A stretch of DNA of 47,835 nucleotides from an uncultured Collinsella sp. (lineage in GTDB: Bacteria > Actinomycetota > Coriobacteriia > Coriobacteriales > Coriobacteriaceae), in assembly GCA_902478865.1 (NCBI GenBank), contig CABSNA010000001.1:1-47835 (forward strand), read 5' to 3'. The notes under the pieces were generated by a model. The model saw only the letters and a program-made list of their open reading frames with translations. It did no database searches and had not been told where the DNA came from. The position numbers were made by a program, and so were the translations under genes. Positions within the stretch are counted from its first letter, which is position 1. The number at the start of each line of letters is the position of its first letter. Positions 1-47,835 of this stretch are shown piece after piece.

Positions 1-1
1 A

Positions 2-1282
2 CTATTCCCAACTCCATTGGCCGTTCTGGAAAATCACAACTTCACGTCCATCAGGCGTAATGCCCACAATATCGATGTCGTCCGTGCCGATCATAAAATC
101 GACGTGCGTGCTCGAGACGTTAACACCATGCTCCAGGAGCTCCTCCTTGGACATGTCGTACCCACCCTCGATGCATTCGGGGAAACCGACACCTAGCGCG
201 AGATGGCAGCTAGCGTTCTCGTCATAGAGCGTATCGTAGAACAGAACACCACTTTCGCGGATCGGCGTGTTCTTGGAAATGAGCGCGACCTCTCCCAGGT
301 GAGCAGCGCCCTCGTCAGTATCGATGATACTTGCGAGCGTTGCCTTGCCCACGCGGGCGTCGTAGTCCACCACGCGGCCGCCCTCGAACTTAATCCAAAA
401 TTCGTCGACTTTATTACCGTGGTGGATGAGCGGCATGGCCGAGTACACGATACCGTCGGCGCGCATGCGATCGGGCGAAGTGAAGACTTCCTCGGTGGGA
501 ATGTTGGGGAAGAAGGGGTGCCCATCGGGCGTCTTGCCCTTGCCGCCGGCCCACTCGTGACCCTTCGTCATGCCAATCGTCAGATCGGTTCCATTTGCCG
601 CGGTGTAATGCAGGCAGTCGAAACGATTGTCGTTCAGGAAACGCAGGTTCTTTTCGAATGCGGCGTCATGGAGCTCCCAGGCGCTCTCTGGGTCCTGGCC
701 ATCGGCGCGAGCGGTGTGCAGAATCGCATTCCACAGCTTATAGATTGCAACCTCATCGGCGTCTCCCGGGAACACCTCGCGCGCCCAAGCCACGACCGGA
801 GCGCCGGCGATGCACCACGGATTGATGTTGTAATCCAGTCCACGGCGGAAAACTTTGCACTGCGTGTTCTTTGCCTTAGAAGCTGCAGCGGGCTTAGCGG
901 GATCGATGCCCTTAAGGGCGGCGGGGTCCGCACCCTCGATAAAGATAAAGCAGGCACCGTCCTGGGCCAGGGAATCCAGCTGCAGGCGCTTCCACTCGGG
1001 CGTCTGCTCAAAATAGCTTTTCTCGACATGCTCGTACGTGAGCCTCGTCACGGCATCATCGGCCCAGATGACCGTCACGTGGCCGGCGCCGGCAGCATAG
1101 GCCTCCGCGACCACCACGCGCGCAAACGGCGCGCACTCAACCGGAGACTGAACGACGACTTCCTGGCCGGGCTTAACGTTTACGCCCTTGCGGACAACCA
1201 GGCGCGCATAGTTTTTAATCTTGGGCTCCAGGGACTTCATACCCTCCAGGGCCTCTTCGACCGTCAGGGCAGCTCGAATCAT
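2..1282 (-). CDS. M29 family aminopeptidase (AmpS/PepS/aminopeptidase T type)
   Basis: Motifs NIPTEEVFT, LGEVAL, LYDENASCHLALG and NVSSTHVDFMIG. ATG at 1282 chosen because GGAG lies just upstream; the ORF track starts at 1294. Confidence 0.9.
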   Translation of the reverse strand: MIRAALTVEEALEGMKSLEPKIKNYARLVVRKGVNVKPGQEVVVQSPVECAPFARVVVAEAYAAGAGHVTVIWADDAVTRLTYEHVEKSYFEQTPEWKRLQLDSLAQDGACFIFIEGADPAALKGIDPAKPAAASKAKNTQCKVFRRGLDYNINPWCIAGAPVVAWAREVFPGDADEVAIYKLWNAILHTARADGQDPESAWELHDAAFEKNLRFLNDNRFDCLHYTAANGTDLTIGMTKGHEWAGGKGKTPDGHPFFPNIPTEEVFTSPDRMRADGIVYSAMPLIHHGNKVDEFWIKFEGGRVVDYDARVGKATLASIIDTDEGAAHLGEVALISKNTPIRESGVLFYDTLYDENASCHLALGVGFPECIEGGYDMSKEELLEHGVNVSSTHVDFMIGTDDIDIVGITPDGREVVIFQNGQWSWE

Positions 1283-1310
1283 GTGCCACTCCATCTATCT
1301 ATAGAACAGT

Positions 1311-1341
1311 AAAAAGGCGCGCCGCAAAAACGACGCGCCTT
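1311..1341 (-). terminator. Intrinsic terminator-like hairpin downstream of the 1372-1947 gene
   Basis: Imperfect stem aaggcgcgccg / cgacgcgcctt with an A run on + (U tract on -). Confidence 0.6.
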
Positions 1342-1371
1342 ATATCTTAGCGATAAGTATGTATGCAAACG

Positions 1372-1947
1372 CTACTTCTTCTTGGAGTCCTTCTTGTCCT
1401 CCTCGGCAGCTGCGCGCTCGATAAGAGCGTTGAGCTTGTTCTCGGACATGCCCTCGGCCTGCGCGCGGTACATGTTGCGCAAGGGACGAATACGAGCGAA
1501 GTCGTAGATAAAGTCACCTAGGATGATGACATAGGACAAAACGATGCCGACCATCTGGACAGGGCTGGACACCATGCCAGCGGGAGCGAAGTACAGCGAG
1601 GCCCAAATTGCCACGACGAGCACCATGCCAATGGCGAGCACAATCCACCAGATACGACGGCGCTTGGTGTAGTCCTCGTCCTGCTTGAGGAGGATATTCG
1701 ACACCGTATAGATGCGGTCCTCCTTGGCGCGCTGCTTAGCCTTGCGGGCGCGCTTCTCCTCTTTAGAGAGGCCCTCGAGGTTCTCGCCCTTCTCGAGCTC
1801 TTTGCGGCGTGCCTTAGACGAAGCCGGCACGACGCGAACGGAGCTCGCTGCTTGGCGGGCGGGCTTAGCAGATGCGGCAGACTTGCGCGCAACCCCGGTA
1901 ACTTCGTGGGATTGCGTGCGCTTGTTCGTGGCGCTACGGGTACTCAC
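1372..1947 (-). CDS. Hypothetical membrane protein (basic N-terminus, two TM helices)
   Basis: 191-aa ORF abutting the purC stop. Hydrophobic segments IWWIVLAIGMVLVVAIWASLY and MVGIVLSYVIILG. Confidence 0.8.
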   Translation of the reverse strand: MSTRSATNKRTQSHEVTGVARKSAASAKPARQAASSVRVVPASSKARRKELEKGENLEGLSKEEKRARKAKQRAKEDRIYTVSNILLKQDEDYTKRRRIWWIVLAIGMVLVVAIWASLYFAPAGMVSSPVQMVGIVLSYVIILGDFIYDFARIRPLRNMYRAQAEGMSENKLNALIERAAAEEDKKDSKKK

Positions 1948-2844
1948 TTATGCGTTCTCCTTCATGCTTGTGAACTGGGAGCCCGTGATGATCTGGAAGG
2001 CCTCGCGATAGCGCTCGGACGTGCCATCGATGACCTCGGCGGGCAGGTGCGGGGTCTCCCCCGTCATATCCCAGTTGGCCTTGAGCCAATTGCGGACGAA
2101 TTGCTTGTCGTAGCTAGGCTGGATCTTGCCCTCCTCGTAGCTGGCAGCAGGCCAGAAACGGCTGGAGTCGGGCGTGAGACACTCGTCGATCAGCGTGACC
2201 TTGCCATCAATAACACCAAACTCGAACTTGGTGTCGGCAATGATGATGCCACGGGTCGCGGCGTACTCGGCGGCAGCCTTGTAGATCTTGAGGGAAAGGT
2301 CGCGAATCTGCGTGGCGATGTCCTCGCCCACGATCTCGCAGCAACGCTCGAACGAGATGTTCTCGTCGTGGTCACCGATCTCGGCCTTCGTGGACGGCGT
2401 GAACAGCGGCTCAGGAAGCTTGGAAGCCTCGGTCAGGCCCTCAGGCAGCTGGATGCCGCAGACGGTGCCGTTCTCGCCGTAGGTCTTCTTGCCCGAACCG
2501 GTCAGATAGCCGCGGACGATGCACTCGATAGGAATCGTCTGGGCCTTCTTAACCAGCATGGCGCGGCCAGCGAGGTAGTCACGATACTCAGCAAACTCCT
2601 CGGGGAAATCCGCCGGGTCGATGGAAACGAGATGGTTGGGGACGATGTCGGCAAACTTATCGAACCAGAATGCCGAGATGCGATTGAGTACCTCTCCCTT
2701 AAACGGAATCTCGTCGGGAAGAATGAAGTCGAACGCAGAAATGCGGTCGGTGGCGACCATCAGCAGGTTTTCACCGGCATCGTAAATATCACGAACCTTG
2801 CCACGGGAATCCGGACGACGCTCCATCGTTGTCACGTGAGTCAC
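1948..2844 (-). CDS. purC: SAICAR synthase
   Basis: GKVRDIY, DRISAFD, PIECIVRGY, IIADTKFEFG, DECLTPDSSRFW and DKQFVR motifs. Confidence 0.97.
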   Translation of the reverse strand: MTHVTTMERRPDSRGKVRDIYDAGENLLMVATDRISAFDFILPDEIPFKGEVLNRISAFWFDKFADIVPNHLVSIDPADFPEEFAEYRDYLAGRAMLVKKAQTIPIECIVRGYLTGSGKKTYGENGTVCGIQLPEGLTEASKLPEPLFTPSTKAEIGDHDENISFERCCEIVGEDIATQIRDLSLKIYKAAAEYAATRGIIIADTKFEFGVIDGKVTLIDECLTPDSSRFWPAASYEEGKIQPSYDKQFVRNWLKANWDMTGETPHLPAEVIDGTSERYREAFQIITGSQFTSMKENA

Positions 2845-2944
2845 TCCTTACCTAAATACGACAGAAATGCGGGTTCTTTCCCGCATGTTTTCGCAAACTC
2901 GGAGCGGCAGGGACGCGGCCCCTCCTTCACCGAATAGCGAAAAG

Positions 2945-4510
2945 CTAGTGCTCCATTGTAGTAGATGCCGCGTCTGCCGTGTGCTCGCGGGGCAGATGAA
3001 TTGTAAAAGTCGTACCCTTTCCAAGCTCCGACTCCACGGATATGTAGCCATGGTGACGCTCGACGATCTGCTTGGTCACGGCGAGGCCAACGCCCAGGCC
3101 GCCAGCTTCGCGGGCGCGGCTGGCATCGGCGCGCCAAAACCGCCCGAAGATGCGCGACAGATCGTCCTTGGCAATACCGATGCCGGTATCAGAAACGGCA
3201 ATGCTGACGTGCTTGCGGTCACTGAGCACCGACACCACGACCCAACCGCCCCCGGGGGTGTAGCGCATGGCGTTGCTCATGAGGTTGATAACACATTGCG
3301 TGATCATGTCGGGATCGGCCTCGACGACATCGTCGTGACCCTGGGTCTCGTCCGCAAAACGCAGGCGCAGATCGCGGTCGACAAACAGGCGCTCCTGGGC
3401 ATTGACGATGGAACGCACGAAAGGAACCATGTCCACCGGCTCAAGGTTGAGCGGAGCCGTGCTGTTTTCCATGCGCGACAGGTCGAGCATCTGCTGCACC
3501 AGACGAGCCAGGCGGCGCGTCTCGGAAGCAACGGTCTCCAAATGCTCATCGTCGGTGGGATACACGCCATCCTGCATGGCCTCGACCGTTGCGAGCATGG
3601 CCATAAGCGGCGTGCGAAGCTCGTGTGCAACGTCTGAGGTCAGGAGCTTCTCGTGTTTCATATCCTTCTCGAGAGAAGTGGCCATCTCATCGAAGGTCTC
3701 ACCCAGCTGATCGATCTCGTCATCACCGCGCAGTCCCGTGCGAGCCGACAGGTCGCCGTCACGGATTTGCTTTGCGGTACTGGTGATGCGATGAATCGGC
3801 TTGGTGAGCATGCGCGACACGAGCGATCCGATAACGACCGAAATGCAAATTGCAACAACCGCGGCGAGGGCCATGGCGTTAAAGGTCTTCTCCCTAAACG
3901 CAGAGTCCGCCTTGGTGAGCAGAGCGTCGGAGCCGATGGCCCACAGCTTTACCTGTCCGACATGCTCGCCGGAAGACGTTACAATCTCGACGTTAGCAAC
4001 GCTATCGGAGTCGGTTGGAGCAGACGAGACCGGACTATGCGATGCCCTCTTGCCGCTCGTGTCGTCGGTCGTAGCCTGGTTTTCGCGTACATCGGCGGTG
4101 GTGCTTGCCGAGGGCCAGGAATCGTCATAAACGATCACGCCCTTTTTATTGACGACCTGCATACCCAGATCGTCGGAAACCAAACTCGACGTTGCGACCG
4201 TGCGCAGTTCTCCCGCGGTCCAAGAGCCGTTTTCCTCATATGAGGTTGCCAACTTCTCGGCAGCGGAATTTGCGATTTCGACGATATTGGAGCGTGTGTA
4301 ATCCGAAAAGACCGTGCCCCACACAACAGAGACAACGCCCACCAGCACCAATACCGTCATGAGCGATGTCAGAGCAAAAGCAAGTGCCATGCGCGAGGGA
4401 TAGCTCATCGTTGGCCGTGAATCGGAACGAGGCGTGTTCCAACTAGCCTTGGAACCCGCCTCGCTCTCCTGCTTGTGCTTTTGTCCGATTTCAAAGCGCG
4501 CAGGTGTCAT
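2945..4510 (-). CDS. HAMP-domain sensor histidine kinase (BaeS-like)
   Basis: Two TM segments, HAMP (DEIDQLGETFDEM), H-box DVAHELRTPL, N-box NLMSNAMRY, G boxes DTGIGI and GGLGVGL. Confidence 0.95.
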   Translation of the reverse strand: MTPARFEIGQKHKQESEAGSKASWNTPRSDSRPTMSYPSRMALAFALTSLMTVLVLVGVVSVVWGTVFSDYTRSNIVEIANSAAEKLATSYEENGSWTAGELRTVATSSLVSDDLGMQVVNKKGVIVYDDSWPSASTTADVRENQATTDDTSGKRASHSPVSSAPTDSDSVANVEIVTSSGEHVGQVKLWAIGSDALLTKADSAFREKTFNAMALAAVVAICISVVIGSLVSRMLTKPIHRITSTAKQIRDGDLSARTGLRGDDEIDQLGETFDEMATSLEKDMKHEKLLTSDVAHELRTPLMAMLATVEAMQDGVYPTDDEHLETVASETRRLARLVQQMLDLSRMENSTAPLNLEPVDMVPFVRSIVNAQERLFVDRDLRLRFADETQGHDDVVEADPDMITQCVINLMSNAMRYTPGGGWVVVSVLSDRKHVSIAVSDTGIGIAKDDLSRIFGRFWRADASRAREAGGLGVGLAVTKQIVERHHGYISVESELGKGTTFTIHLPREHTADAASTTMEH

Positions 4511-4521
4511 ATGTGATTTCC

Positions 4522-5244
4522 CTATTTCTCGTCCGACTTATCGGTCTTGGCCAGAGCCTCGAAGCGATAGCCGACACCATGGACGGTGTAGAGCCACTTG
4601 GGCTTCTTGGGATCATCGCCCAGCTTGGCGCGAAGATTCTTCACGTGGCTATCGATGGTGCGCTCATAGCCCTCAAAGTCATACCCGAGCACTTTCTCGA
4701 CCAGCTCCATGCGGTTATACACACGGCCGGGATGGCGGGCAAGCGTGGTGAGCAGCTTGAACTCGGAAGCCGTCAGATCGACTTCCTTGCCCTCGACCAA
4801 GATCTTGTGGCCCGAGATATCGATGACCAGATCGCCGAAGTCGAGCACCTCGACGGCGGGCTCGTCGGCCTGATGGGCACGGCGGAACAGAGCGCGAACG
4901 CGGGCGACGAGCTCGCGCGGCGAGAACGGCTTAATCAGATAGTCGTCAGCGCCGAGCTCAAGACCGATAATACGGTCCTCGATTTCGCCCTTAGCCGTCA
5001 GCATGATGATGGGGACATCCGAGGTATCGCGAATGGTGCGGCAAACGCGCTCGCCGGGGATCTTGGGGAGCATAAGGTCGAGCACGACCAGGTCGAACTG
5101 ATGCTTCTCGAACTCCTCGATCGCGGACTGACCGTCGCCGACGCCCACAACCCAGTAGCCTTCGCGCTCGAGATAGGCAGCGACGGCGTCACGGATTGCC
5201 TTCTCATCCTCGACCAGCAGAATCTTTTTTGCATCTGAAGCCAT
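4522..5244 (-). CDS. OmpR/PhoB family response regulator
   Basis: ILLVEDE, LDLMLP, GADDYLIKPF and wHTH RTIDSHVKNLRAKL...TVHGVGYRF. Confidence 0.96.
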   Translation of the reverse strand: MASDAKKILLVEDEKAIRDAVAAYLEREGYWVVGVGDGQSAIEEFEKHQFDLVVLDLMLPKIPGERVCRTIRDTSDVPIIMLTAKGEIEDRIIGLELGADDYLIKPFSPRELVARVRALFRRAHQADEPAVEVLDFGDLVIDISGHKILVEGKEVDLTASEFKLLTTLARHPGRVYNRMELVEKVLGYDFEGYERTIDSHVKNLRAKLGDDPKKPKWLYTVHGVGYRFEALAKTDKSDEK

Positions 5245-5398
5245 AACACGGCCCCCCCTGTCTCAATTAGCTAAGAACAAGCCCATTTTAACGCACCTGA
5301 GCCCGCCGGATGCCGCTATGACGCGGCAGCTCGGCGGGCGGTACTCACAATTACAACGCGTTTATTCCCCTGTTGGCGCCTTTTTAACCCCTCTAAGC

Positions 5399-6610
5399 TT
5401 AAAGAGAGAATAGGCGTGCAGTGACTGTCTCTGGTATACCCTGGCTGTTGCGCACCGTGGCGTACGTAAGGAATGAGTCCGACTTTCCCGCCGTAGCTGG
5501 ATAATCGCCATACTCCAAAGCGCGGTCGGGCGACAGCAGCGAGCCATAGGTCTTGGCAGAGGTGTCGATCAGGAAATGCGACGCCTGTACCTTAACAAGG
5601 TATTTATTCTTCTTGCCAGCCGCACATGCGAGCGGCTCGCGTGACAGAAAGAGGTACGGCCCTCCCTCATTACCAATATACGTGCCCATGTTGCCCAGGC
5701 TGCCCACGCCACTATAGGTCGCCTCGATAGAAAACACGAAGGTATCGCCCATATATACGGCCTCGAAAGGCGAGACTGACGAGGGAAGGACTAGCTGGGC
5801 ACGCTTGGTGTTGTTGCCGTCGGTCAGATCGATTGCCGTTATGCCGTAGTAGACGCCCTCGTCGTTGCGGACACGCGGCGAGATGGTCAAAATGCCGTCG
5901 CTCGCGCGCGGGGCCGATGCAAAGCGACCCGTCGATTTCCAAATTGTCTCGGCCTTGGATTCATCAAGCGAGCGACGATAGCAAAACGAATCGCTACTCG
6001 TTTTATTGCCACCTGCCGAGGGCATTTTATACCAGATGACTGATGACCCGAACGCCGTAAACAGCGGCGGATCATAGTCCTTGCCACCTCGATCGAGCTC
6101 AACCACGTCGCCAGAGAGCGAAGCGCCCGACAGATTTTGACCGTAGAGCTTCCACGATGAATTGGCAAAGTTCATCTCAACCCACGCGAATACGCTGTCG
6201 CCGGCACGGACATCGTAGAATGCATATCCCGTGCCCTCGATAGGATCCTCGATTAATGTGGTAAGCGAGCCATCGCCCAGGTTGAGCACACCGAGTGTGT
6301 TGGCGTGCAGTGCCGATGCGGGCGCCATCATCGCCGCGGCGTAATCGCCGTCGCAGTAGTACAGCAGCGTACCCAGAGGCAGCGTCCATGACGCCGCCGG
6401 CTCAAGATCGATGTCGACTGCCTCGTACTCATCCGTAATCGAGATGATTTTGGAATCATCCTTGATAACCTGCGGCTCGCCGGCGGCATCATCGCTGGTA
6501 CCCGTTTTTTTCGAGCATCCGGCAAGCACCGTGGCAGCGCCCGCAGCAACCCCACCGAGCACGAAGCCGCGACGCGATATTCCGTTCTTGATGTGATCGG
6601 CGATACCCAT
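5399..6610 (-). CDS. Tat-exported lipoprotein of unknown function
   Basis: Twin-arginine motif SRRGFV, hydrophobic stretch and lipobox LAGC. Start overlaps the upstream stop (TAATG). Confidence 0.8.
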   Translation of the reverse strand: MGIADHIKNGISRRGFVLGGVAAGAATVLAGCSKKTGTSDDAAGEPQVIKDDSKIISITDEYEAVDIDLEPAASWTLPLGTLLYYCDGDYAAAMMAPASALHANTLGVLNLGDGSLTTLIEDPIEGTGYAFYDVRAGDSVFAWVEMNFANSSWKLYGQNLSGASLSGDVVELDRGGKDYDPPLFTAFGSSVIWYKMPSAGGNKTSSDSFCYRRSLDESKAETIWKSTGRFASAPRASDGILTISPRVRNDEGVYYGITAIDLTDGNNTKRAQLVLPSSVSPFEAVYMGDTFVFSIEATYSGVGSLGNMGTYIGNEGGPYLFLSREPLACAAGKKNKYLVKVQASHFLIDTSAKTYGSLLSPDRALEYGDYPATAGKSDSFLTYATVRNSQGIPETVTARLFSL

Positions 6611-6873
6611 TAGGCGATCTCGGCGCGAGCGGCCTCGATAGCGCGTGTAAGCTGGTCGGCGCAGGAGGTCTTTTTCATACCGCAGGTATTACCGGCGAGA
6701 ACCTCGATTACGCGATCGGCAGGAGCGCCCTCGACCAGCTTGGAGATAGCCTTGAGATTGCCGTCGCAGCCGCCGGTAAACTCAACGCCCATCACCTTGT
6801 TGCCGTCATCGGAAAGGTCAAGGTGAATATTGCGAGCACAAACGCCCTGAGGCTTGTAATCAAACGAAATCAT
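6610..6873 (-). CDS. TSCPD-domain protein (TIGR03905 type)
   Basis: GVCA..GGCDGN..CGMKKTSCADQL four-Cys pattern. Confidence 0.85.
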   Translation of the reverse strand: MISFDYKPQGVCARNIHLDLSDDGNKVMGVEFTGGCDGNLKAISKLVEGAPADRVIEVLAGNTCGMKKTSCADQLTRAIEAARAEIA

Positions 6874-6937
6874 GCGATCCCCTCTCAGAATGTTATTCGA
6901 GACGACTATTATCCCCGTCTTTCCCTAAATGCAACGA

Positions 6938-6980
6938 GGCGCTTTGCCGGCAACACACATTACCAGCAAAGCGCCCTAAA
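6938..6980 (-). terminator. Terminator-like hairpin after purB
   Basis: Inverted repeat ggcgctttgc / gcaaagcgcc. Confidence 0.45.
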
Positions 6981-7001
6981 AAGCTAACGTTATGCCCGAA
7001 C

Positions 7002-8348
7002 CTACTCGAAGCTCAGCTGCTCCAGGCGATCGAAGACCGTGTCGATACGGGTGAGGAAGTCCCACGGATCAAAGATCTCGTCGAGTTTCTCCTGGCTGAC
7101 GGTGCAGCGCGGATCGGCCTCGAGACGCTCCTTAAAGGTAGGGCCGGAGACACAATCCTGTACCTCGTGCCAGGTTGCCATGGCGTTCTCCTGCACAATG
7201 GCGTACGCGTCCTCGCGGGTGATGCCCGTGTCGACGAGGGCGAGCAGGACCTTGGAGGAGAAGATGAGGCCGCGTGTCTTGTTGAGGTTGGCCATCATGC
7301 GAGCGGGATACAGCTGCAGGCCGTCGATAACGCGGATGAGGCACTGGAACATGTGGTCGAGGGCGATGAAGCTGTCGGCCTGGGCGACGCGCTCGGCAGA
7401 GGAGTGCGAAATGTCACGCTCGTGCCACAGGGCGACGTTGTCGAAGGCAACCTGCGCGTTGGCCTTCACGACGCGCGACAGGCCGCAGACCTTCTCCATG
7501 GTGATGGGGTTGCGCTTGTGCGGCATGGCGGAGCTGCCCTTTTGACCCTTACGGAACGGTTCCTCGGCCTCGAGTGTATCGGTCTTCTGCAGATTGCGAA
7601 CCTCGGTAGCGATGCGCTCACAGGTGGCCGCGGTGGTGGCGAGAACGCCGGCGAGATAGGCATGGTGATCGCGGCTGATGACCTGCGTGGACAGAGGATC
7701 GTGGACCAGGCCCAGGTGCTCGCAGACGTACTCCTCGACGAACGGCTCGATGGAGCTGTACGTGCCGACAGCGCCCGAGATAGCACCGAAGGCAACGTTC
7801 TTGCGGGCATCCTCAAGACGGTCCAGATCGCGCTTGAGCTCCCAGGCCCAAGAGCCAAACTTCATGCCGAAGGTCATCGGCTCGGCATGGATGCCATGAG
7901 TACGGCCGGCGCAGAGCGTGTTGCGCTCCTCAAAGGCGCGACGCTTGCAAATCTCGCCGAGCTTCTTGACATCCTCGATGATCAGGTCGCAGGCCTGGGT
8001 GAGCTGGTAGCACAGGGCCGTGTCGCCCAGATCGGAGCTGGTCATGCCATAGTGAACCCAGCGGCTGGGTTTGGGGTCGCCCTCGGGAACATCGGCATCG
8101 ATGTATTCCTTCATGTTGGTCAGGAAGGCAATGACGTCGTGGCGCGTGACTTCCTCGATCTCATCGACCTTCGCCTTCTCAAAGTTGGCATGGTCGCGGA
8201 TCCACTGGGCCTCGTCTTTGGAAATACCGATCTTGCCGAGCTCCGCCTGGGCCTCGCAGGCCAAGACCTCGATCTCCTGCCAAATGGCGTACTTGTTCTC
8301 GAGGGAGAAAATGTGTCCCATCTCCGGGCGGGTATAGCGATCGATCAT
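7002..8348 (-). CDS. purB: Adenylosuccinate lyase
   Basis: Start MIDRY after AAGGAG; RHDVIAF, TSSD, GRTHGIHAEP and the fumarase/ASL signature GSSAMPHKRNP. Confidence 0.97.
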   Translation of the reverse strand: MIDRYTRPEMGHIFSLENKYAIWQEIEVLACEAQAELGKIGISKDEAQWIRDHANFEKAKVDEIEEVTRHDVIAFLTNMKEYIDADVPEGDPKPSRWVHYGMTSSDLGDTALCYQLTQACDLIIEDVKKLGEICKRRAFEERNTLCAGRTHGIHAEPMTFGMKFGSWAWELKRDLDRLEDARKNVAFGAISGAVGTYSSIEPFVEEYVCEHLGLVHDPLSTQVISRDHHAYLAGVLATTAATCERIATEVRNLQKTDTLEAEEPFRKGQKGSSAMPHKRNPITMEKVCGLSRVVKANAQVAFDNVALWHERDISHSSAERVAQADSFIALDHMFQCLIRVIDGLQLYPARMMANLNKTRGLIFSSKVLLALVDTGITREDAYAIVQENAMATWHEVQDCVSGPTFKERLEADPRCTVSQEKLDEIFDPWDFLTRIDTVFDRLEQLSFE

Positions 8349-8450
8349 AGCGGCTCCTTTTTGGTTATTGGCACGTTGGTCGTAACCCATCCATTGTACC
8401 GTGCGCAGGTGCAAGTATGGGCAGCAGGCATTAACCTAACATTTTGGAAT

Positions 8451-8791
8451 TGGAGCGAGCAACGGGACGTCTGCGCCTTTGCTTTGCAAATCCGCACCGG
8501 CTGCGGTCGATCTCCTCGGATTCACGGAGACGATGGGGAAGACTTTGTTGAATTGGCCGTCCCGAGGTCTTCTGTGCTCCATGGAGCGGGCAACGGGACA
8601 TCCGCGTATTTGCTTCGCAAATCCGCACCGGCTTCAGGCGCCTGTCGGCGCCTTCGCCTGCTCGCTACAAACGCTTCGCGTTTGCTTTACGCTCGCACCC
8701 TGTCGGGTTCGAGTCCCGGCGCTTTATTGAAAAAAGCACGGCACCGTAATGGTGCCGTGCTTGTGCTTCTAGCTGGAGCGGGCAACGGGAC
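8451..8791 (-). repeat. tRNA-linked repeats: two extra copies of the tRNA-Gly 3' end
   Basis: tggagcgggcaacgggac at 8774-8791 (tRNA), 8582-8599 (identical) and 8451-8468 (1 mismatch). 8451-8502 and 8582-8633 match at 46 of 52 nt. Confidence 0.9.
8730..8762 (-). terminator. Intrinsic terminator after tRNA-Gly
   Basis: Perfect 12-bp stem aagcacggcacc / ggtgccgtgctt with a U tract on the minus strand. Confidence 0.85.
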
Positions 8792-8848
8792 TCGAACCCG
8801 CGAGTGTCAGCTTGGGAAGCTGATGCCTTACCACTTGGCGATGCCCGC
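8774..8848 (-). tRNA. tRNA-Gly (anticodon CCC)
   Basis: GCGGGCA...TCAGC-TTCCCAA-GCTGA...GGTTCGAGTCCC...TGCCCGC-TCCA folds as a 75-nt cloverleaf with encoded CCA. Confidence 0.98.
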
Positions 8849-8861
8849 TTGTGTGTTGGCT

Positions 8862-8891
8862 AGTATAACGCGGTTGTCTTGTTCGATACAA
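8862..8891 (-). promoter_or_regulatory. Probable sigma70-type promoter of tRNA-Gly
   Basis: Minus strand TTGTAT (8891-8886), 18 bp spacer, TATACT (8867-8862). Confidence 0.55.
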
Positions 8892-9145
8892 GGGTGGTGA
8901 TGCTTGTTTTAGCTGTGGAGATTCGTTTGAAAATCACGCCAATTGTGGAGACGAGGACCTTTGACTTCCTGTTCTCTCTATCTTCTACCTGCACTTTTGC
9001 TTGATTGTTGTATTTGAGCTCAATTTGTCAGGAATTGGGCAAGCTTTTGGTCAGGCTCCGGTACTTACCCGCATGAACCTCGGGGGTAGCCTCATCCTAC
9101 GCGTCGCAGCCTCCCCGTGCGGCGCACGAGGGATAAGGAGCAGCC

Positions 9146-12100
9146 ATGTCCAACGCACCCACGCACTCTGTCCACAGCGCAATCGCAACAGGTCCGCTGC
9201 TCCTGCTCCTCTTCCTGCTTTTCGGCTGCCTGGCACCGGGAGCCGCATTTGCCGTCGATGGCTACGACCAGCTCGGCTTCCGCACTATTAGCGATGATTG
9301 TGGGCCCTTCCTCATCGGCAAGTATGAAGCTCAAGACGCCTCGATTGCCTACTGCATGAACCAGGAGCGCCCCGGCCCCACCAAGCCGGGCGGCCCATGG
9401 CTCAACTTTGATCAAGGCTGGGTGTGGCTCGACGACGAGTTCGCGGCAATCGTTTGTCACGGATATCCTACCGCCACGTCGTTTGGCGGTTACCATCTTT
9501 CACCCGATCGTGCCCGCGCCGCAACCCAGCTTGCCGTATGGATGCTCAACGGCACTACCCATGTCGACGGTACCTACTCTTACACGACCGCTCAGGGCAA
9601 AACCAAGAGCGGGCACTTTACCGCCGACGATGAAGTCGTGGCGGCGGCGCGGTGGCTCCACGACAGCGCAAAATCAGGAAGCATCAAAGCCGCTCCGCAC
9701 CGCGCGCGGCGCTATCTAGGAGCCGTATCGGGCGGCAGCAAACGTCAGGACATGCTCTATGTACTGCCGGCGGTCTCTGTTTCCTTCCAAAAGCAGTCTG
9801 CAAACGCTGCCATTACCAGCGGAAACAATACTTATCAGTTTGCCGGGGCAACATTCGATGTTTTTGAGAGCGCCAGCGACGCACGTGTTGGCACCATCCA
9901 GATGGACAGCAACGGTCGGGCGCAAGCAACACTTCTGCCCAACACAGCATACTACCTAGTTGAAACGAAGGCGCCGGCCGGCTATGTCCCCCGCCACGAT
10001 CGCATCGCCTTTACCACGGGGAATGACGGCGGGCGGGTCGCCATTGATGAACAGCCCGGCACCATCAACCTGCGTATCGTAAAACTCGATACCGCGACGA
10101 ATGCCGGCCCCCAGGTAGGCTCTTCACTCGCAGGAGCAGAGTTCACGTGTGTGTCGCAATCAACCCCTGGATGGGCGCAAATCCTCACGACCGACGAAAG
10201 CGGTCAGGCCACCCTCGCCGATGTCCCCTTAGGAACCTTTACCATCTACGAATCAAAAGCCCCCGAGGGCTACCTGCCATCCAACGACAGCTGGACCTAT
10301 ACCGTTGGAGCCGACCAGCTCGGCGATTCAGGCGTGGTCGAGATCGAATCTCGCATTTCCGATATCCCCATTGCGTTTGACCTTGAGATTTCCAAATTCA
10401 AGGATTACGGCAATAGCGACCAATCCGGCCTGGAGCAACCGGCGGGTGGTGTTGTCTTTGAGGTTGTCAGCAACAGTTCTCAGCAGGTTGTTGGCACACT
10501 GACCACAAACATCTATGGCTTTGTCTCCACCAAAGATCAGCCCGAAGCATGGTTCGGCACAGGCAAGCGACCCGCCGGTGTCCACGGAGCTGTCCCATAC
10601 GACCGTGCCGGCTACACGATTCGCGAGGTTCCGGAAACCGTCCCCGAGGGTTTTAAACGTGCAGGGGAATGGACCGTCGGGGCCAATCAGATTTCCAACG
10701 GCGCCGAGCTTCAATATATCGTGGACAACCACGCGCTGTCGACGCATCTCCAGATTGTAAAACGCGATGCCCAAACAGGCGCTTCTGTTCCACTAGCCGG
10801 ATTCACCTTCCAACTCCTAGACAGCAATCACGAACCTGTCTCACAAACTTGCTGGTATCCAGCACATAACGTAATGGACACCTTTACGACTGACGCGACC
10901 GGGACCGTCACACTGCCCGAATCGCTCGTGCCGGGCACCTATTATGTACGCGAAACCTCGGCCAAAGAGCCCTATCTTGTCGGCGAAGAGATCGAGGTAA
11001 ACATACCCGCCGACATGAACCTAACGCCCGTTGCAGTCGCCTCGTATTATGACCACGCCGCGACCGGAAACATCAGGATCGTTAAAACCGATGCCATAGA
11101 CGGCAGCAGCCTCGCGGGCGCCGTCTTTGAGATCCGCGCCTCGGGTGATATCGTGCGCCCCGACGGCAGCATTGCCGCGCTCGACGGTGAGACTGTCACG
11201 ACCGTCACGACGGATGAAACTGGAGAAGCACGCGCGGACAACCTCCCACTGGGATCTGGCACCGCACGCTACGAGGTTGTCGAGACTCAAGCGCCGGCAG
11301 GCTTCTTGCTCGATCAGACAACCCATATTGTTGCCCTTACTTATGCCGACCAGAAAACACCCGTTGTAGAAGCACGGCTTAACGTATCCGACGATTACAC
11401 CAAGGTTGATATCTCCAAGGTCGATGCAAGCGGTGAGCAAGAAGTGGAAGGCGCACAGCTCACCTTATATGGTCCCGATAAAACCGAAATAGACTCCTGG
11501 ACCTCATCCGACAAGCCGCATCGCGTCGAACATCTTGCACCCGGCACCTACTCGTTGCGCGAAATGATGTCTCCGCGGACCTATGACCTTGCCGAGGAGA
11601 TAACGTTTGAAATAAAGGATACGGGAGAAGTCCAAACCGTCGCGATGAAGGATGCGCCCATCGAGATCAAGGGACAGGTCGACAAGCGTCAGGAACTTGT
11701 CCAACCTATCGAAAAGGGCCTGTTGGCTAACGGCGATGGTAAAAACCGCGCCACGACGCAAACCAATAGTGATGGGCTTTTCTCCTATACCATCGATGCT
11801 CGAAACGATTCCGCTACTTGGGTTGATGAGTTTACGATTACCGATGATCTTGAGTGCGCCAAAAACGGCACAGCGAGATTCATCTCAATCGAAACCCCCG
11901 TCGCCATCGGCGACCTCAACGGTCTGTGCAACGTATGGTATCGCACGACGCCGTTGGACTCGACAGACGTCGGTGAGCCGGCAAACGCGACACTTGACGA
12001 TGGGCACGAAAATCCTTGGCTTGAGTCCGACGAAGTAAAAGAGAGCCTTGGTGAGGACTGTCGCCTCGTCGATTACGACGGCTGGCACCTCTGGAAGGCG

Positions 12101-12577
12101 GATGTCTCGACCACGGAATCCACCACACTCGAGGCGGAAGAGCTCGACCTTACACCCAATACCGTCGTAACGGGCATTCGAATTGAATACGGTGCGGTAG
12201 CCGCCGACTTTACGACTCGAAGCGATGCGGATTCTTGGACCCGCGATGATCTCAAAGATGAGCACGACGACCTTGACGATGCCAAAGCAATCCTTGGCAC
12301 AGACGCTCGGGGCGCAGTCGTGCACATGCAGGCAACGTCGGCTTATACGCCCCAAACTGCACTCACCAACAGCGCACGCGTCGATCTTTGCCGCAACGGC
12401 GGCGGCGATAAACTTGAGTCACATGACGAGGACTGTGTCATTCAACGCTGTACCCTACCGCAGGACCTACCGGCAACAGGAGCAGTTCCCATCGCCGCTT
12501 GCATCACCGCGTTCCTGACCTCGGGTGCCGCAGCCCTATGGTTCGCTCGCCTTAGGTCGATCCCAAAGAAGCGCTAG
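9146..12577 (+). CDS. Sortase-anchored adhesin with N-terminal thioester (TED/TQXA) domain and tandem SpaA/CnaB isopeptide domains
   Basis: Signal peptide; YCMNQ and TQLAVW motifs; repeated K..LAGAxF..ETKAPxGY units; LPATG (12467-12481) followed by TM and a basic tail. Confidence 0.9.
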   Translation: MSNAPTHSVHSAIATGPLLLLLFLLFGCLAPGAAFAVDGYDQLGFRTISDDCGPFLIGKYEAQDASIAYCMNQERPGPTKPGGPWLNFDQGWVWLDDEFAAIVCHGYPTATSFGGYHLSPDRARAATQLAVWMLNGTTHVDGTYSYTTAQGKTKSGHFTADDEVVAAARWLHDSAKSGSIKAAPHRARRYLGAVSGGSKRQDMLYVLPAVSVSFQKQSANAAITSGNNTYQFAGATFDVFESASDARVGTIQMDSNGRAQATLLPNTAYYLVETKAPAGYVPRHDRIAFTTGNDGGRVAIDEQPGTINLRIVKLDTATNAGPQVGSSLAGAEFTCVSQSTPGWAQILTTDESGQATLADVPLGTFTIYESKAPEGYLPSNDSWTYTVGADQLGDSGVVEIESRISDIPIAFDLEISKFKDYGNSDQSGLEQPAGGVVFEVVSNSSQQVVGTLTTNIYGFVSTKDQPEAWFGTGKRPAGVHGAVPYDRAGYTIREVPETVPEGFKRAGEWTVGANQISNGAELQYIVDNHALSTHLQIVKRDAQTGASVPLAGFTFQLLDSNHEPVSQTCWYPAHNVMDTFTTDATGTVTLPESLVPGTYYVRETSAKEPYLVGEEIEVNIPADMNLTPVAVASYYDHAATGNIRIVKTDAIDGSSLAGAVFEIRASGDIVRPDGSIAALDGETVTTVTTDETGEARADNLPLGSGTARYEVVETQAPAGFLLDQTTHIVALTYADQKTPVVEARLNVSDDYTKVDISKVDASGEQEVEGAQLTLYGPDKTEIDSWTSSDKPHRVEHLAPGTYSLREMMSPRTYDLAEEITFEIKDTGEVQTVAMKDAPIEIKGQVDKRQELVQPIEKGLLANGDGKNRATTQTNSDGLFSYTIDARNDSATWVDEFTITDDLECAKNGTARFISIETPVAIGDLNGLCNVWYRTTPLDSTDVGEPANATLDDGHENPWLESDEVKESLGEDCRLVDYDGWHLWKADVSTTESTTLEAEELDLTPNTVVTGIRIEYGAVAADFTTRSDADSWTRDDLKDEHDDLDDAKAILGTDARGAVVHMQATSAYTPQTALTNSARVDLCRNGGGDKLESHDEDCVIQRCTLPQDLPATGAVPIAACITAFLTSGAAALWFARLRSIPKKR

Positions 12578-12584
12578 CGCGATC

Positions 12585-12622
12585 AAAAAGCGGGCGAGCC
12601 AGTCCCCCGGCTCACCCGCTTT
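12585..12622. terminator. Probable bidirectional terminator between convergent genes
   Basis: Stem aaagcgggcgagcc / ggctcacccgcttt flanked by A and T runs. Confidence 0.75.
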
Positions 12623-12643
12623 CAATCATGTAAATCGCCGTAT

Positions 12644-12862
12644 CTACTCTGCAGACGAAGATCCACCATCAACGATTGCTTGCTCGGACTCAGGAATCCC
12701 ATCAGCACCCGTACTCTGTTCTTGCTCCACCTCTTCGCTGATTGCGGAGGCGGGGGTCGAGCCCTTTGCGCCCACGATGTAGGCAGCCCCAAATCCTAAC
12801 GCAATGGCAATCAAGGTCAAAATCACGTAGACAGGCCAATGGCGCTTAATATACGAAAACAC
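12644..12862 (-). CDS. Small single-pass membrane protein with acidic tail
   Basis: GTG start after AAGGAG; TM WPVYVILTLIAIALGFGAAYIV; directly downstream of the M28-like gene. Confidence 0.75.
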   Translation of the reverse strand: MFSYIKRHWPVYVILTLIAIALGFGAAYIVGAKGSTPASAISEEVEQEQSTGADGIPESEQAIVDGGSSSAE

Positions 12863-12883
12863 GTTGACTCCTTAGAGCTCCGT

Positions 12884-15800
12884 CTACGAACGGCGGATAA
12901 CCTCGGTCACGACCTCGGATACCGTAGCAATGTTCGTCGGGTTGACATTGTGGGGCAGGTCGTCCTCGGTACGAGCGCAAGCCAGACGCGTGCCGTCCAC
13001 GCCGACGATGGTAAGGGCTCGGCGGCTCGCCTCGAGCGCGGCATAGGCATCGGTCTTGGCATAGGGCATCTCGAGCGCGCCACAATCGACATGGAACGAC
13101 TTGCAGACCTTGCTGACCAGGTTCATGATGCGGCGATCGCCCTTGAGCAGTTGTTGTTCGCCCTCGACCGTCACAACCGAAAGCCTACCGGCGCCGACGG
13201 ATTCAAGATTGATAAAGAATACGCCGCGGAGCTTATCGCGATGCGAAGCCAAGAAGGCCTTCATGCCGGCGCCATCACAATCCGAGGCGCCCGTTGCCAC
13301 AAACCAGATATCGTGACCGAGCAGCTCATCATCGCCCATAGAGGCGACAGCCGAGAGCATATCTTCGGAAGAAGCGCCATCGGAAGACGTAGCGCCACCC
13401 TTCCAGCCATCGTTATCGTCCTCGAAGTTATCCCACGAACCGATACCGCGACCGGACTTCTTGGCATCGTAATCGTCTTCGACGCCCAGCCAGTCACTCA
13501 TGCTGTCCTGCTCGTTTTTCTTTTTACGGCCGAACAGACCACCCAGGCCGCGCTTACGAGACTTGGGTGCCGCCGGGGCGGGAGCTGGAATGGTCTCGAT
13601 CGGCTGCGCGCCCGGCGCAACGGGCATAGGAGGCGCAACGGGTGCCGATGTGGGTTCGGGACCTTGGGCGGTAGCAAAGGGGTCGTTGACCTGGGCAGAG
13701 GGATCGGGAAGGTCGAACAGCGACGTGCGAGACGCAACGTTTGCCTGCTTCATAGACGGCAGCGACGGATCGGGGACCGAAGCCAGCGGAGACGAGGAGG
13801 GTGCAGGCGCCGGTGCCGACGCCGGATCGGGAACATTCATCTGCGGACGCGGCGATGCCTGGGAGGAAATCTGGGCCATAAGGGAATCGACCGTTTCGTC
13901 CTGGGTGGGAGCGACATTGGCAACCGTGGCACCGGAACCACTCGGGGTCGGCATGGTGAAAATCTGCGTGGAATAAGGCCTCGACTCATCCGTCTCGGGA
14001 GTCTCGGAAACCGCAGGCACTTCCTCCTGCTCGACCTCGGTCGAATCACCTTGATCGGCTGCCACGTATTGCTCTTCGTCAGAGTTGACCTCAACGGACT
14101 CGTCCTCGGCGGCATCCTGAATTTCGGCAGCATCAATGGGCTCGTCATCGTCTGCCACGTCGTCCTGCTCATCGGAAGCAGGAAGGGGCTCGGCAATCGC
14201 GGTGCCTTGCTTTTCAAACGTTATCGTGGAATCGAACTGCGCGGCATCAAACGACATGGTGCTATCGACGTGCTGCTGGGCCTCGAAAGACGTTGTAGCT
14301 TCGGCGGCGTCGACGGGCGCGGACTGCATAGCCTCGTTCTGCTCGAACTCTTGCGCCGCGTGCTCACGTGCCGCCGCGGCTGCCTGCTGCTGAGCGATAG
14401 CCTCCTGCTCGGCAGCCTCGCGTGCGGCAGCGCGCTTCTCCTCGAAGTCGTCGACAAATTTCTTGCCCTTTGCAAGTGCACCCTTAAAGAAGTTGGAAGC
14501 GCTGGCGCCAATCGACGAGAACGCGGATGCAATGTCGGCATGGGGCGTTGCCGCGGGAATCTCGGCCGAGAAATCAGTATCGCTCTCGTAAGACACGCGC
14601 CTCGGCTGTTCAACGTAATCGTCGTCAGACTCGTCCGCAACGTCTTGTGCCGGCGCGGCGGGAGCCAAAATGTCCAGTCCTGCCGCGGGATCGATCGCGG
14701 ACACCGCCTCGGGCTCGGCAACGGCAGCGGCAACCGCGGCAGACTCATCATCCACGGTGACAGCGGGCGCAGGCGCAGTCACGACGGGGGCAGGCTCGGG
14801 CTCAAACGTCGGCTCCTCGCCCTCCTCGTAATCGAGCGTGCAGGACTCGGGAAGCATTCCGAGCGCACGGATGGCATCCGAACCAAAGCGGATGTTGCCG
14901 GCGGCATTGCGATAGAGCTTGGGCTCGGGCTCGGCCGCGACAGGCTCCTCCACCGGCTCGGCAGCGGAAACCTCGTCATTGAACTCTTCAGCCTGGACAG
15001 CCTGATTCTGATCCTCGGGCACGATGGCGCCAATCAGCGTCTCGTCGGCAGACGCACCCTCAAAGCCCTCGATCTGCTCGTCGAAAGCCTCACCCTGTTC
15101 GGGCTCGGTCTGAGCGTCGGGAACAATCGGCTGACCGAACTCGTCCTCGGCGTAGGTAGGCTCTTCATACTCGATGGTGTTGCCGTAGTCGTTTTGCTGC
15201 TGGGCCGCGGCATATTCCGCCGCTGCGCGCGCCATTTCCTCGGCACGACGCTTCTGCTCCCCAAAATAGGTATCGAACGGAACATCGTCGGGAAACTCGT
15301 TTTCGCCCTGGAAGGGAGCAACGTTGTCCATAACGCCGAGCATAGCGGCGACAGAAGACTTGTTGCACACCGCGCCGGACGTATAGGGAAGAATATGGCG
15401 GTTAGAGATGATGTTTGCCGCGTTGGCAAGTGCAACGAGGGAAGCGAGGATCGCGACAATCCACAGCAGAACCTTGAGCGCGCCGGGGAGCGGCAGGATA
15501 CGCAGGATGGCAACGGCAGCGGGGGCAACCGTGGCAACGGGCAACAGCTTGGCGATGAGCGCACGATACGAAGCATAAGGCTCGCGGGCGAGCAACTCAG
15601 CACGGGGAGAGTCGTAGTGTGCGACAACGACCACCGGGCGGTTACGCGGGGACGCGAGCGGGCCCGAGGCCTTGTGGTAGGCGATGACATTTTGGCTCAC
15701 GCCCGTCTTGCCCAGGCGCGAAACCACGGGGTGCCCTGTGCGTTCGAGCACGTAAAGAACGGCGCCGACAATGGCCAGCAAGGTGCCGACCAAGCCGATA

Positions 15801-16030
15801 CCGCCGCCGATGCCCATCAGCAGGGCGCCGGCAAACGCAAGAATACCGGTAACGGCAAATGCCAACCTACTGGGCGCCGGGGCATTGAACTCCTGAACCT
15901 CGGGGTCAAAGCCGTGGTTGCGGAAGATCTGAGCGATATCTTCGGCAGCCAAGCGCTCTTCTTCGCTGCATGCCGGCGTAATGCCGGTGTTCTGCAGCAG
16001 GTGGTTAATATAGTTCTGGGTGTTCGCCAT
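12884..16030 (-). CDS. Membrane M28 peptidase-like protein with very long acidic insertion, probably inactive
   Basis: NVIA, VVVVAHYDS, GAVCNKSSVA, IWFVATGASD, INLES; four TM segments. ATG at 16030 after GGAG; 1048 aa. Confidence 0.8.
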   Translation of the reverse strand: MANTQNYINHLLQNTGITPACSEEERLAAEDIAQIFRNHGFDPEVQEFNAPAPSRLAFAVTGILAFAGALLMGIGGGIGLVGTLLAIVGAVLYVLERTGHPVVSRLGKTGVSQNVIAYHKASGPLASPRNRPVVVVAHYDSPRAELLAREPYASYRALIAKLLPVATVAPAAVAILRILPLPGALKVLLWIVAILASLVALANAANIISNRHILPYTSGAVCNKSSVAAMLGVMDNVAPFQGENEFPDDVPFDTYFGEQKRRAEEMARAAAEYAAAQQQNDYGNTIEYEEPTYAEDEFGQPIVPDAQTEPEQGEAFDEQIEGFEGASADETLIGAIVPEDQNQAVQAEEFNDEVSAAEPVEEPVAAEPEPKLYRNAAGNIRFGSDAIRALGMLPESCTLDYEEGEEPTFEPEPAPVVTAPAPAVTVDDESAAVAAAVAEPEAVSAIDPAAGLDILAPAAPAQDVADESDDDYVEQPRRVSYESDTDFSAEIPAATPHADIASAFSSIGASASNFFKGALAKGKKFVDDFEEKRAAAREAAEQEAIAQQQAAAAAREHAAQEFEQNEAMQSAPVDAAEATTSFEAQQHVDSTMSFDAAQFDSTITFEKQGTAIAEPLPASDEQDDVADDDEPIDAAEIQDAAEDESVEVNSDEEQYVAADQGDSTEVEQEEVPAVSETPETDESRPYSTQIFTMPTPSGSGATVANVAPTQDETVDSLMAQISSQASPRPQMNVPDPASAPAPAPSSSPLASVPDPSLPSMKQANVASRTSLFDLPDPSAQVNDPFATAQGPEPTSAPVAPPMPVAPGAQPIETIPAPAPAAPKSRKRGLGGLFGRKKKNEQDSMSDWLGVEDDYDAKKSGRGIGSWDNFEDDNDGWKGGATSSDGASSEDMLSAVASMGDDELLGHDIWFVATGASDCDGAGMKAFLASHRDKLRGVFFINLESVGAGRLSVVTVEGEQQLLKGDRRIMNLVSKVCKSFHVDCGALEMPYAKTDAYAALEASRRALTIVGVDGTRLACARTEDDLPHNVNPTNIATVSEVVTEVIRRS

Positions 16031-16228
16031 GTGCGCTCCACATCCATAATCCGACAAATAGGCCCAATGCATGCACATTAGAACCGTATATAGTCGAAAG
16101 TATACCCCGAGCGAGCGCAAACGACCGAATTCGGGCCATCTTAACGCCCCGAGCGGACAAGGATATAGCCTAATCTCCATATCGGACTAAAATCATGGCA
16201 GCAAACCACCTTCTCATGCGAGGACTCT

Positions 16229-17251
16229 ATGACGGCAAGCGACACGACCGAGACAATTAAAAAGGGAAATTCGGAGCCCAGTTTCGATAAAACGGTTCAG
16301 CGCATCCTCAATCTTTTCTTTGTGCTCAATAGCTCCCCCGAACCGCTGACGACCGAGCAGATCGTCTTGGATTCTGACCTGGGATATGGCTCGGGCAATA
16401 TCGACTCGGATAAGCGCAAGTTTCGACGCGATCGTGACAAGCTGCTCGAACGCGGCATCTTAATCAAGGAGGTTCGCCCCACCGGCGCGCAGGAGACCGA
16501 GGAAAGCTCGTGGACAATCGACCGCGAGCACACGTTTGCGGCAGGCGGCCTCATTACCGCAGACGACGCCGATATCCTGCTCAACGCCATCGACCAGACA
16601 CTAGCGGCCGGCTCATCCACTTTTGCCGCACCGCTTGCCGATATTCGCTCCAAGATTGCCTATCTCACCGGCAGGACGACGGTAGACGAGGCGCCGATCA
16701 GCCGCTCTCCCACCGTCGATGCGGTATGGAGCGCCTTTGCCGAGCGATGCGCGCTGCGATTTTTATATCAGAACGGACGCGGCGAGCAGAAAGAACGTAC
16801 CGTCTGCGTCTACGGCATGTTCGAGCGCGAGGGCGTGGCGTACTTCTGCGGCCTCGACAATGCCACCGACGACATCAGGACATTCCGCTGCGACCGTATC
16901 GTTCGCGCTTGGCGTCCTTCGAAGGCCTACGCCATCCCTGCAGACTTCAATCTCAACGACTATCTGTTCTTTGAATTCGATTTTGCCGACCGACCGCCCG
17001 TTGCAGCCACGTTCTCGTTCGGTCCTCAGACGCAGATCGATATGATCAACGGCCTCACGCGCGGGCGAGGTGAGCTCGCACACACCGATGCGGGATGGAC
17101 CTGGACCGTTGACGTGCGTGACCTTGAAGCCGCCGCCTCATTTTGCATGGCCCACGCCATGGACGGCATGAGGCCCATGGCCCCCAAATCGCTCAAGCAG
17201 GCGTGGAACCACCTCATTGAAAGGACGGTGCACGAGCATGCCCGTGCGTAA
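16229..17251 (+). CDS. wHTH-WYL-WCX transcriptional regulator, PafB-like
   Basis: RILNL..PLTTEQI..KRKFRRDRDKLLERGILI wHTH; WYL domain ERTVCVYGM..AYFCG..IRTFRCDRI. Confidence 0.85.
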   Translation: MTASDTTETIKKGNSEPSFDKTVQRILNLFFVLNSSPEPLTTEQIVLDSDLGYGSGNIDSDKRKFRRDRDKLLERGILIKEVRPTGAQETEESSWTIDREHTFAAGGLITADDADILLNAIDQTLAAGSSTFAAPLADIRSKIAYLTGRTTVDEAPISRSPTVDAVWSAFAERCALRFLYQNGRGEQKERTVCVYGMFEREGVAYFCGLDNATDDIRTFRCDRIVRAWRPSKAYAIPADFNLNDYLFFEFDFADRPPVAATFSFGPQTQIDMINGLTRGRGELAHTDAGWTWTVDVRDLEAAASFCMAHAMDGMRPMAPKSLKQAWNHLIERTVHEHARA

Positions 17252-18155
17252 ACTCACCAGCGAGCAGAGACTCTCGCGCGCCATCGACATCATGGAGGCC
17301 CTCTACGCCGCCGGCGATGGCGGCATGACACGAACCGAGATTTGCAGCCGCTTTGACATCACGGGGGCGTCGCTCGACGAGATTCTCGAGATCGTCTCGA
17401 CGCTCGCGGACCGAGAATCGGGCGCGCGCATCATCTGCGAATGCCGCGGCGACCGCGTGGCCCTCACTGGTGACGCCGGGCGCGTGCTGCCGTTGCGCCT
17501 GAGTGCCGCCGAGGGCGCTGTGCTCAACCATGAACTTGAATCGTTGGGGATCGAGCCGCAGACGGCAGCTCGGATTCGACATGCCCTTCTGCCCGAAGAG
17601 CTCGGCTATAACCAACGCGTCTTTGACACCGTCAACCACGGGTCGCACTGGCAGCAGCTGAGCTGCGCCATTCAGGACGGCGTTCGCTGTCGCATCTCGT
17701 ATCGCTCGATGGACGATGCACGGCCACGCGAGCGTCTGGTCGACCCCTTGCGCATTACGGCAAACGGCGACCAAACATACCTGATTGCCTGGGACATCAC
17801 AGTCGATGAGCAGCGCACCTATCGCATGGATAAAATCGAGGGACTCGCCTTGACGGAAGACTCCGTCGTGCCTCACGCACCGGACGTCGCATCCCTCCAC
17901 GATTCCCTTGCCCGGACGCAGCATAGCGCAAAGCTCCTGATGCCATTCGATATGGCGGAGCATCTGGACTGGGCCGGCATCACCCTAATCGAGCGCAGCG
18001 GGACAGACACGGCAACGGTAACCGTGCATTACGGCTCCGAGCGTTGGCTACTGAGCCAGATAATCGCAGCGGGCGGAGCCATCCGCATCTTGGATGACCC
18101 CGCCCTGTCAAAGCGTCTGTGCGATATGGCAAAAACCCTCGTCTGTCCGCTTTAG
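17238..18155 (+). CDS. wHTH-WYL-WCX transcriptional regulator, PafC-like
   Basis: PLRLSAAE linker; ISYRS..RERLVDPLRI..TYLIAW..RTYRMDKI. Start overlaps the upstream WYL gene. Confidence 0.85.
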   Translation: MPVRKLTSEQRLSRAIDIMEALYAAGDGGMTRTEICSRFDITGASLDEILEIVSTLADRESGARIICECRGDRVALTGDAGRVLPLRLSAAEGAVLNHELESLGIEPQTAARIRHALLPEELGYNQRVFDTVNHGSHWQQLSCAIQDGVRCRISYRSMDDARPRERLVDPLRITANGDQTYLIAWDITVDEQRTYRMDKIEGLALTEDSVVPHAPDVASLHDSLARTQHSAKLLMPFDMAEHLDWAGITLIERSGTDTATVTVHYGSERWLLSQIIAAGGAIRILDDPALSKRLCDMAKTLVCPL

Positions 18156-21046
18156 CGCCGCCGCTCGTGGCGTGCGCGCCACAGTTGCAGATAGTGCCCG
18201 ATCTGCGCCGATTCGATGCGCTGGTAGGAGCTCGTGGGCAGCGACGTTAAGAACTTCTTTCCGTAGCCCTTCGTCACCAGGCGCGGGTCGGCCAGAATCA
18301 GCACGCCGCAATCGGTCGACGAGCGGATAAGGCGGCCGGCCGCCTGCTTGACCTCGAGCACCGCCTCGGGCAGCGAATAGCGCGCCCAAGCGCGGTCTTC
18401 GCGCAAGTTGCGCTCGCACGAGAGCGGGTCCGTGGGGCTCGAGAACGGCAGCTTGGGAATGATGACGCAGCGCAGCGTCTCGCCGCTGGCGTCGAATCCC
18501 TCCCAGAAGGCCTTAAGCGCAAAAAGCGACGAGGTCGGCTCGTTGATAAACCGGTCGCGCAGGCGACGAGGAGATGAGTTGCGCTGCTGGCAGTTGAGTT
18601 CCAGACCCGCACGGGCCATCTTGGGCTCAACGCGGGTGTACAGGTCTTCCATGTCGCGCCGATTGGTGAACAGCGTGAGCACCGATCCGCCCATGGCAAG
18701 ATGGGCGTCGACCAGCACGCGCTCGAGCGCCGTAAGATAGCTCTCACGATCGCGCGGATCGGGTATATCGCCCGCAACGACTACAGCCATGTTCGAATCA
18801 AAGTCGTAGCTCGAGTCCAAGTGCAGCGATGAGGATGTTGAAGCACCGATGCGATCGAGGCCGACCGCGTGGTTAAAGTGTTCAAAGCTTTTGGACACCG
18901 TCATGGTCGCCGAGGCAAAGATAGCCGTGTGAACCTCGGGCAGCCACTCGGTTGCCAAGGCCTCGCCAATGTCGATGCGCTCTGCGGTCATTGACTCTCC
19001 GCCGGCACGCAACCTGCGATTGACCTGCAGCGAATACACGTAGTGTTCATCGGTGCCGTCGATGATGAGTTTGAGGTTCTCGGCCAGCTCGTGCAGGCGG
19101 CGCGAAATATCACCCAGGTCGACAACAACCTCGGGCTTGTCGGCGGCGACGGCTTGCACCAGCGCGTCGACGCTCTTGTCAGCCTGTTCCAACGCGTCGA
19201 TGGCAACGCAGGCCGACTGTAAGAAATCATGCCAGTCGTCAGATTCGCGCAGTTCGGGGCCAATCCATAGATTGGCATTGTCATAACCCCCACGGGCACG
19301 GCGGCCGAGCTCGCGAACGCCATCGAACACGTCGGCGATTGCCATGCTCGCGCGCGCAACCGTCGACGTCGCCTTGGCAGTAAGGCCCAGATAGAGCGTA
19401 GAGCCCTCGGAGGTTGCCAAATCACGGGAAACCTGGCTTAGCGCGCCGGTGCTCGAGCCACCCAGACGCTCAAACAGAACGCGTGATTCGTCCGCCGATA
19501 CCACGCGCGCCCACTGACGGCGTGCCTCGCGCTCGATGGAATGGGCCTCGTCGATTACCCAATGACGAATCGGAGGCAAAATCCTGCCCTCGGCCGCGAC
19601 ATTGCGGAACAGCAGGGAATGGTTGGTGACCACCACATCGGCATGCGCCGCACGACGACGAGCGCCGTGGACCAAACATTTATCAGGGAAAAACGGGCAG
19701 AGGCGACGAGCACACTCGCGCGAGGCCGTCGTAAAGTCGGGGCGGTTGACGCTGCGCCACCGAATGCCAAGCGAGTCGAGGTCGCCATCGGCTGATTGGC
19801 AGACGTACGCCATAATGACCGCGACCGCCGTGAGCGTGTCCGCCGGATCGCGCTTGGTGGTAATCTCGACCTGGCCGCGGCTCATGCGCTCAAGCTTGCG
19901 CAGGCACGGATAGTGGTCATACCCCTTGAGAGCGCAAAATGACAGACCACCGTCCAGTTGCTCGGCAAGTTTTGGCAGCTCATGGTACATGAGCTGGTCT
20001 GCAAGATTGTTCGATTTGGTCGCAATACCAACCGTGATGTTGTTACGGCGTGCCGCCTCGGCAAAAGGCACCAGATAGGCCATCGATTTGCCGACGCCCG
20101 TGCCCGCCTCAATTACACGATGAGTGCCCGTGACCAGCGCATCGCGGACCTCGAGCGCCATCGCGATCTGCTCATCACGCGGCTCGTAGGTGGGATACAT
20201 GCGATTGACCAGGCCACCGGGCGCATAGTCTGCCTCAATCTCCTCACGACTCGGCATCTTGAGGACCGGCAGTTCGTCGGCGTCCACCCGATCGTCGGCG
20301 CGATCGGCCTTGAGAACGTCAGCACGAGCGGCGCTGAGAGAGAAAATAGAACCAGGGTTCTGCCCCGCCAAGAATGAGAAGATAGGACGATAGGACCAAG
20401 GCACAGCCGGATGCATGTCGGCTAGGCGCGCCATGAGGCCCTGGGGCAAGTCGGTGAGCGCCACGAGCAACACGCGCCATACGCCACACAGGGCGTCGAC
20501 GTCGGCATTGGCACGGTGTGATACCGAGTCACAGCCAAACAGATCGGCCATAAAAGACAGCTTGTGCGAGGCCAGGCGCGGAAGCGCGATTCGCGACAGC
20601 GCCAGCGAATCGATCCAAATATCGCTCACGTTGACGCCGCCTTTGACCGACTCGATAAACGAGCGGTCGAACGTGGCGTTATGTGCGATCACCGGGCAAC
20701 CACCGACAAAATCGGCGAGAGCGGCGACGGCCTCAACGGCCGACGGGGCATCTGCCACATCGGCATTTGTAATGCTCGTGAGCTCGGTAATCTCGGCGGG
20801 AATCAGCTGCTTGGGATGCACGAAGGTATCGAAACGGTCGACGATCTCGCGGCCCGAAAGACGGGCCGCCGAGATCTCAATCAGCTCATTGTCCTGCACC
20901 GAAAGACCTGTGGTCTCGGTATCGAGGACAATCACATCTTCCTCGATAAGGCCAAAGGACTGCGTTTTGGCGCGTTCGGCTAGCGTGGCATAGGAGTCGA
21001 TGACAAACTGCGGCGTTCCTGACGAAACCGCGTCCTCGATTAGCAT
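18152..21046 (-). CDS. dinG: DEDDh 3'-5' exonuclease fused to DinG-family Fe-S helicase
   Basis: Exonuclease motifs LDTETTG, HNATFD, HRANAD; helicase motifs EAGTGVGKS, DEAH, SAT, EGFD, QAAGRLIRS; four Cys (YPC..ECARRLC..DKC). Confidence 0.92.
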   Translation of the reverse strand: MLIEDAVSSGTPQFVIDSYATLAERAKTQSFGLIEEDVIVLDTETTGLSVQDNELIEISAARLSGREIVDRFDTFVHPKQLIPAEITELTSITNADVADAPSAVEAVAALADFVGGCPVIAHNATFDRSFIESVKGGVNVSDIWIDSLALSRIALPRLASHKLSFMADLFGCDSVSHRANADVDALCGVWRVLLVALTDLPQGLMARLADMHPAVPWSYRPIFSFLAGQNPGSIFSLSAARADVLKADRADDRVDADELPVLKMPSREEIEADYAPGGLVNRMYPTYEPRDEQIAMALEVRDALVTGTHRVIEAGTGVGKSMAYLVPFAEAARRNNITVGIATKSNNLADQLMYHELPKLAEQLDGGLSFCALKGYDHYPCLRKLERMSRGQVEITTKRDPADTLTAVAVIMAYVCQSADGDLDSLGIRWRSVNRPDFTTASRECARRLCPFFPDKCLVHGARRRAAHADVVVTNHSLLFRNVAAEGRILPPIRHWVIDEAHSIEREARRQWARVVSADESRVLFERLGGSSTGALSQVSRDLATSEGSTLYLGLTAKATSTVARASMAIADVFDGVRELGRRARGGYDNANLWIGPELRESDDWHDFLQSACVAIDALEQADKSVDALVQAVAADKPEVVVDLGDISRRLHELAENLKLIIDGTDEHYVYSLQVNRRLRAGGESMTAERIDIGEALATEWLPEVHTAIFASATMTVSKSFEHFNHAVGLDRIGASTSSSLHLDSSYDFDSNMAVVVAGDIPDPRDRESYLTALERVLVDAHLAMGGSVLTLFTNRRDMEDLYTRVEPKMARAGLELNCQQRNSSPRRLRDRFINEPTSSLFALKAFWEGFDASGETLRCVIIPKLPFSSPTDPLSCERNLREDRAWARYSLPEAVLEVKQAAGRLIRSSTDCGVLILADPRLVTKGYGKKFLTSLPTSSYQRIESAQIGHYLQLWRARHERRR

Positions 21047-22005
21047 GCAATGCCCGCTCGACGAAGGCCCATACGGATTAGGCTGTCACAGACCTGCGGG
21101 AACGTCATGTCGTCGGTGTGGCGGATCTCATCCGGATACAGCGACGTATCGGTCATGCCGGGAATGGTATTGGTCTCGAGGATGACGGGGCCGTCCTCAC
21201 TCACGATAAAGTCGCTGCGCGAGATACCCAGGCAACCGAGAGCCTTGTGAGCGGCACAGGCAAGCTCCTGAGCACGAGCGTAATTCTCGGGCGAAATCTG
21301 CGCCGGAATGCGATGGATGTCTGTAGGGTCGACATACTTCACGTCCAGATCGTAGAACTCGCAGTCCTTGGGCTTACGAATCTCGACAATCGGCAGAGCG
21401 CGCACGTCGTCCTCGCCGTATACGCCGACGGTGATCTCGGTACCCTCGATACACTTCTCGACCAGCACTTTGTCGCCGTACTCAAACGCCTTGGCGATTG
21501 CCGCGGGCAGCTCGGAGGGCTCATGGACCAGGGAAATGCCATAGCTGGAACCGTTGACGGCCGGCTTCACAAAGCAGCGCTCGCCACAAACCTCGACGAT
21601 ATGATCGATATCGACTTCATCGCCCACCTCGAGCGCAAGGCCGGGGGCAACAGGAATGCCCGCCTTGGCGTACAGGAGCTTAGAGACCTCCTTGTCGGCA
21701 CCGCAGGCGCTGGCAAGCACGCCCGAGGCCGTGTAGGGGATACCCAGGGTCTCCATGGCGCCCTGCATGGCGCCATCCTCGCCGCCGGCACCGTGCATGG
21801 CGATAAACGCCACGTCAAAGCCGCCGGTCGCCATGGTTACCATAAAATCATCGGCGGCCGTGTCGAGCAGCTCCACCGAAGTGTAGCCGGCCTCCTTCAA
21901 GGCAACCACGACGTTCTTTCCCGAATTGAGCGAGATCTCGCGCTCAGCGGAATGACCGCCCGCCAAGACCGCTACGTGCATGTTCTCTAGGCTTTTACCC
22001 GGCAT
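21040..22005 (-). CDS. ddl: D-alanine--D-alanine ligase
   Basis: GGHSAEREISL, HGAGGEDG, FVKP..GSS, EFYDLDVKY and LETNTIPGMT. Confidence 0.96.
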   Translation of the reverse strand: MPGKSLENMHVAVLAGGHSAEREISLNSGKNVVVALKEAGYTSVELLDTAADDFMVTMATGGFDVAFIAMHGAGGEDGAMQGAMETLGIPYTASGVLASACGADKEVSKLLYAKAGIPVAPGLALEVGDEVDIDHIVEVCGERCFVKPAVNGSSYGISLVHEPSELPAAIAKAFEYGDKVLVEKCIEGTEITVGVYGEDDVRALPIVEIRKPKDCEFYDLDVKYVDPTDIHRIPAQISPENYARAQELACAAHKALGCLGISRSDFIVSEDGPVILETNTIPGMTDTSLYPDEIRHTDDMTFPQVCDSLIRMGLRRAGIAC

Positions 22006-22090
22006 GGGCAGACTCCTCCTCTATAATTTCTGCAGCTGATACCATATTGTAGCGATACCCTCTACGTTTCCCCAAAATCGAAAGGCTTCC

Positions 22091-23143
22091 ATGAATCCCA
22101 GGACTAAATCTCAGGACATTCGCGACTTGAGCCAAAACGATATTCGCGAGCTCGTGGCCGAACTTGGCCAGCCCGCCTTCCGCGCGAAGCAGCTCATCGA
22201 ATGGGTCTTTGAGAAGAACGTTTGTTCGTTTGACGATATGACCAACCTTCCCAAGGCTTTCCGCGAGCAGCTTAAAGAGGCTTTTGCCTTTGACACGCCG
22301 ACTGAACTAACCAAGCAGGTTTCCAAAGATGGCTCTCGTAAGTATCTGCTCGAGTACCACGACGGCGTTTCCGTCGAGACTGTCGGTATGCCCCGTCGTA
22401 ACAAGCTTTCCGTCTGCGTTTCCACCCAGGCTGGCTGTGGCATGGGCTGCGCCTTTTGCGCTACCGGTCTCAACGGCCTCAAGCGCTCTCTGACCGCTCA
22501 AGAGATCGTCGACCAGGTACTTCATGTATCCAACGACTTTGGCGAGCGTGCCACGAGCGTCGTCTTCATGGGCCAGGGCGAGCCGTTTGCCAACTACGAC
22601 GAGGTTCTCAAGGCGCTGCGAATCCTCAACGACCCCGATGGCATCGGTATCGGCGCTCGTCACCTCACCGTCTCTACCAGCGGCGTTATTCCCGGTATTC
22701 GCAAATTTGCCGATATCCCCGAGCAGTTCACGCTTGCCGTTTCCCTGCATTCCGCCATCCAGTCGACGCGCAACAAGCTCATGCCCGGTGTTAAGAAGTA
22801 CACACTGCTTCGCCTTCACGAGGCGCTTCAACTCTACACCGAGAAGACTGGCCGCCGCCCGACCTATGAGTATGCCATGATCGAAGGCGTCAACGATACG
22901 AATCCCGAGATGCAGGCGCTCTGCGACTTCTGTGAGGGAACGCTGTGCCACGTTAACCTTATTCAGCTTAACGACATTGAGGGCAGCCCGCTCAAGCCGT
23001 CGCCGATTCATAAGGTTGAGGATCTTCAGCGTCGTCTTGAGTCCCGTGGCATCGAGACCACGATTCGTAACTCCCGTGGTAACGATATTGACGCCGCTTG
23101 CGGACAGCTGAAGCAGCGCTTCAAAGTTCAGAAGAACGCATAG
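22091..23143 (+). CDS. rlmN: 23S rRNA m2A2503/tRNA radical SAM methyltransferase
   Basis: CVSTQAGCGMGCAFCATG, FMGQGEP, SLH and DIDAACGQL. Confidence 0.97.
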   Translation: MNPRTKSQDIRDLSQNDIRELVAELGQPAFRAKQLIEWVFEKNVCSFDDMTNLPKAFREQLKEAFAFDTPTELTKQVSKDGSRKYLLEYHDGVSVETVGMPRRNKLSVCVSTQAGCGMGCAFCATGLNGLKRSLTAQEIVDQVLHVSNDFGERATSVVFMGQGEPFANYDEVLKALRILNDPDGIGIGARHLTVSTSGVIPGIRKFADIPEQFTLAVSLHSAIQSTRNKLMPGVKKYTLLRLHEALQLYTEKTGRRPTYEYAMIEGVNDTNPEMQALCDFCEGTLCHVNLIQLNDIEGSPLKPSPIHKVEDLQRRLESRGIETTIRNSRGNDIDAACGQLKQRFKVQKNA

Positions 23144-23161
23144 GGGAGTCGCACCCCAAAA

Positions 23162-23177
23162 CGTTTCATGTGAAACA
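23162..23177. other. parS site (near consensus)
   Basis: cgtttcatgtgaaaca, 2 mismatches to TGTTTCACGTGAAACA. Confidence 0.75.
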
Positions 23178-23180
23178 TCG

Positions 23181-23224
23181 AACGGCCCCGGTTGCAAGAG
23201 ATGCAACCGGGGCCGTTTCATTTA
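23181..23224 (+). terminator. Terminator after rlmN
   Basis: Perfect 16-bp stem aacggccccggttgca / tgcaaccggggccgtt followed by a T-rich tail. Confidence 0.85.
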
Positions 23225-23342
23225 TTGACCTTAATTTTGAATCAGCTGCTACCTGTCCCATTTTTTACGGCCAAAATAAGGGGTCCTTGCCTCGTGAATC
23301 AGACAAGAACCCCTCAAAATATGCTAAGTAATTGTTAGGTAC

Positions 23343-23597
23343 CTAATAGCCTACATTTTCCCATTGGGTGCTAACCCAACCTTGATTAATCTTGGGATTC
23401 TTCGTTACCTGAGCAGTGCGCATGGCAACATCTTCTGTCATAACATCCATTTTCTTCTTGGATGTATCGACAATATCTTGCGCGCTACGAAGCAAACGAC
23501 CTCGAAGCTCATCGTCTGTCGCGATCTTATAGCCAGCAAAGGCACCAACCGCGACAGTCGTCGCCAATGCAATCGCAGTTAAAATCCTATTCCTCAT
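23343..23597 (-). CDS. Small membrane-anchored hypothetical protein overlapping the parB stop
   Basis: ATG at 23597 after AAGGAGG; N-terminal hydrophobic helix; 84 aa. Confidence 0.75.
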   Translation of the reverse strand: MRNRILTAIALATTVAVGAFAGYKIATDDELRGRLLRSAQDIVDTSKKKMDVMTEDVAMRTAQVTKNPKINQGWVSTQWENVGY

Positions 23598-24492
23598 CTT
23601 GGCCTCCTTGATCAAACTGAATCATTTCGCCAAGAATACGAGAGAGCTCTTCCTCGTCTTTAAACTCAATCTCAATCTTATTCTTTCCTCGCGAGCTCTT
23701 CACACGCACGTTGGTATTAAAAACCTGACGAAGCACGCGGGCAGCCTTTTTAAAAGACTGAGGCGTTGCAGGCCTCGGAGTCTTAGGTGTCTCTCCGGCA
23801 GAAAACAACGGAGCAAGATTTTCTGTCGCTCTTACGGAAAGGCCCTCTGCAACAACCTTCTCAGCAAGTCGAATTCGAGCATCCTCATAGGGAACTGCAA
23901 GAATCGCACGTGCATGACCAGCAGTAAGTTTGCCCTCAAATATCATCTGCTGAACAACTTCGGGAAGATCAAGAAGGCGTAGCGAGTTTGTAATTGCAGA
24001 GCGTGACTTGCTTACAGCCTTTGACAATGCCTCCTGGGTCATACCGCTGGCATCGATGAGCTGGCGATAGCCCTTAGCCTCTTCGACAGGATTCAGATCA
24101 GAACGCTGAAGGTTTTCGATAAGTGCAAGAGCAAGCATCTCTTCATCATTAACATCTTTAATGATGACAGGCAGCTCCTCAAGACCAGCAAGCTTTGACG
24201 CTTGGTAACGACGCTCACCAGCGATGATCTCATAGCCGTTTCCATGCTTGCGAACCAAAAGCGGCTGCAAGACGCCATGTTCTTGGATTGACTCGCTCAA
24301 CTCACGAAGTTCAGTTTCGTTAAAGTGAATTCGCGGCTGATTAGGGTTGGGAACGATATCCTCAATAGGTAGTTTTATTTCAGATGCGGCATTCGAAGCC
24401 GACGCAGCCGAACCACCGGTCTCATACTCGGCCTCTGAGACCAAAGCATTGAGTCCACGTCCCAATCCGCCACGTTTCTTTACACTAGGCAC
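23587..24492 (-). CDS. parB: Chromosome partitioning protein ParB/Spo0J
   Basis: GLGRGL, PNPNQPR, GVLQP, GERRYQA and ENLQRSDL motifs plus HTH. Confidence 0.97.
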   Translation of the reverse strand: MPSVKKRGGLGRGLNALVSEAEYETGGSAASASNAASEIKLPIEDIVPNPNQPRIHFNETELRELSESIQEHGVLQPLLVRKHGNGYEIIAGERRYQASKLAGLEELPVIIKDVNDEEMLALALIENLQRSDLNPVEEAKGYRQLIDASGMTQEALSKAVSKSRSAITNSLRLLDLPEVVQQMIFEGKLTAGHARAILAVPYEDARIRLAEKVVAEGLSVRATENLAPLFSAGETPKTPRPATPQSFKKAARVLRQVFNTNVRVKSSRGKNKIEIEFKDEEELSRILGEMIQFDQGGQDEE

Positions 24493-25285
24493 GCTTGATC
24501 ACCTCTTTTGCAAGGTTCATATATGCTTTTGCACCCTTATTTTGAGGTGCATAGGTAATTACCGGTTCTCCAAAAGACGGAGCTTCAGAGATTTTAACCG
24601 TACGGGGGATCAACGTCTTAAACGCCTTATCACCAAAGTACGATTGAACCTCCTCAACAACCTGATTCGATAGAGAAGTACGCGAGTCATACATGGTCAT
24701 AAGCACACCGTAGGTGTCTAAGCCCTTGTTCAGACGAGATTTGACCATCTTCATTGACTCAAGCAGCTTCGTAACGCCCTCGAGTGCGTAATACTCGCAC
24801 TGGATCGGAATCAAAACGCTGTCTGCTGCGGTCAAAGCGTTGATAGTAAGCAGGCCGAGCGAAGGAGGGCAGTCAATGAATATAAAATCAAACTCGTCCT
24901 GAATCGGCTCAAGCAAATCTTTGAGACGGGTTTCACGAGCAATTGCGCTTACGAGTTCAATTTCCGCGCCTGCAAGCTGAATTGTAGCCGGAATTACGAA
25001 TACTTTTTTGCAATTTGTATCAAGAACAAGCGATTCTGCCGGCACATCATTCAACAATGCATCATAGATGCAGTGATCAAGGTCTTCTTTTTCAATTCCG
25101 AATCCACTGGTGCTGTTTCCTTGCGGATCAAAATCGACAATCAGTGTCTTACGACCCTGCTCACCCAGTGCTGCTGCAAGGTTTACAGCCGTCGTTGACT
25201 TACCGACGCCGCCTTTTTGATTGATGATTGCAATGATACGCGTGTCTTTTGCGCTCTTAGAACGCTTAACGTCGCGAAATCCCAC
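24485..25285 (-). CDS. parA: Chromosome partitioning ATPase ParA/Soj
   Basis: Deviant Walker A KGGVGKST, DPQGN, DCPPSLG and EAPSFG. Confidence 0.97.
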   Translation of the reverse strand: MGFRDVKRSKSAKDTRIIAIINQKGGVGKSTTAVNLAAALGEQGRKTLIVDFDPQGNSTSGFGIEKEDLDHCIYDALLNDVPAESLVLDTNCKKVFVIPATIQLAGAEIELVSAIARETRLKDLLEPIQDEFDFIFIDCPPSLGLLTINALTAADSVLIPIQCEYYALEGVTKLLESMKMVKSRLNKGLDTYGVLMTMYDSRTSLSNQVVEEVQSYFGDKAFKTLIPRTVKISEAPSFGEPVITYAPQNKGAKAYMNLAKEVIKRA

Positions 25286-25296
25286 GGTCCCTCCTG

Positions 25297-25334
25297 GTGT
25301 GTATTAAAGCTGTCAGTGTGTATTAAAGCTGTCA
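25297..25334. repeat. Perfect 19-bp tandem duplication upstream of the parA RBS
   Basis: gtgtgtattaaagctgtca at 25297-25315 and 25316-25334. Confidence 0.95.
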
Positions 25335-25343
25335 AACGGAGGA

Positions 25344-25437
25344 TGTTTCACGTGAAACATTCCGATTCGATATCAACCGCAATGTTTCACGTGAAACACT
25401 GCAAGTTGTTAGTATCCATTATGTTTCACGTGAAACA
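25344..25437. other. Cluster of three perfect parS palindromes
   Basis: TGTTTCACGTGAAACA at 25344, 25383 and 25422. Confidence 0.97.
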
Positions 25438-25438
25438 T

Positions 25439-26176
25439 CTAGGCAAGCGGATTCTTCTTTGCCATGCCATTTGCACGAGGCAATGAAACGGATGCTGGAT
25501 GACTCTTCTTAAGAACAATAAACTCCCTGTGGCCCAGGCCCTCAGGCAAATCGATAGCGTCATTCAGAAGCAAAGTGAAGCCGCAAATCTTAGCTGCTGA
25601 CATGCCGGAAGCAAGCTCCTCATCCGAAGGATTGCCCTTGGTGATAACAAATAGCCCTCCATCCTTCAGGTACGGAGCCGCATACTCAACAAGAATCGGT
25701 AGAGGGGCCAGTGCGCGGGCGGTTACAACGGAGAACTGCTTCTTATGGCTTCGAGCATATTCTTCAAGACGATCATGAACCGCATGAGCATGTTTCAATC
25801 CAAGAGCATGGACAAAGGAATTAACGGCATCAACCTTCTTGCCAACAGAGTCAATATAAGTAGCTTTACGATGCGTGGTTATGGTTAATGGAATACCAGG
25901 GAAGCCCGCACCTGTTCCCATATCGAGCAAAGCTCCCTCAGGAGCCTTATTGATATAGGGGAGCAAAACAAGTGAGTCGAGGATATGAAGTACGGCAGCA
26001 TCTTCTACGTTAAGAATACGGGTGAGATTGGTTGTCTTATTTGTTTCTAGAACCAAATCCAAATGCTGGATACATTTCCTCAGCTCAATATCAGTTACGC
26101 TCAAGGAATATTCTTTGCAATAGGAAGTTAGTCGACTCAACATCTCGTCAGCCTGCTGATCGGTAAGTACTAACAA
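25439..26176 (-). CDS. rsmG: 16S rRNA m7G527 methyltransferase
   Basis: NLTRI, HILDSL, LDMGTGAGFPGIPL and ARALA. TTG start at 26176 after AAGGAG. Confidence 0.95.
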   Translation of the reverse strand: MLVLTDQQADEMLSRLTSYCKEYSLSVTDIELRKCIQHLDLVLETNKTTNLTRILNVEDAAVLHILDSLVLLPYINKAPEGALLDMGTGAGFPGIPLTITTHRKATYIDSVGKKVDAVNSFVHALGLKHAHAVHDRLEEYARSHKKQFSVVTARALAPLPILVEYAAPYLKDGGLFVITKGNPSDEELASGMSAAKICGFTLLLNDAIDLPEGLGHREFIVLKKSHPASVSLPRANGMAKKNPLA

Positions 26177-26222
26177 CGAAAGCTCCTTTCTGACAAAAAT
26201 CAGTGTATCGAGAACTTTTGAC

Positions 26223-26251
26223 AAAAAAAGGGACGTGGAAACCACGTCCCC
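26223..26251 (-). terminator. Terminator after jag
   Basis: Stem gggacgtgg / ccacgtccc with an A7 run on + (U tract on -). Confidence 0.8.
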
Positions 26252-26271
26252 CTAGCATAAGCTCGAGTAGA

Positions 26272-26841
26272 TTATCGAGCAACAATCACCACATGGCGAT
26301 CAGGGTCAGAACCCTCAGAATGAGTATCGACTGCATCGTTGCCACGAAGTGCAATGTGAACCAGTCGGCGCTCGTAGGCATTCATGGGCGGAAGCGAAAC
26401 ACTCTTATGAGTGCGGATGGCACGCTCGGCAGCAGACTGAGCCATGGAGGCGACCTTATCCTGACGGCGACTCTTGTATCCCTCGACGTCCACTACAACC
26501 GGATACCTAAAGCCAAGCTTGCGGCTCACCAGCAAAGAGAACATAACCTGAAGAGCATCAAGAGTGCGACCATGACGGCCAATGAGAACAGCAAGGTCGG
26601 GAGCCGTTACATCCAAAATCAGCTCACCCTCGTCGCCCTCATACTCATCGATAGGAGAGTTGGCGGCATCGAAGTGCGAAAGGATGGAACGCAGGATGGA
26701 AATCGCAACATCTGCAATGGTGTCGAGCTCCTCATCGGTCAGCTCTTCACCAGCCTTGTAGCGCTGTGCAATCTCGGGATAATCGCCCGCGACCTGCGGG
26801 GCAACCTCCTCAAGCATATCCTCGATGATCTCTTCAGACAT
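26272..26841 (-). CDS. jag: Jag/KhpB RNA-binding protein (KH + R3H, short form)
   Basis: LIGRHGRTLDALQ (KH) and PMNAYERRLVH (R3H). ATG at 26841 after GGAG. Confidence 0.93.
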   Translation of the reverse strand: MSEEIIEDMLEEVAPQVAGDYPEIAQRYKAGEELTDEELDTIADVAISILRSILSHFDAANSPIDEYEGDEGELILDVTAPDLAVLIGRHGRTLDALQVMFSLLVSRKLGFRYPVVVDVEGYKSRRQDKVASMAQSAAERAIRTHKSVSLPPMNAYERRLVHIALRGNDAVDTHSEGSDPDRHVVIVAR

Positions 26842-26885
26842 AACGTACTCCAAAAGTTAGGTACCTAAATAAGATTGATATCCCA

Positions 26886-27656
26886 CTACTTCTTCTTGTG
26901 CGGGCGCGGCTTCTTCTCGCGACGAGTGACCTCAACCTGCAGCGGAGCGTTCTTAAGACGCTCCTCCTCATCGGCCTTCGCCTTGTCGATGACCTTCTGC
27001 GTCACAAAAATCTGCTGGATAACCTGCCAAGCAGACGAGACGTCGTAGTACAGCAGAACACCAACGGGAAGGCTCCAGCCCATCCAAAGCATCATGACCG
27101 TCATGACAACGGCCATCATACGCATGCTCTGAGCCTGCTGGCCGGTCTGGTTGCGCGACATATAGAGCTGCGGAATCAGGGTCAGGACGGCAAACAGGAT
27201 CAGGCAAACCAGCGCAGGCAGTGCAACCATAAAGCCATCGGCAAAGGAAGCGCTCGGCGTGGTGGTCAGGTCGGGCAGGATGTTGAAGAACGAGAACGTG
27301 CCGTCGTTAAAGTACTGCGGCAGGTTGCGCAGCAATGTAAACAGGGCGAACAAGATAGGCATCTGAATCAGCAGCGGCAGACAGCCAGCCATGGGGTTGA
27401 ACTTGTTCTCGCTGTAGAACTTCTGCATCTCCTCGGCCTGACGCTGGGGATCGTCGGCATAGCGCTCCTGGATCTCGAGCATCTTGGGCTGCAGCACCTG
27501 CATGCGAGCCGTCGACTTGGTCGACTTGAGCATAAGCGGCGTCAGCAGCAGACGGATGATGACCACCAGAATGATGATGGACAGGCCCCAGTCGACCGCA
27601 AAGGTCTGGATGAGCTTGAGCAGCTCGAAAAGGATGTTAACGATCCAATCCCACAT
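26886..27656 (-). CDS. yidC: Membrane protein insertase YidC/Oxa1
   Basis: WGLSIIILVVIIR..P, LQPK and NPMAGCLPLLIQMPI; conserved synteny. Confidence 0.96.
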   Translation of the reverse strand: MWDWIVNILFELLKLIQTFAVDWGLSIIILVVIIRLLLTPLMLKSTKSTARMQVLQPKMLEIQERYADDPQRQAEEMQKFYSENKFNPMAGCLPLLIQMPILFALFTLLRNLPQYFNDGTFSFFNILPDLTTTPSASFADGFMVALPALVCLILFAVLTLIPQLYMSRNQTGQQAQSMRMMAVVMTVMMLWMGWSLPVGVLLYYDVSSAWQVIQQIFVTQKVIDKAKADEEERLKNAPLQVEVTRREKKPRPHKKK

Positions 27657-27685
27657 GTAAGTTTTCCTCCGATAGCGAGTGCCCG

Positions 27686-27910
27686 CTAGGGCACAGGGTC
27701 ATAACCGCCGACGTGCAGGGGATTGCAGCGAGCGATGCGCCTCACGGCAAGCCAGCAGCCTCTCAAAACACCGTGCTTCTCAATCGCCTGGATGGCGTAT
27801 TGCGAGCACGTTGGATAATAAATGCAGGCGTCAGGCAATAAGGGCGAAATAACCTGTTGATATATGCGAATAGGAGCGATGGCAACACGTCGCAAAACGT
27901 GATTGCTCAT
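27686..27910 (-). CDS. yidD: Membrane protein insertion efficiency factor
   Basis: [31 protein letters not shown]. Confidence 0.96.
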
Positions 27911-28245
27911 CGCTCCTCCCCGGCAACGCCGGCGCGCTTCATAAGCGAACGCAACGCCTTGTCCATCTCCTGCGGTGAGGAAACCCTCGTCTTGGGAGTT
28001 GCAAACAAGATGATGTCATAACCCGCAACGGGAAATCCGCAGCTGCGGGCGGCCTCGCGCATCACACGCTTAGATCGGTTGCGCACGACGGCACAACCGA
28101 GTCGCTTAGCACCAACGAAGGCGACCCTTCCGGAGTCGCCTTCGCCAACCGATTCACATATGGTCATTCGAATCAGAGGGTGATTGAAACGACGCCCCTG
28201 ACTGAACACATGCTCGAAATCTTGCCGAGACTTAATAGTCTTCAT
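27907..28245 (-). CDS. rnpA: RNase P protein component
   Basis: RNR motif [18 protein letters not shown]; synteny with rpmH. Confidence 0.95.
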
Positions 28246-28265
28246 GCGAGATGTGTGTATCGCTG

Positions 28266-28400
28266 CTAGACAGTGAGACGCTTGCGGCCCTTGGCGCGAC
28301 GACGGGCGAGCACGGCACGACCACCCTTAGTGGCCATACGGGCACGGAAGCCATGGGTCTTGGCACGCTTACGCTTATTAGGCTGATACGTACGCTTCAT
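28266..28400 (-). CDS. rpmH: 50S ribosomal protein L34
   Basis: [25 protein letters not shown] at 28400 after AGGAGG. Confidence 0.98.
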
Positions 28401-28599
28401 CTTAAGTTCCTCCTGCTGCATTTCGAGTGTCCGCGGGGACGCGGACGCAGATATAGACACGTGAGCTTGAAGATTGTAGGGAAATCAATGTTCAAATGTC
28501 AAGAAATCAAAGGTAAAAGGTTGCGCAGTTCACACGGTTCCCCCATAAGCACAACCGAAATTTGCGCCTCATGGCAACCTTTCACGATATTTCATCGAG

Positions 28600-28733
28600 T
28601 TTTCAACAGGTCATGTTGGCAATGTTGAGAACTTTTCGCCCGTTTTCCAAAGTTTTCAACAGGTTTTGAAAAGTTGTCGAAAGATGAGAAACGTTGCACG
28701 GTGAGCTACTATTTGTTCGAAACCTTTTGAAAG
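28600..28733. promoter_or_regulatory. Cluster of DnaA-box-like 9-mers upstream of the GHKL gene/dnaA operon
   Basis: ttttcaaca (28600, 28653), tgttgagaa (28623), ttttccaaa (28643), ttttgaaaa (28664), tgtcgaaag (28675), tgttcgaaa (28714). Confidence 0.6.
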
Positions 28734-28745
28734 ATTGCGAGCGGC

Positions 28746-30098
28746 ATGTCTGACGACTTTTACACCATGGTCGATTCCGGAGACCCGGCACCCGACAACG
28801 AGCACATCACCGGCGTGCGCGAAGAGCGTGCGGAAGGCGAGCAGACGACCACGCAGGCGCCAAAAGCCATGTACGCCGCGCGCATCGCCGTCTATGACGA
28901 CATGCTGTCGACACCGCGGGTGATCGTCATTGATCCGCAAGATGTCCGCACGTATTTGGAAGAGACGACCAACACCGTCTACCAGTGCATGAAAGAACAA
29001 GGTGGCCACATCTCGCTCATGGTCATCCGCGAGATTGTCGAAAACTTTATCCACGCACACTTTGCCGAGCCCATCATCTCGATTCTGGACGGCGGAGACA
29101 CCATCCGCTTTGCTGACCAAGGACCCGGCATCGACGACAAGGAACGTGCTTTCGACTTTGGCGTTACCAGCGCAAACAGCAAGATGAAGCGCTATATCCG
29201 TGGAACCGGAGCAGGGTTTCCCATGGTGCAGGAGTATTTGGAAAACGCCGGCGGTGCCGTATCCATCGAGGACAACATGGGCAACGGCACCGTGGTTACG
29301 GTAAGCCTGAACCCTAAACGCGTGCAGGAAATCGAGCGTGCCGGCGGACGCGGCGCTGCCGTGCGGCCCGAGACGGAGCAGCCCACATATCCCCTGCCGG
29401 GAGCTTTTGCGCAGCAGCCCATGGCAACGCAGCAGATGCAGCCCCCCGTGGGACAGATGCAGCAGCCCGGAATGCCTCCTACACAAGAACCCCAAGCGGC
29501 ATCGATGTCGATGCCGCCAAGCATGCCAGAGGCCATGTCGCTGGCGGATCAGGATACAGCAGCAATGCAGCAGGCGACAGGGGCACCGGGTGGCCAGCAA
29601 ATGGGCTATCAGCCGTACCAACAGGGATATCCATATCAGCAGATGCCGCCACTGGGGTACGGCCAACCGTTCCCGCAGCAGTACCAGCAGGGATATCAGC
29701 AGCCGTACCAGCAGATGCCGCAGCAGCAGTACAACCCCTGGGCCCAGCAGATGCCTCCGCAGTCTTACCAACAGTGGCCTCAAAGTTTTCAACAGCAAAT
29801 GCCGCCGATGCAGAGTTCTCAACAACCAGCAGCTCAAATGATGTATCCTAATGCAGCAAATCAGTATGCGCAGCCACAACCGGACGTGTTCGTAAGCGAT
29901 CGCGGCAACGCCGCGCTGGGCTATCTGGCGCAAAATCAAGCGTGCGGCGCAACCGATCTTGCGAGGGCGTTTGGAAACTCGGCCCCCACTTGGTCACGCA
30001 CGCTCAATGACTTGGCGCAGGCCGGCTTGGTCATCAAGCATGGCCAGAAATACCATCTGACCGAACTCGGCGCCGCTCGCGTGCGAGCTCAGAGCTAA
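28746..30098 (+). CDS. GHKL (HATPase_c) ATP-binding protein with Q/P/Y-rich linker and C-terminal winged helix
   Basis: N-box REIVENFIHAH, G1 DQGPGI, G2 GTGAGF, G3 GNGTVVTV; C-terminal GATDLARAFGNSAPTWSRTLNDLAQAGLVIK..YHLTELG. Confidence 0.85.
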   Translation: MSDDFYTMVDSGDPAPDNEHITGVREERAEGEQTTTQAPKAMYAARIAVYDDMLSTPRVIVIDPQDVRTYLEETTNTVYQCMKEQGGHISLMVIREIVENFIHAHFAEPIISILDGGDTIRFADQGPGIDDKERAFDFGVTSANSKMKRYIRGTGAGFPMVQEYLENAGGAVSIEDNMGNGTVVTVSLNPKRVQEIERAGGRGAAVRPETEQPTYPLPGAFAQQPMATQQMQPPVGQMQQPGMPPTQEPQAASMSMPPSMPEAMSLADQDTAAMQQATGAPGGQQMGYQPYQQGYPYQQMPPLGYGQPFPQQYQQGYQQPYQQMPQQQYNPWAQQMPPQSYQQWPQSFQQQMPPMQSSQQPAAQMMYPNAANQYAQPQPDVFVSDRGNAALGYLAQNQACGATDLARAFGNSAPTWSRTLNDLAQAGLVIKHGQKYHLTELGAARVRAQS

Positions 30099-30113
30099 AG
30101 AACGGGAGAGACA

Positions 30114-31838
30114 GTGGACGAGGAAGCAAGCATCATCTTGGGGGATGCCATCGCCTTTTGCCAGCGCGACGGCCAAGATGCACGCCTCATCAACATGCTG
30201 GGGCAATCGCGCGCCATAAGCCTGACCGAAGATACGCTCACGATCGAGGCCCCCTCGCGCTTTGCCATCGCGCAGCTCAAAAAGCATCAGCCGACTATTG
30301 AGGCTTATCTGGAAGAAATCGCCTTTGCACCGATTGCGCTCGACATCGTGGCGCCGCAAGGCGCCGCGACGGAATCCGCTGCCGCGACGGCGCCCGCCAC
30401 GGCTCCCGCTGCTTCCCCGACGGTACCAGCCTCCGCAAGCGACGTGCCGACAATCGAGCACCAGCACAGCGATGTTTCCCGTGAAACCATGGCACCGTTG
30501 CCGGCCGCGGCGGCGACGTCAACGAACGCACCCGTCACGCACATGCCCATCGCTCACGACGCAGCGGCGGGCGCGGATTCGGGCATTGCAATCAAGAACA
30601 CGCTCTCGGCCGATGATTTTCGTCGCATGATGAACCAGATGAAGGGCGGAGCGCCGACTAAATCCACGCAAGCTGCGACCCCCGCCTCACCCATGCCAGC
30701 ACCGACCGTGCCGGCCGAGCAGAATACGGATGGAGCCCCACTCGCCGCGAACTCAAAATTCACCTTTGAGAACTTTGTCTACGGCCCCGAGAACAGCCAT
30801 GCCTATCGCTCGGCCCTCAAGTTTGCCGCACTCGCGGACGAGCGCGGCACATGCACATCACTGTTCATCTACGGCAAATCGGGCCTGGGCAAGACGCACC
30901 TGCTGCTTGCCATCAAAAACGAGCTCGCCGAGAAGTCGCCCGAGATCAAGGTCAAGTATGCCAACTCCCAGGCATATCTGGACGACCTGATGACCGAGTT
31001 CGACCGTCAAAAGAAGAGCAACGCCCCCATCATGCAGGCGTACCACGGCGTGGACGTGCTCATCATCGATGACATCCAAAACATCATCGGCAAGCGCGCG
31101 AGCGTGGACTACTTCTTCCAGCTCATGGACGAGTTCATCCGCAACAACAAGAAGGTCGTCATCGCGGCAGACCGCGCCCCCAAGGACCTGAGCATGGACG
31201 AGCGTCTGACCAGCCGCTTCAACGCCGGCATGCTCTGCCTGGTCGCAGAGCCAAGCTACGAGATGAAATACAAGATCTTGCAGCGCTATTACGAGAACAC
31301 CATCGTCGCCGCTCCCGAGGCGGGCGACGACTCGCTGCTGGCGGCCTATGGGGGCGACGGCGGGCACCTGACCGACGAACACTTTAAACACATGGCCGAG
31401 GTCTCGGGCACCAACATCCGCGAACTCGAGAGCTTTTGCGAGCGCTGCGCCGGCGAGGCGGGCGACCGCGAGCGCGAGGGCGGAGAGCTCACCTTTGACG
31501 ATATCGACGCCATCGCCAGCCAGTACTTCGACACATCGGCCAAAAAGATCAACGTCCAGACGGTTCAGTCCGTCATCGAAGAGCAGTACGGCGTGACACA
31601 CGAGGAGCTCATCGGCCCGCGTCGCAACGCCAATATCGCCAAAGCACGCCATATCGCTATCTACCTGGCCATCGAGATGTGCGAAATGACGACCACGGCG
31701 GTGGGCGCCGAATTTGGCAACCGCAACCATTCGACCGTCAGCACGAGCTACAAAAAGGTCCAGAAGATGATCCAGGAAGACCGCACCGTCACCGAAGACC
31801 TCAAGTCGCTGCGCGATAAAATTACACTGCGCTCGTAG
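30114..31838 (+). CDS. dnaA: Chromosomal replication initiator DnaA (long domain II)
   Basis: FTFENFV, Walker A GKSGLGKT, Walker B IIDDIQ, RLTSRF, NIRELE, domain IV ARHIAIYL..RNHSTV. Confidence 0.97.
   Translation: MDEEASIILGDAIAFCQRDGQDARLINMLGQSRAISLTEDTLTIEAPSRFAIAQLKKHQPTIEAYLEEIAFAPIALDIVAPQGAATESAAATAPATAPAASPTVPASASDVPTIEHQHSDVSRETMAPLPAAAATSTNAPVTHMPIAHDAAAGADSGIAIKNTLSADDFRRMMNQMKGGAPTKSTQAATPASPMPAPTVPAEQNTDGAPLAANSKFTFENFVYGPENSHAYRSALKFAALADERGTCTSLFIYGKSGLGKTHLLLAIKNELAEKSPEIKVKYANSQAYLDDLMTEFDRQKKSNAPIMQAYHGVDVLIIDDIQNIIGKRASVDYFFQLMDEFIRNNKKVVIAADRAPKDLSMDERLTSRFNAGMLCLVAEPSYEMKYKILQRYYENTIVAAPEAGDDSLLAAYGGDGGHLTDEHFKHMAEVSGTNIRELESFCERCAGEAGDREREGGELTFDDIDAIASQYFDTSAKKINVQTVQSVIEEQYGVTHEELIGPRRNANIAKARHIAIYLAIEMCEMTTTAVGAEFGNRNHSTVSTSYKKVQKMIQEDRTVTEDLKSLRDKITLRS
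30473..30488. other. parS-like site inside dnaA
   Basis: tgtttcccgtgaaacc, 2 mismatches to consensus; encodes DVSRET. Confidence 0.6.
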
Positions 31839-32076
31839 GGAAATAGAGACACCTGTTGAAAACTTGTCGAAACCACGGGCATAAGGTGTCTAAAACCCAA
31901 CCCGCGGTGATGAAAAGTTTTGCGCAGGTTTTGAACGTGGAAAACCGCCCCCGTTGCACACAGGTTGCTGTCGATTCTCTTTCTGGGTCTGACCTGCGTC
32001 TTTGGGAGTAATCAACAGTTTCGTCAGTGCTATTACTATTATTAAGATATTTATATCTATAGAAAGGTATTAAAAG
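31839..32076. other. oriC unwinding region between dnaA and dnaN
   Basis: Box-like 9-mers tgttgaaaa (31854), tgtctaaaa (31887), tgatgaaaa (31908), cgtggaaaa (31936), taatcaaca (32009); DnaA-trio-like CTA TTA CTA TTA TTA (32030-32044); AT-rich tract to about 32075. Confidence 0.88.
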
Positions 32077-33180
32077 ATGAAGTTCACCGTCAGCCAGAGC
32101 TCGCTTACACAAGCCATCGGCGTCGTTATGAAGGGCGTCGCTTCGGCATCCACCCTTCCCATCCTGTCGGGCGTGCTCGTCAAGGCGCAAGACGGCATCT
32201 TGGAATTCCAGACCTCTAACTACACCATCTCGATCCGTCATCGCATCGCGGCGCATGTCGAAGAAGAGGGCGAGATGGTTATCCCCTGTAAGATGCTCTC
32301 CAATATCACCAAGACCCTCCCCGATGCCCCGGTCACCTTTGAGCTGTCCGAGCGCCAGGTGCTGATTGGTTGCGAGAAGAGCTCGTTCCGCCTGAACACG
32401 CTCGATGCCAATGACTTCCCCGAGTTTCCGGCCTATGCCATCGAGAGTGCTGTGGAGCTGCCGACCGATATCTTGTCCGAAATGGTCGGCCGCGTGTGGC
32501 GCGTCACCTCGACCGACAAGGCCCGCCCCATCCTGGGTGGCGTGCACATGAAGGTCGAGAACAACACCGTGCGCCTGGTGGCGACCGATTCCTTCCGCTT
32601 GGCCGTGTGCGATACGCAGGTTGAGACCTCGACCCTCGAAGGTTCCTTTGAGCTCAACGTTCCGGCCGACGCCTTCAACGACGCGCTGAACATCATGGCC
32701 AGCCAGGCGACCATCATGATCGGGGCTACCGACACCCAGGTCGTCTTTGAGGCCGGCAACACCACCTACGTGTCGCGCCGCATCGAGGGCGTGTACCCCA
32801 ACTACAAGCAGCTCATCCCCGATTCGTGCGTGACGAGCGTCAAGATCGACGTCGCCGCCTTTAACGCCGCCCTCAAGCGCGTGGCCGTTATCGCGAGCGC
32901 CAACCCCGCCGTCAAGTTCGAGATCGATGTCGAGAACGGGCAGATGGGCCTGTCCTCCATTTCCAATGACCAGGACCTTGCGCAAGAGACGATCGATGTC
33001 GAGGCCGAGGGCGAGTCGGGTACCATCGCCTTCAACTACCACTACATCTTCGGCTGCCTCAATGCCCTGTCCAAGGAGAAGGAGATCACGCTGGAGCTCA
33101 AGAGCTACTCGCAGGCGGGCATCTTCAAGTCCTACGACAAGATCAACTACCTGTACCTGGTCATGCCGGTCCGCATCTAG
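32077..33180 (+). CDS. dnaN: DNA polymerase III beta clamp
   Basis: LPILSGV, DFPEFP, RPILGGV, VATDSFRLA, YPNY and LVMPVR. Confidence 0.97.
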   Translation: MKFTVSQSSLTQAIGVVMKGVASASTLPILSGVLVKAQDGILEFQTSNYTISIRHRIAAHVEEEGEMVIPCKMLSNITKTLPDAPVTFELSERQVLIGCEKSSFRLNTLDANDFPEFPAYAIESAVELPTDILSEMVGRVWRVTSTDKARPILGGVHMKVENNTVRLVATDSFRLAVCDTQVETSTLEGSFELNVPADAFNDALNIMASQATIMIGATDTQVVFEAGNTTYVSRRIEGVYPNYKQLIPDSCVTSVKIDVAAFNAALKRVAVIASANPAVKFEIDVENGQMGLSSISNDQDLAQETIDVEAEGESGTIAFNYHYIFGCLNALSKEKEITLELKSYSQAGIFKSYDKINYLYLVMPVRI

Positions 33181-33189
33181 CGCTGCGCC

Positions 33190-34296
33190 ATGACCATGTT
33201 CGCCCGCGATCTTTCCGTCGCGCACTACCGCAGCTTCGATAGCTATCGTCTTGCCCTGGACGAGGGCGTGACGATACTTGCGGGACCCAACGCGGCGGGA
33301 AAGACCAATCTCATAGAGGCGCTGCAGCTGCTGACGAGCGGCGCCTCGTTTAGGCATCCGACCGCAGCCGAGCTCGTCCATGACGGCGTGGGCTCGTGCA
33401 AGGTCGAGCTGAGGCTCGAGGGCGACGGCCGCGTGCTTGATATGGGATTGAGCGCGGAGGACGGTAAGCGCTCGTTTAGCCGCAACGGCAAGAGATGCTC
33501 TGCCGCCGGTGTGCGCGGGGTTCTGCCGAGCGTGCTGTTTTGCCCCGACCATCTGGACATGGTTAAGCGGGGCGCCAGTGTGCGCCGCGCCGCCCTCGAT
33601 GACTTTGGCATGCAACTGAGCGCACGCTATGCCGATCTTGCGAGCACCTATGGGCGCTGCGTGACCCAGCGCAACGCCTTGCTCAAGGAAACCTGGTGCT
33701 GCCGTGAGATGCTCGGCGCGTGGAACGATTCGATTGCCCGCGCGGGCGCGGCTCTGCTCGTGCACCGGTTGGCCCTGCTCGACCGGCTGGCGGGCCATGT
33801 GCACACTGCCTACGGGCAAGTGGCATCCGGTGAGGCTGCCAACGTGACCTATACGTCCACGCTGGGGGATTTGCCCCAGGTCGAGGATCGCGAAGAGCTT
33901 AAGGGCTGGGCGTACGAGCGCATGCTGGCTGCCCTTGATGAGCACGCCGACGAGGAAATTCGCCGCGGCGTGACGTTGGTGGGACCGCATCGCGACGAGA
34001 TTGAGTTTACCGTGGCGGGTCGCTCCGCCCGTTCATTTGCCAGCCAAGGTCAGCAGCGAACGTTGGTTCTGGCCTGGAAGGTGGCGGAGGTGGCCGTGGC
34101 TCGCGATGTCTTGGGCACCGCCCCACTGCTGCTTTTGGATGACGTGATGAGCGAACTCGACGGCGAACGCCGCGGTGCTTTCCTGCGGCTGATCGGCGAT
34201 GATATCCAGACGGTCATAACCACGACCAACCTGGGGTACTTTACCGATGACCTGCTTGATCGAGCCAAGGTGGTGAGCATGGGTGAGACGTGCTAA
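33190..34296 (+). CDS. recF: DNA replication/repair protein RecF
   Basis: GPNAAGKTN, GPHRDE, SQGQQR and LLLDDVMSELD. Confidence 0.97.
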   Translation: MTMFARDLSVAHYRSFDSYRLALDEGVTILAGPNAAGKTNLIEALQLLTSGASFRHPTAAELVHDGVGSCKVELRLEGDGRVLDMGLSAEDGKRSFSRNGKRCSAAGVRGVLPSVLFCPDHLDMVKRGASVRRAALDDFGMQLSARYADLASTYGRCVTQRNALLKETWCCREMLGAWNDSIARAGAALLVHRLALLDRLAGHVHTAYGQVASGEAANVTYTSTLGDLPQVEDREELKGWAYERMLAALDEHADEEIRRGVTLVGPHRDEIEFTVAGRSARSFASQGQQRTLVLAWKVAEVAVARDVLGTAPLLLLDDVMSELDGERRGAFLRLIGDDIQTVITTTNLGYFTDDLLDRAKVVSMGETC

Positions 34297-34846
34297 TTAC
34301 GAGCGCGAGAGCGAGACAGTCGCCTTCAGTGGGTTTTTGAACGCAGAGCGCCAGCGCATCCTGGCGGCCGCAACGCCTAAGCGCCGTGCGCAGATGGAGG
34401 CTGCCGAGGAGTCGCGCGCGATCTATCGCGCGTGGAACGCGGTGTGCTCGGGCACGCGCGAGGGGCGGCATGTGACGGGCCTGCGCTACCTGCCCGAGTC
34501 CAATGAGCTGCTGGTATATCTCGATTCGCCCTCGTGGACGCAGGAAATGACGCTGTTGCGTGAGATCATCCGCGCGCGCATGGAGCGCGCCGGTGCGCAT
34601 GTGGACGGCCTGGTGTTCAAAACCACCGCACCCGGTCACACGCCGCCCGCCGCCAAGGAGCGCCTGCGCCCGGCGACGACCGAGCGCCCGCCGGCCCCGT
34701 ACGCCGACCTAAGCGAGGCCGAGCGCACCGAGATTGAGCGCCAAGTGGCACCCATCGAAGACCAAAAACTGCGCGAGGCCCTCGAGAATGCCATGAGAGC
34801 CAGTGCCGAGTGGGCCAAGGGCGTGCAAAGCAAAAAAGAGCCTTAA
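34283..34846 (+). CDS. DciA/DUF721 family protein (helicase-loading associated)
   Basis: Lies between recF and gyrB; W..ELLVYLDSPSWTQEM resembles the DUF721 core. Confidence 0.75.
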   Translation: MRRANYERESETVAFSGFLNAERQRILAAATPKRRAQMEAAEESRAIYRAWNAVCSGTREGRHVTGLRYLPESNELLVYLDSPSWTQEMTLLREIIRARMERAGAHVDGLVFKTTAPGHTPPAAKERLRPATTERPPAPYADLSEAERTEIERQVAPIEDQKLREALENAMRASAEWAKGVQSKKEP

Positions 34847-34872
34847 ATCGCATCTGGTGGCCTTGTAGAGCC

Positions 34873-34902
34873 AAATACCCTCGTTCCCGAGGGTATTTTT
34901 TT
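34873..34902 (+). terminator. Hairpin with T tract between dciA and gyrB
   Basis: Perfect 11-bp stem aaataccctcg / cgagggtattt followed by a T run. Confidence 0.75.
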
Positions 34903-34909
34903 ACGATAA

Positions 34910-36982
<2,073 letters not shown>

Positions 36983-36993
36983 GAGGAGGTAAC

Positions 36994-39735
36994 GTGGCAG
37001 ACGATATCAACAATAACGGGGGTATGGACGAGGCCGGCGATGCCGGTATGCCCGATGATCTGAAGCGCTTGCTTGCCCGTGCTGAGCAGGGCGAGGACGG
37101 CGATCCGGACGCCTATAACCCCGACGCCGATGATGATGAGGAGGAAGACGACGACGCCGAGCTCGAGGAGAGCTTTGGCGAAGTCGATCGCGGCGCCTCG
37201 GCCGGCGAGGATATCAACGGCGGCCAGCTCCAGATTTCGGAGTTCGGTCGCGAGATGAAGCAGTCGTTCATCGAGTATTCGATGTCGGTCATCACGGCGC
37301 GCGCCCTGCCGGACGTGCGCGACGGCTTAAAGCCGGTGCACCGCCGCATCCTGTACGCGATGAACGAGAGCGGCATCTACCCCAACCGACCGCACAAGAA
37401 GTCGGCCTGGACGGTCGGCGAAGTTATCGGTAAGTACCACCCGCACGGCGATTCCGCGGTCTATGAGGCCATGGTCCGCCTGGCGCAGTGGTTCTCCATG
37501 CGCACGCCGCTCATCGACGGTCACGGCAACTTCGGCAACATCGACGGCGACGGCGCGGCGGCCATGCGTTACACCGAGAGCCGCCTGGCAAAGCCCGCCA
37601 TGGAACTGTTGCGTGACTTGCAGAAGGATACCGTCGACTGGCAGCCCAACTACGACGAATCGCTCGCCGAGCCCGTGGCGCTGCCTGCGCGCTTCCCCAA
37701 CCTGCTGGTCAACGGCAGCCAGGGCATCGCCGTCGGCATGGCCACCAACATCGCTCCGCATAACCTCACCGAGGCGATCGAGGCCACCTGCTACCTGATC
37801 GACAACCCCGACGCCACCGTCGACGAGCTCATGCAGATCATGCCCGGTCCGGACTTCCCCACCGGCGCCATCATCATGGGCAGCGCCGGCATTAAGCAGA
37901 GCTACGAGACCGGCCGCGGCTCCATTACCGTGCGTGCCAAGGCACACGTGGAGTCCACCAAGACCGGCCGCAGCCGCCTGGTCTTTACCGAGATTCCCTA
38001 CATGGTCAACAAGGGCACCCTGCAGGAGAAGATCGCCCAGCTTGTCAACGACAAGCGCATCGAGGGCATCTCGGATATGCGCGATGAGTCCAACCAGAAG
38101 GGCATCCGTCTGGTCATCGAGCTCAAGAAGGGCGTCATTCCGCAGGTCGTGCTCAACAATCTGTATAAGTACACCTCGCTGCAGACGACCTTTGGCGCCA
38201 ACAACCTGGCACTCGTCAACGGCGTTCCCAAATGCCTGAGCCTGCGCGAGATGCTGCAGCACTACATCGACCACCAGGTCGACGTCGTCACCCGCCGCAC
38301 CCGCTTCGACCTTAAGAAGGCCCAGGCCCGCGCGCATATCCTCGAGGGCTACCTGATGGCCCTTGACCATATCGACGAGGTCATCAGCATCATCCGCTCC
38401 TCGCAGACCGACTCCGAGGCCAGCAGCCGACTGATCGAACGCTTTGGCTTTACGCCCGAGCAGACCACGGCCATCCTCGAGATGAAGCTGCGCCGCCTGA
38501 CCGGCCTGGAGCGCGACAAGATCCAGGAAGAGCTGGACGGCCTGCGCCGCGCCATCGCCTACTACGAGGACCTGCTGGCGCATGAGGAGAAGATCCTGGG
38601 CGTCATCAAAGAAGAGATGCGCGAGATCTCCAAGAAGTTTGGCGACAAACGCCGCACCGAGATCAGCCAGGTTGAGAAGGACCTGGATGTCGAGGACCTC
38701 ATCGCCGACGAGGATATGGTCGTGACCATCACCCACACCGGCTACGTTAAGCGTATCCCGGTGGCTGCCTACCGCGCCCAGAAGCGCGGCGGCAAGGGCG
38801 TGTCGGGCGTCAACCTCAAAGAGGATGACGTTATCGACGAGATGTTTATCGCATCCACGCACGAGTACGTGCTGTTCTTCTCGAGCAAGGGCAAGGTCTA
38901 TCGCCTGAAGGTGCACGAGCTGCCGGTGGGTACGCGCCAGGCGCGCGGTACCGCGATCGTCAACCTGCTGCCCTTCGAGGAGGGCGAGAAGATCGCGAGC
39001 GTCATCAGCTGCCGCGATTTCCCGGCCGACGAGTACCTGATGTTTGCCACCAAGAGTGGCATGGTCAAGAAGACCGTGATGAGCGCTTACGATCGTAGTC
39101 GCCGTGATGGACTCATTGCCATCAACCTGCGCGACGACGACGCACTGCTGAACGTGCGCCGCGTGCGCGAGGGTGACAAGATTATCCTGGCCACCACCGC
39201 GGGCAAGGCGATCATGTTCTCCGAGGAGCAGCTGCGCGCCACCGGCCGCGACACCAGCGGCGTTCGCGGTATCGGTCTGAAGGACGGTGTGAGCGTTCTG
39301 GGCATGGAAGTCACTAACGGCAACGGCGATCTGTTCGTCATCACCGAGCGCGGCTACGGCAAGCGCACGCCGGTCGCGGACTATCCGGAGCAGAATCGCG
39401 GCGGTCAGGGCGTCTACACCATCCAAATGACCGAGCGTAAGGGTAACCTCGCGGCCATGAAGACGGTGGGCCCACAGCACGAGCTGTTCATCGTGACGGA
39501 GGGCGCGACGGTCATTCGCGTCAAGACCGACGAGATCAGCCAGACCGGCCGTGCCACCCAGGGCGTCAAGATGATGACCGTCGACGACAACGACCGCGTA
39601 TGCGCCGTAGCCCGCATGACGGCAGCCAAAGAGAAGCCCGAAGGCGAAGCAACAGAAGACGGTTCTGCCCCCGAAGAAGCCCCAGTCGATCTAGGCGATG
39701 GCAACGACATGCCAGAAGATCTCCTAGACGAGTAA
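36994..39735 (+). CDS. gyrA: DNA gyrase subunit A
   Basis: [30 protein letters not shown] and GyrA-box QKRGGKG. Confidence 0.98.
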
Positions 39736-39775
39736 GAGGCTCTAGCTGGTAAAAATCATCAGACCCCATATATCG

Positions 39776-39808
39776 GCGGTCGGCGCACTGCGCGCCGACC
39801 GCTTTTTT
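39776..39808 (+). terminator. Intrinsic terminator after gyrA
   Basis: Perfect 11-bp stem gcggtcggcgc / gcgccgaccgc followed by T6. Confidence 0.9.
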
Positions 39809-39987
39809 GAAAACCTTTGAACCCCACGTCGCCCCCGGCTGCCCGGCGGCATGCGAAGTCGATCGCGAGTTCCGCACGAGCAGGAGAGCACTTAATGTGC
39901 TCTCCGTGCGAGCAGGACTGTCCGAGCAGGCGACTTCGCATGCCGCCGGGCAGCCGGGGGCGACACCCCTCAAAGATTTTCAAAAAA
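39803..39987. repeat. 185-bp nested palindromic element (REP/MITE-like)
   Basis: Outer 18-bp IR (39803-39820 / 39970-39987, 1 mismatch), perfect 34-bp IR (39828-39861 / 39931-39964), apical 9-bp stem ggagagcac-ttaat-gtgctctcc (39883-39905). Confidence 0.9.
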
Positions 39988-39991
39988 GTTG

Positions 39992-40021
39992 TTGACGCGC
40001 GCGTAACGACTCGTCTAATAT
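39992..40021 (+). promoter_or_regulatory. Probable promoter of the tRNA operon
   Basis: TTGACG (39992), 18 bp spacer, TAATAT (40016), 14 bp before tRNA-Ile. Confidence 0.6.
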
Positions 40022-40035
40022 ATCCCTTGCGCGAT

Positions 40036-40112
40036 GGACCTGTAGCTCAGTTGGTTAGAGCGTCCGGCTGATAACCGGGAGGTCACAAGTTCGAATCTTG
40101 TCAGGTCCACCA
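40036..40112 (+). tRNA. tRNA-Ile (GAT)
   Basis: 77-nt cloverleaf, anticodon arm CCGG-CTGATAA-CCGG, CCA end. Confidence 0.98.
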
Positions 40113-40179
40113 CTTTCTTTCGCAATAAACACCCCAGCGAGAGCCGAGTCGCCGCTGGGGTGTTTATTACTGTCTCCGT

Positions 40180-40255
40180 GGGGGTTTAGCTCAGCTGGGA
40201 GAGCGCGGGCTTTGCAAGCCTGAGGTCAGGGGTTCGATCCCCCTAACCTCCACCA
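40180..40255 (+). tRNA. tRNA-Ala (TGC)
   Basis: 76 nt, acceptor GGGGGTT/AACCTCC with G3:U70, anticodon loop TT-TGC-AA, CCA end. Confidence 0.98.
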
Positions 40256-40259
40256 TGAT

Positions 40260-40336
40260 GGACCTGTAGCTCAGTTGGTTAGAGCGTCCGGCTGATAACC
40301 GGGAGGTCACAAGTTCGAATCTTGTCAGGTCCACCA
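40260..40336 (+). tRNA. tRNA-Ile (GAT), second identical copy
   Basis: Identical to 40036-40112. Confidence 0.98.
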
Positions 40337-40346
40337 TCAAAACTGT

Positions 40347-40383
40347 GAAGAGCCCTGGGGCATTGCCTCGGGGCTTTTTTCTT
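40347..40383 (+). terminator. Terminator of the tRNA operon
   Basis: Stem agagccctgggg / cctcggggcttt followed by a T run. Confidence 0.8.
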
Positions 40384-40494
40384 GTCTGCGATAAATCTCA
40401 TTTTGGTTTTGTGTGCTGTGCGAAAGTTTGGGTAGTATAGCTATTCAATGCGGCGGACTGCCGCGTGTTAACCGCTACGTACCGGAGGTGTTCC

Positions 40495-40995
40495 ATGGTT
40501 CGTGTCGACATAGAGACCATCGTCATGGCCGCCGGTCCCGTGCCATCGCTTATCGTGCTTCGCGAGCGCTGCAGCAAATCGGACTCGCCCGCGCCACTGC
40601 GTTCCCTTTCCATTCAGACTGGTTCGTTTGAAGCTGCTGCCATCAGCCGCGGCATCGATAGCGGTCGCGCCGAGCGCCCGATTACCCATGACCTGTTGCT
40701 CGATACTGTTGGCGCCCTGGGCGCCAAGCTCGAGCGCATCGAGATCGTTCGCGCCGAGCCGCCGGTGTTCTACGCGACGATCGTCGTACTGGCCGATGGT
40801 GGCGAGCGCAAGATCGACGCCCGCCCCAGTGATGCCATTGCCCTTGCCGTGCGCAGCAATGCCCCCATGTTTGTGGAGGACGACATCATGAATCGCCTGG
40901 GCACTGTTTCTACCCACGCCGAGGAAGTCGACGACGAGCAGGAGTTCGAGAAGTTCGACGAGTTCGTCCATACGCTCTCCCCCGATGACTTCTAA
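40495..40995 (+). CDS. Bifunctional nuclease family protein (DUF151/BFN)
   Basis: EAAAI..RPITHDLL..FYA..IDARPSDAIALA; ATG at 40495 after GGAGG. Confidence 0.92.
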   Translation: MVRVDIETIVMAAGPVPSLIVLRERCSKSDSPAPLRSLSIQTGSFEAAAISRGIDSGRAERPITHDLLLDTVGALGAKLERIEIVRAEPPVFYATIVVLADGGERKIDARPSDAIALAVRSNAPMFVEDDIMNRLGTVSTHAEEVDDEQEFEKFDEFVHTLSPDDF

Positions 40996-41385
40996 ATGCG
41001 GGGCGTCCAGGTTGCGGAGCGTTCGCTGATGGCCGGCGGTATGTCGGCTGAGGCGGCTGCGATCGCCCGCGAGGCCCAGATGCGCTCGGAGGCTTCTGAG
41101 GCGGCTCGCATTGCCTATGTGACGCAGGCCCGCACGCTTCGCGAGCGCCGTGGCTCGTTTATCAAGATGGTTGTCGTCTCCGTCCTTGTCACGGCAATCT
41201 GCTCGCGCCTTCGTGGTACAGTTGGTGCGCTTGGGTTTTCGATCTCTACGGGCCTTGTGATCTGGGGTGTGATCGATGCGGTAATGCTGACCAGTCAGAT
41301 CAAGGTGCTCGACAAGCGCGCAGCGGACATGATGCGCGCCCGCGACGCTGCCGCCAGGATCGCCGCCGAGGCACAAGAACTGTAA
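40996..41385 (+). CDS. Hypothetical membrane protein (two TM helices)
   Basis: 129-aa ORF starting immediately after the DUF151 stop; two hydrophobic segments. Confidence 0.7.
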   Translation: MRGVQVAERSLMAGGMSAEAAAIAREAQMRSEASEAARIAYVTQARTLRERRGSFIKMVVVSVLVTAICSRLRGTVGALGFSISTGLVIWGVIDAVMLTSQIKVLDKRAADMMRARDAAARIAAEAQEL

Positions 41386-41415
41386 CGACGCCAGACTCGA
41401 TGGGAAGGTCTAAAG

Positions 41416-41865
41416 ATGGCACAGGATATGCAGGACGCCGGTAACGTCTCCGCCGAGCTCGACGCCATGGTGTGCGATCTGATCGGCGCGTTCTTGGACG
41501 ACCTTGCCGCCGGTGAAAACCCTGGCGTAGTTGTGGCGATTGAGGACGCTGCTTCCAACCGATATCTGGCGGCGCTTGACGAGGACGGCGAAGAGGCGTG
41601 CCTCGAGGCGGCCACCAACTTTATCTCCGAGCACAAGATGGGTCTTAAGGACGAGGGCCTGGGCCGTATCGCCCGCTATGCCATCGGCTACACCGGCTGC
41701 GTCGAGATTGACGGCGGCTATCACGATGCTCTGCTCGTGAGCTTCTTCGAAACCACGCTCGAGAGTGGTTTTTCGGCATATGTGCTGTATGAGGGCATGG
41801 GCGCCGGCGATGGTTTTATGTGGAGCGACCCTGAACCTGCAGGTGAGGAAACCCCTCTCATCTAA
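41416..41865 (+). CDS. Acidic hypothetical protein
   Basis: 149-aa ORF with GGAAGG RBS and host-like GC-rich codons; no family recognised. Confidence 0.75.
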   Translation: MAQDMQDAGNVSAELDAMVCDLIGAFLDDLAAGENPGVVVAIEDAASNRYLAALDEDGEEACLEAATNFISEHKMGLKDEGLGRIARYAIGYTGCVEIDGGYHDALLVSFFETTLESGFSAYVLYEGMGAGDGFMWSDPEPAGEETPLI

Positions 41866-41982
41866 AATCGCTAAAATAAACGAGTTTTCGGTAAAAGGCT
41901 CAATATTCCCGCTGAGCGTTGTATCGCTGGGCGGGCCGCATACGCGTGCCGGTTGTATATAGATAGAAGATAGGGGAACTAC

Positions 41983-43821
41983 ATGCGCGTAGACAATCTG
42001 AGGAACATCGCCATCATCGCTCACGTCGACCACGGCAAGACGACGATGGTCGACAAGCTCCTGCGTGCCACGGACGCCTTCCGTGCCAACCAGCAGGTCG
42101 AGGACCGCGTCCTGGATTCCAACGACCAGGAGCGCGAGCGCGGCATTACGATTCTCGCCAAGAACATCTCTATCGAGTACAAGGACGTCAAGATCAACGT
42201 CATCGACACCCCGGGCCACGCCGACTTTGGCGGCGAGGTCGAGCGCGTGCTGCGTATGGCCGACGGCGCCCTGCTGCTGGTCGACGCTTTTGAGGGCCCC
42301 ATGCCCCAGACCCGCTTCGTGCTGCGTCACGCTATCGACACCGGCCTTAAGATCATGATCGTAATCAACAAGATCGACCGTCCGGGTGCCAACCCCGAGA
42401 AGGCCTACAACGACTGCCTCGACCTTATGGCCGACCTGGGCGCTACCGACGACCAGCTTGAGTTCGCCATGGAGCACGTGGTCTACGCCAGCGCCATGAA
42501 TGGCTTTGCCCGCCTTGACCCCAACGACGGCAACATGGACATGTATCCGCTGCTCGATATGATCATCGACGACATGCCCGCGCCCGAGGTTGACGAGAAC
42601 GCCCCGCTGGCCATGCAGTGCGTGACCATCGACCACTCCAACTTTGTCGGCCGCATCGGTATCGGTCGCGTGTACTCCGGCGCCATTCACCAGGGCGACC
42701 AGATCCTGGTTGTGAAGAACGACGGCTCCAGCGCCACCGCTACCGTCAAACAGCTCTTTACCTTCGACTACCTGGGCCGCACCGAGTGCCAGGAAGTCGG
42801 CGCCGGCGACATCGCCGCTGTCGTGGGCATTGACCGCACCGATATCGGCGATGTCTACACCGATCCCGAGAACCCCGTCGAGCTCGAGCCCATCGAGATC
42901 GACCCGCCGACCCTGTCCATCGTCTTTGAGGCTTCGACCTCCCCGCTCGTCGGTCGCGACGGCGACATCGTGGGCGCCCGTCAGCTCAAGGAGCGCCTGT
43001 TCAACGAGGCCGAGAACAACGTGACCATGAAGATCGAGGAGCTCGAGGACAAGAGCGGCGTCGAGGTCTCGGGCCGCGGCATCCTGCACCTGTCCGTCCT
43101 GATGGAGTCCATGCGCCGCGAGGGCTTTGAGTTCCAGGTCGGCCGTCCCCGCGTTCTGTTTAAGAAGGACGAGAACGGCAACAAGATGGAGCCTGTCGAG
43201 CAGGCCGTCGTCGAGTGCCCGGACGAGTACTCGGGCAAGGTCGTTGAGGTCTTCGGTACCTCCGGCGGCATCATGACGAGCATGGATACCTCGGGCATCG
43301 TGACGCACCTTGAGTTTAAGATCCCGACGCGTGGCATCATGGGCCTTAAGAACCGCATCATGAACGTCACCCACGGCGAAGGCGTGTTCTACCACACCTT
43401 CCTGGAGTATGGTCCTTACGCCGGCGAGATCGGCAACCGTCAGAACGGCGCCATGATTTCCATGACCACCGAGAAGGCCGTTGCCTACGCTCTGGGTACG
43501 CTGCAGGAGCGCGGTCAGCTGTTTGTTGAGCCGGGCACCGAATGCTATGAGGGCATGATCGTGGGCGAGCGTAGCAAGGCTGGCGACATGGTCGTCAACA
43601 TCGCGCGTACCAAGAACCTGGGCAACCAGCGTTCCTCGACCTCCGATATCTCCGTCCAGCTGGTGCCGCCCCGCACCTTCTCGCTGGAGGAGGCGCTGGA
43701 GTACATCGCCGACGACGAGCTGGTCGAGATTACTCCCAAGAACATCCGCTTGCGCAAGCGTCTGCTCAACGCCACCGACCGCAAGAAGGCTGCTGTCCGC
43801 GCCGGTCAGGTCAACAAATAA
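41983..43821 (+). CDS. typA: Translational GTPase TypA/BipA
   Basis: [41 protein letters not shown] and [14 protein letters not shown]. Confidence 0.97.
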
Positions 43822-43848
43822 GCGCTGGGCTTTATAGCGAGTAACAAG

Positions 43849-43883
43849 AAAGGGCGTCGACCATCGCGGTCGGCGCCCTTTTT
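43849..43883 (+). terminator. Terminator after typA
   Basis: Stem aaagggcgtcgacc / ggtcggcgcccttt followed by a T run. Confidence 0.88.
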
Positions 43884-44244
43884 GGTGCAAGGGGACAGGT
43901 TACTTTGCACCACAGCGGGGGGGCGTTATCCCCCGAGCGGCTTTCGGGTCAAAGTTAAGTTGTTTAAACATATACATAATTCGATAGAATATAACTGCTT
44001 TAATGCAAAACCGTTAACAGGTAAATATCAACTGGTATTAAATTAAAAGACCTCTTGACCTGCGGTTTACATGATTGGTATCTATATTATATTTTATGCA
44101 TTGTGGTATAGACGAACCGTCTTAGAAGTTGCCCCCAATGGGTTCTTGCAATGCGCTAGGTAGGTTCTCGTGGATGTTGGGGTTTGTGTTCGATCCGACG
44201 ATTCGCCGTATTCCACACCGTGTTGTAGGAATTAGGGGACAACT

Positions 44245-47200
44245 ATGGACGCACACCGCTCACAGTCGCTGGGTATGGCGGCCCTGGTCTTTATTTTAAT
44301 TAGCCTCACCGCCGCCGTTTTTCACGGTGTAGCCCCCGTGCGCGCCGAGGATGTGAGCACACCAACGCCGATTGTGATTGATGGGAAGACGGCGACGGTT
44401 GATGTCAGGCTGTATACCGATGAGAACCATACTCAAGAGCTCAAGGATCCTGTAACGTCCACTTCGACGCTCTATGGAGCTTTCTTGGCACAATTCAAAA
44501 GCGGTAAGGCGCCTTCGCCCGAGAACTATATCGCTGTCTATGAGCTACCCGACACCATCGTCGTTGATGAAAACGCGGGTGGCAACCTCATGGAGGGTCC
44601 GGAAGCTTCTGCTGCCCAAGCTGGCACGTGGAAGATCGAGGGCAATAAGGTTGTCTTTACGTTTGACAAGGCGTGGCTCGCAAAAAACCCTGCGAATATC
44701 CATGTCGCGGCAAACTTCTCGTTCCAGCTTTCAAACAAAGACATCGGCGCCGGCGGCAATGTGTCTGTCGAGTTTCCTGGCAAGGGATCGATAAATATTC
44801 CCATCAAGGACGGTAGGGTTACGAATAAGAGGAAGTCGGGGGTTTTCTCTCAGGGTCCCGATGGCGTGGCCAAAGTCACCTGGACCGTTGAGCTCACAGT
44901 CGAGTCGTATGTCACGAACGTCAAGTTCACTGATACGCTGGGTGATAACTTTAGCTTTGTGGAGCGCAGCTTTAAGCTCGATAACAAGACGATTGGATCG
45001 CAGCCAAAAATCGAAGGCCAGACCGCGACCATCGAGAACTTAGGCAGTCTTCCCCAGGGTGTCCATACGATTACGTATGAAACCAAGCTGAAGAGCGGTA
45101 TCTCCGTGGATAACGGAGAGTTCATCAACGGCCAGGAAGCCTCAAAGAACATGGCGTCGTGGGAGTGGGGCGGTGCCAACGATCGTCAGAACGGCACGGT
45201 TACGGCTGCCCCCAGCCCCTTTCGTTACGACATGATTGGCAAGTCTAGCGACCGCAATAGCACGCCGTCCGACATCACATGGACCGTCACGCTCAACCAA
45301 GGCGAGCTCAAGGCCGACATGAGCGGCTACGTGTTCACCGATAATCTGGACGATAAGCAGACGTATACGGGGGCTATACGGTTTATAAGGGCAGCTCGGG
45401 TTTGGAGGTCCTCAAGGAGGGCGAGCTCGATTCGTCGCAGAGCTCCTTTACCTACAAGTTTCCGACTGACCTTGAGGATAAGTACATCACCTATCGCATT
45501 GTTTATCACACCAAGATGAATGAAACGGGTTCGTATGACACCGTGCGCAACAGCGCAACGATCGAGCACGATGGTTCCGTTTCCGGCACTGGTAAAGGTG
45601 AGTTTACGCCGCAGTTGGTGGGCACACCGATCACCAAGGAACTCGTGGGTCGAGAGAATGCTGCAACAACTGGCGAGGCGAAGTGGAAGACGCGCGTGGC
45701 ACTGAAAGCTATCGTCAATGCGGCCAACCTTGATAAGGTGACGGTGAAGGACACGTTTCAATCAGCGTGGAAACAAGATATCGGCGTTGATGTCAACTCA
45801 ATAAAGATCAAGATTGGTGAAACTGAGCTAGTTCGAGGCGACGACTGGAAGCTGACGACAAATGAGCTGAAAGATGGAAATAACGTTGTGCAGAAGGATG
45901 GGCACAAAAGAAACTTCAACCTCGACATAAACATTAACGACAAGGTGAAGGCGGCTCTCGCGAACGAGGATTACGCCGACATCACGTACACCACCACTTC
46001 TGATGCGCTGCCGGGCTGGTACTCGAACTTCGCATCTGTTACGGTGCCGGGGCAGAATGGCGGTTGGCCGTACTACACCGATAGCCCAATGTATGTCGTC
46101 AACAAGGAAACGACGCCCGCGGTCGAGAAGCCAGAAGCGGAGTCGAAGGTAACTTGGAACGAGGACTTCGACTGGAGTGCCGTTGACGGCTCGAACGAGA
46201 AGGGAGCCTGGGTCGTCGACTGGACGGTGTACGCGAATCGCCAGAAGACCGCGGCAGGAGATTGTTATGGAGCTGGAAAGCTCGGCCGCGTACCGCTGAA
46301 CATCATCGATACCATTCCGGACGGGATGAGCTATGTCGCGGGTTCCGCAAAGTACACGATTGTGCAGAACCCCTACGATCTACATGCGGGGCTTGGGCGC
46401 GGAGGCGAGGCCAAGGAGGTCGTTACGGGTCAGACGCTTGCCGCCAGCAACATCATCACCAACGGCAACACGGTCACCTTCTCCATTCCCACGACGGAAC
46501 TCGGCGACTACGCCGGTTACGCCAAGCTTACGTACCAGACGGCGGTCAAGCGCAGCGAGCTCGACACATCCACGAACGAGGTGAAGTTCACCAATTCTGC
46601 GCGCGCCGAGTCGGGAAGCAAGAAATTCGACTCTGGCAGTGGTGCTGTCACCATTAAGAACAACGTTATCAAGAAGACCGGCGAACAGGTCGACAATAGC
46701 AATCGCATCAAGTACACCATTTTCGTTAACGAGTCAGCTGTCGATCTTGAGAGTGGCACTGGTGTCCTCGAGCTGGTCGATACCATGGATGCCAAGTGCA
46801 CGTTGGTGCCGTCGACGCTTAAGGTCTATGAGCGCGTGAACAACGATTGGTCTGAACTGGCCGATAAGGATTATTCGTCAGAGATGGAACAGGTCAACAA
46901 CGAGTCTGGCTCATGTACGAGATTGACACTTAACGTGCCCGATGAGAAATACCTCAAGGTCGAGTACGAGGTCATCCCGAGCGGAAATCCTGGCAACAAG
47001 GTTCCTCTTTCCAATACCGCCATGCTTACAGGTGTGAAGGACGGTTCTGCGACTGATGATCAAACATGGGAAATTAAAAAAGCTTCTGCCAGCGCGGGTG
47101 GCAACGGTTACGGCATCACGATGGCCAAGTACGACGCCCAGCAGGTTGGAGCGACGCTCAAGGGTGCGGAGTTTACGCTCTACAGCGTGAATATGGACCA

Positions 47201-47835
47201 GGTTGCAACGGTGGGTATCGAGAATGCAAGGACTGAGTTTGAAACCGCCCCCACCGACGCCAACGGCAAAATCTCGTTTGGCGCAGAAGACAAGGCGATG
47301 GTAAATTGCGTGCTCTACCAGCTCGTGGAGACGAAAGCGCCTGACGGCTATGACGCGGCGGCGCCCACGTGGATCATGCTTAAGGGCAATGCTGACGATG
47401 AGAAGTATCAAACTGAGCTCAATAAAGCGAAGAGCATCGTCAAAGACTCCGAAATCATCGGCGATGACAAAAAGGACGAGATCTGGATCTACGACAATCG
47501 CCTAATGGGCTCTGTGGATATCAAGGCGCAGAAGGTGCTCGAAGGTGGAACATTCAAGGCGGGGCAGTTCTCGTTTGAACTTAAGGATGACAAGGGTAGG
47601 GTGCTCAAGACTGTAACGAACGGTGCCGACGGTAGCATTTCCTTTAGCGTTGAGTGCAACAAAGCCGGTACCTACACTTACACCATCTCGGAGGTCGTTC
47701 CCAAGGACGCTGTGAATGGCGTCAAGGACCACATCACCTACGATGGGGCTGTGTACAACGTCAAAGTTGAGGTGACTAACGGTAAGAAGCAGCTCGATAC
47801 CAAGGTCACTTACGCCCCCGCCGACCCCACGACCC
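44245..47835 (+). pseudogene. Large surface adhesin (CnaA-like, SpaA and FctA/Spy0128-like domains), frameshifted at 45369-45373, truncated by the window end
   Basis: Signal peptide and Ig-like repeats in the 44245 frame. After G5 at 45369-45373 the protein continues in the -1 frame (GYTVYKGSSG...), open to 47835, with LKGAEFTLY..YQLVETKAPDGY and KVLEGG..GQFSFEL..GTYTYTISE motifs. May be an intact gene with an assembly error. Confidence 0.8.

Follow-up and report, generated by a model that had tools for sequence, protein, structure and literature searches.

How DnaA is controlled is understood in detail for only a few model bacteria, and the regulators that are known are lineage-specific. CtrA, MtrA, HP1021, Spo0A and AdpA are initiation regulators of the transcription-factor type that bind the origin, and YabA, SirA, Hda, DiaA and HobA modulate DnaA. 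To our knowledge, none of these proteins contains a GHKL domain, nor do we know of any that is encoded as the cistron preceding dnaA. SpoIIAB and RsbW are DHp-less GHKL modules of about 150 aa that act on a protein partner, and MutL combines an N-terminal ATPase, a long disordered linker and a C-terminal domain. Few bacterial gene junctions are as conserved as the rpmH-dnaA interval, so a selected insertion between these two genes is unusual. Coriobacteriia, including Collinsella, are abundant in the human gut, and no published description of their origin control was found in the literature. When examining the window, that is, the whole stretch of 47,835 nucleotides of Collinsella DNA analysed here, we observed a gene for a 450-aa protein, P0001, between rpmH and dnaA:

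28266..28400, minus strand: rpmH (ribosomal protein L34; Pfam Ribosomal_L34, E 3e-24), the divergent neighbour upstream of the 450-aa gene

28746..30098, plus strand: the 450-aa gene, with its start codon the first in frame after a stop

30099..30113, plus strand: junction between this gene and dnaA, 15 nt, AGAACGGGAGAGACA, from the TAA stop to the dnaA GTG, without a terminator-like site

30114..31838, plus strand: dnaA (GTG start, 574 aa; Bac_DnaA, E 1e-41; Bac_DnaA_C, E 8e-21)

32077..33180: dnaN

The gene order in the window, parB-parA-rsmG-jag-yidC-yidD-rnpA-rpmH, then the 450-aa gene-dnaA-dnaN-recF-DciA-gyrB-gyrA, is that of a classical origin region, and the dnaA product is matched by TIGR00362 over residues 26-570. 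The 450-aa gene and dnaA share the reading frame, and a Shine-Dalgarno-like GGGAGAG (30104-30110) is located five nt ahead of the dnaA GTG. A consensus scan of positions 28200-32200 detected neither terminator-like sites on the plus strand nor a plus-strand promoter for the 450-aa gene or dnaA, upstream or internal; the sole promoter-like site in this region (28502..28473, minus strand) is positioned for rpmH. There were no Rfam matches in 27500-32500 at E<=0.1. The first-pass annotation had described an open reading frame that fills the rpmH-dnaA interval and stops 15 bp before dnaA without a terminator, and the location of the reading frame between both genes, the 15-nt gap and the empty terminator scan all agree with this description. 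Since the gene is situated between a cluster of box-like repeats (see below) and dnaA, ending 15 nt before the dnaA start, a transcript shared with dnaA, and hence shared control, is most likely in Collinsella aerofaciens, judging from the sequence, although dnaA may have a promoter of its own inside the gene.

The order rpmH-450-aa gene-dnaA is retained in 80 of 80 loci with 96-100% identity, all from the C. aerofaciens complex, and the 44-aa rpmH product is identical in each of them; these are the best 80 of 531 relatives in a scan of genome contigs that matched at least 531 species-level genomes and, being nearly identical, count as one observation. A link to replication is plausible from the position of the gene, as confirmed only within the C. 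aerofaciens complex. Fusions of GHKL and DnaA domains are weak evidence on this link either way: no protein of 971-2770 aa matched the family alignment at E<=1e-10, so that there is no such fusion in this size range, and a DnaA domain was found in none of the 111 hits from a search of longer proteins with P0259, a short member of the family.

The gene and dnaA are flanked by repeats that resemble DnaA boxes, and one of these repeats recurs within the gene:

28590..28740, no strand assigned: upstream DnaA-box-like cluster with the core TTTTCAACA (11 sites with at most two mismatches in 28401-28745; repeat families D2, D3 and D6)

29783..29795, plus strand: exact copy of the 13-mer AAGTTTTCAACAG in the linker-coding region of the 450-aa gene, from repeat analysis

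31850..32076, no strand assigned: dnaA-dnaN spacer, with a second box-like cluster (31850-31945) followed by an AT-rich stretch (32011-32076)

The density of 9-mers that resemble TTTTCAACA with at most two mismatches is 31.9 per kb for 28401-28745 and 29.4 per kb for 31839-32076, compared to a window-wide 2.5 per kb, an approximately 12-fold enrichment on either side of the gene-dnaA pair; the upstream cluster had already been reported in the first-pass annotation, and these densities bear it out. The upstream repeats are helically phased, with 4.1 copies of GTTTTCAAAA at 28642-28683 and a period of 10-11 bp (TRF period 10). The 11-mer GTTTTCAACAG has 17 matches with at most two mismatches, a number that was reached in none of 100 shuffles. 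The canonical boxes TTATCCACA and TTGTCCACA show no enrichment at one mismatch or fewer, and one core position distinguishes the repeats from the canonical DnaA box. Conceivably, either DnaA or the winged helix of P0001 binds the upstream cluster. The second cluster and the AT-rich stretch in the dnaA-dnaN spacer were missed in the earlier annotation. This stretch, which lies ahead of dnaN, has a GC content of 0.24 and includes a (TAN)5 run at 32031-32045; by analogy with established origin anatomy, it could be the part of oriC that is unwound. The 13-mer repeat is present upstream of the gene, within it and downstream of dnaA. Around the copy inside the gene, none of the positions 29781-29796 varies among 81 sequences, compared with 25% variable positions in the linker-coding region, which is at most a faint hint that this copy might be a functional site.

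P0001 consists of an N-terminal aromatic motif, an ATP-binding domain of the histidine-kinase type, a disordered linker of about 180 aa rich in Q and P, and a C-terminal winged helix:

28758..28772, plus strand: aromatic motif near the N-terminus (residues 5-9), which reads FYTMV in P0001 and FYPFV in the majority of clade 1

28878..29354, plus strand: compact ATP-binding domain with a Bergerat (GHKL) fold, of the histidine-kinase CA type, residues ~45-203 (Pfam, hhalign, Foldseek, AlphaFold2)

29355..29897, plus strand: disordered low-complexity linker, residues ~204-384 (pLDDT 40-50)

29898..30092, plus strand: C-terminal winged helix-turn-helix (wHTH), residues 385-449 (Pfam wHTH families, PDB profile search, AlphaFold2)

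The ATP-binding domain is recognized by Pfam HATPase_c over residues 93-189 (E 9.4e-11; 42.6 bits against a curated cut-off of 26.4), and the same model matches all 72 members of the family alignment, in which the residues of the ATP site, namely, E96, E99, N100 and H103, D124, G126 and G128, G153, G155 and G157, and G181 and T185, are invariant or nearly so. The N box with its Mg-binding Asn, the G1, G2 and G3 boxes, and a confident AlphaFold2 fold that groups with kinase CA domains jointly place P0001 among the GHKL (Bergerat) proteins. The Pfam scan detected no HisKA/DHp, sensor or further domain, and the highest Kyte-Doolittle mean over 19 residues is 1.0; therefore, there is no transmembrane segment. 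Mean pLDDT values for 10-residue blocks are 79-98 for residues 41-200, 94-98 for 381-450 and 40-50 for ~211-370; residues 1-40 (pLDDT 47-66) are not docked in the model. The linker (193-380) is 27% Q, 18% P, 11% A and 9% M. In the wHTH (pLDDT 94-98), helices 385-397, 402-409 and 413-425 are followed by strands 429-432 and 435-438 and a helix at 440-449, and a profile search of PDB sequences matched MntR, Csa3 and AdcR/MarR-type proteins (E 1e-5 to 1e-4), so that the three-helix bundle, the beta-hairpin wing and the profile match make this a MarR/IclR/TrmB-like domain. The Pfam matches over residues 385-444 (HVO_A0261_N, E 1.3e-7; MarR_2; HTH_IclR) are all under the curated cut-offs, so no single wHTH family is assigned. 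The intact N/G1/G2/G3 boxes, the lack of a DHp, transmembrane or sensor region, and the low-complexity linker followed by a wHTH had all been noted from the sequence before, and the alignment, composition, Pfam, Kyte-Doolittle and AlphaFold2 results concur; the conserved aromatic motif had escaped notice.

We tentatively propose that this real, selected gene encodes a DNA-tethered, soluble, ATP-binding regulator that is probably co-transcribed with dnaA and modulates dnaA expression or origin activity, a reading that we consider quite possible if somewhat short of probable. The C-terminal winged helix would bind DNA, and the flexible linker of about 180 aa would tether to it the histidine-kinase-type ATP-binding domain, which has a complete nucleotide site and no phospho-acceptor module of its own. 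A full site of this kind that is not accompanied by its own acceptor would suggest an ATP-dependent switch or a kinase of a partner protein, and modulation of dnaA expression or origin activity would be the most likely role.

P0001 has the Bergerat fold in common with the CA domains of histidine kinases, such as HK853, EnvZ, CpxA and WalK, as well as the G1/G2/G3 motifs and an ATP lid of the same length. In hhalign, P0001 aligns with the CA domain of the WalK-like kinase encoded in the window at 97% over 137 columns; the top Foldseek matches are the CA domains of HK853, EnvZ and CpxA (E ~1e-5), and a sequence search of PDB chains retrieved HK853 (E 1e-3). Unlike histidine kinases, however, P0001 lacks the DHp/HisKA region with its acceptor His, the sensor and the membrane part, and where these kinases pair with a response regulator, its ATP-binding domain carries a fused wHTH. 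There is no HisKA-type match in Pfam or NCBIfam outside the CA part and no invariant His before residue 103 in the 72-sequence alignment, and AlphaFold2 places two strands, not a helical hairpin, ahead of the CA core, so P0001 is not classed as a sensor histidine kinase. Compared with kinase CA domains, P0001 carries two additional strands at the N-terminal side (ARIAVYDD and PRV..I) and lacks the insertion of ~15 residues between helix 1 and the N-box helix. The idea that P0001 is a degenerate pseudokinase was rejected, as the ATP-site residues are all invariant or nearly so.

The compactness of this DHp-less domain of ~150 aa, which lacks the canonical CA hairpin insertion (gaps in the alignment), along with a motif I of the form E-x-x-x-N, is reminiscent of SpoIIAB and RsbW, with which the protein had been compared in the first-pass annotation. 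P0001 might then be a DNA-tethered serine kinase or partner-switching factor of that type, with a sigma factor, a STAS protein or DnaA as the partner that it sequesters or phosphorylates; a cluster carrying HATPase_c_2 appears at rank 11 of the Atlas feature matches (score 0.93), and the GHKL serine kinases BCKDK and PDK are also among the Foldseek matches. This explanation is nevertheless very unlikely: HATPase_c_2 matches none of the 72 members at E<=0.01, SpoIIAB and RsbW structures are absent from the top 50 Foldseek matches listed, STAS, PP2C and sigma-factor families are matched by none of the 24 window ORFs scanned with Pfam, with no partner genes nearby, and P0001 differs by its wHTH and long linker. 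In both sequence and fold, the CA domains of ordinary histidine kinases are nearest.

The family-wide conservation of the aromatic motif, at a variable distance from the ATP-binding domain, brings to mind another kind of GHKL protein, an ATP-gated clamp or bridge in the style of MutL, MORC and GyrB, in which ATP would dimerize the N-terminal domains, the motif would be an exchanged strap, and the linkers with a pair of winged helices would enclose or bridge DNA near the origin. The layout of a GHKL domain, a long disordered linker and a C-terminal DNA-binding or dimerizing domain does resemble that of MutL, the N-terminus of which gives a weak match in a profile search (E 4e-3), and in motif I (E96-I-V-E-N100), the Glu that precedes the Mg-binding Asn by four residues aligns, together with this Asn, with the counterparts in the GyrB of the window (hhalign). 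However, the similarity of P0001 to the GHL ATPases (MutL, GyrB, MORC, Hsp90) in profile and fold is far below that to kinases: hhalign gives 11.5% over 43 columns for GyrB vs 97% over 137 columns for the kinase CA domain, and the top 50 Foldseek matches include no GHL ATPase, all being either kinase CA domains or the kinases BCKDK/PDK. Moreover, the S5-fold transducer that GHL proteins possess is absent, the ATPase domain being followed in the AlphaFold2 model by one helix (190-202) and then disorder, and the N-terminus is undocked in this model, so that a clamp seems decidedly improbable.

The unnamed family to which P0001 belongs includes 253 clusters (50% identity, E<=1e-30), and the architecture is retained in 115 of 137 near-full representatives. 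The linker varies from 7 to 351 aa family-wide, and close relatives of P0001 are 404 to 474 aa in total. The motif [FYW][YFIW]P[FMLY][VLIM] precedes the GHKL domain in 67 of the 137 near-full representatives, and when all representatives are counted, 69 have it starting at residue 16 or earlier; MS[DN]DFYTMVDSGDPAPDN is the N-terminus of 117 of 120 close relatives, and in clade 2, a related motif, [FY]DYx[FY]V, is located 5-6 residues ahead of ARIAVYDD. The N-terminal extensions contain no Pfam domains, and among those of 19 homologues, the best match to peptides antisense to rpmH has E 0.55. In one representative, P0233, the ATP-binding domain is joined instead to a fragment of a PD-(D/E)XK nuclease, which may reflect an assembly chimera or a different neighbourhood. 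No Pfam or NCBIfam model spans the whole of P0001, and, as the first-pass annotation had suspected, the literature searches turned up neither an account of the family nor a characterised protein of this architecture. That annotation had also called the gene lineage-specific, a term that calls for qualification: the family is large and splits into two deep clades, and of the few members that have an Atlas record, more belong to Actinomycetota than to any other phylum (the taxonomic range comes from one Atlas answer). The family is absent from phage collections (no match) and from plasmid collections (only four records, all ordinary histidine kinases), which fits a chromosomal housekeeping role, and PADLOC reported only a weak similarity of the wHTH to Csa3/CasR and thus gave no indication of a defence system.

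Across 81 sequences, the polymorphic sites at the first, second and third codon positions number 7, 3 and 47 in the GHKL domain, 10, 4 and 36 in the wHTH, and 36, 38 and 70 in the linker. This polymorphism is mostly at third positions, so purifying selection on the gene, and on both folded domains, is apparent. The possibility that the reading frame is not a gene was rejected on this ground and on that of the confident folds.

The generic MarR/IclR/TrmB type of the wHTH and the different consensus of the recognition helix in the two deep clades, suggestive of different DNA targets, would suit an ordinary transcription factor or nucleoid-associated protein that responds to ATP and has its targets elsewhere, the adjacency to dnaA being an accident of gene order or a matter of growth-rate-coupled expression, with no role in initiation. 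The synteny, known from one species complex only, is compatible with this scenario, as is the lack of known initiation-regulator families among the matches of P0001 to Pfam (10 matches to E 0.1) and NCBIfam (best 25 of 43 to E 1). Against it stand an insertion maintained by purifying selection in the conserved rpmH-dnaA interval, the 15-nt junction without a terminator-like site, and the occurrence of the same 13-mer upstream of the gene, within it and past dnaA; on balance, we regard it as rather unlikely.

Should P0001, as we tentatively propose, be an ATP-binding regulator made together with DnaA, this kinase-like and DNA-binding protein would be a directly testable candidate and would assign a function to an unnamed family that comprises several hundred sequence clusters. 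Coriobacteriia may lack the known initiation regulators, none of which was seen among the proteins scanned here. A far bolder proposal is that P0001 represents a new kind of initiation factor across the class Coriobacteriia, co-transcribed with DnaA, in which a DNA-tethered, ATP-reading GHKL module acts through the wHTH at the phased repeats and through the aromatic peptide, either on DnaA or the clamp, by phosphorylation or sequestration, or on origin DNA, by clamping it. This is a long shot; if true, it would couple the energy state to the initiation of replication. Even apart from replication, the combination of an acceptor-less histidine-kinase catalytic domain, a prion-like linker and a wHTH is an uncharacterised signalling architecture.

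A structure with the same domain order is DIP2311 of Corynebacterium diphtheriae (PDB 3LMM), an actinobacterial structural-genomics protein that is the best Foldseek match for P0259 (E 2e-6, 258 columns, TMq 0.48). The alignment spans the whole of P0259, and in both proteins, a GHKL-like domain is followed by a wHTH. By contrast, DIP2311 has a length of 556 aa, including a large additional region at its N-terminus, the identity is 11-15%, and the rmsd of ~14.6 Å indicates a different arrangement of domains. A DIP2311-like protein is, we assume, composed of a large N-terminal domain, a HATPase_c_4-type domain and a wHTH, HATPase_c_4 presumably being the Pfam model that covers such proteins; neither HATPase_c_4 nor AlbA_2 matches any of the 72 family members, and the N-terminal domain has no equivalent in them, so that they fall outside this type. 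In a passage of a 2021 paper (PMC8780604), the function of DIP2311 is stated as unknown. With regard to the regulators of initiation, P0001 is set apart from CtrA, MtrA, HP1021, Spo0A, AdpA and the modulators of DnaA by the descriptions of these proteins given at the outset, and it would be like them in its proposed action, that of a DNA-binding regulator at or near oriC or dnaA.

The neighbourhood of the gene under study is a classical chromosomal origin region, with the order parB-parA-rsmG-jag/KhpB-yidC-yidD-rnpA-rpmH on the minus strand and, on the plus strand, the gene itself followed by dnaA-dnaN-recF-DciA(DUF721)-gyrB-gyrA.

Gene under study and other features of the window
2945-4510, minus strand, WalK/MtrB-like sensor kinase of a canonical two-component pair
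4522-5244, minus strand, response regulator of the pair, best NCBIfam match MtrA at 240 bits, below the cut-off of 300
9146-12577, plus strand, surface-protein gene, 1143 aa, with SpaA repeats and a thioester (TED) domain
12839-16081, plus strand, ORF of 1080 aa, no Pfam/NCBIfam match at E<=1e-5, reality uncertain because an equally long opposite-strand ORF overlaps it
28746-30098, plus strand, gene under study, ORF of 450 aa
34283-34846, plus strand, DciA/DUF721-family gene after recF, overlapping the recF end, typical of DciA-using bacteria
40036-40336, plus strand, tRNA-Ile(gat), tRNA-Ala(tgc), tRNA-Ile(gat) cluster, alone after gyrA in a window without rRNA genes
41410-43890, minus strand, ORF of 825 aa, no Pfam/NCBIfam match at E<=1e-5
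44245-45519, plus strand, surface-protein gene with an isopeptide-forming fimbrial domain

In mycobacteria, MtrA binds oriC.

As the first-pass annotation had it, a 450-aa gene fills the rpmH-dnaA interval: the rpmH coding region, on the opposite strand, ends at 28400, leaving a spacer of 345 bp, and the GTG start of dnaA at 30114 lies 15 nt past the TAA stop of the gene, in the same frame, with GGGAGAG five nt ahead of it. Since TIGR00362 pairs DnaA residue 26 with profile position 18, the annotated dnaA start is about right. The junction was said to be without a terminator, and a consensus scan of 28200-32200 indeed detected no plus-strand terminator-like site; nor did it detect a sigma-70-type promoter for the gene or dnaA, the sole promoter-like site in this range (28502..28473, minus strand) being placed for rpmH.

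The order rpmH-gene-dnaA, with dnaN where the contig extends, was found in 80 of 80 loci of the C. aerofaciens complex (the best 80 of 531 relatives from the genome-contig scan); because their proteins share 96-100% identity with that of the window (100% over the match in the best locus), these loci count as one observation. The rpmH-gene-dnaA-dnaN region is present in full, at 98% identity, on one contig titled 'Oscillospiraceae bacterium' (L069, CAVEDI010000055.1), which most likely belongs to Collinsella and was binned with the wrong genome. As proxies for adjacency, we looked for GHKL-DnaA fusions, with none among 111 matches and none at 971-2770 aa, and for antisense-rpmH traces in the N-terminal extensions of 19 homologues, where none were found. 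P0233, a database representative of 286 aa, has the family ATPase domain fused to the C-terminal part of a PD-(D/E)XK (AddA/AddB-like) nuclease; this could reflect chimeric assembly, or else other neighbours for the gene in that lineage. We regard as somewhat unlikely the alternative that the protein serves transcription or the nucleoid in general and stands beside dnaA only incidentally. Adjacency to dnaA throughout the class, if true, would make the finding clearly more interesting; confinement to Collinsella would make it less so.

When the window and the 80 loci were aligned (81 distinct sequences), the ATPase domain and the wHTH proved to be under strong purifying selection, and the linker to be coding but relaxed.

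Polymorphic sites at codon positions 1 / 2 / 3
First 40 residues: 5 / 7 / 14
ATPase domain: 7 / 3 / 47
Linker: 36 / 38 / 70
wHTH: 10 / 4 / 36

Protein length ranges from 404 to 474 aa in 120 closer database relatives (81-97% identity), so the linker varies in length.

The gene, which in the C. aerofaciens origin region lies 5' of dnaA, specifies a soluble protein that is conserved, with its ATP site intact, a long disordered linker and a DNA-binding wHTH, and without an acceptor module. The GHKL boxes are intact, as first described: HATPase_c matches residues 93-189 (Pfam, E 9.4e-11), and E96, E99, N100 and H103 vary little or not at all across the 72-sequence family alignment. Several Pfam wHTH families match residues 385-444, and the NCBIfam matches, numerous but each well short of its cut-off, are confined to catalytic ends of sensor kinases. 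Pfam and NCBIfam gave no HisKA/DHp, sensor or further domain, and the maximum 19-residue hydropathy of 1.0 indicates that there is no membrane segment, in agreement with the initial reading. So too with the low-complexity linker and C-terminal wHTH: in an AlphaFold2 model derived from 72 family sequences, residues from about 211 to 370 have a pLDDT of 40-50, residues 1-40 a low one and the wHTH (residues 381-450) one of 94-98, with block means of 79-98 across residues 41-200. The model of P0259, a short family member (255 aa), has a mean pLDDT of 92.6 and a pTM of 0.77.

Elements of the ATPase domain in the AlphaFold2 model
Strands: 45-49, 58-62, 110-114, 119-123, 171-176, 182-187
Helices: 67-84, 91-103, 145-148, 158-167, 190-202

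In profile comparison, the window's WalK/MtrB-like kinase matched with 97% probability over 137 columns, the whole CA domain, whereas the window's GyrB reached 11.5% across 43 columns; unlike that kinase, the family has no insertion of ~15 residues after the first helix, ahead of the N-box helix. The first Foldseek matches were the catalytic domains of HK853, EnvZ, CpxA, WalK and CheA (E about 1e-5). BCKDK/PDK serine kinases were also among the matches; HATPase_c is matched by 72 of 72 alignment members and the SpoIIAB-type model, HATPase_c_2, by 0 of 72, and a SpoIIAB-like partner-switching kinase appears highly improbable. Motif I can be aligned in two registers: against GyrB, its E96 and N100 fall on the Glu and Asn of that protein, whereas in the kinase alignment the motif I helix is displaced by three residues. 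The E-I-V-E-N pattern, similar to motif I of MutL, and a weak MutL match in a profile search (E 4e-3) speak for a MutL-like, ATP-gated clamp, which, given the kinase-like profile, we consider improbable.

With residues 1-205 as query, phmmer matched 1120 of 1.84 billion cluster representatives at E<=1e-3, of which 253 also reach E<=1e-30; identity is about 50% along residues 40-192. The ATPase domain is near-full in 137 of the 149 representatives listed (the window's own cluster left out), and 115 of these 137 also possess the wHTH; many of the remaining ones end in out-of-frame-looking tails. The family linker spans 7-351 aa (pooled composition A 15, P 15, Q 14, G 11, Y 7%). Actinomycetota is the commonest phylum of the nearest clusters (Atlas, few records), and searches of plasmid and phage collections found no member of the family. 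A quick maximum-likelihood tree computed from the ATPase domain (116 rows; those without a wHTH or near-full domain dropped) divides in two, with an SH-aLRT of 99 for either side. In clade 1 (64 rows, including the window protein), 56 rows carry M-x-x-x-F-Y-P-F-V-(D/E) at the extreme N-terminus, and the ATPase domain follows after an acidic spacer whose length runs from about 15 to more than 200 aa; in the C. aerofaciens group the variant is FYTMV, present in 117 of 120 close relatives. Clade 2 (52 rows) lacks this motif; there, [FY]-D-Y-x-[FY]-V precedes the conserved strand ARIAVYDD by five to six residues, and in the P0259 model this segment is of moderate confidence, with one residue in a beta-bridge. 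The two motifs thus point to a family-wide aromatic N-terminal element, which may belong to the fold itself, act as an exchanged strap or serve as a docking peptide.

The box-like cluster reported upstream of the gene is real: 9-mers close to TTTTCAACA occur at 31.9 per kb in the upstream spacer (28401-28745, GC 0.45) and 29.4 per kb in the dnaA-dnaN spacer (31839-32076, GC 0.43), compared with 2.5 in the window. The upstream spacer contains about four repeats of GTTTTCAAAA at 28642-28683 with a period of 10-11 bp, one helical turn, within which lies a 7-bp inverted repeat, TTTTCAA-N6-TTGAAAA (28653-28672). The 15-mer AAGTTTTCAACAGGT at 28650-28664 has a perfect inverted copy at 31851-31865, and a second cluster of box-like repeats occupies 31850-31945. 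A further exact copy of the 13-mer AAGTTTTCAACAG, which belongs to the upstream repeats, lies at 29783-29795, in the linker-coding region, where 29781-29796 is invariant in the 81 sequences; this copy could be due to chance or be an internal binding site ~320 bp before dnaA. An inverted copy with one mismatch lies at 29036-29048, in the ATPase-coding part. Just before dnaN, a stretch of GC 0.24 (32011-32076) includes a (TAN)5 run (32031-32045), and TATTACTATTATTAA adjoins the box-like TAATCAACA (32009); judged by origins already described, this AT-rich part of 31839-32076 is probably the oriC unwinding element. Because the repeat core is one position off TTWTNCACA and canonical DnaA boxes are not enriched, 'DnaA box' is a reasonable reading of these repeats, not a demonstrated one; alternatively, they could be bound by the wHTH of the gene's own protein rather than by DnaA.

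The interpretation that we tentatively favour is of a DNA-tethered, ATP-dependent regulator, produced along with DnaA, that would act on dnaA expression or origin function. The suggestion that no characterised regulator is known with such an architecture at this position held up, full-text literature searches having found no description of the family, and neither Pfam nor NCBIfam has a family model spanning the whole protein. Of the solved structures that have the two domains in this order, DIP2311 of Corynebacterium diphtheriae (3LMM) comes closest; it matches along the whole of P0259 (Foldseek E 2e-6, TMq 0.48), and its function was still given as unknown in a 2021 paper (PMC8780604). The GHKL module and the wHTH are each of a known kind, and their combination here is a variant in a conspicuous place.
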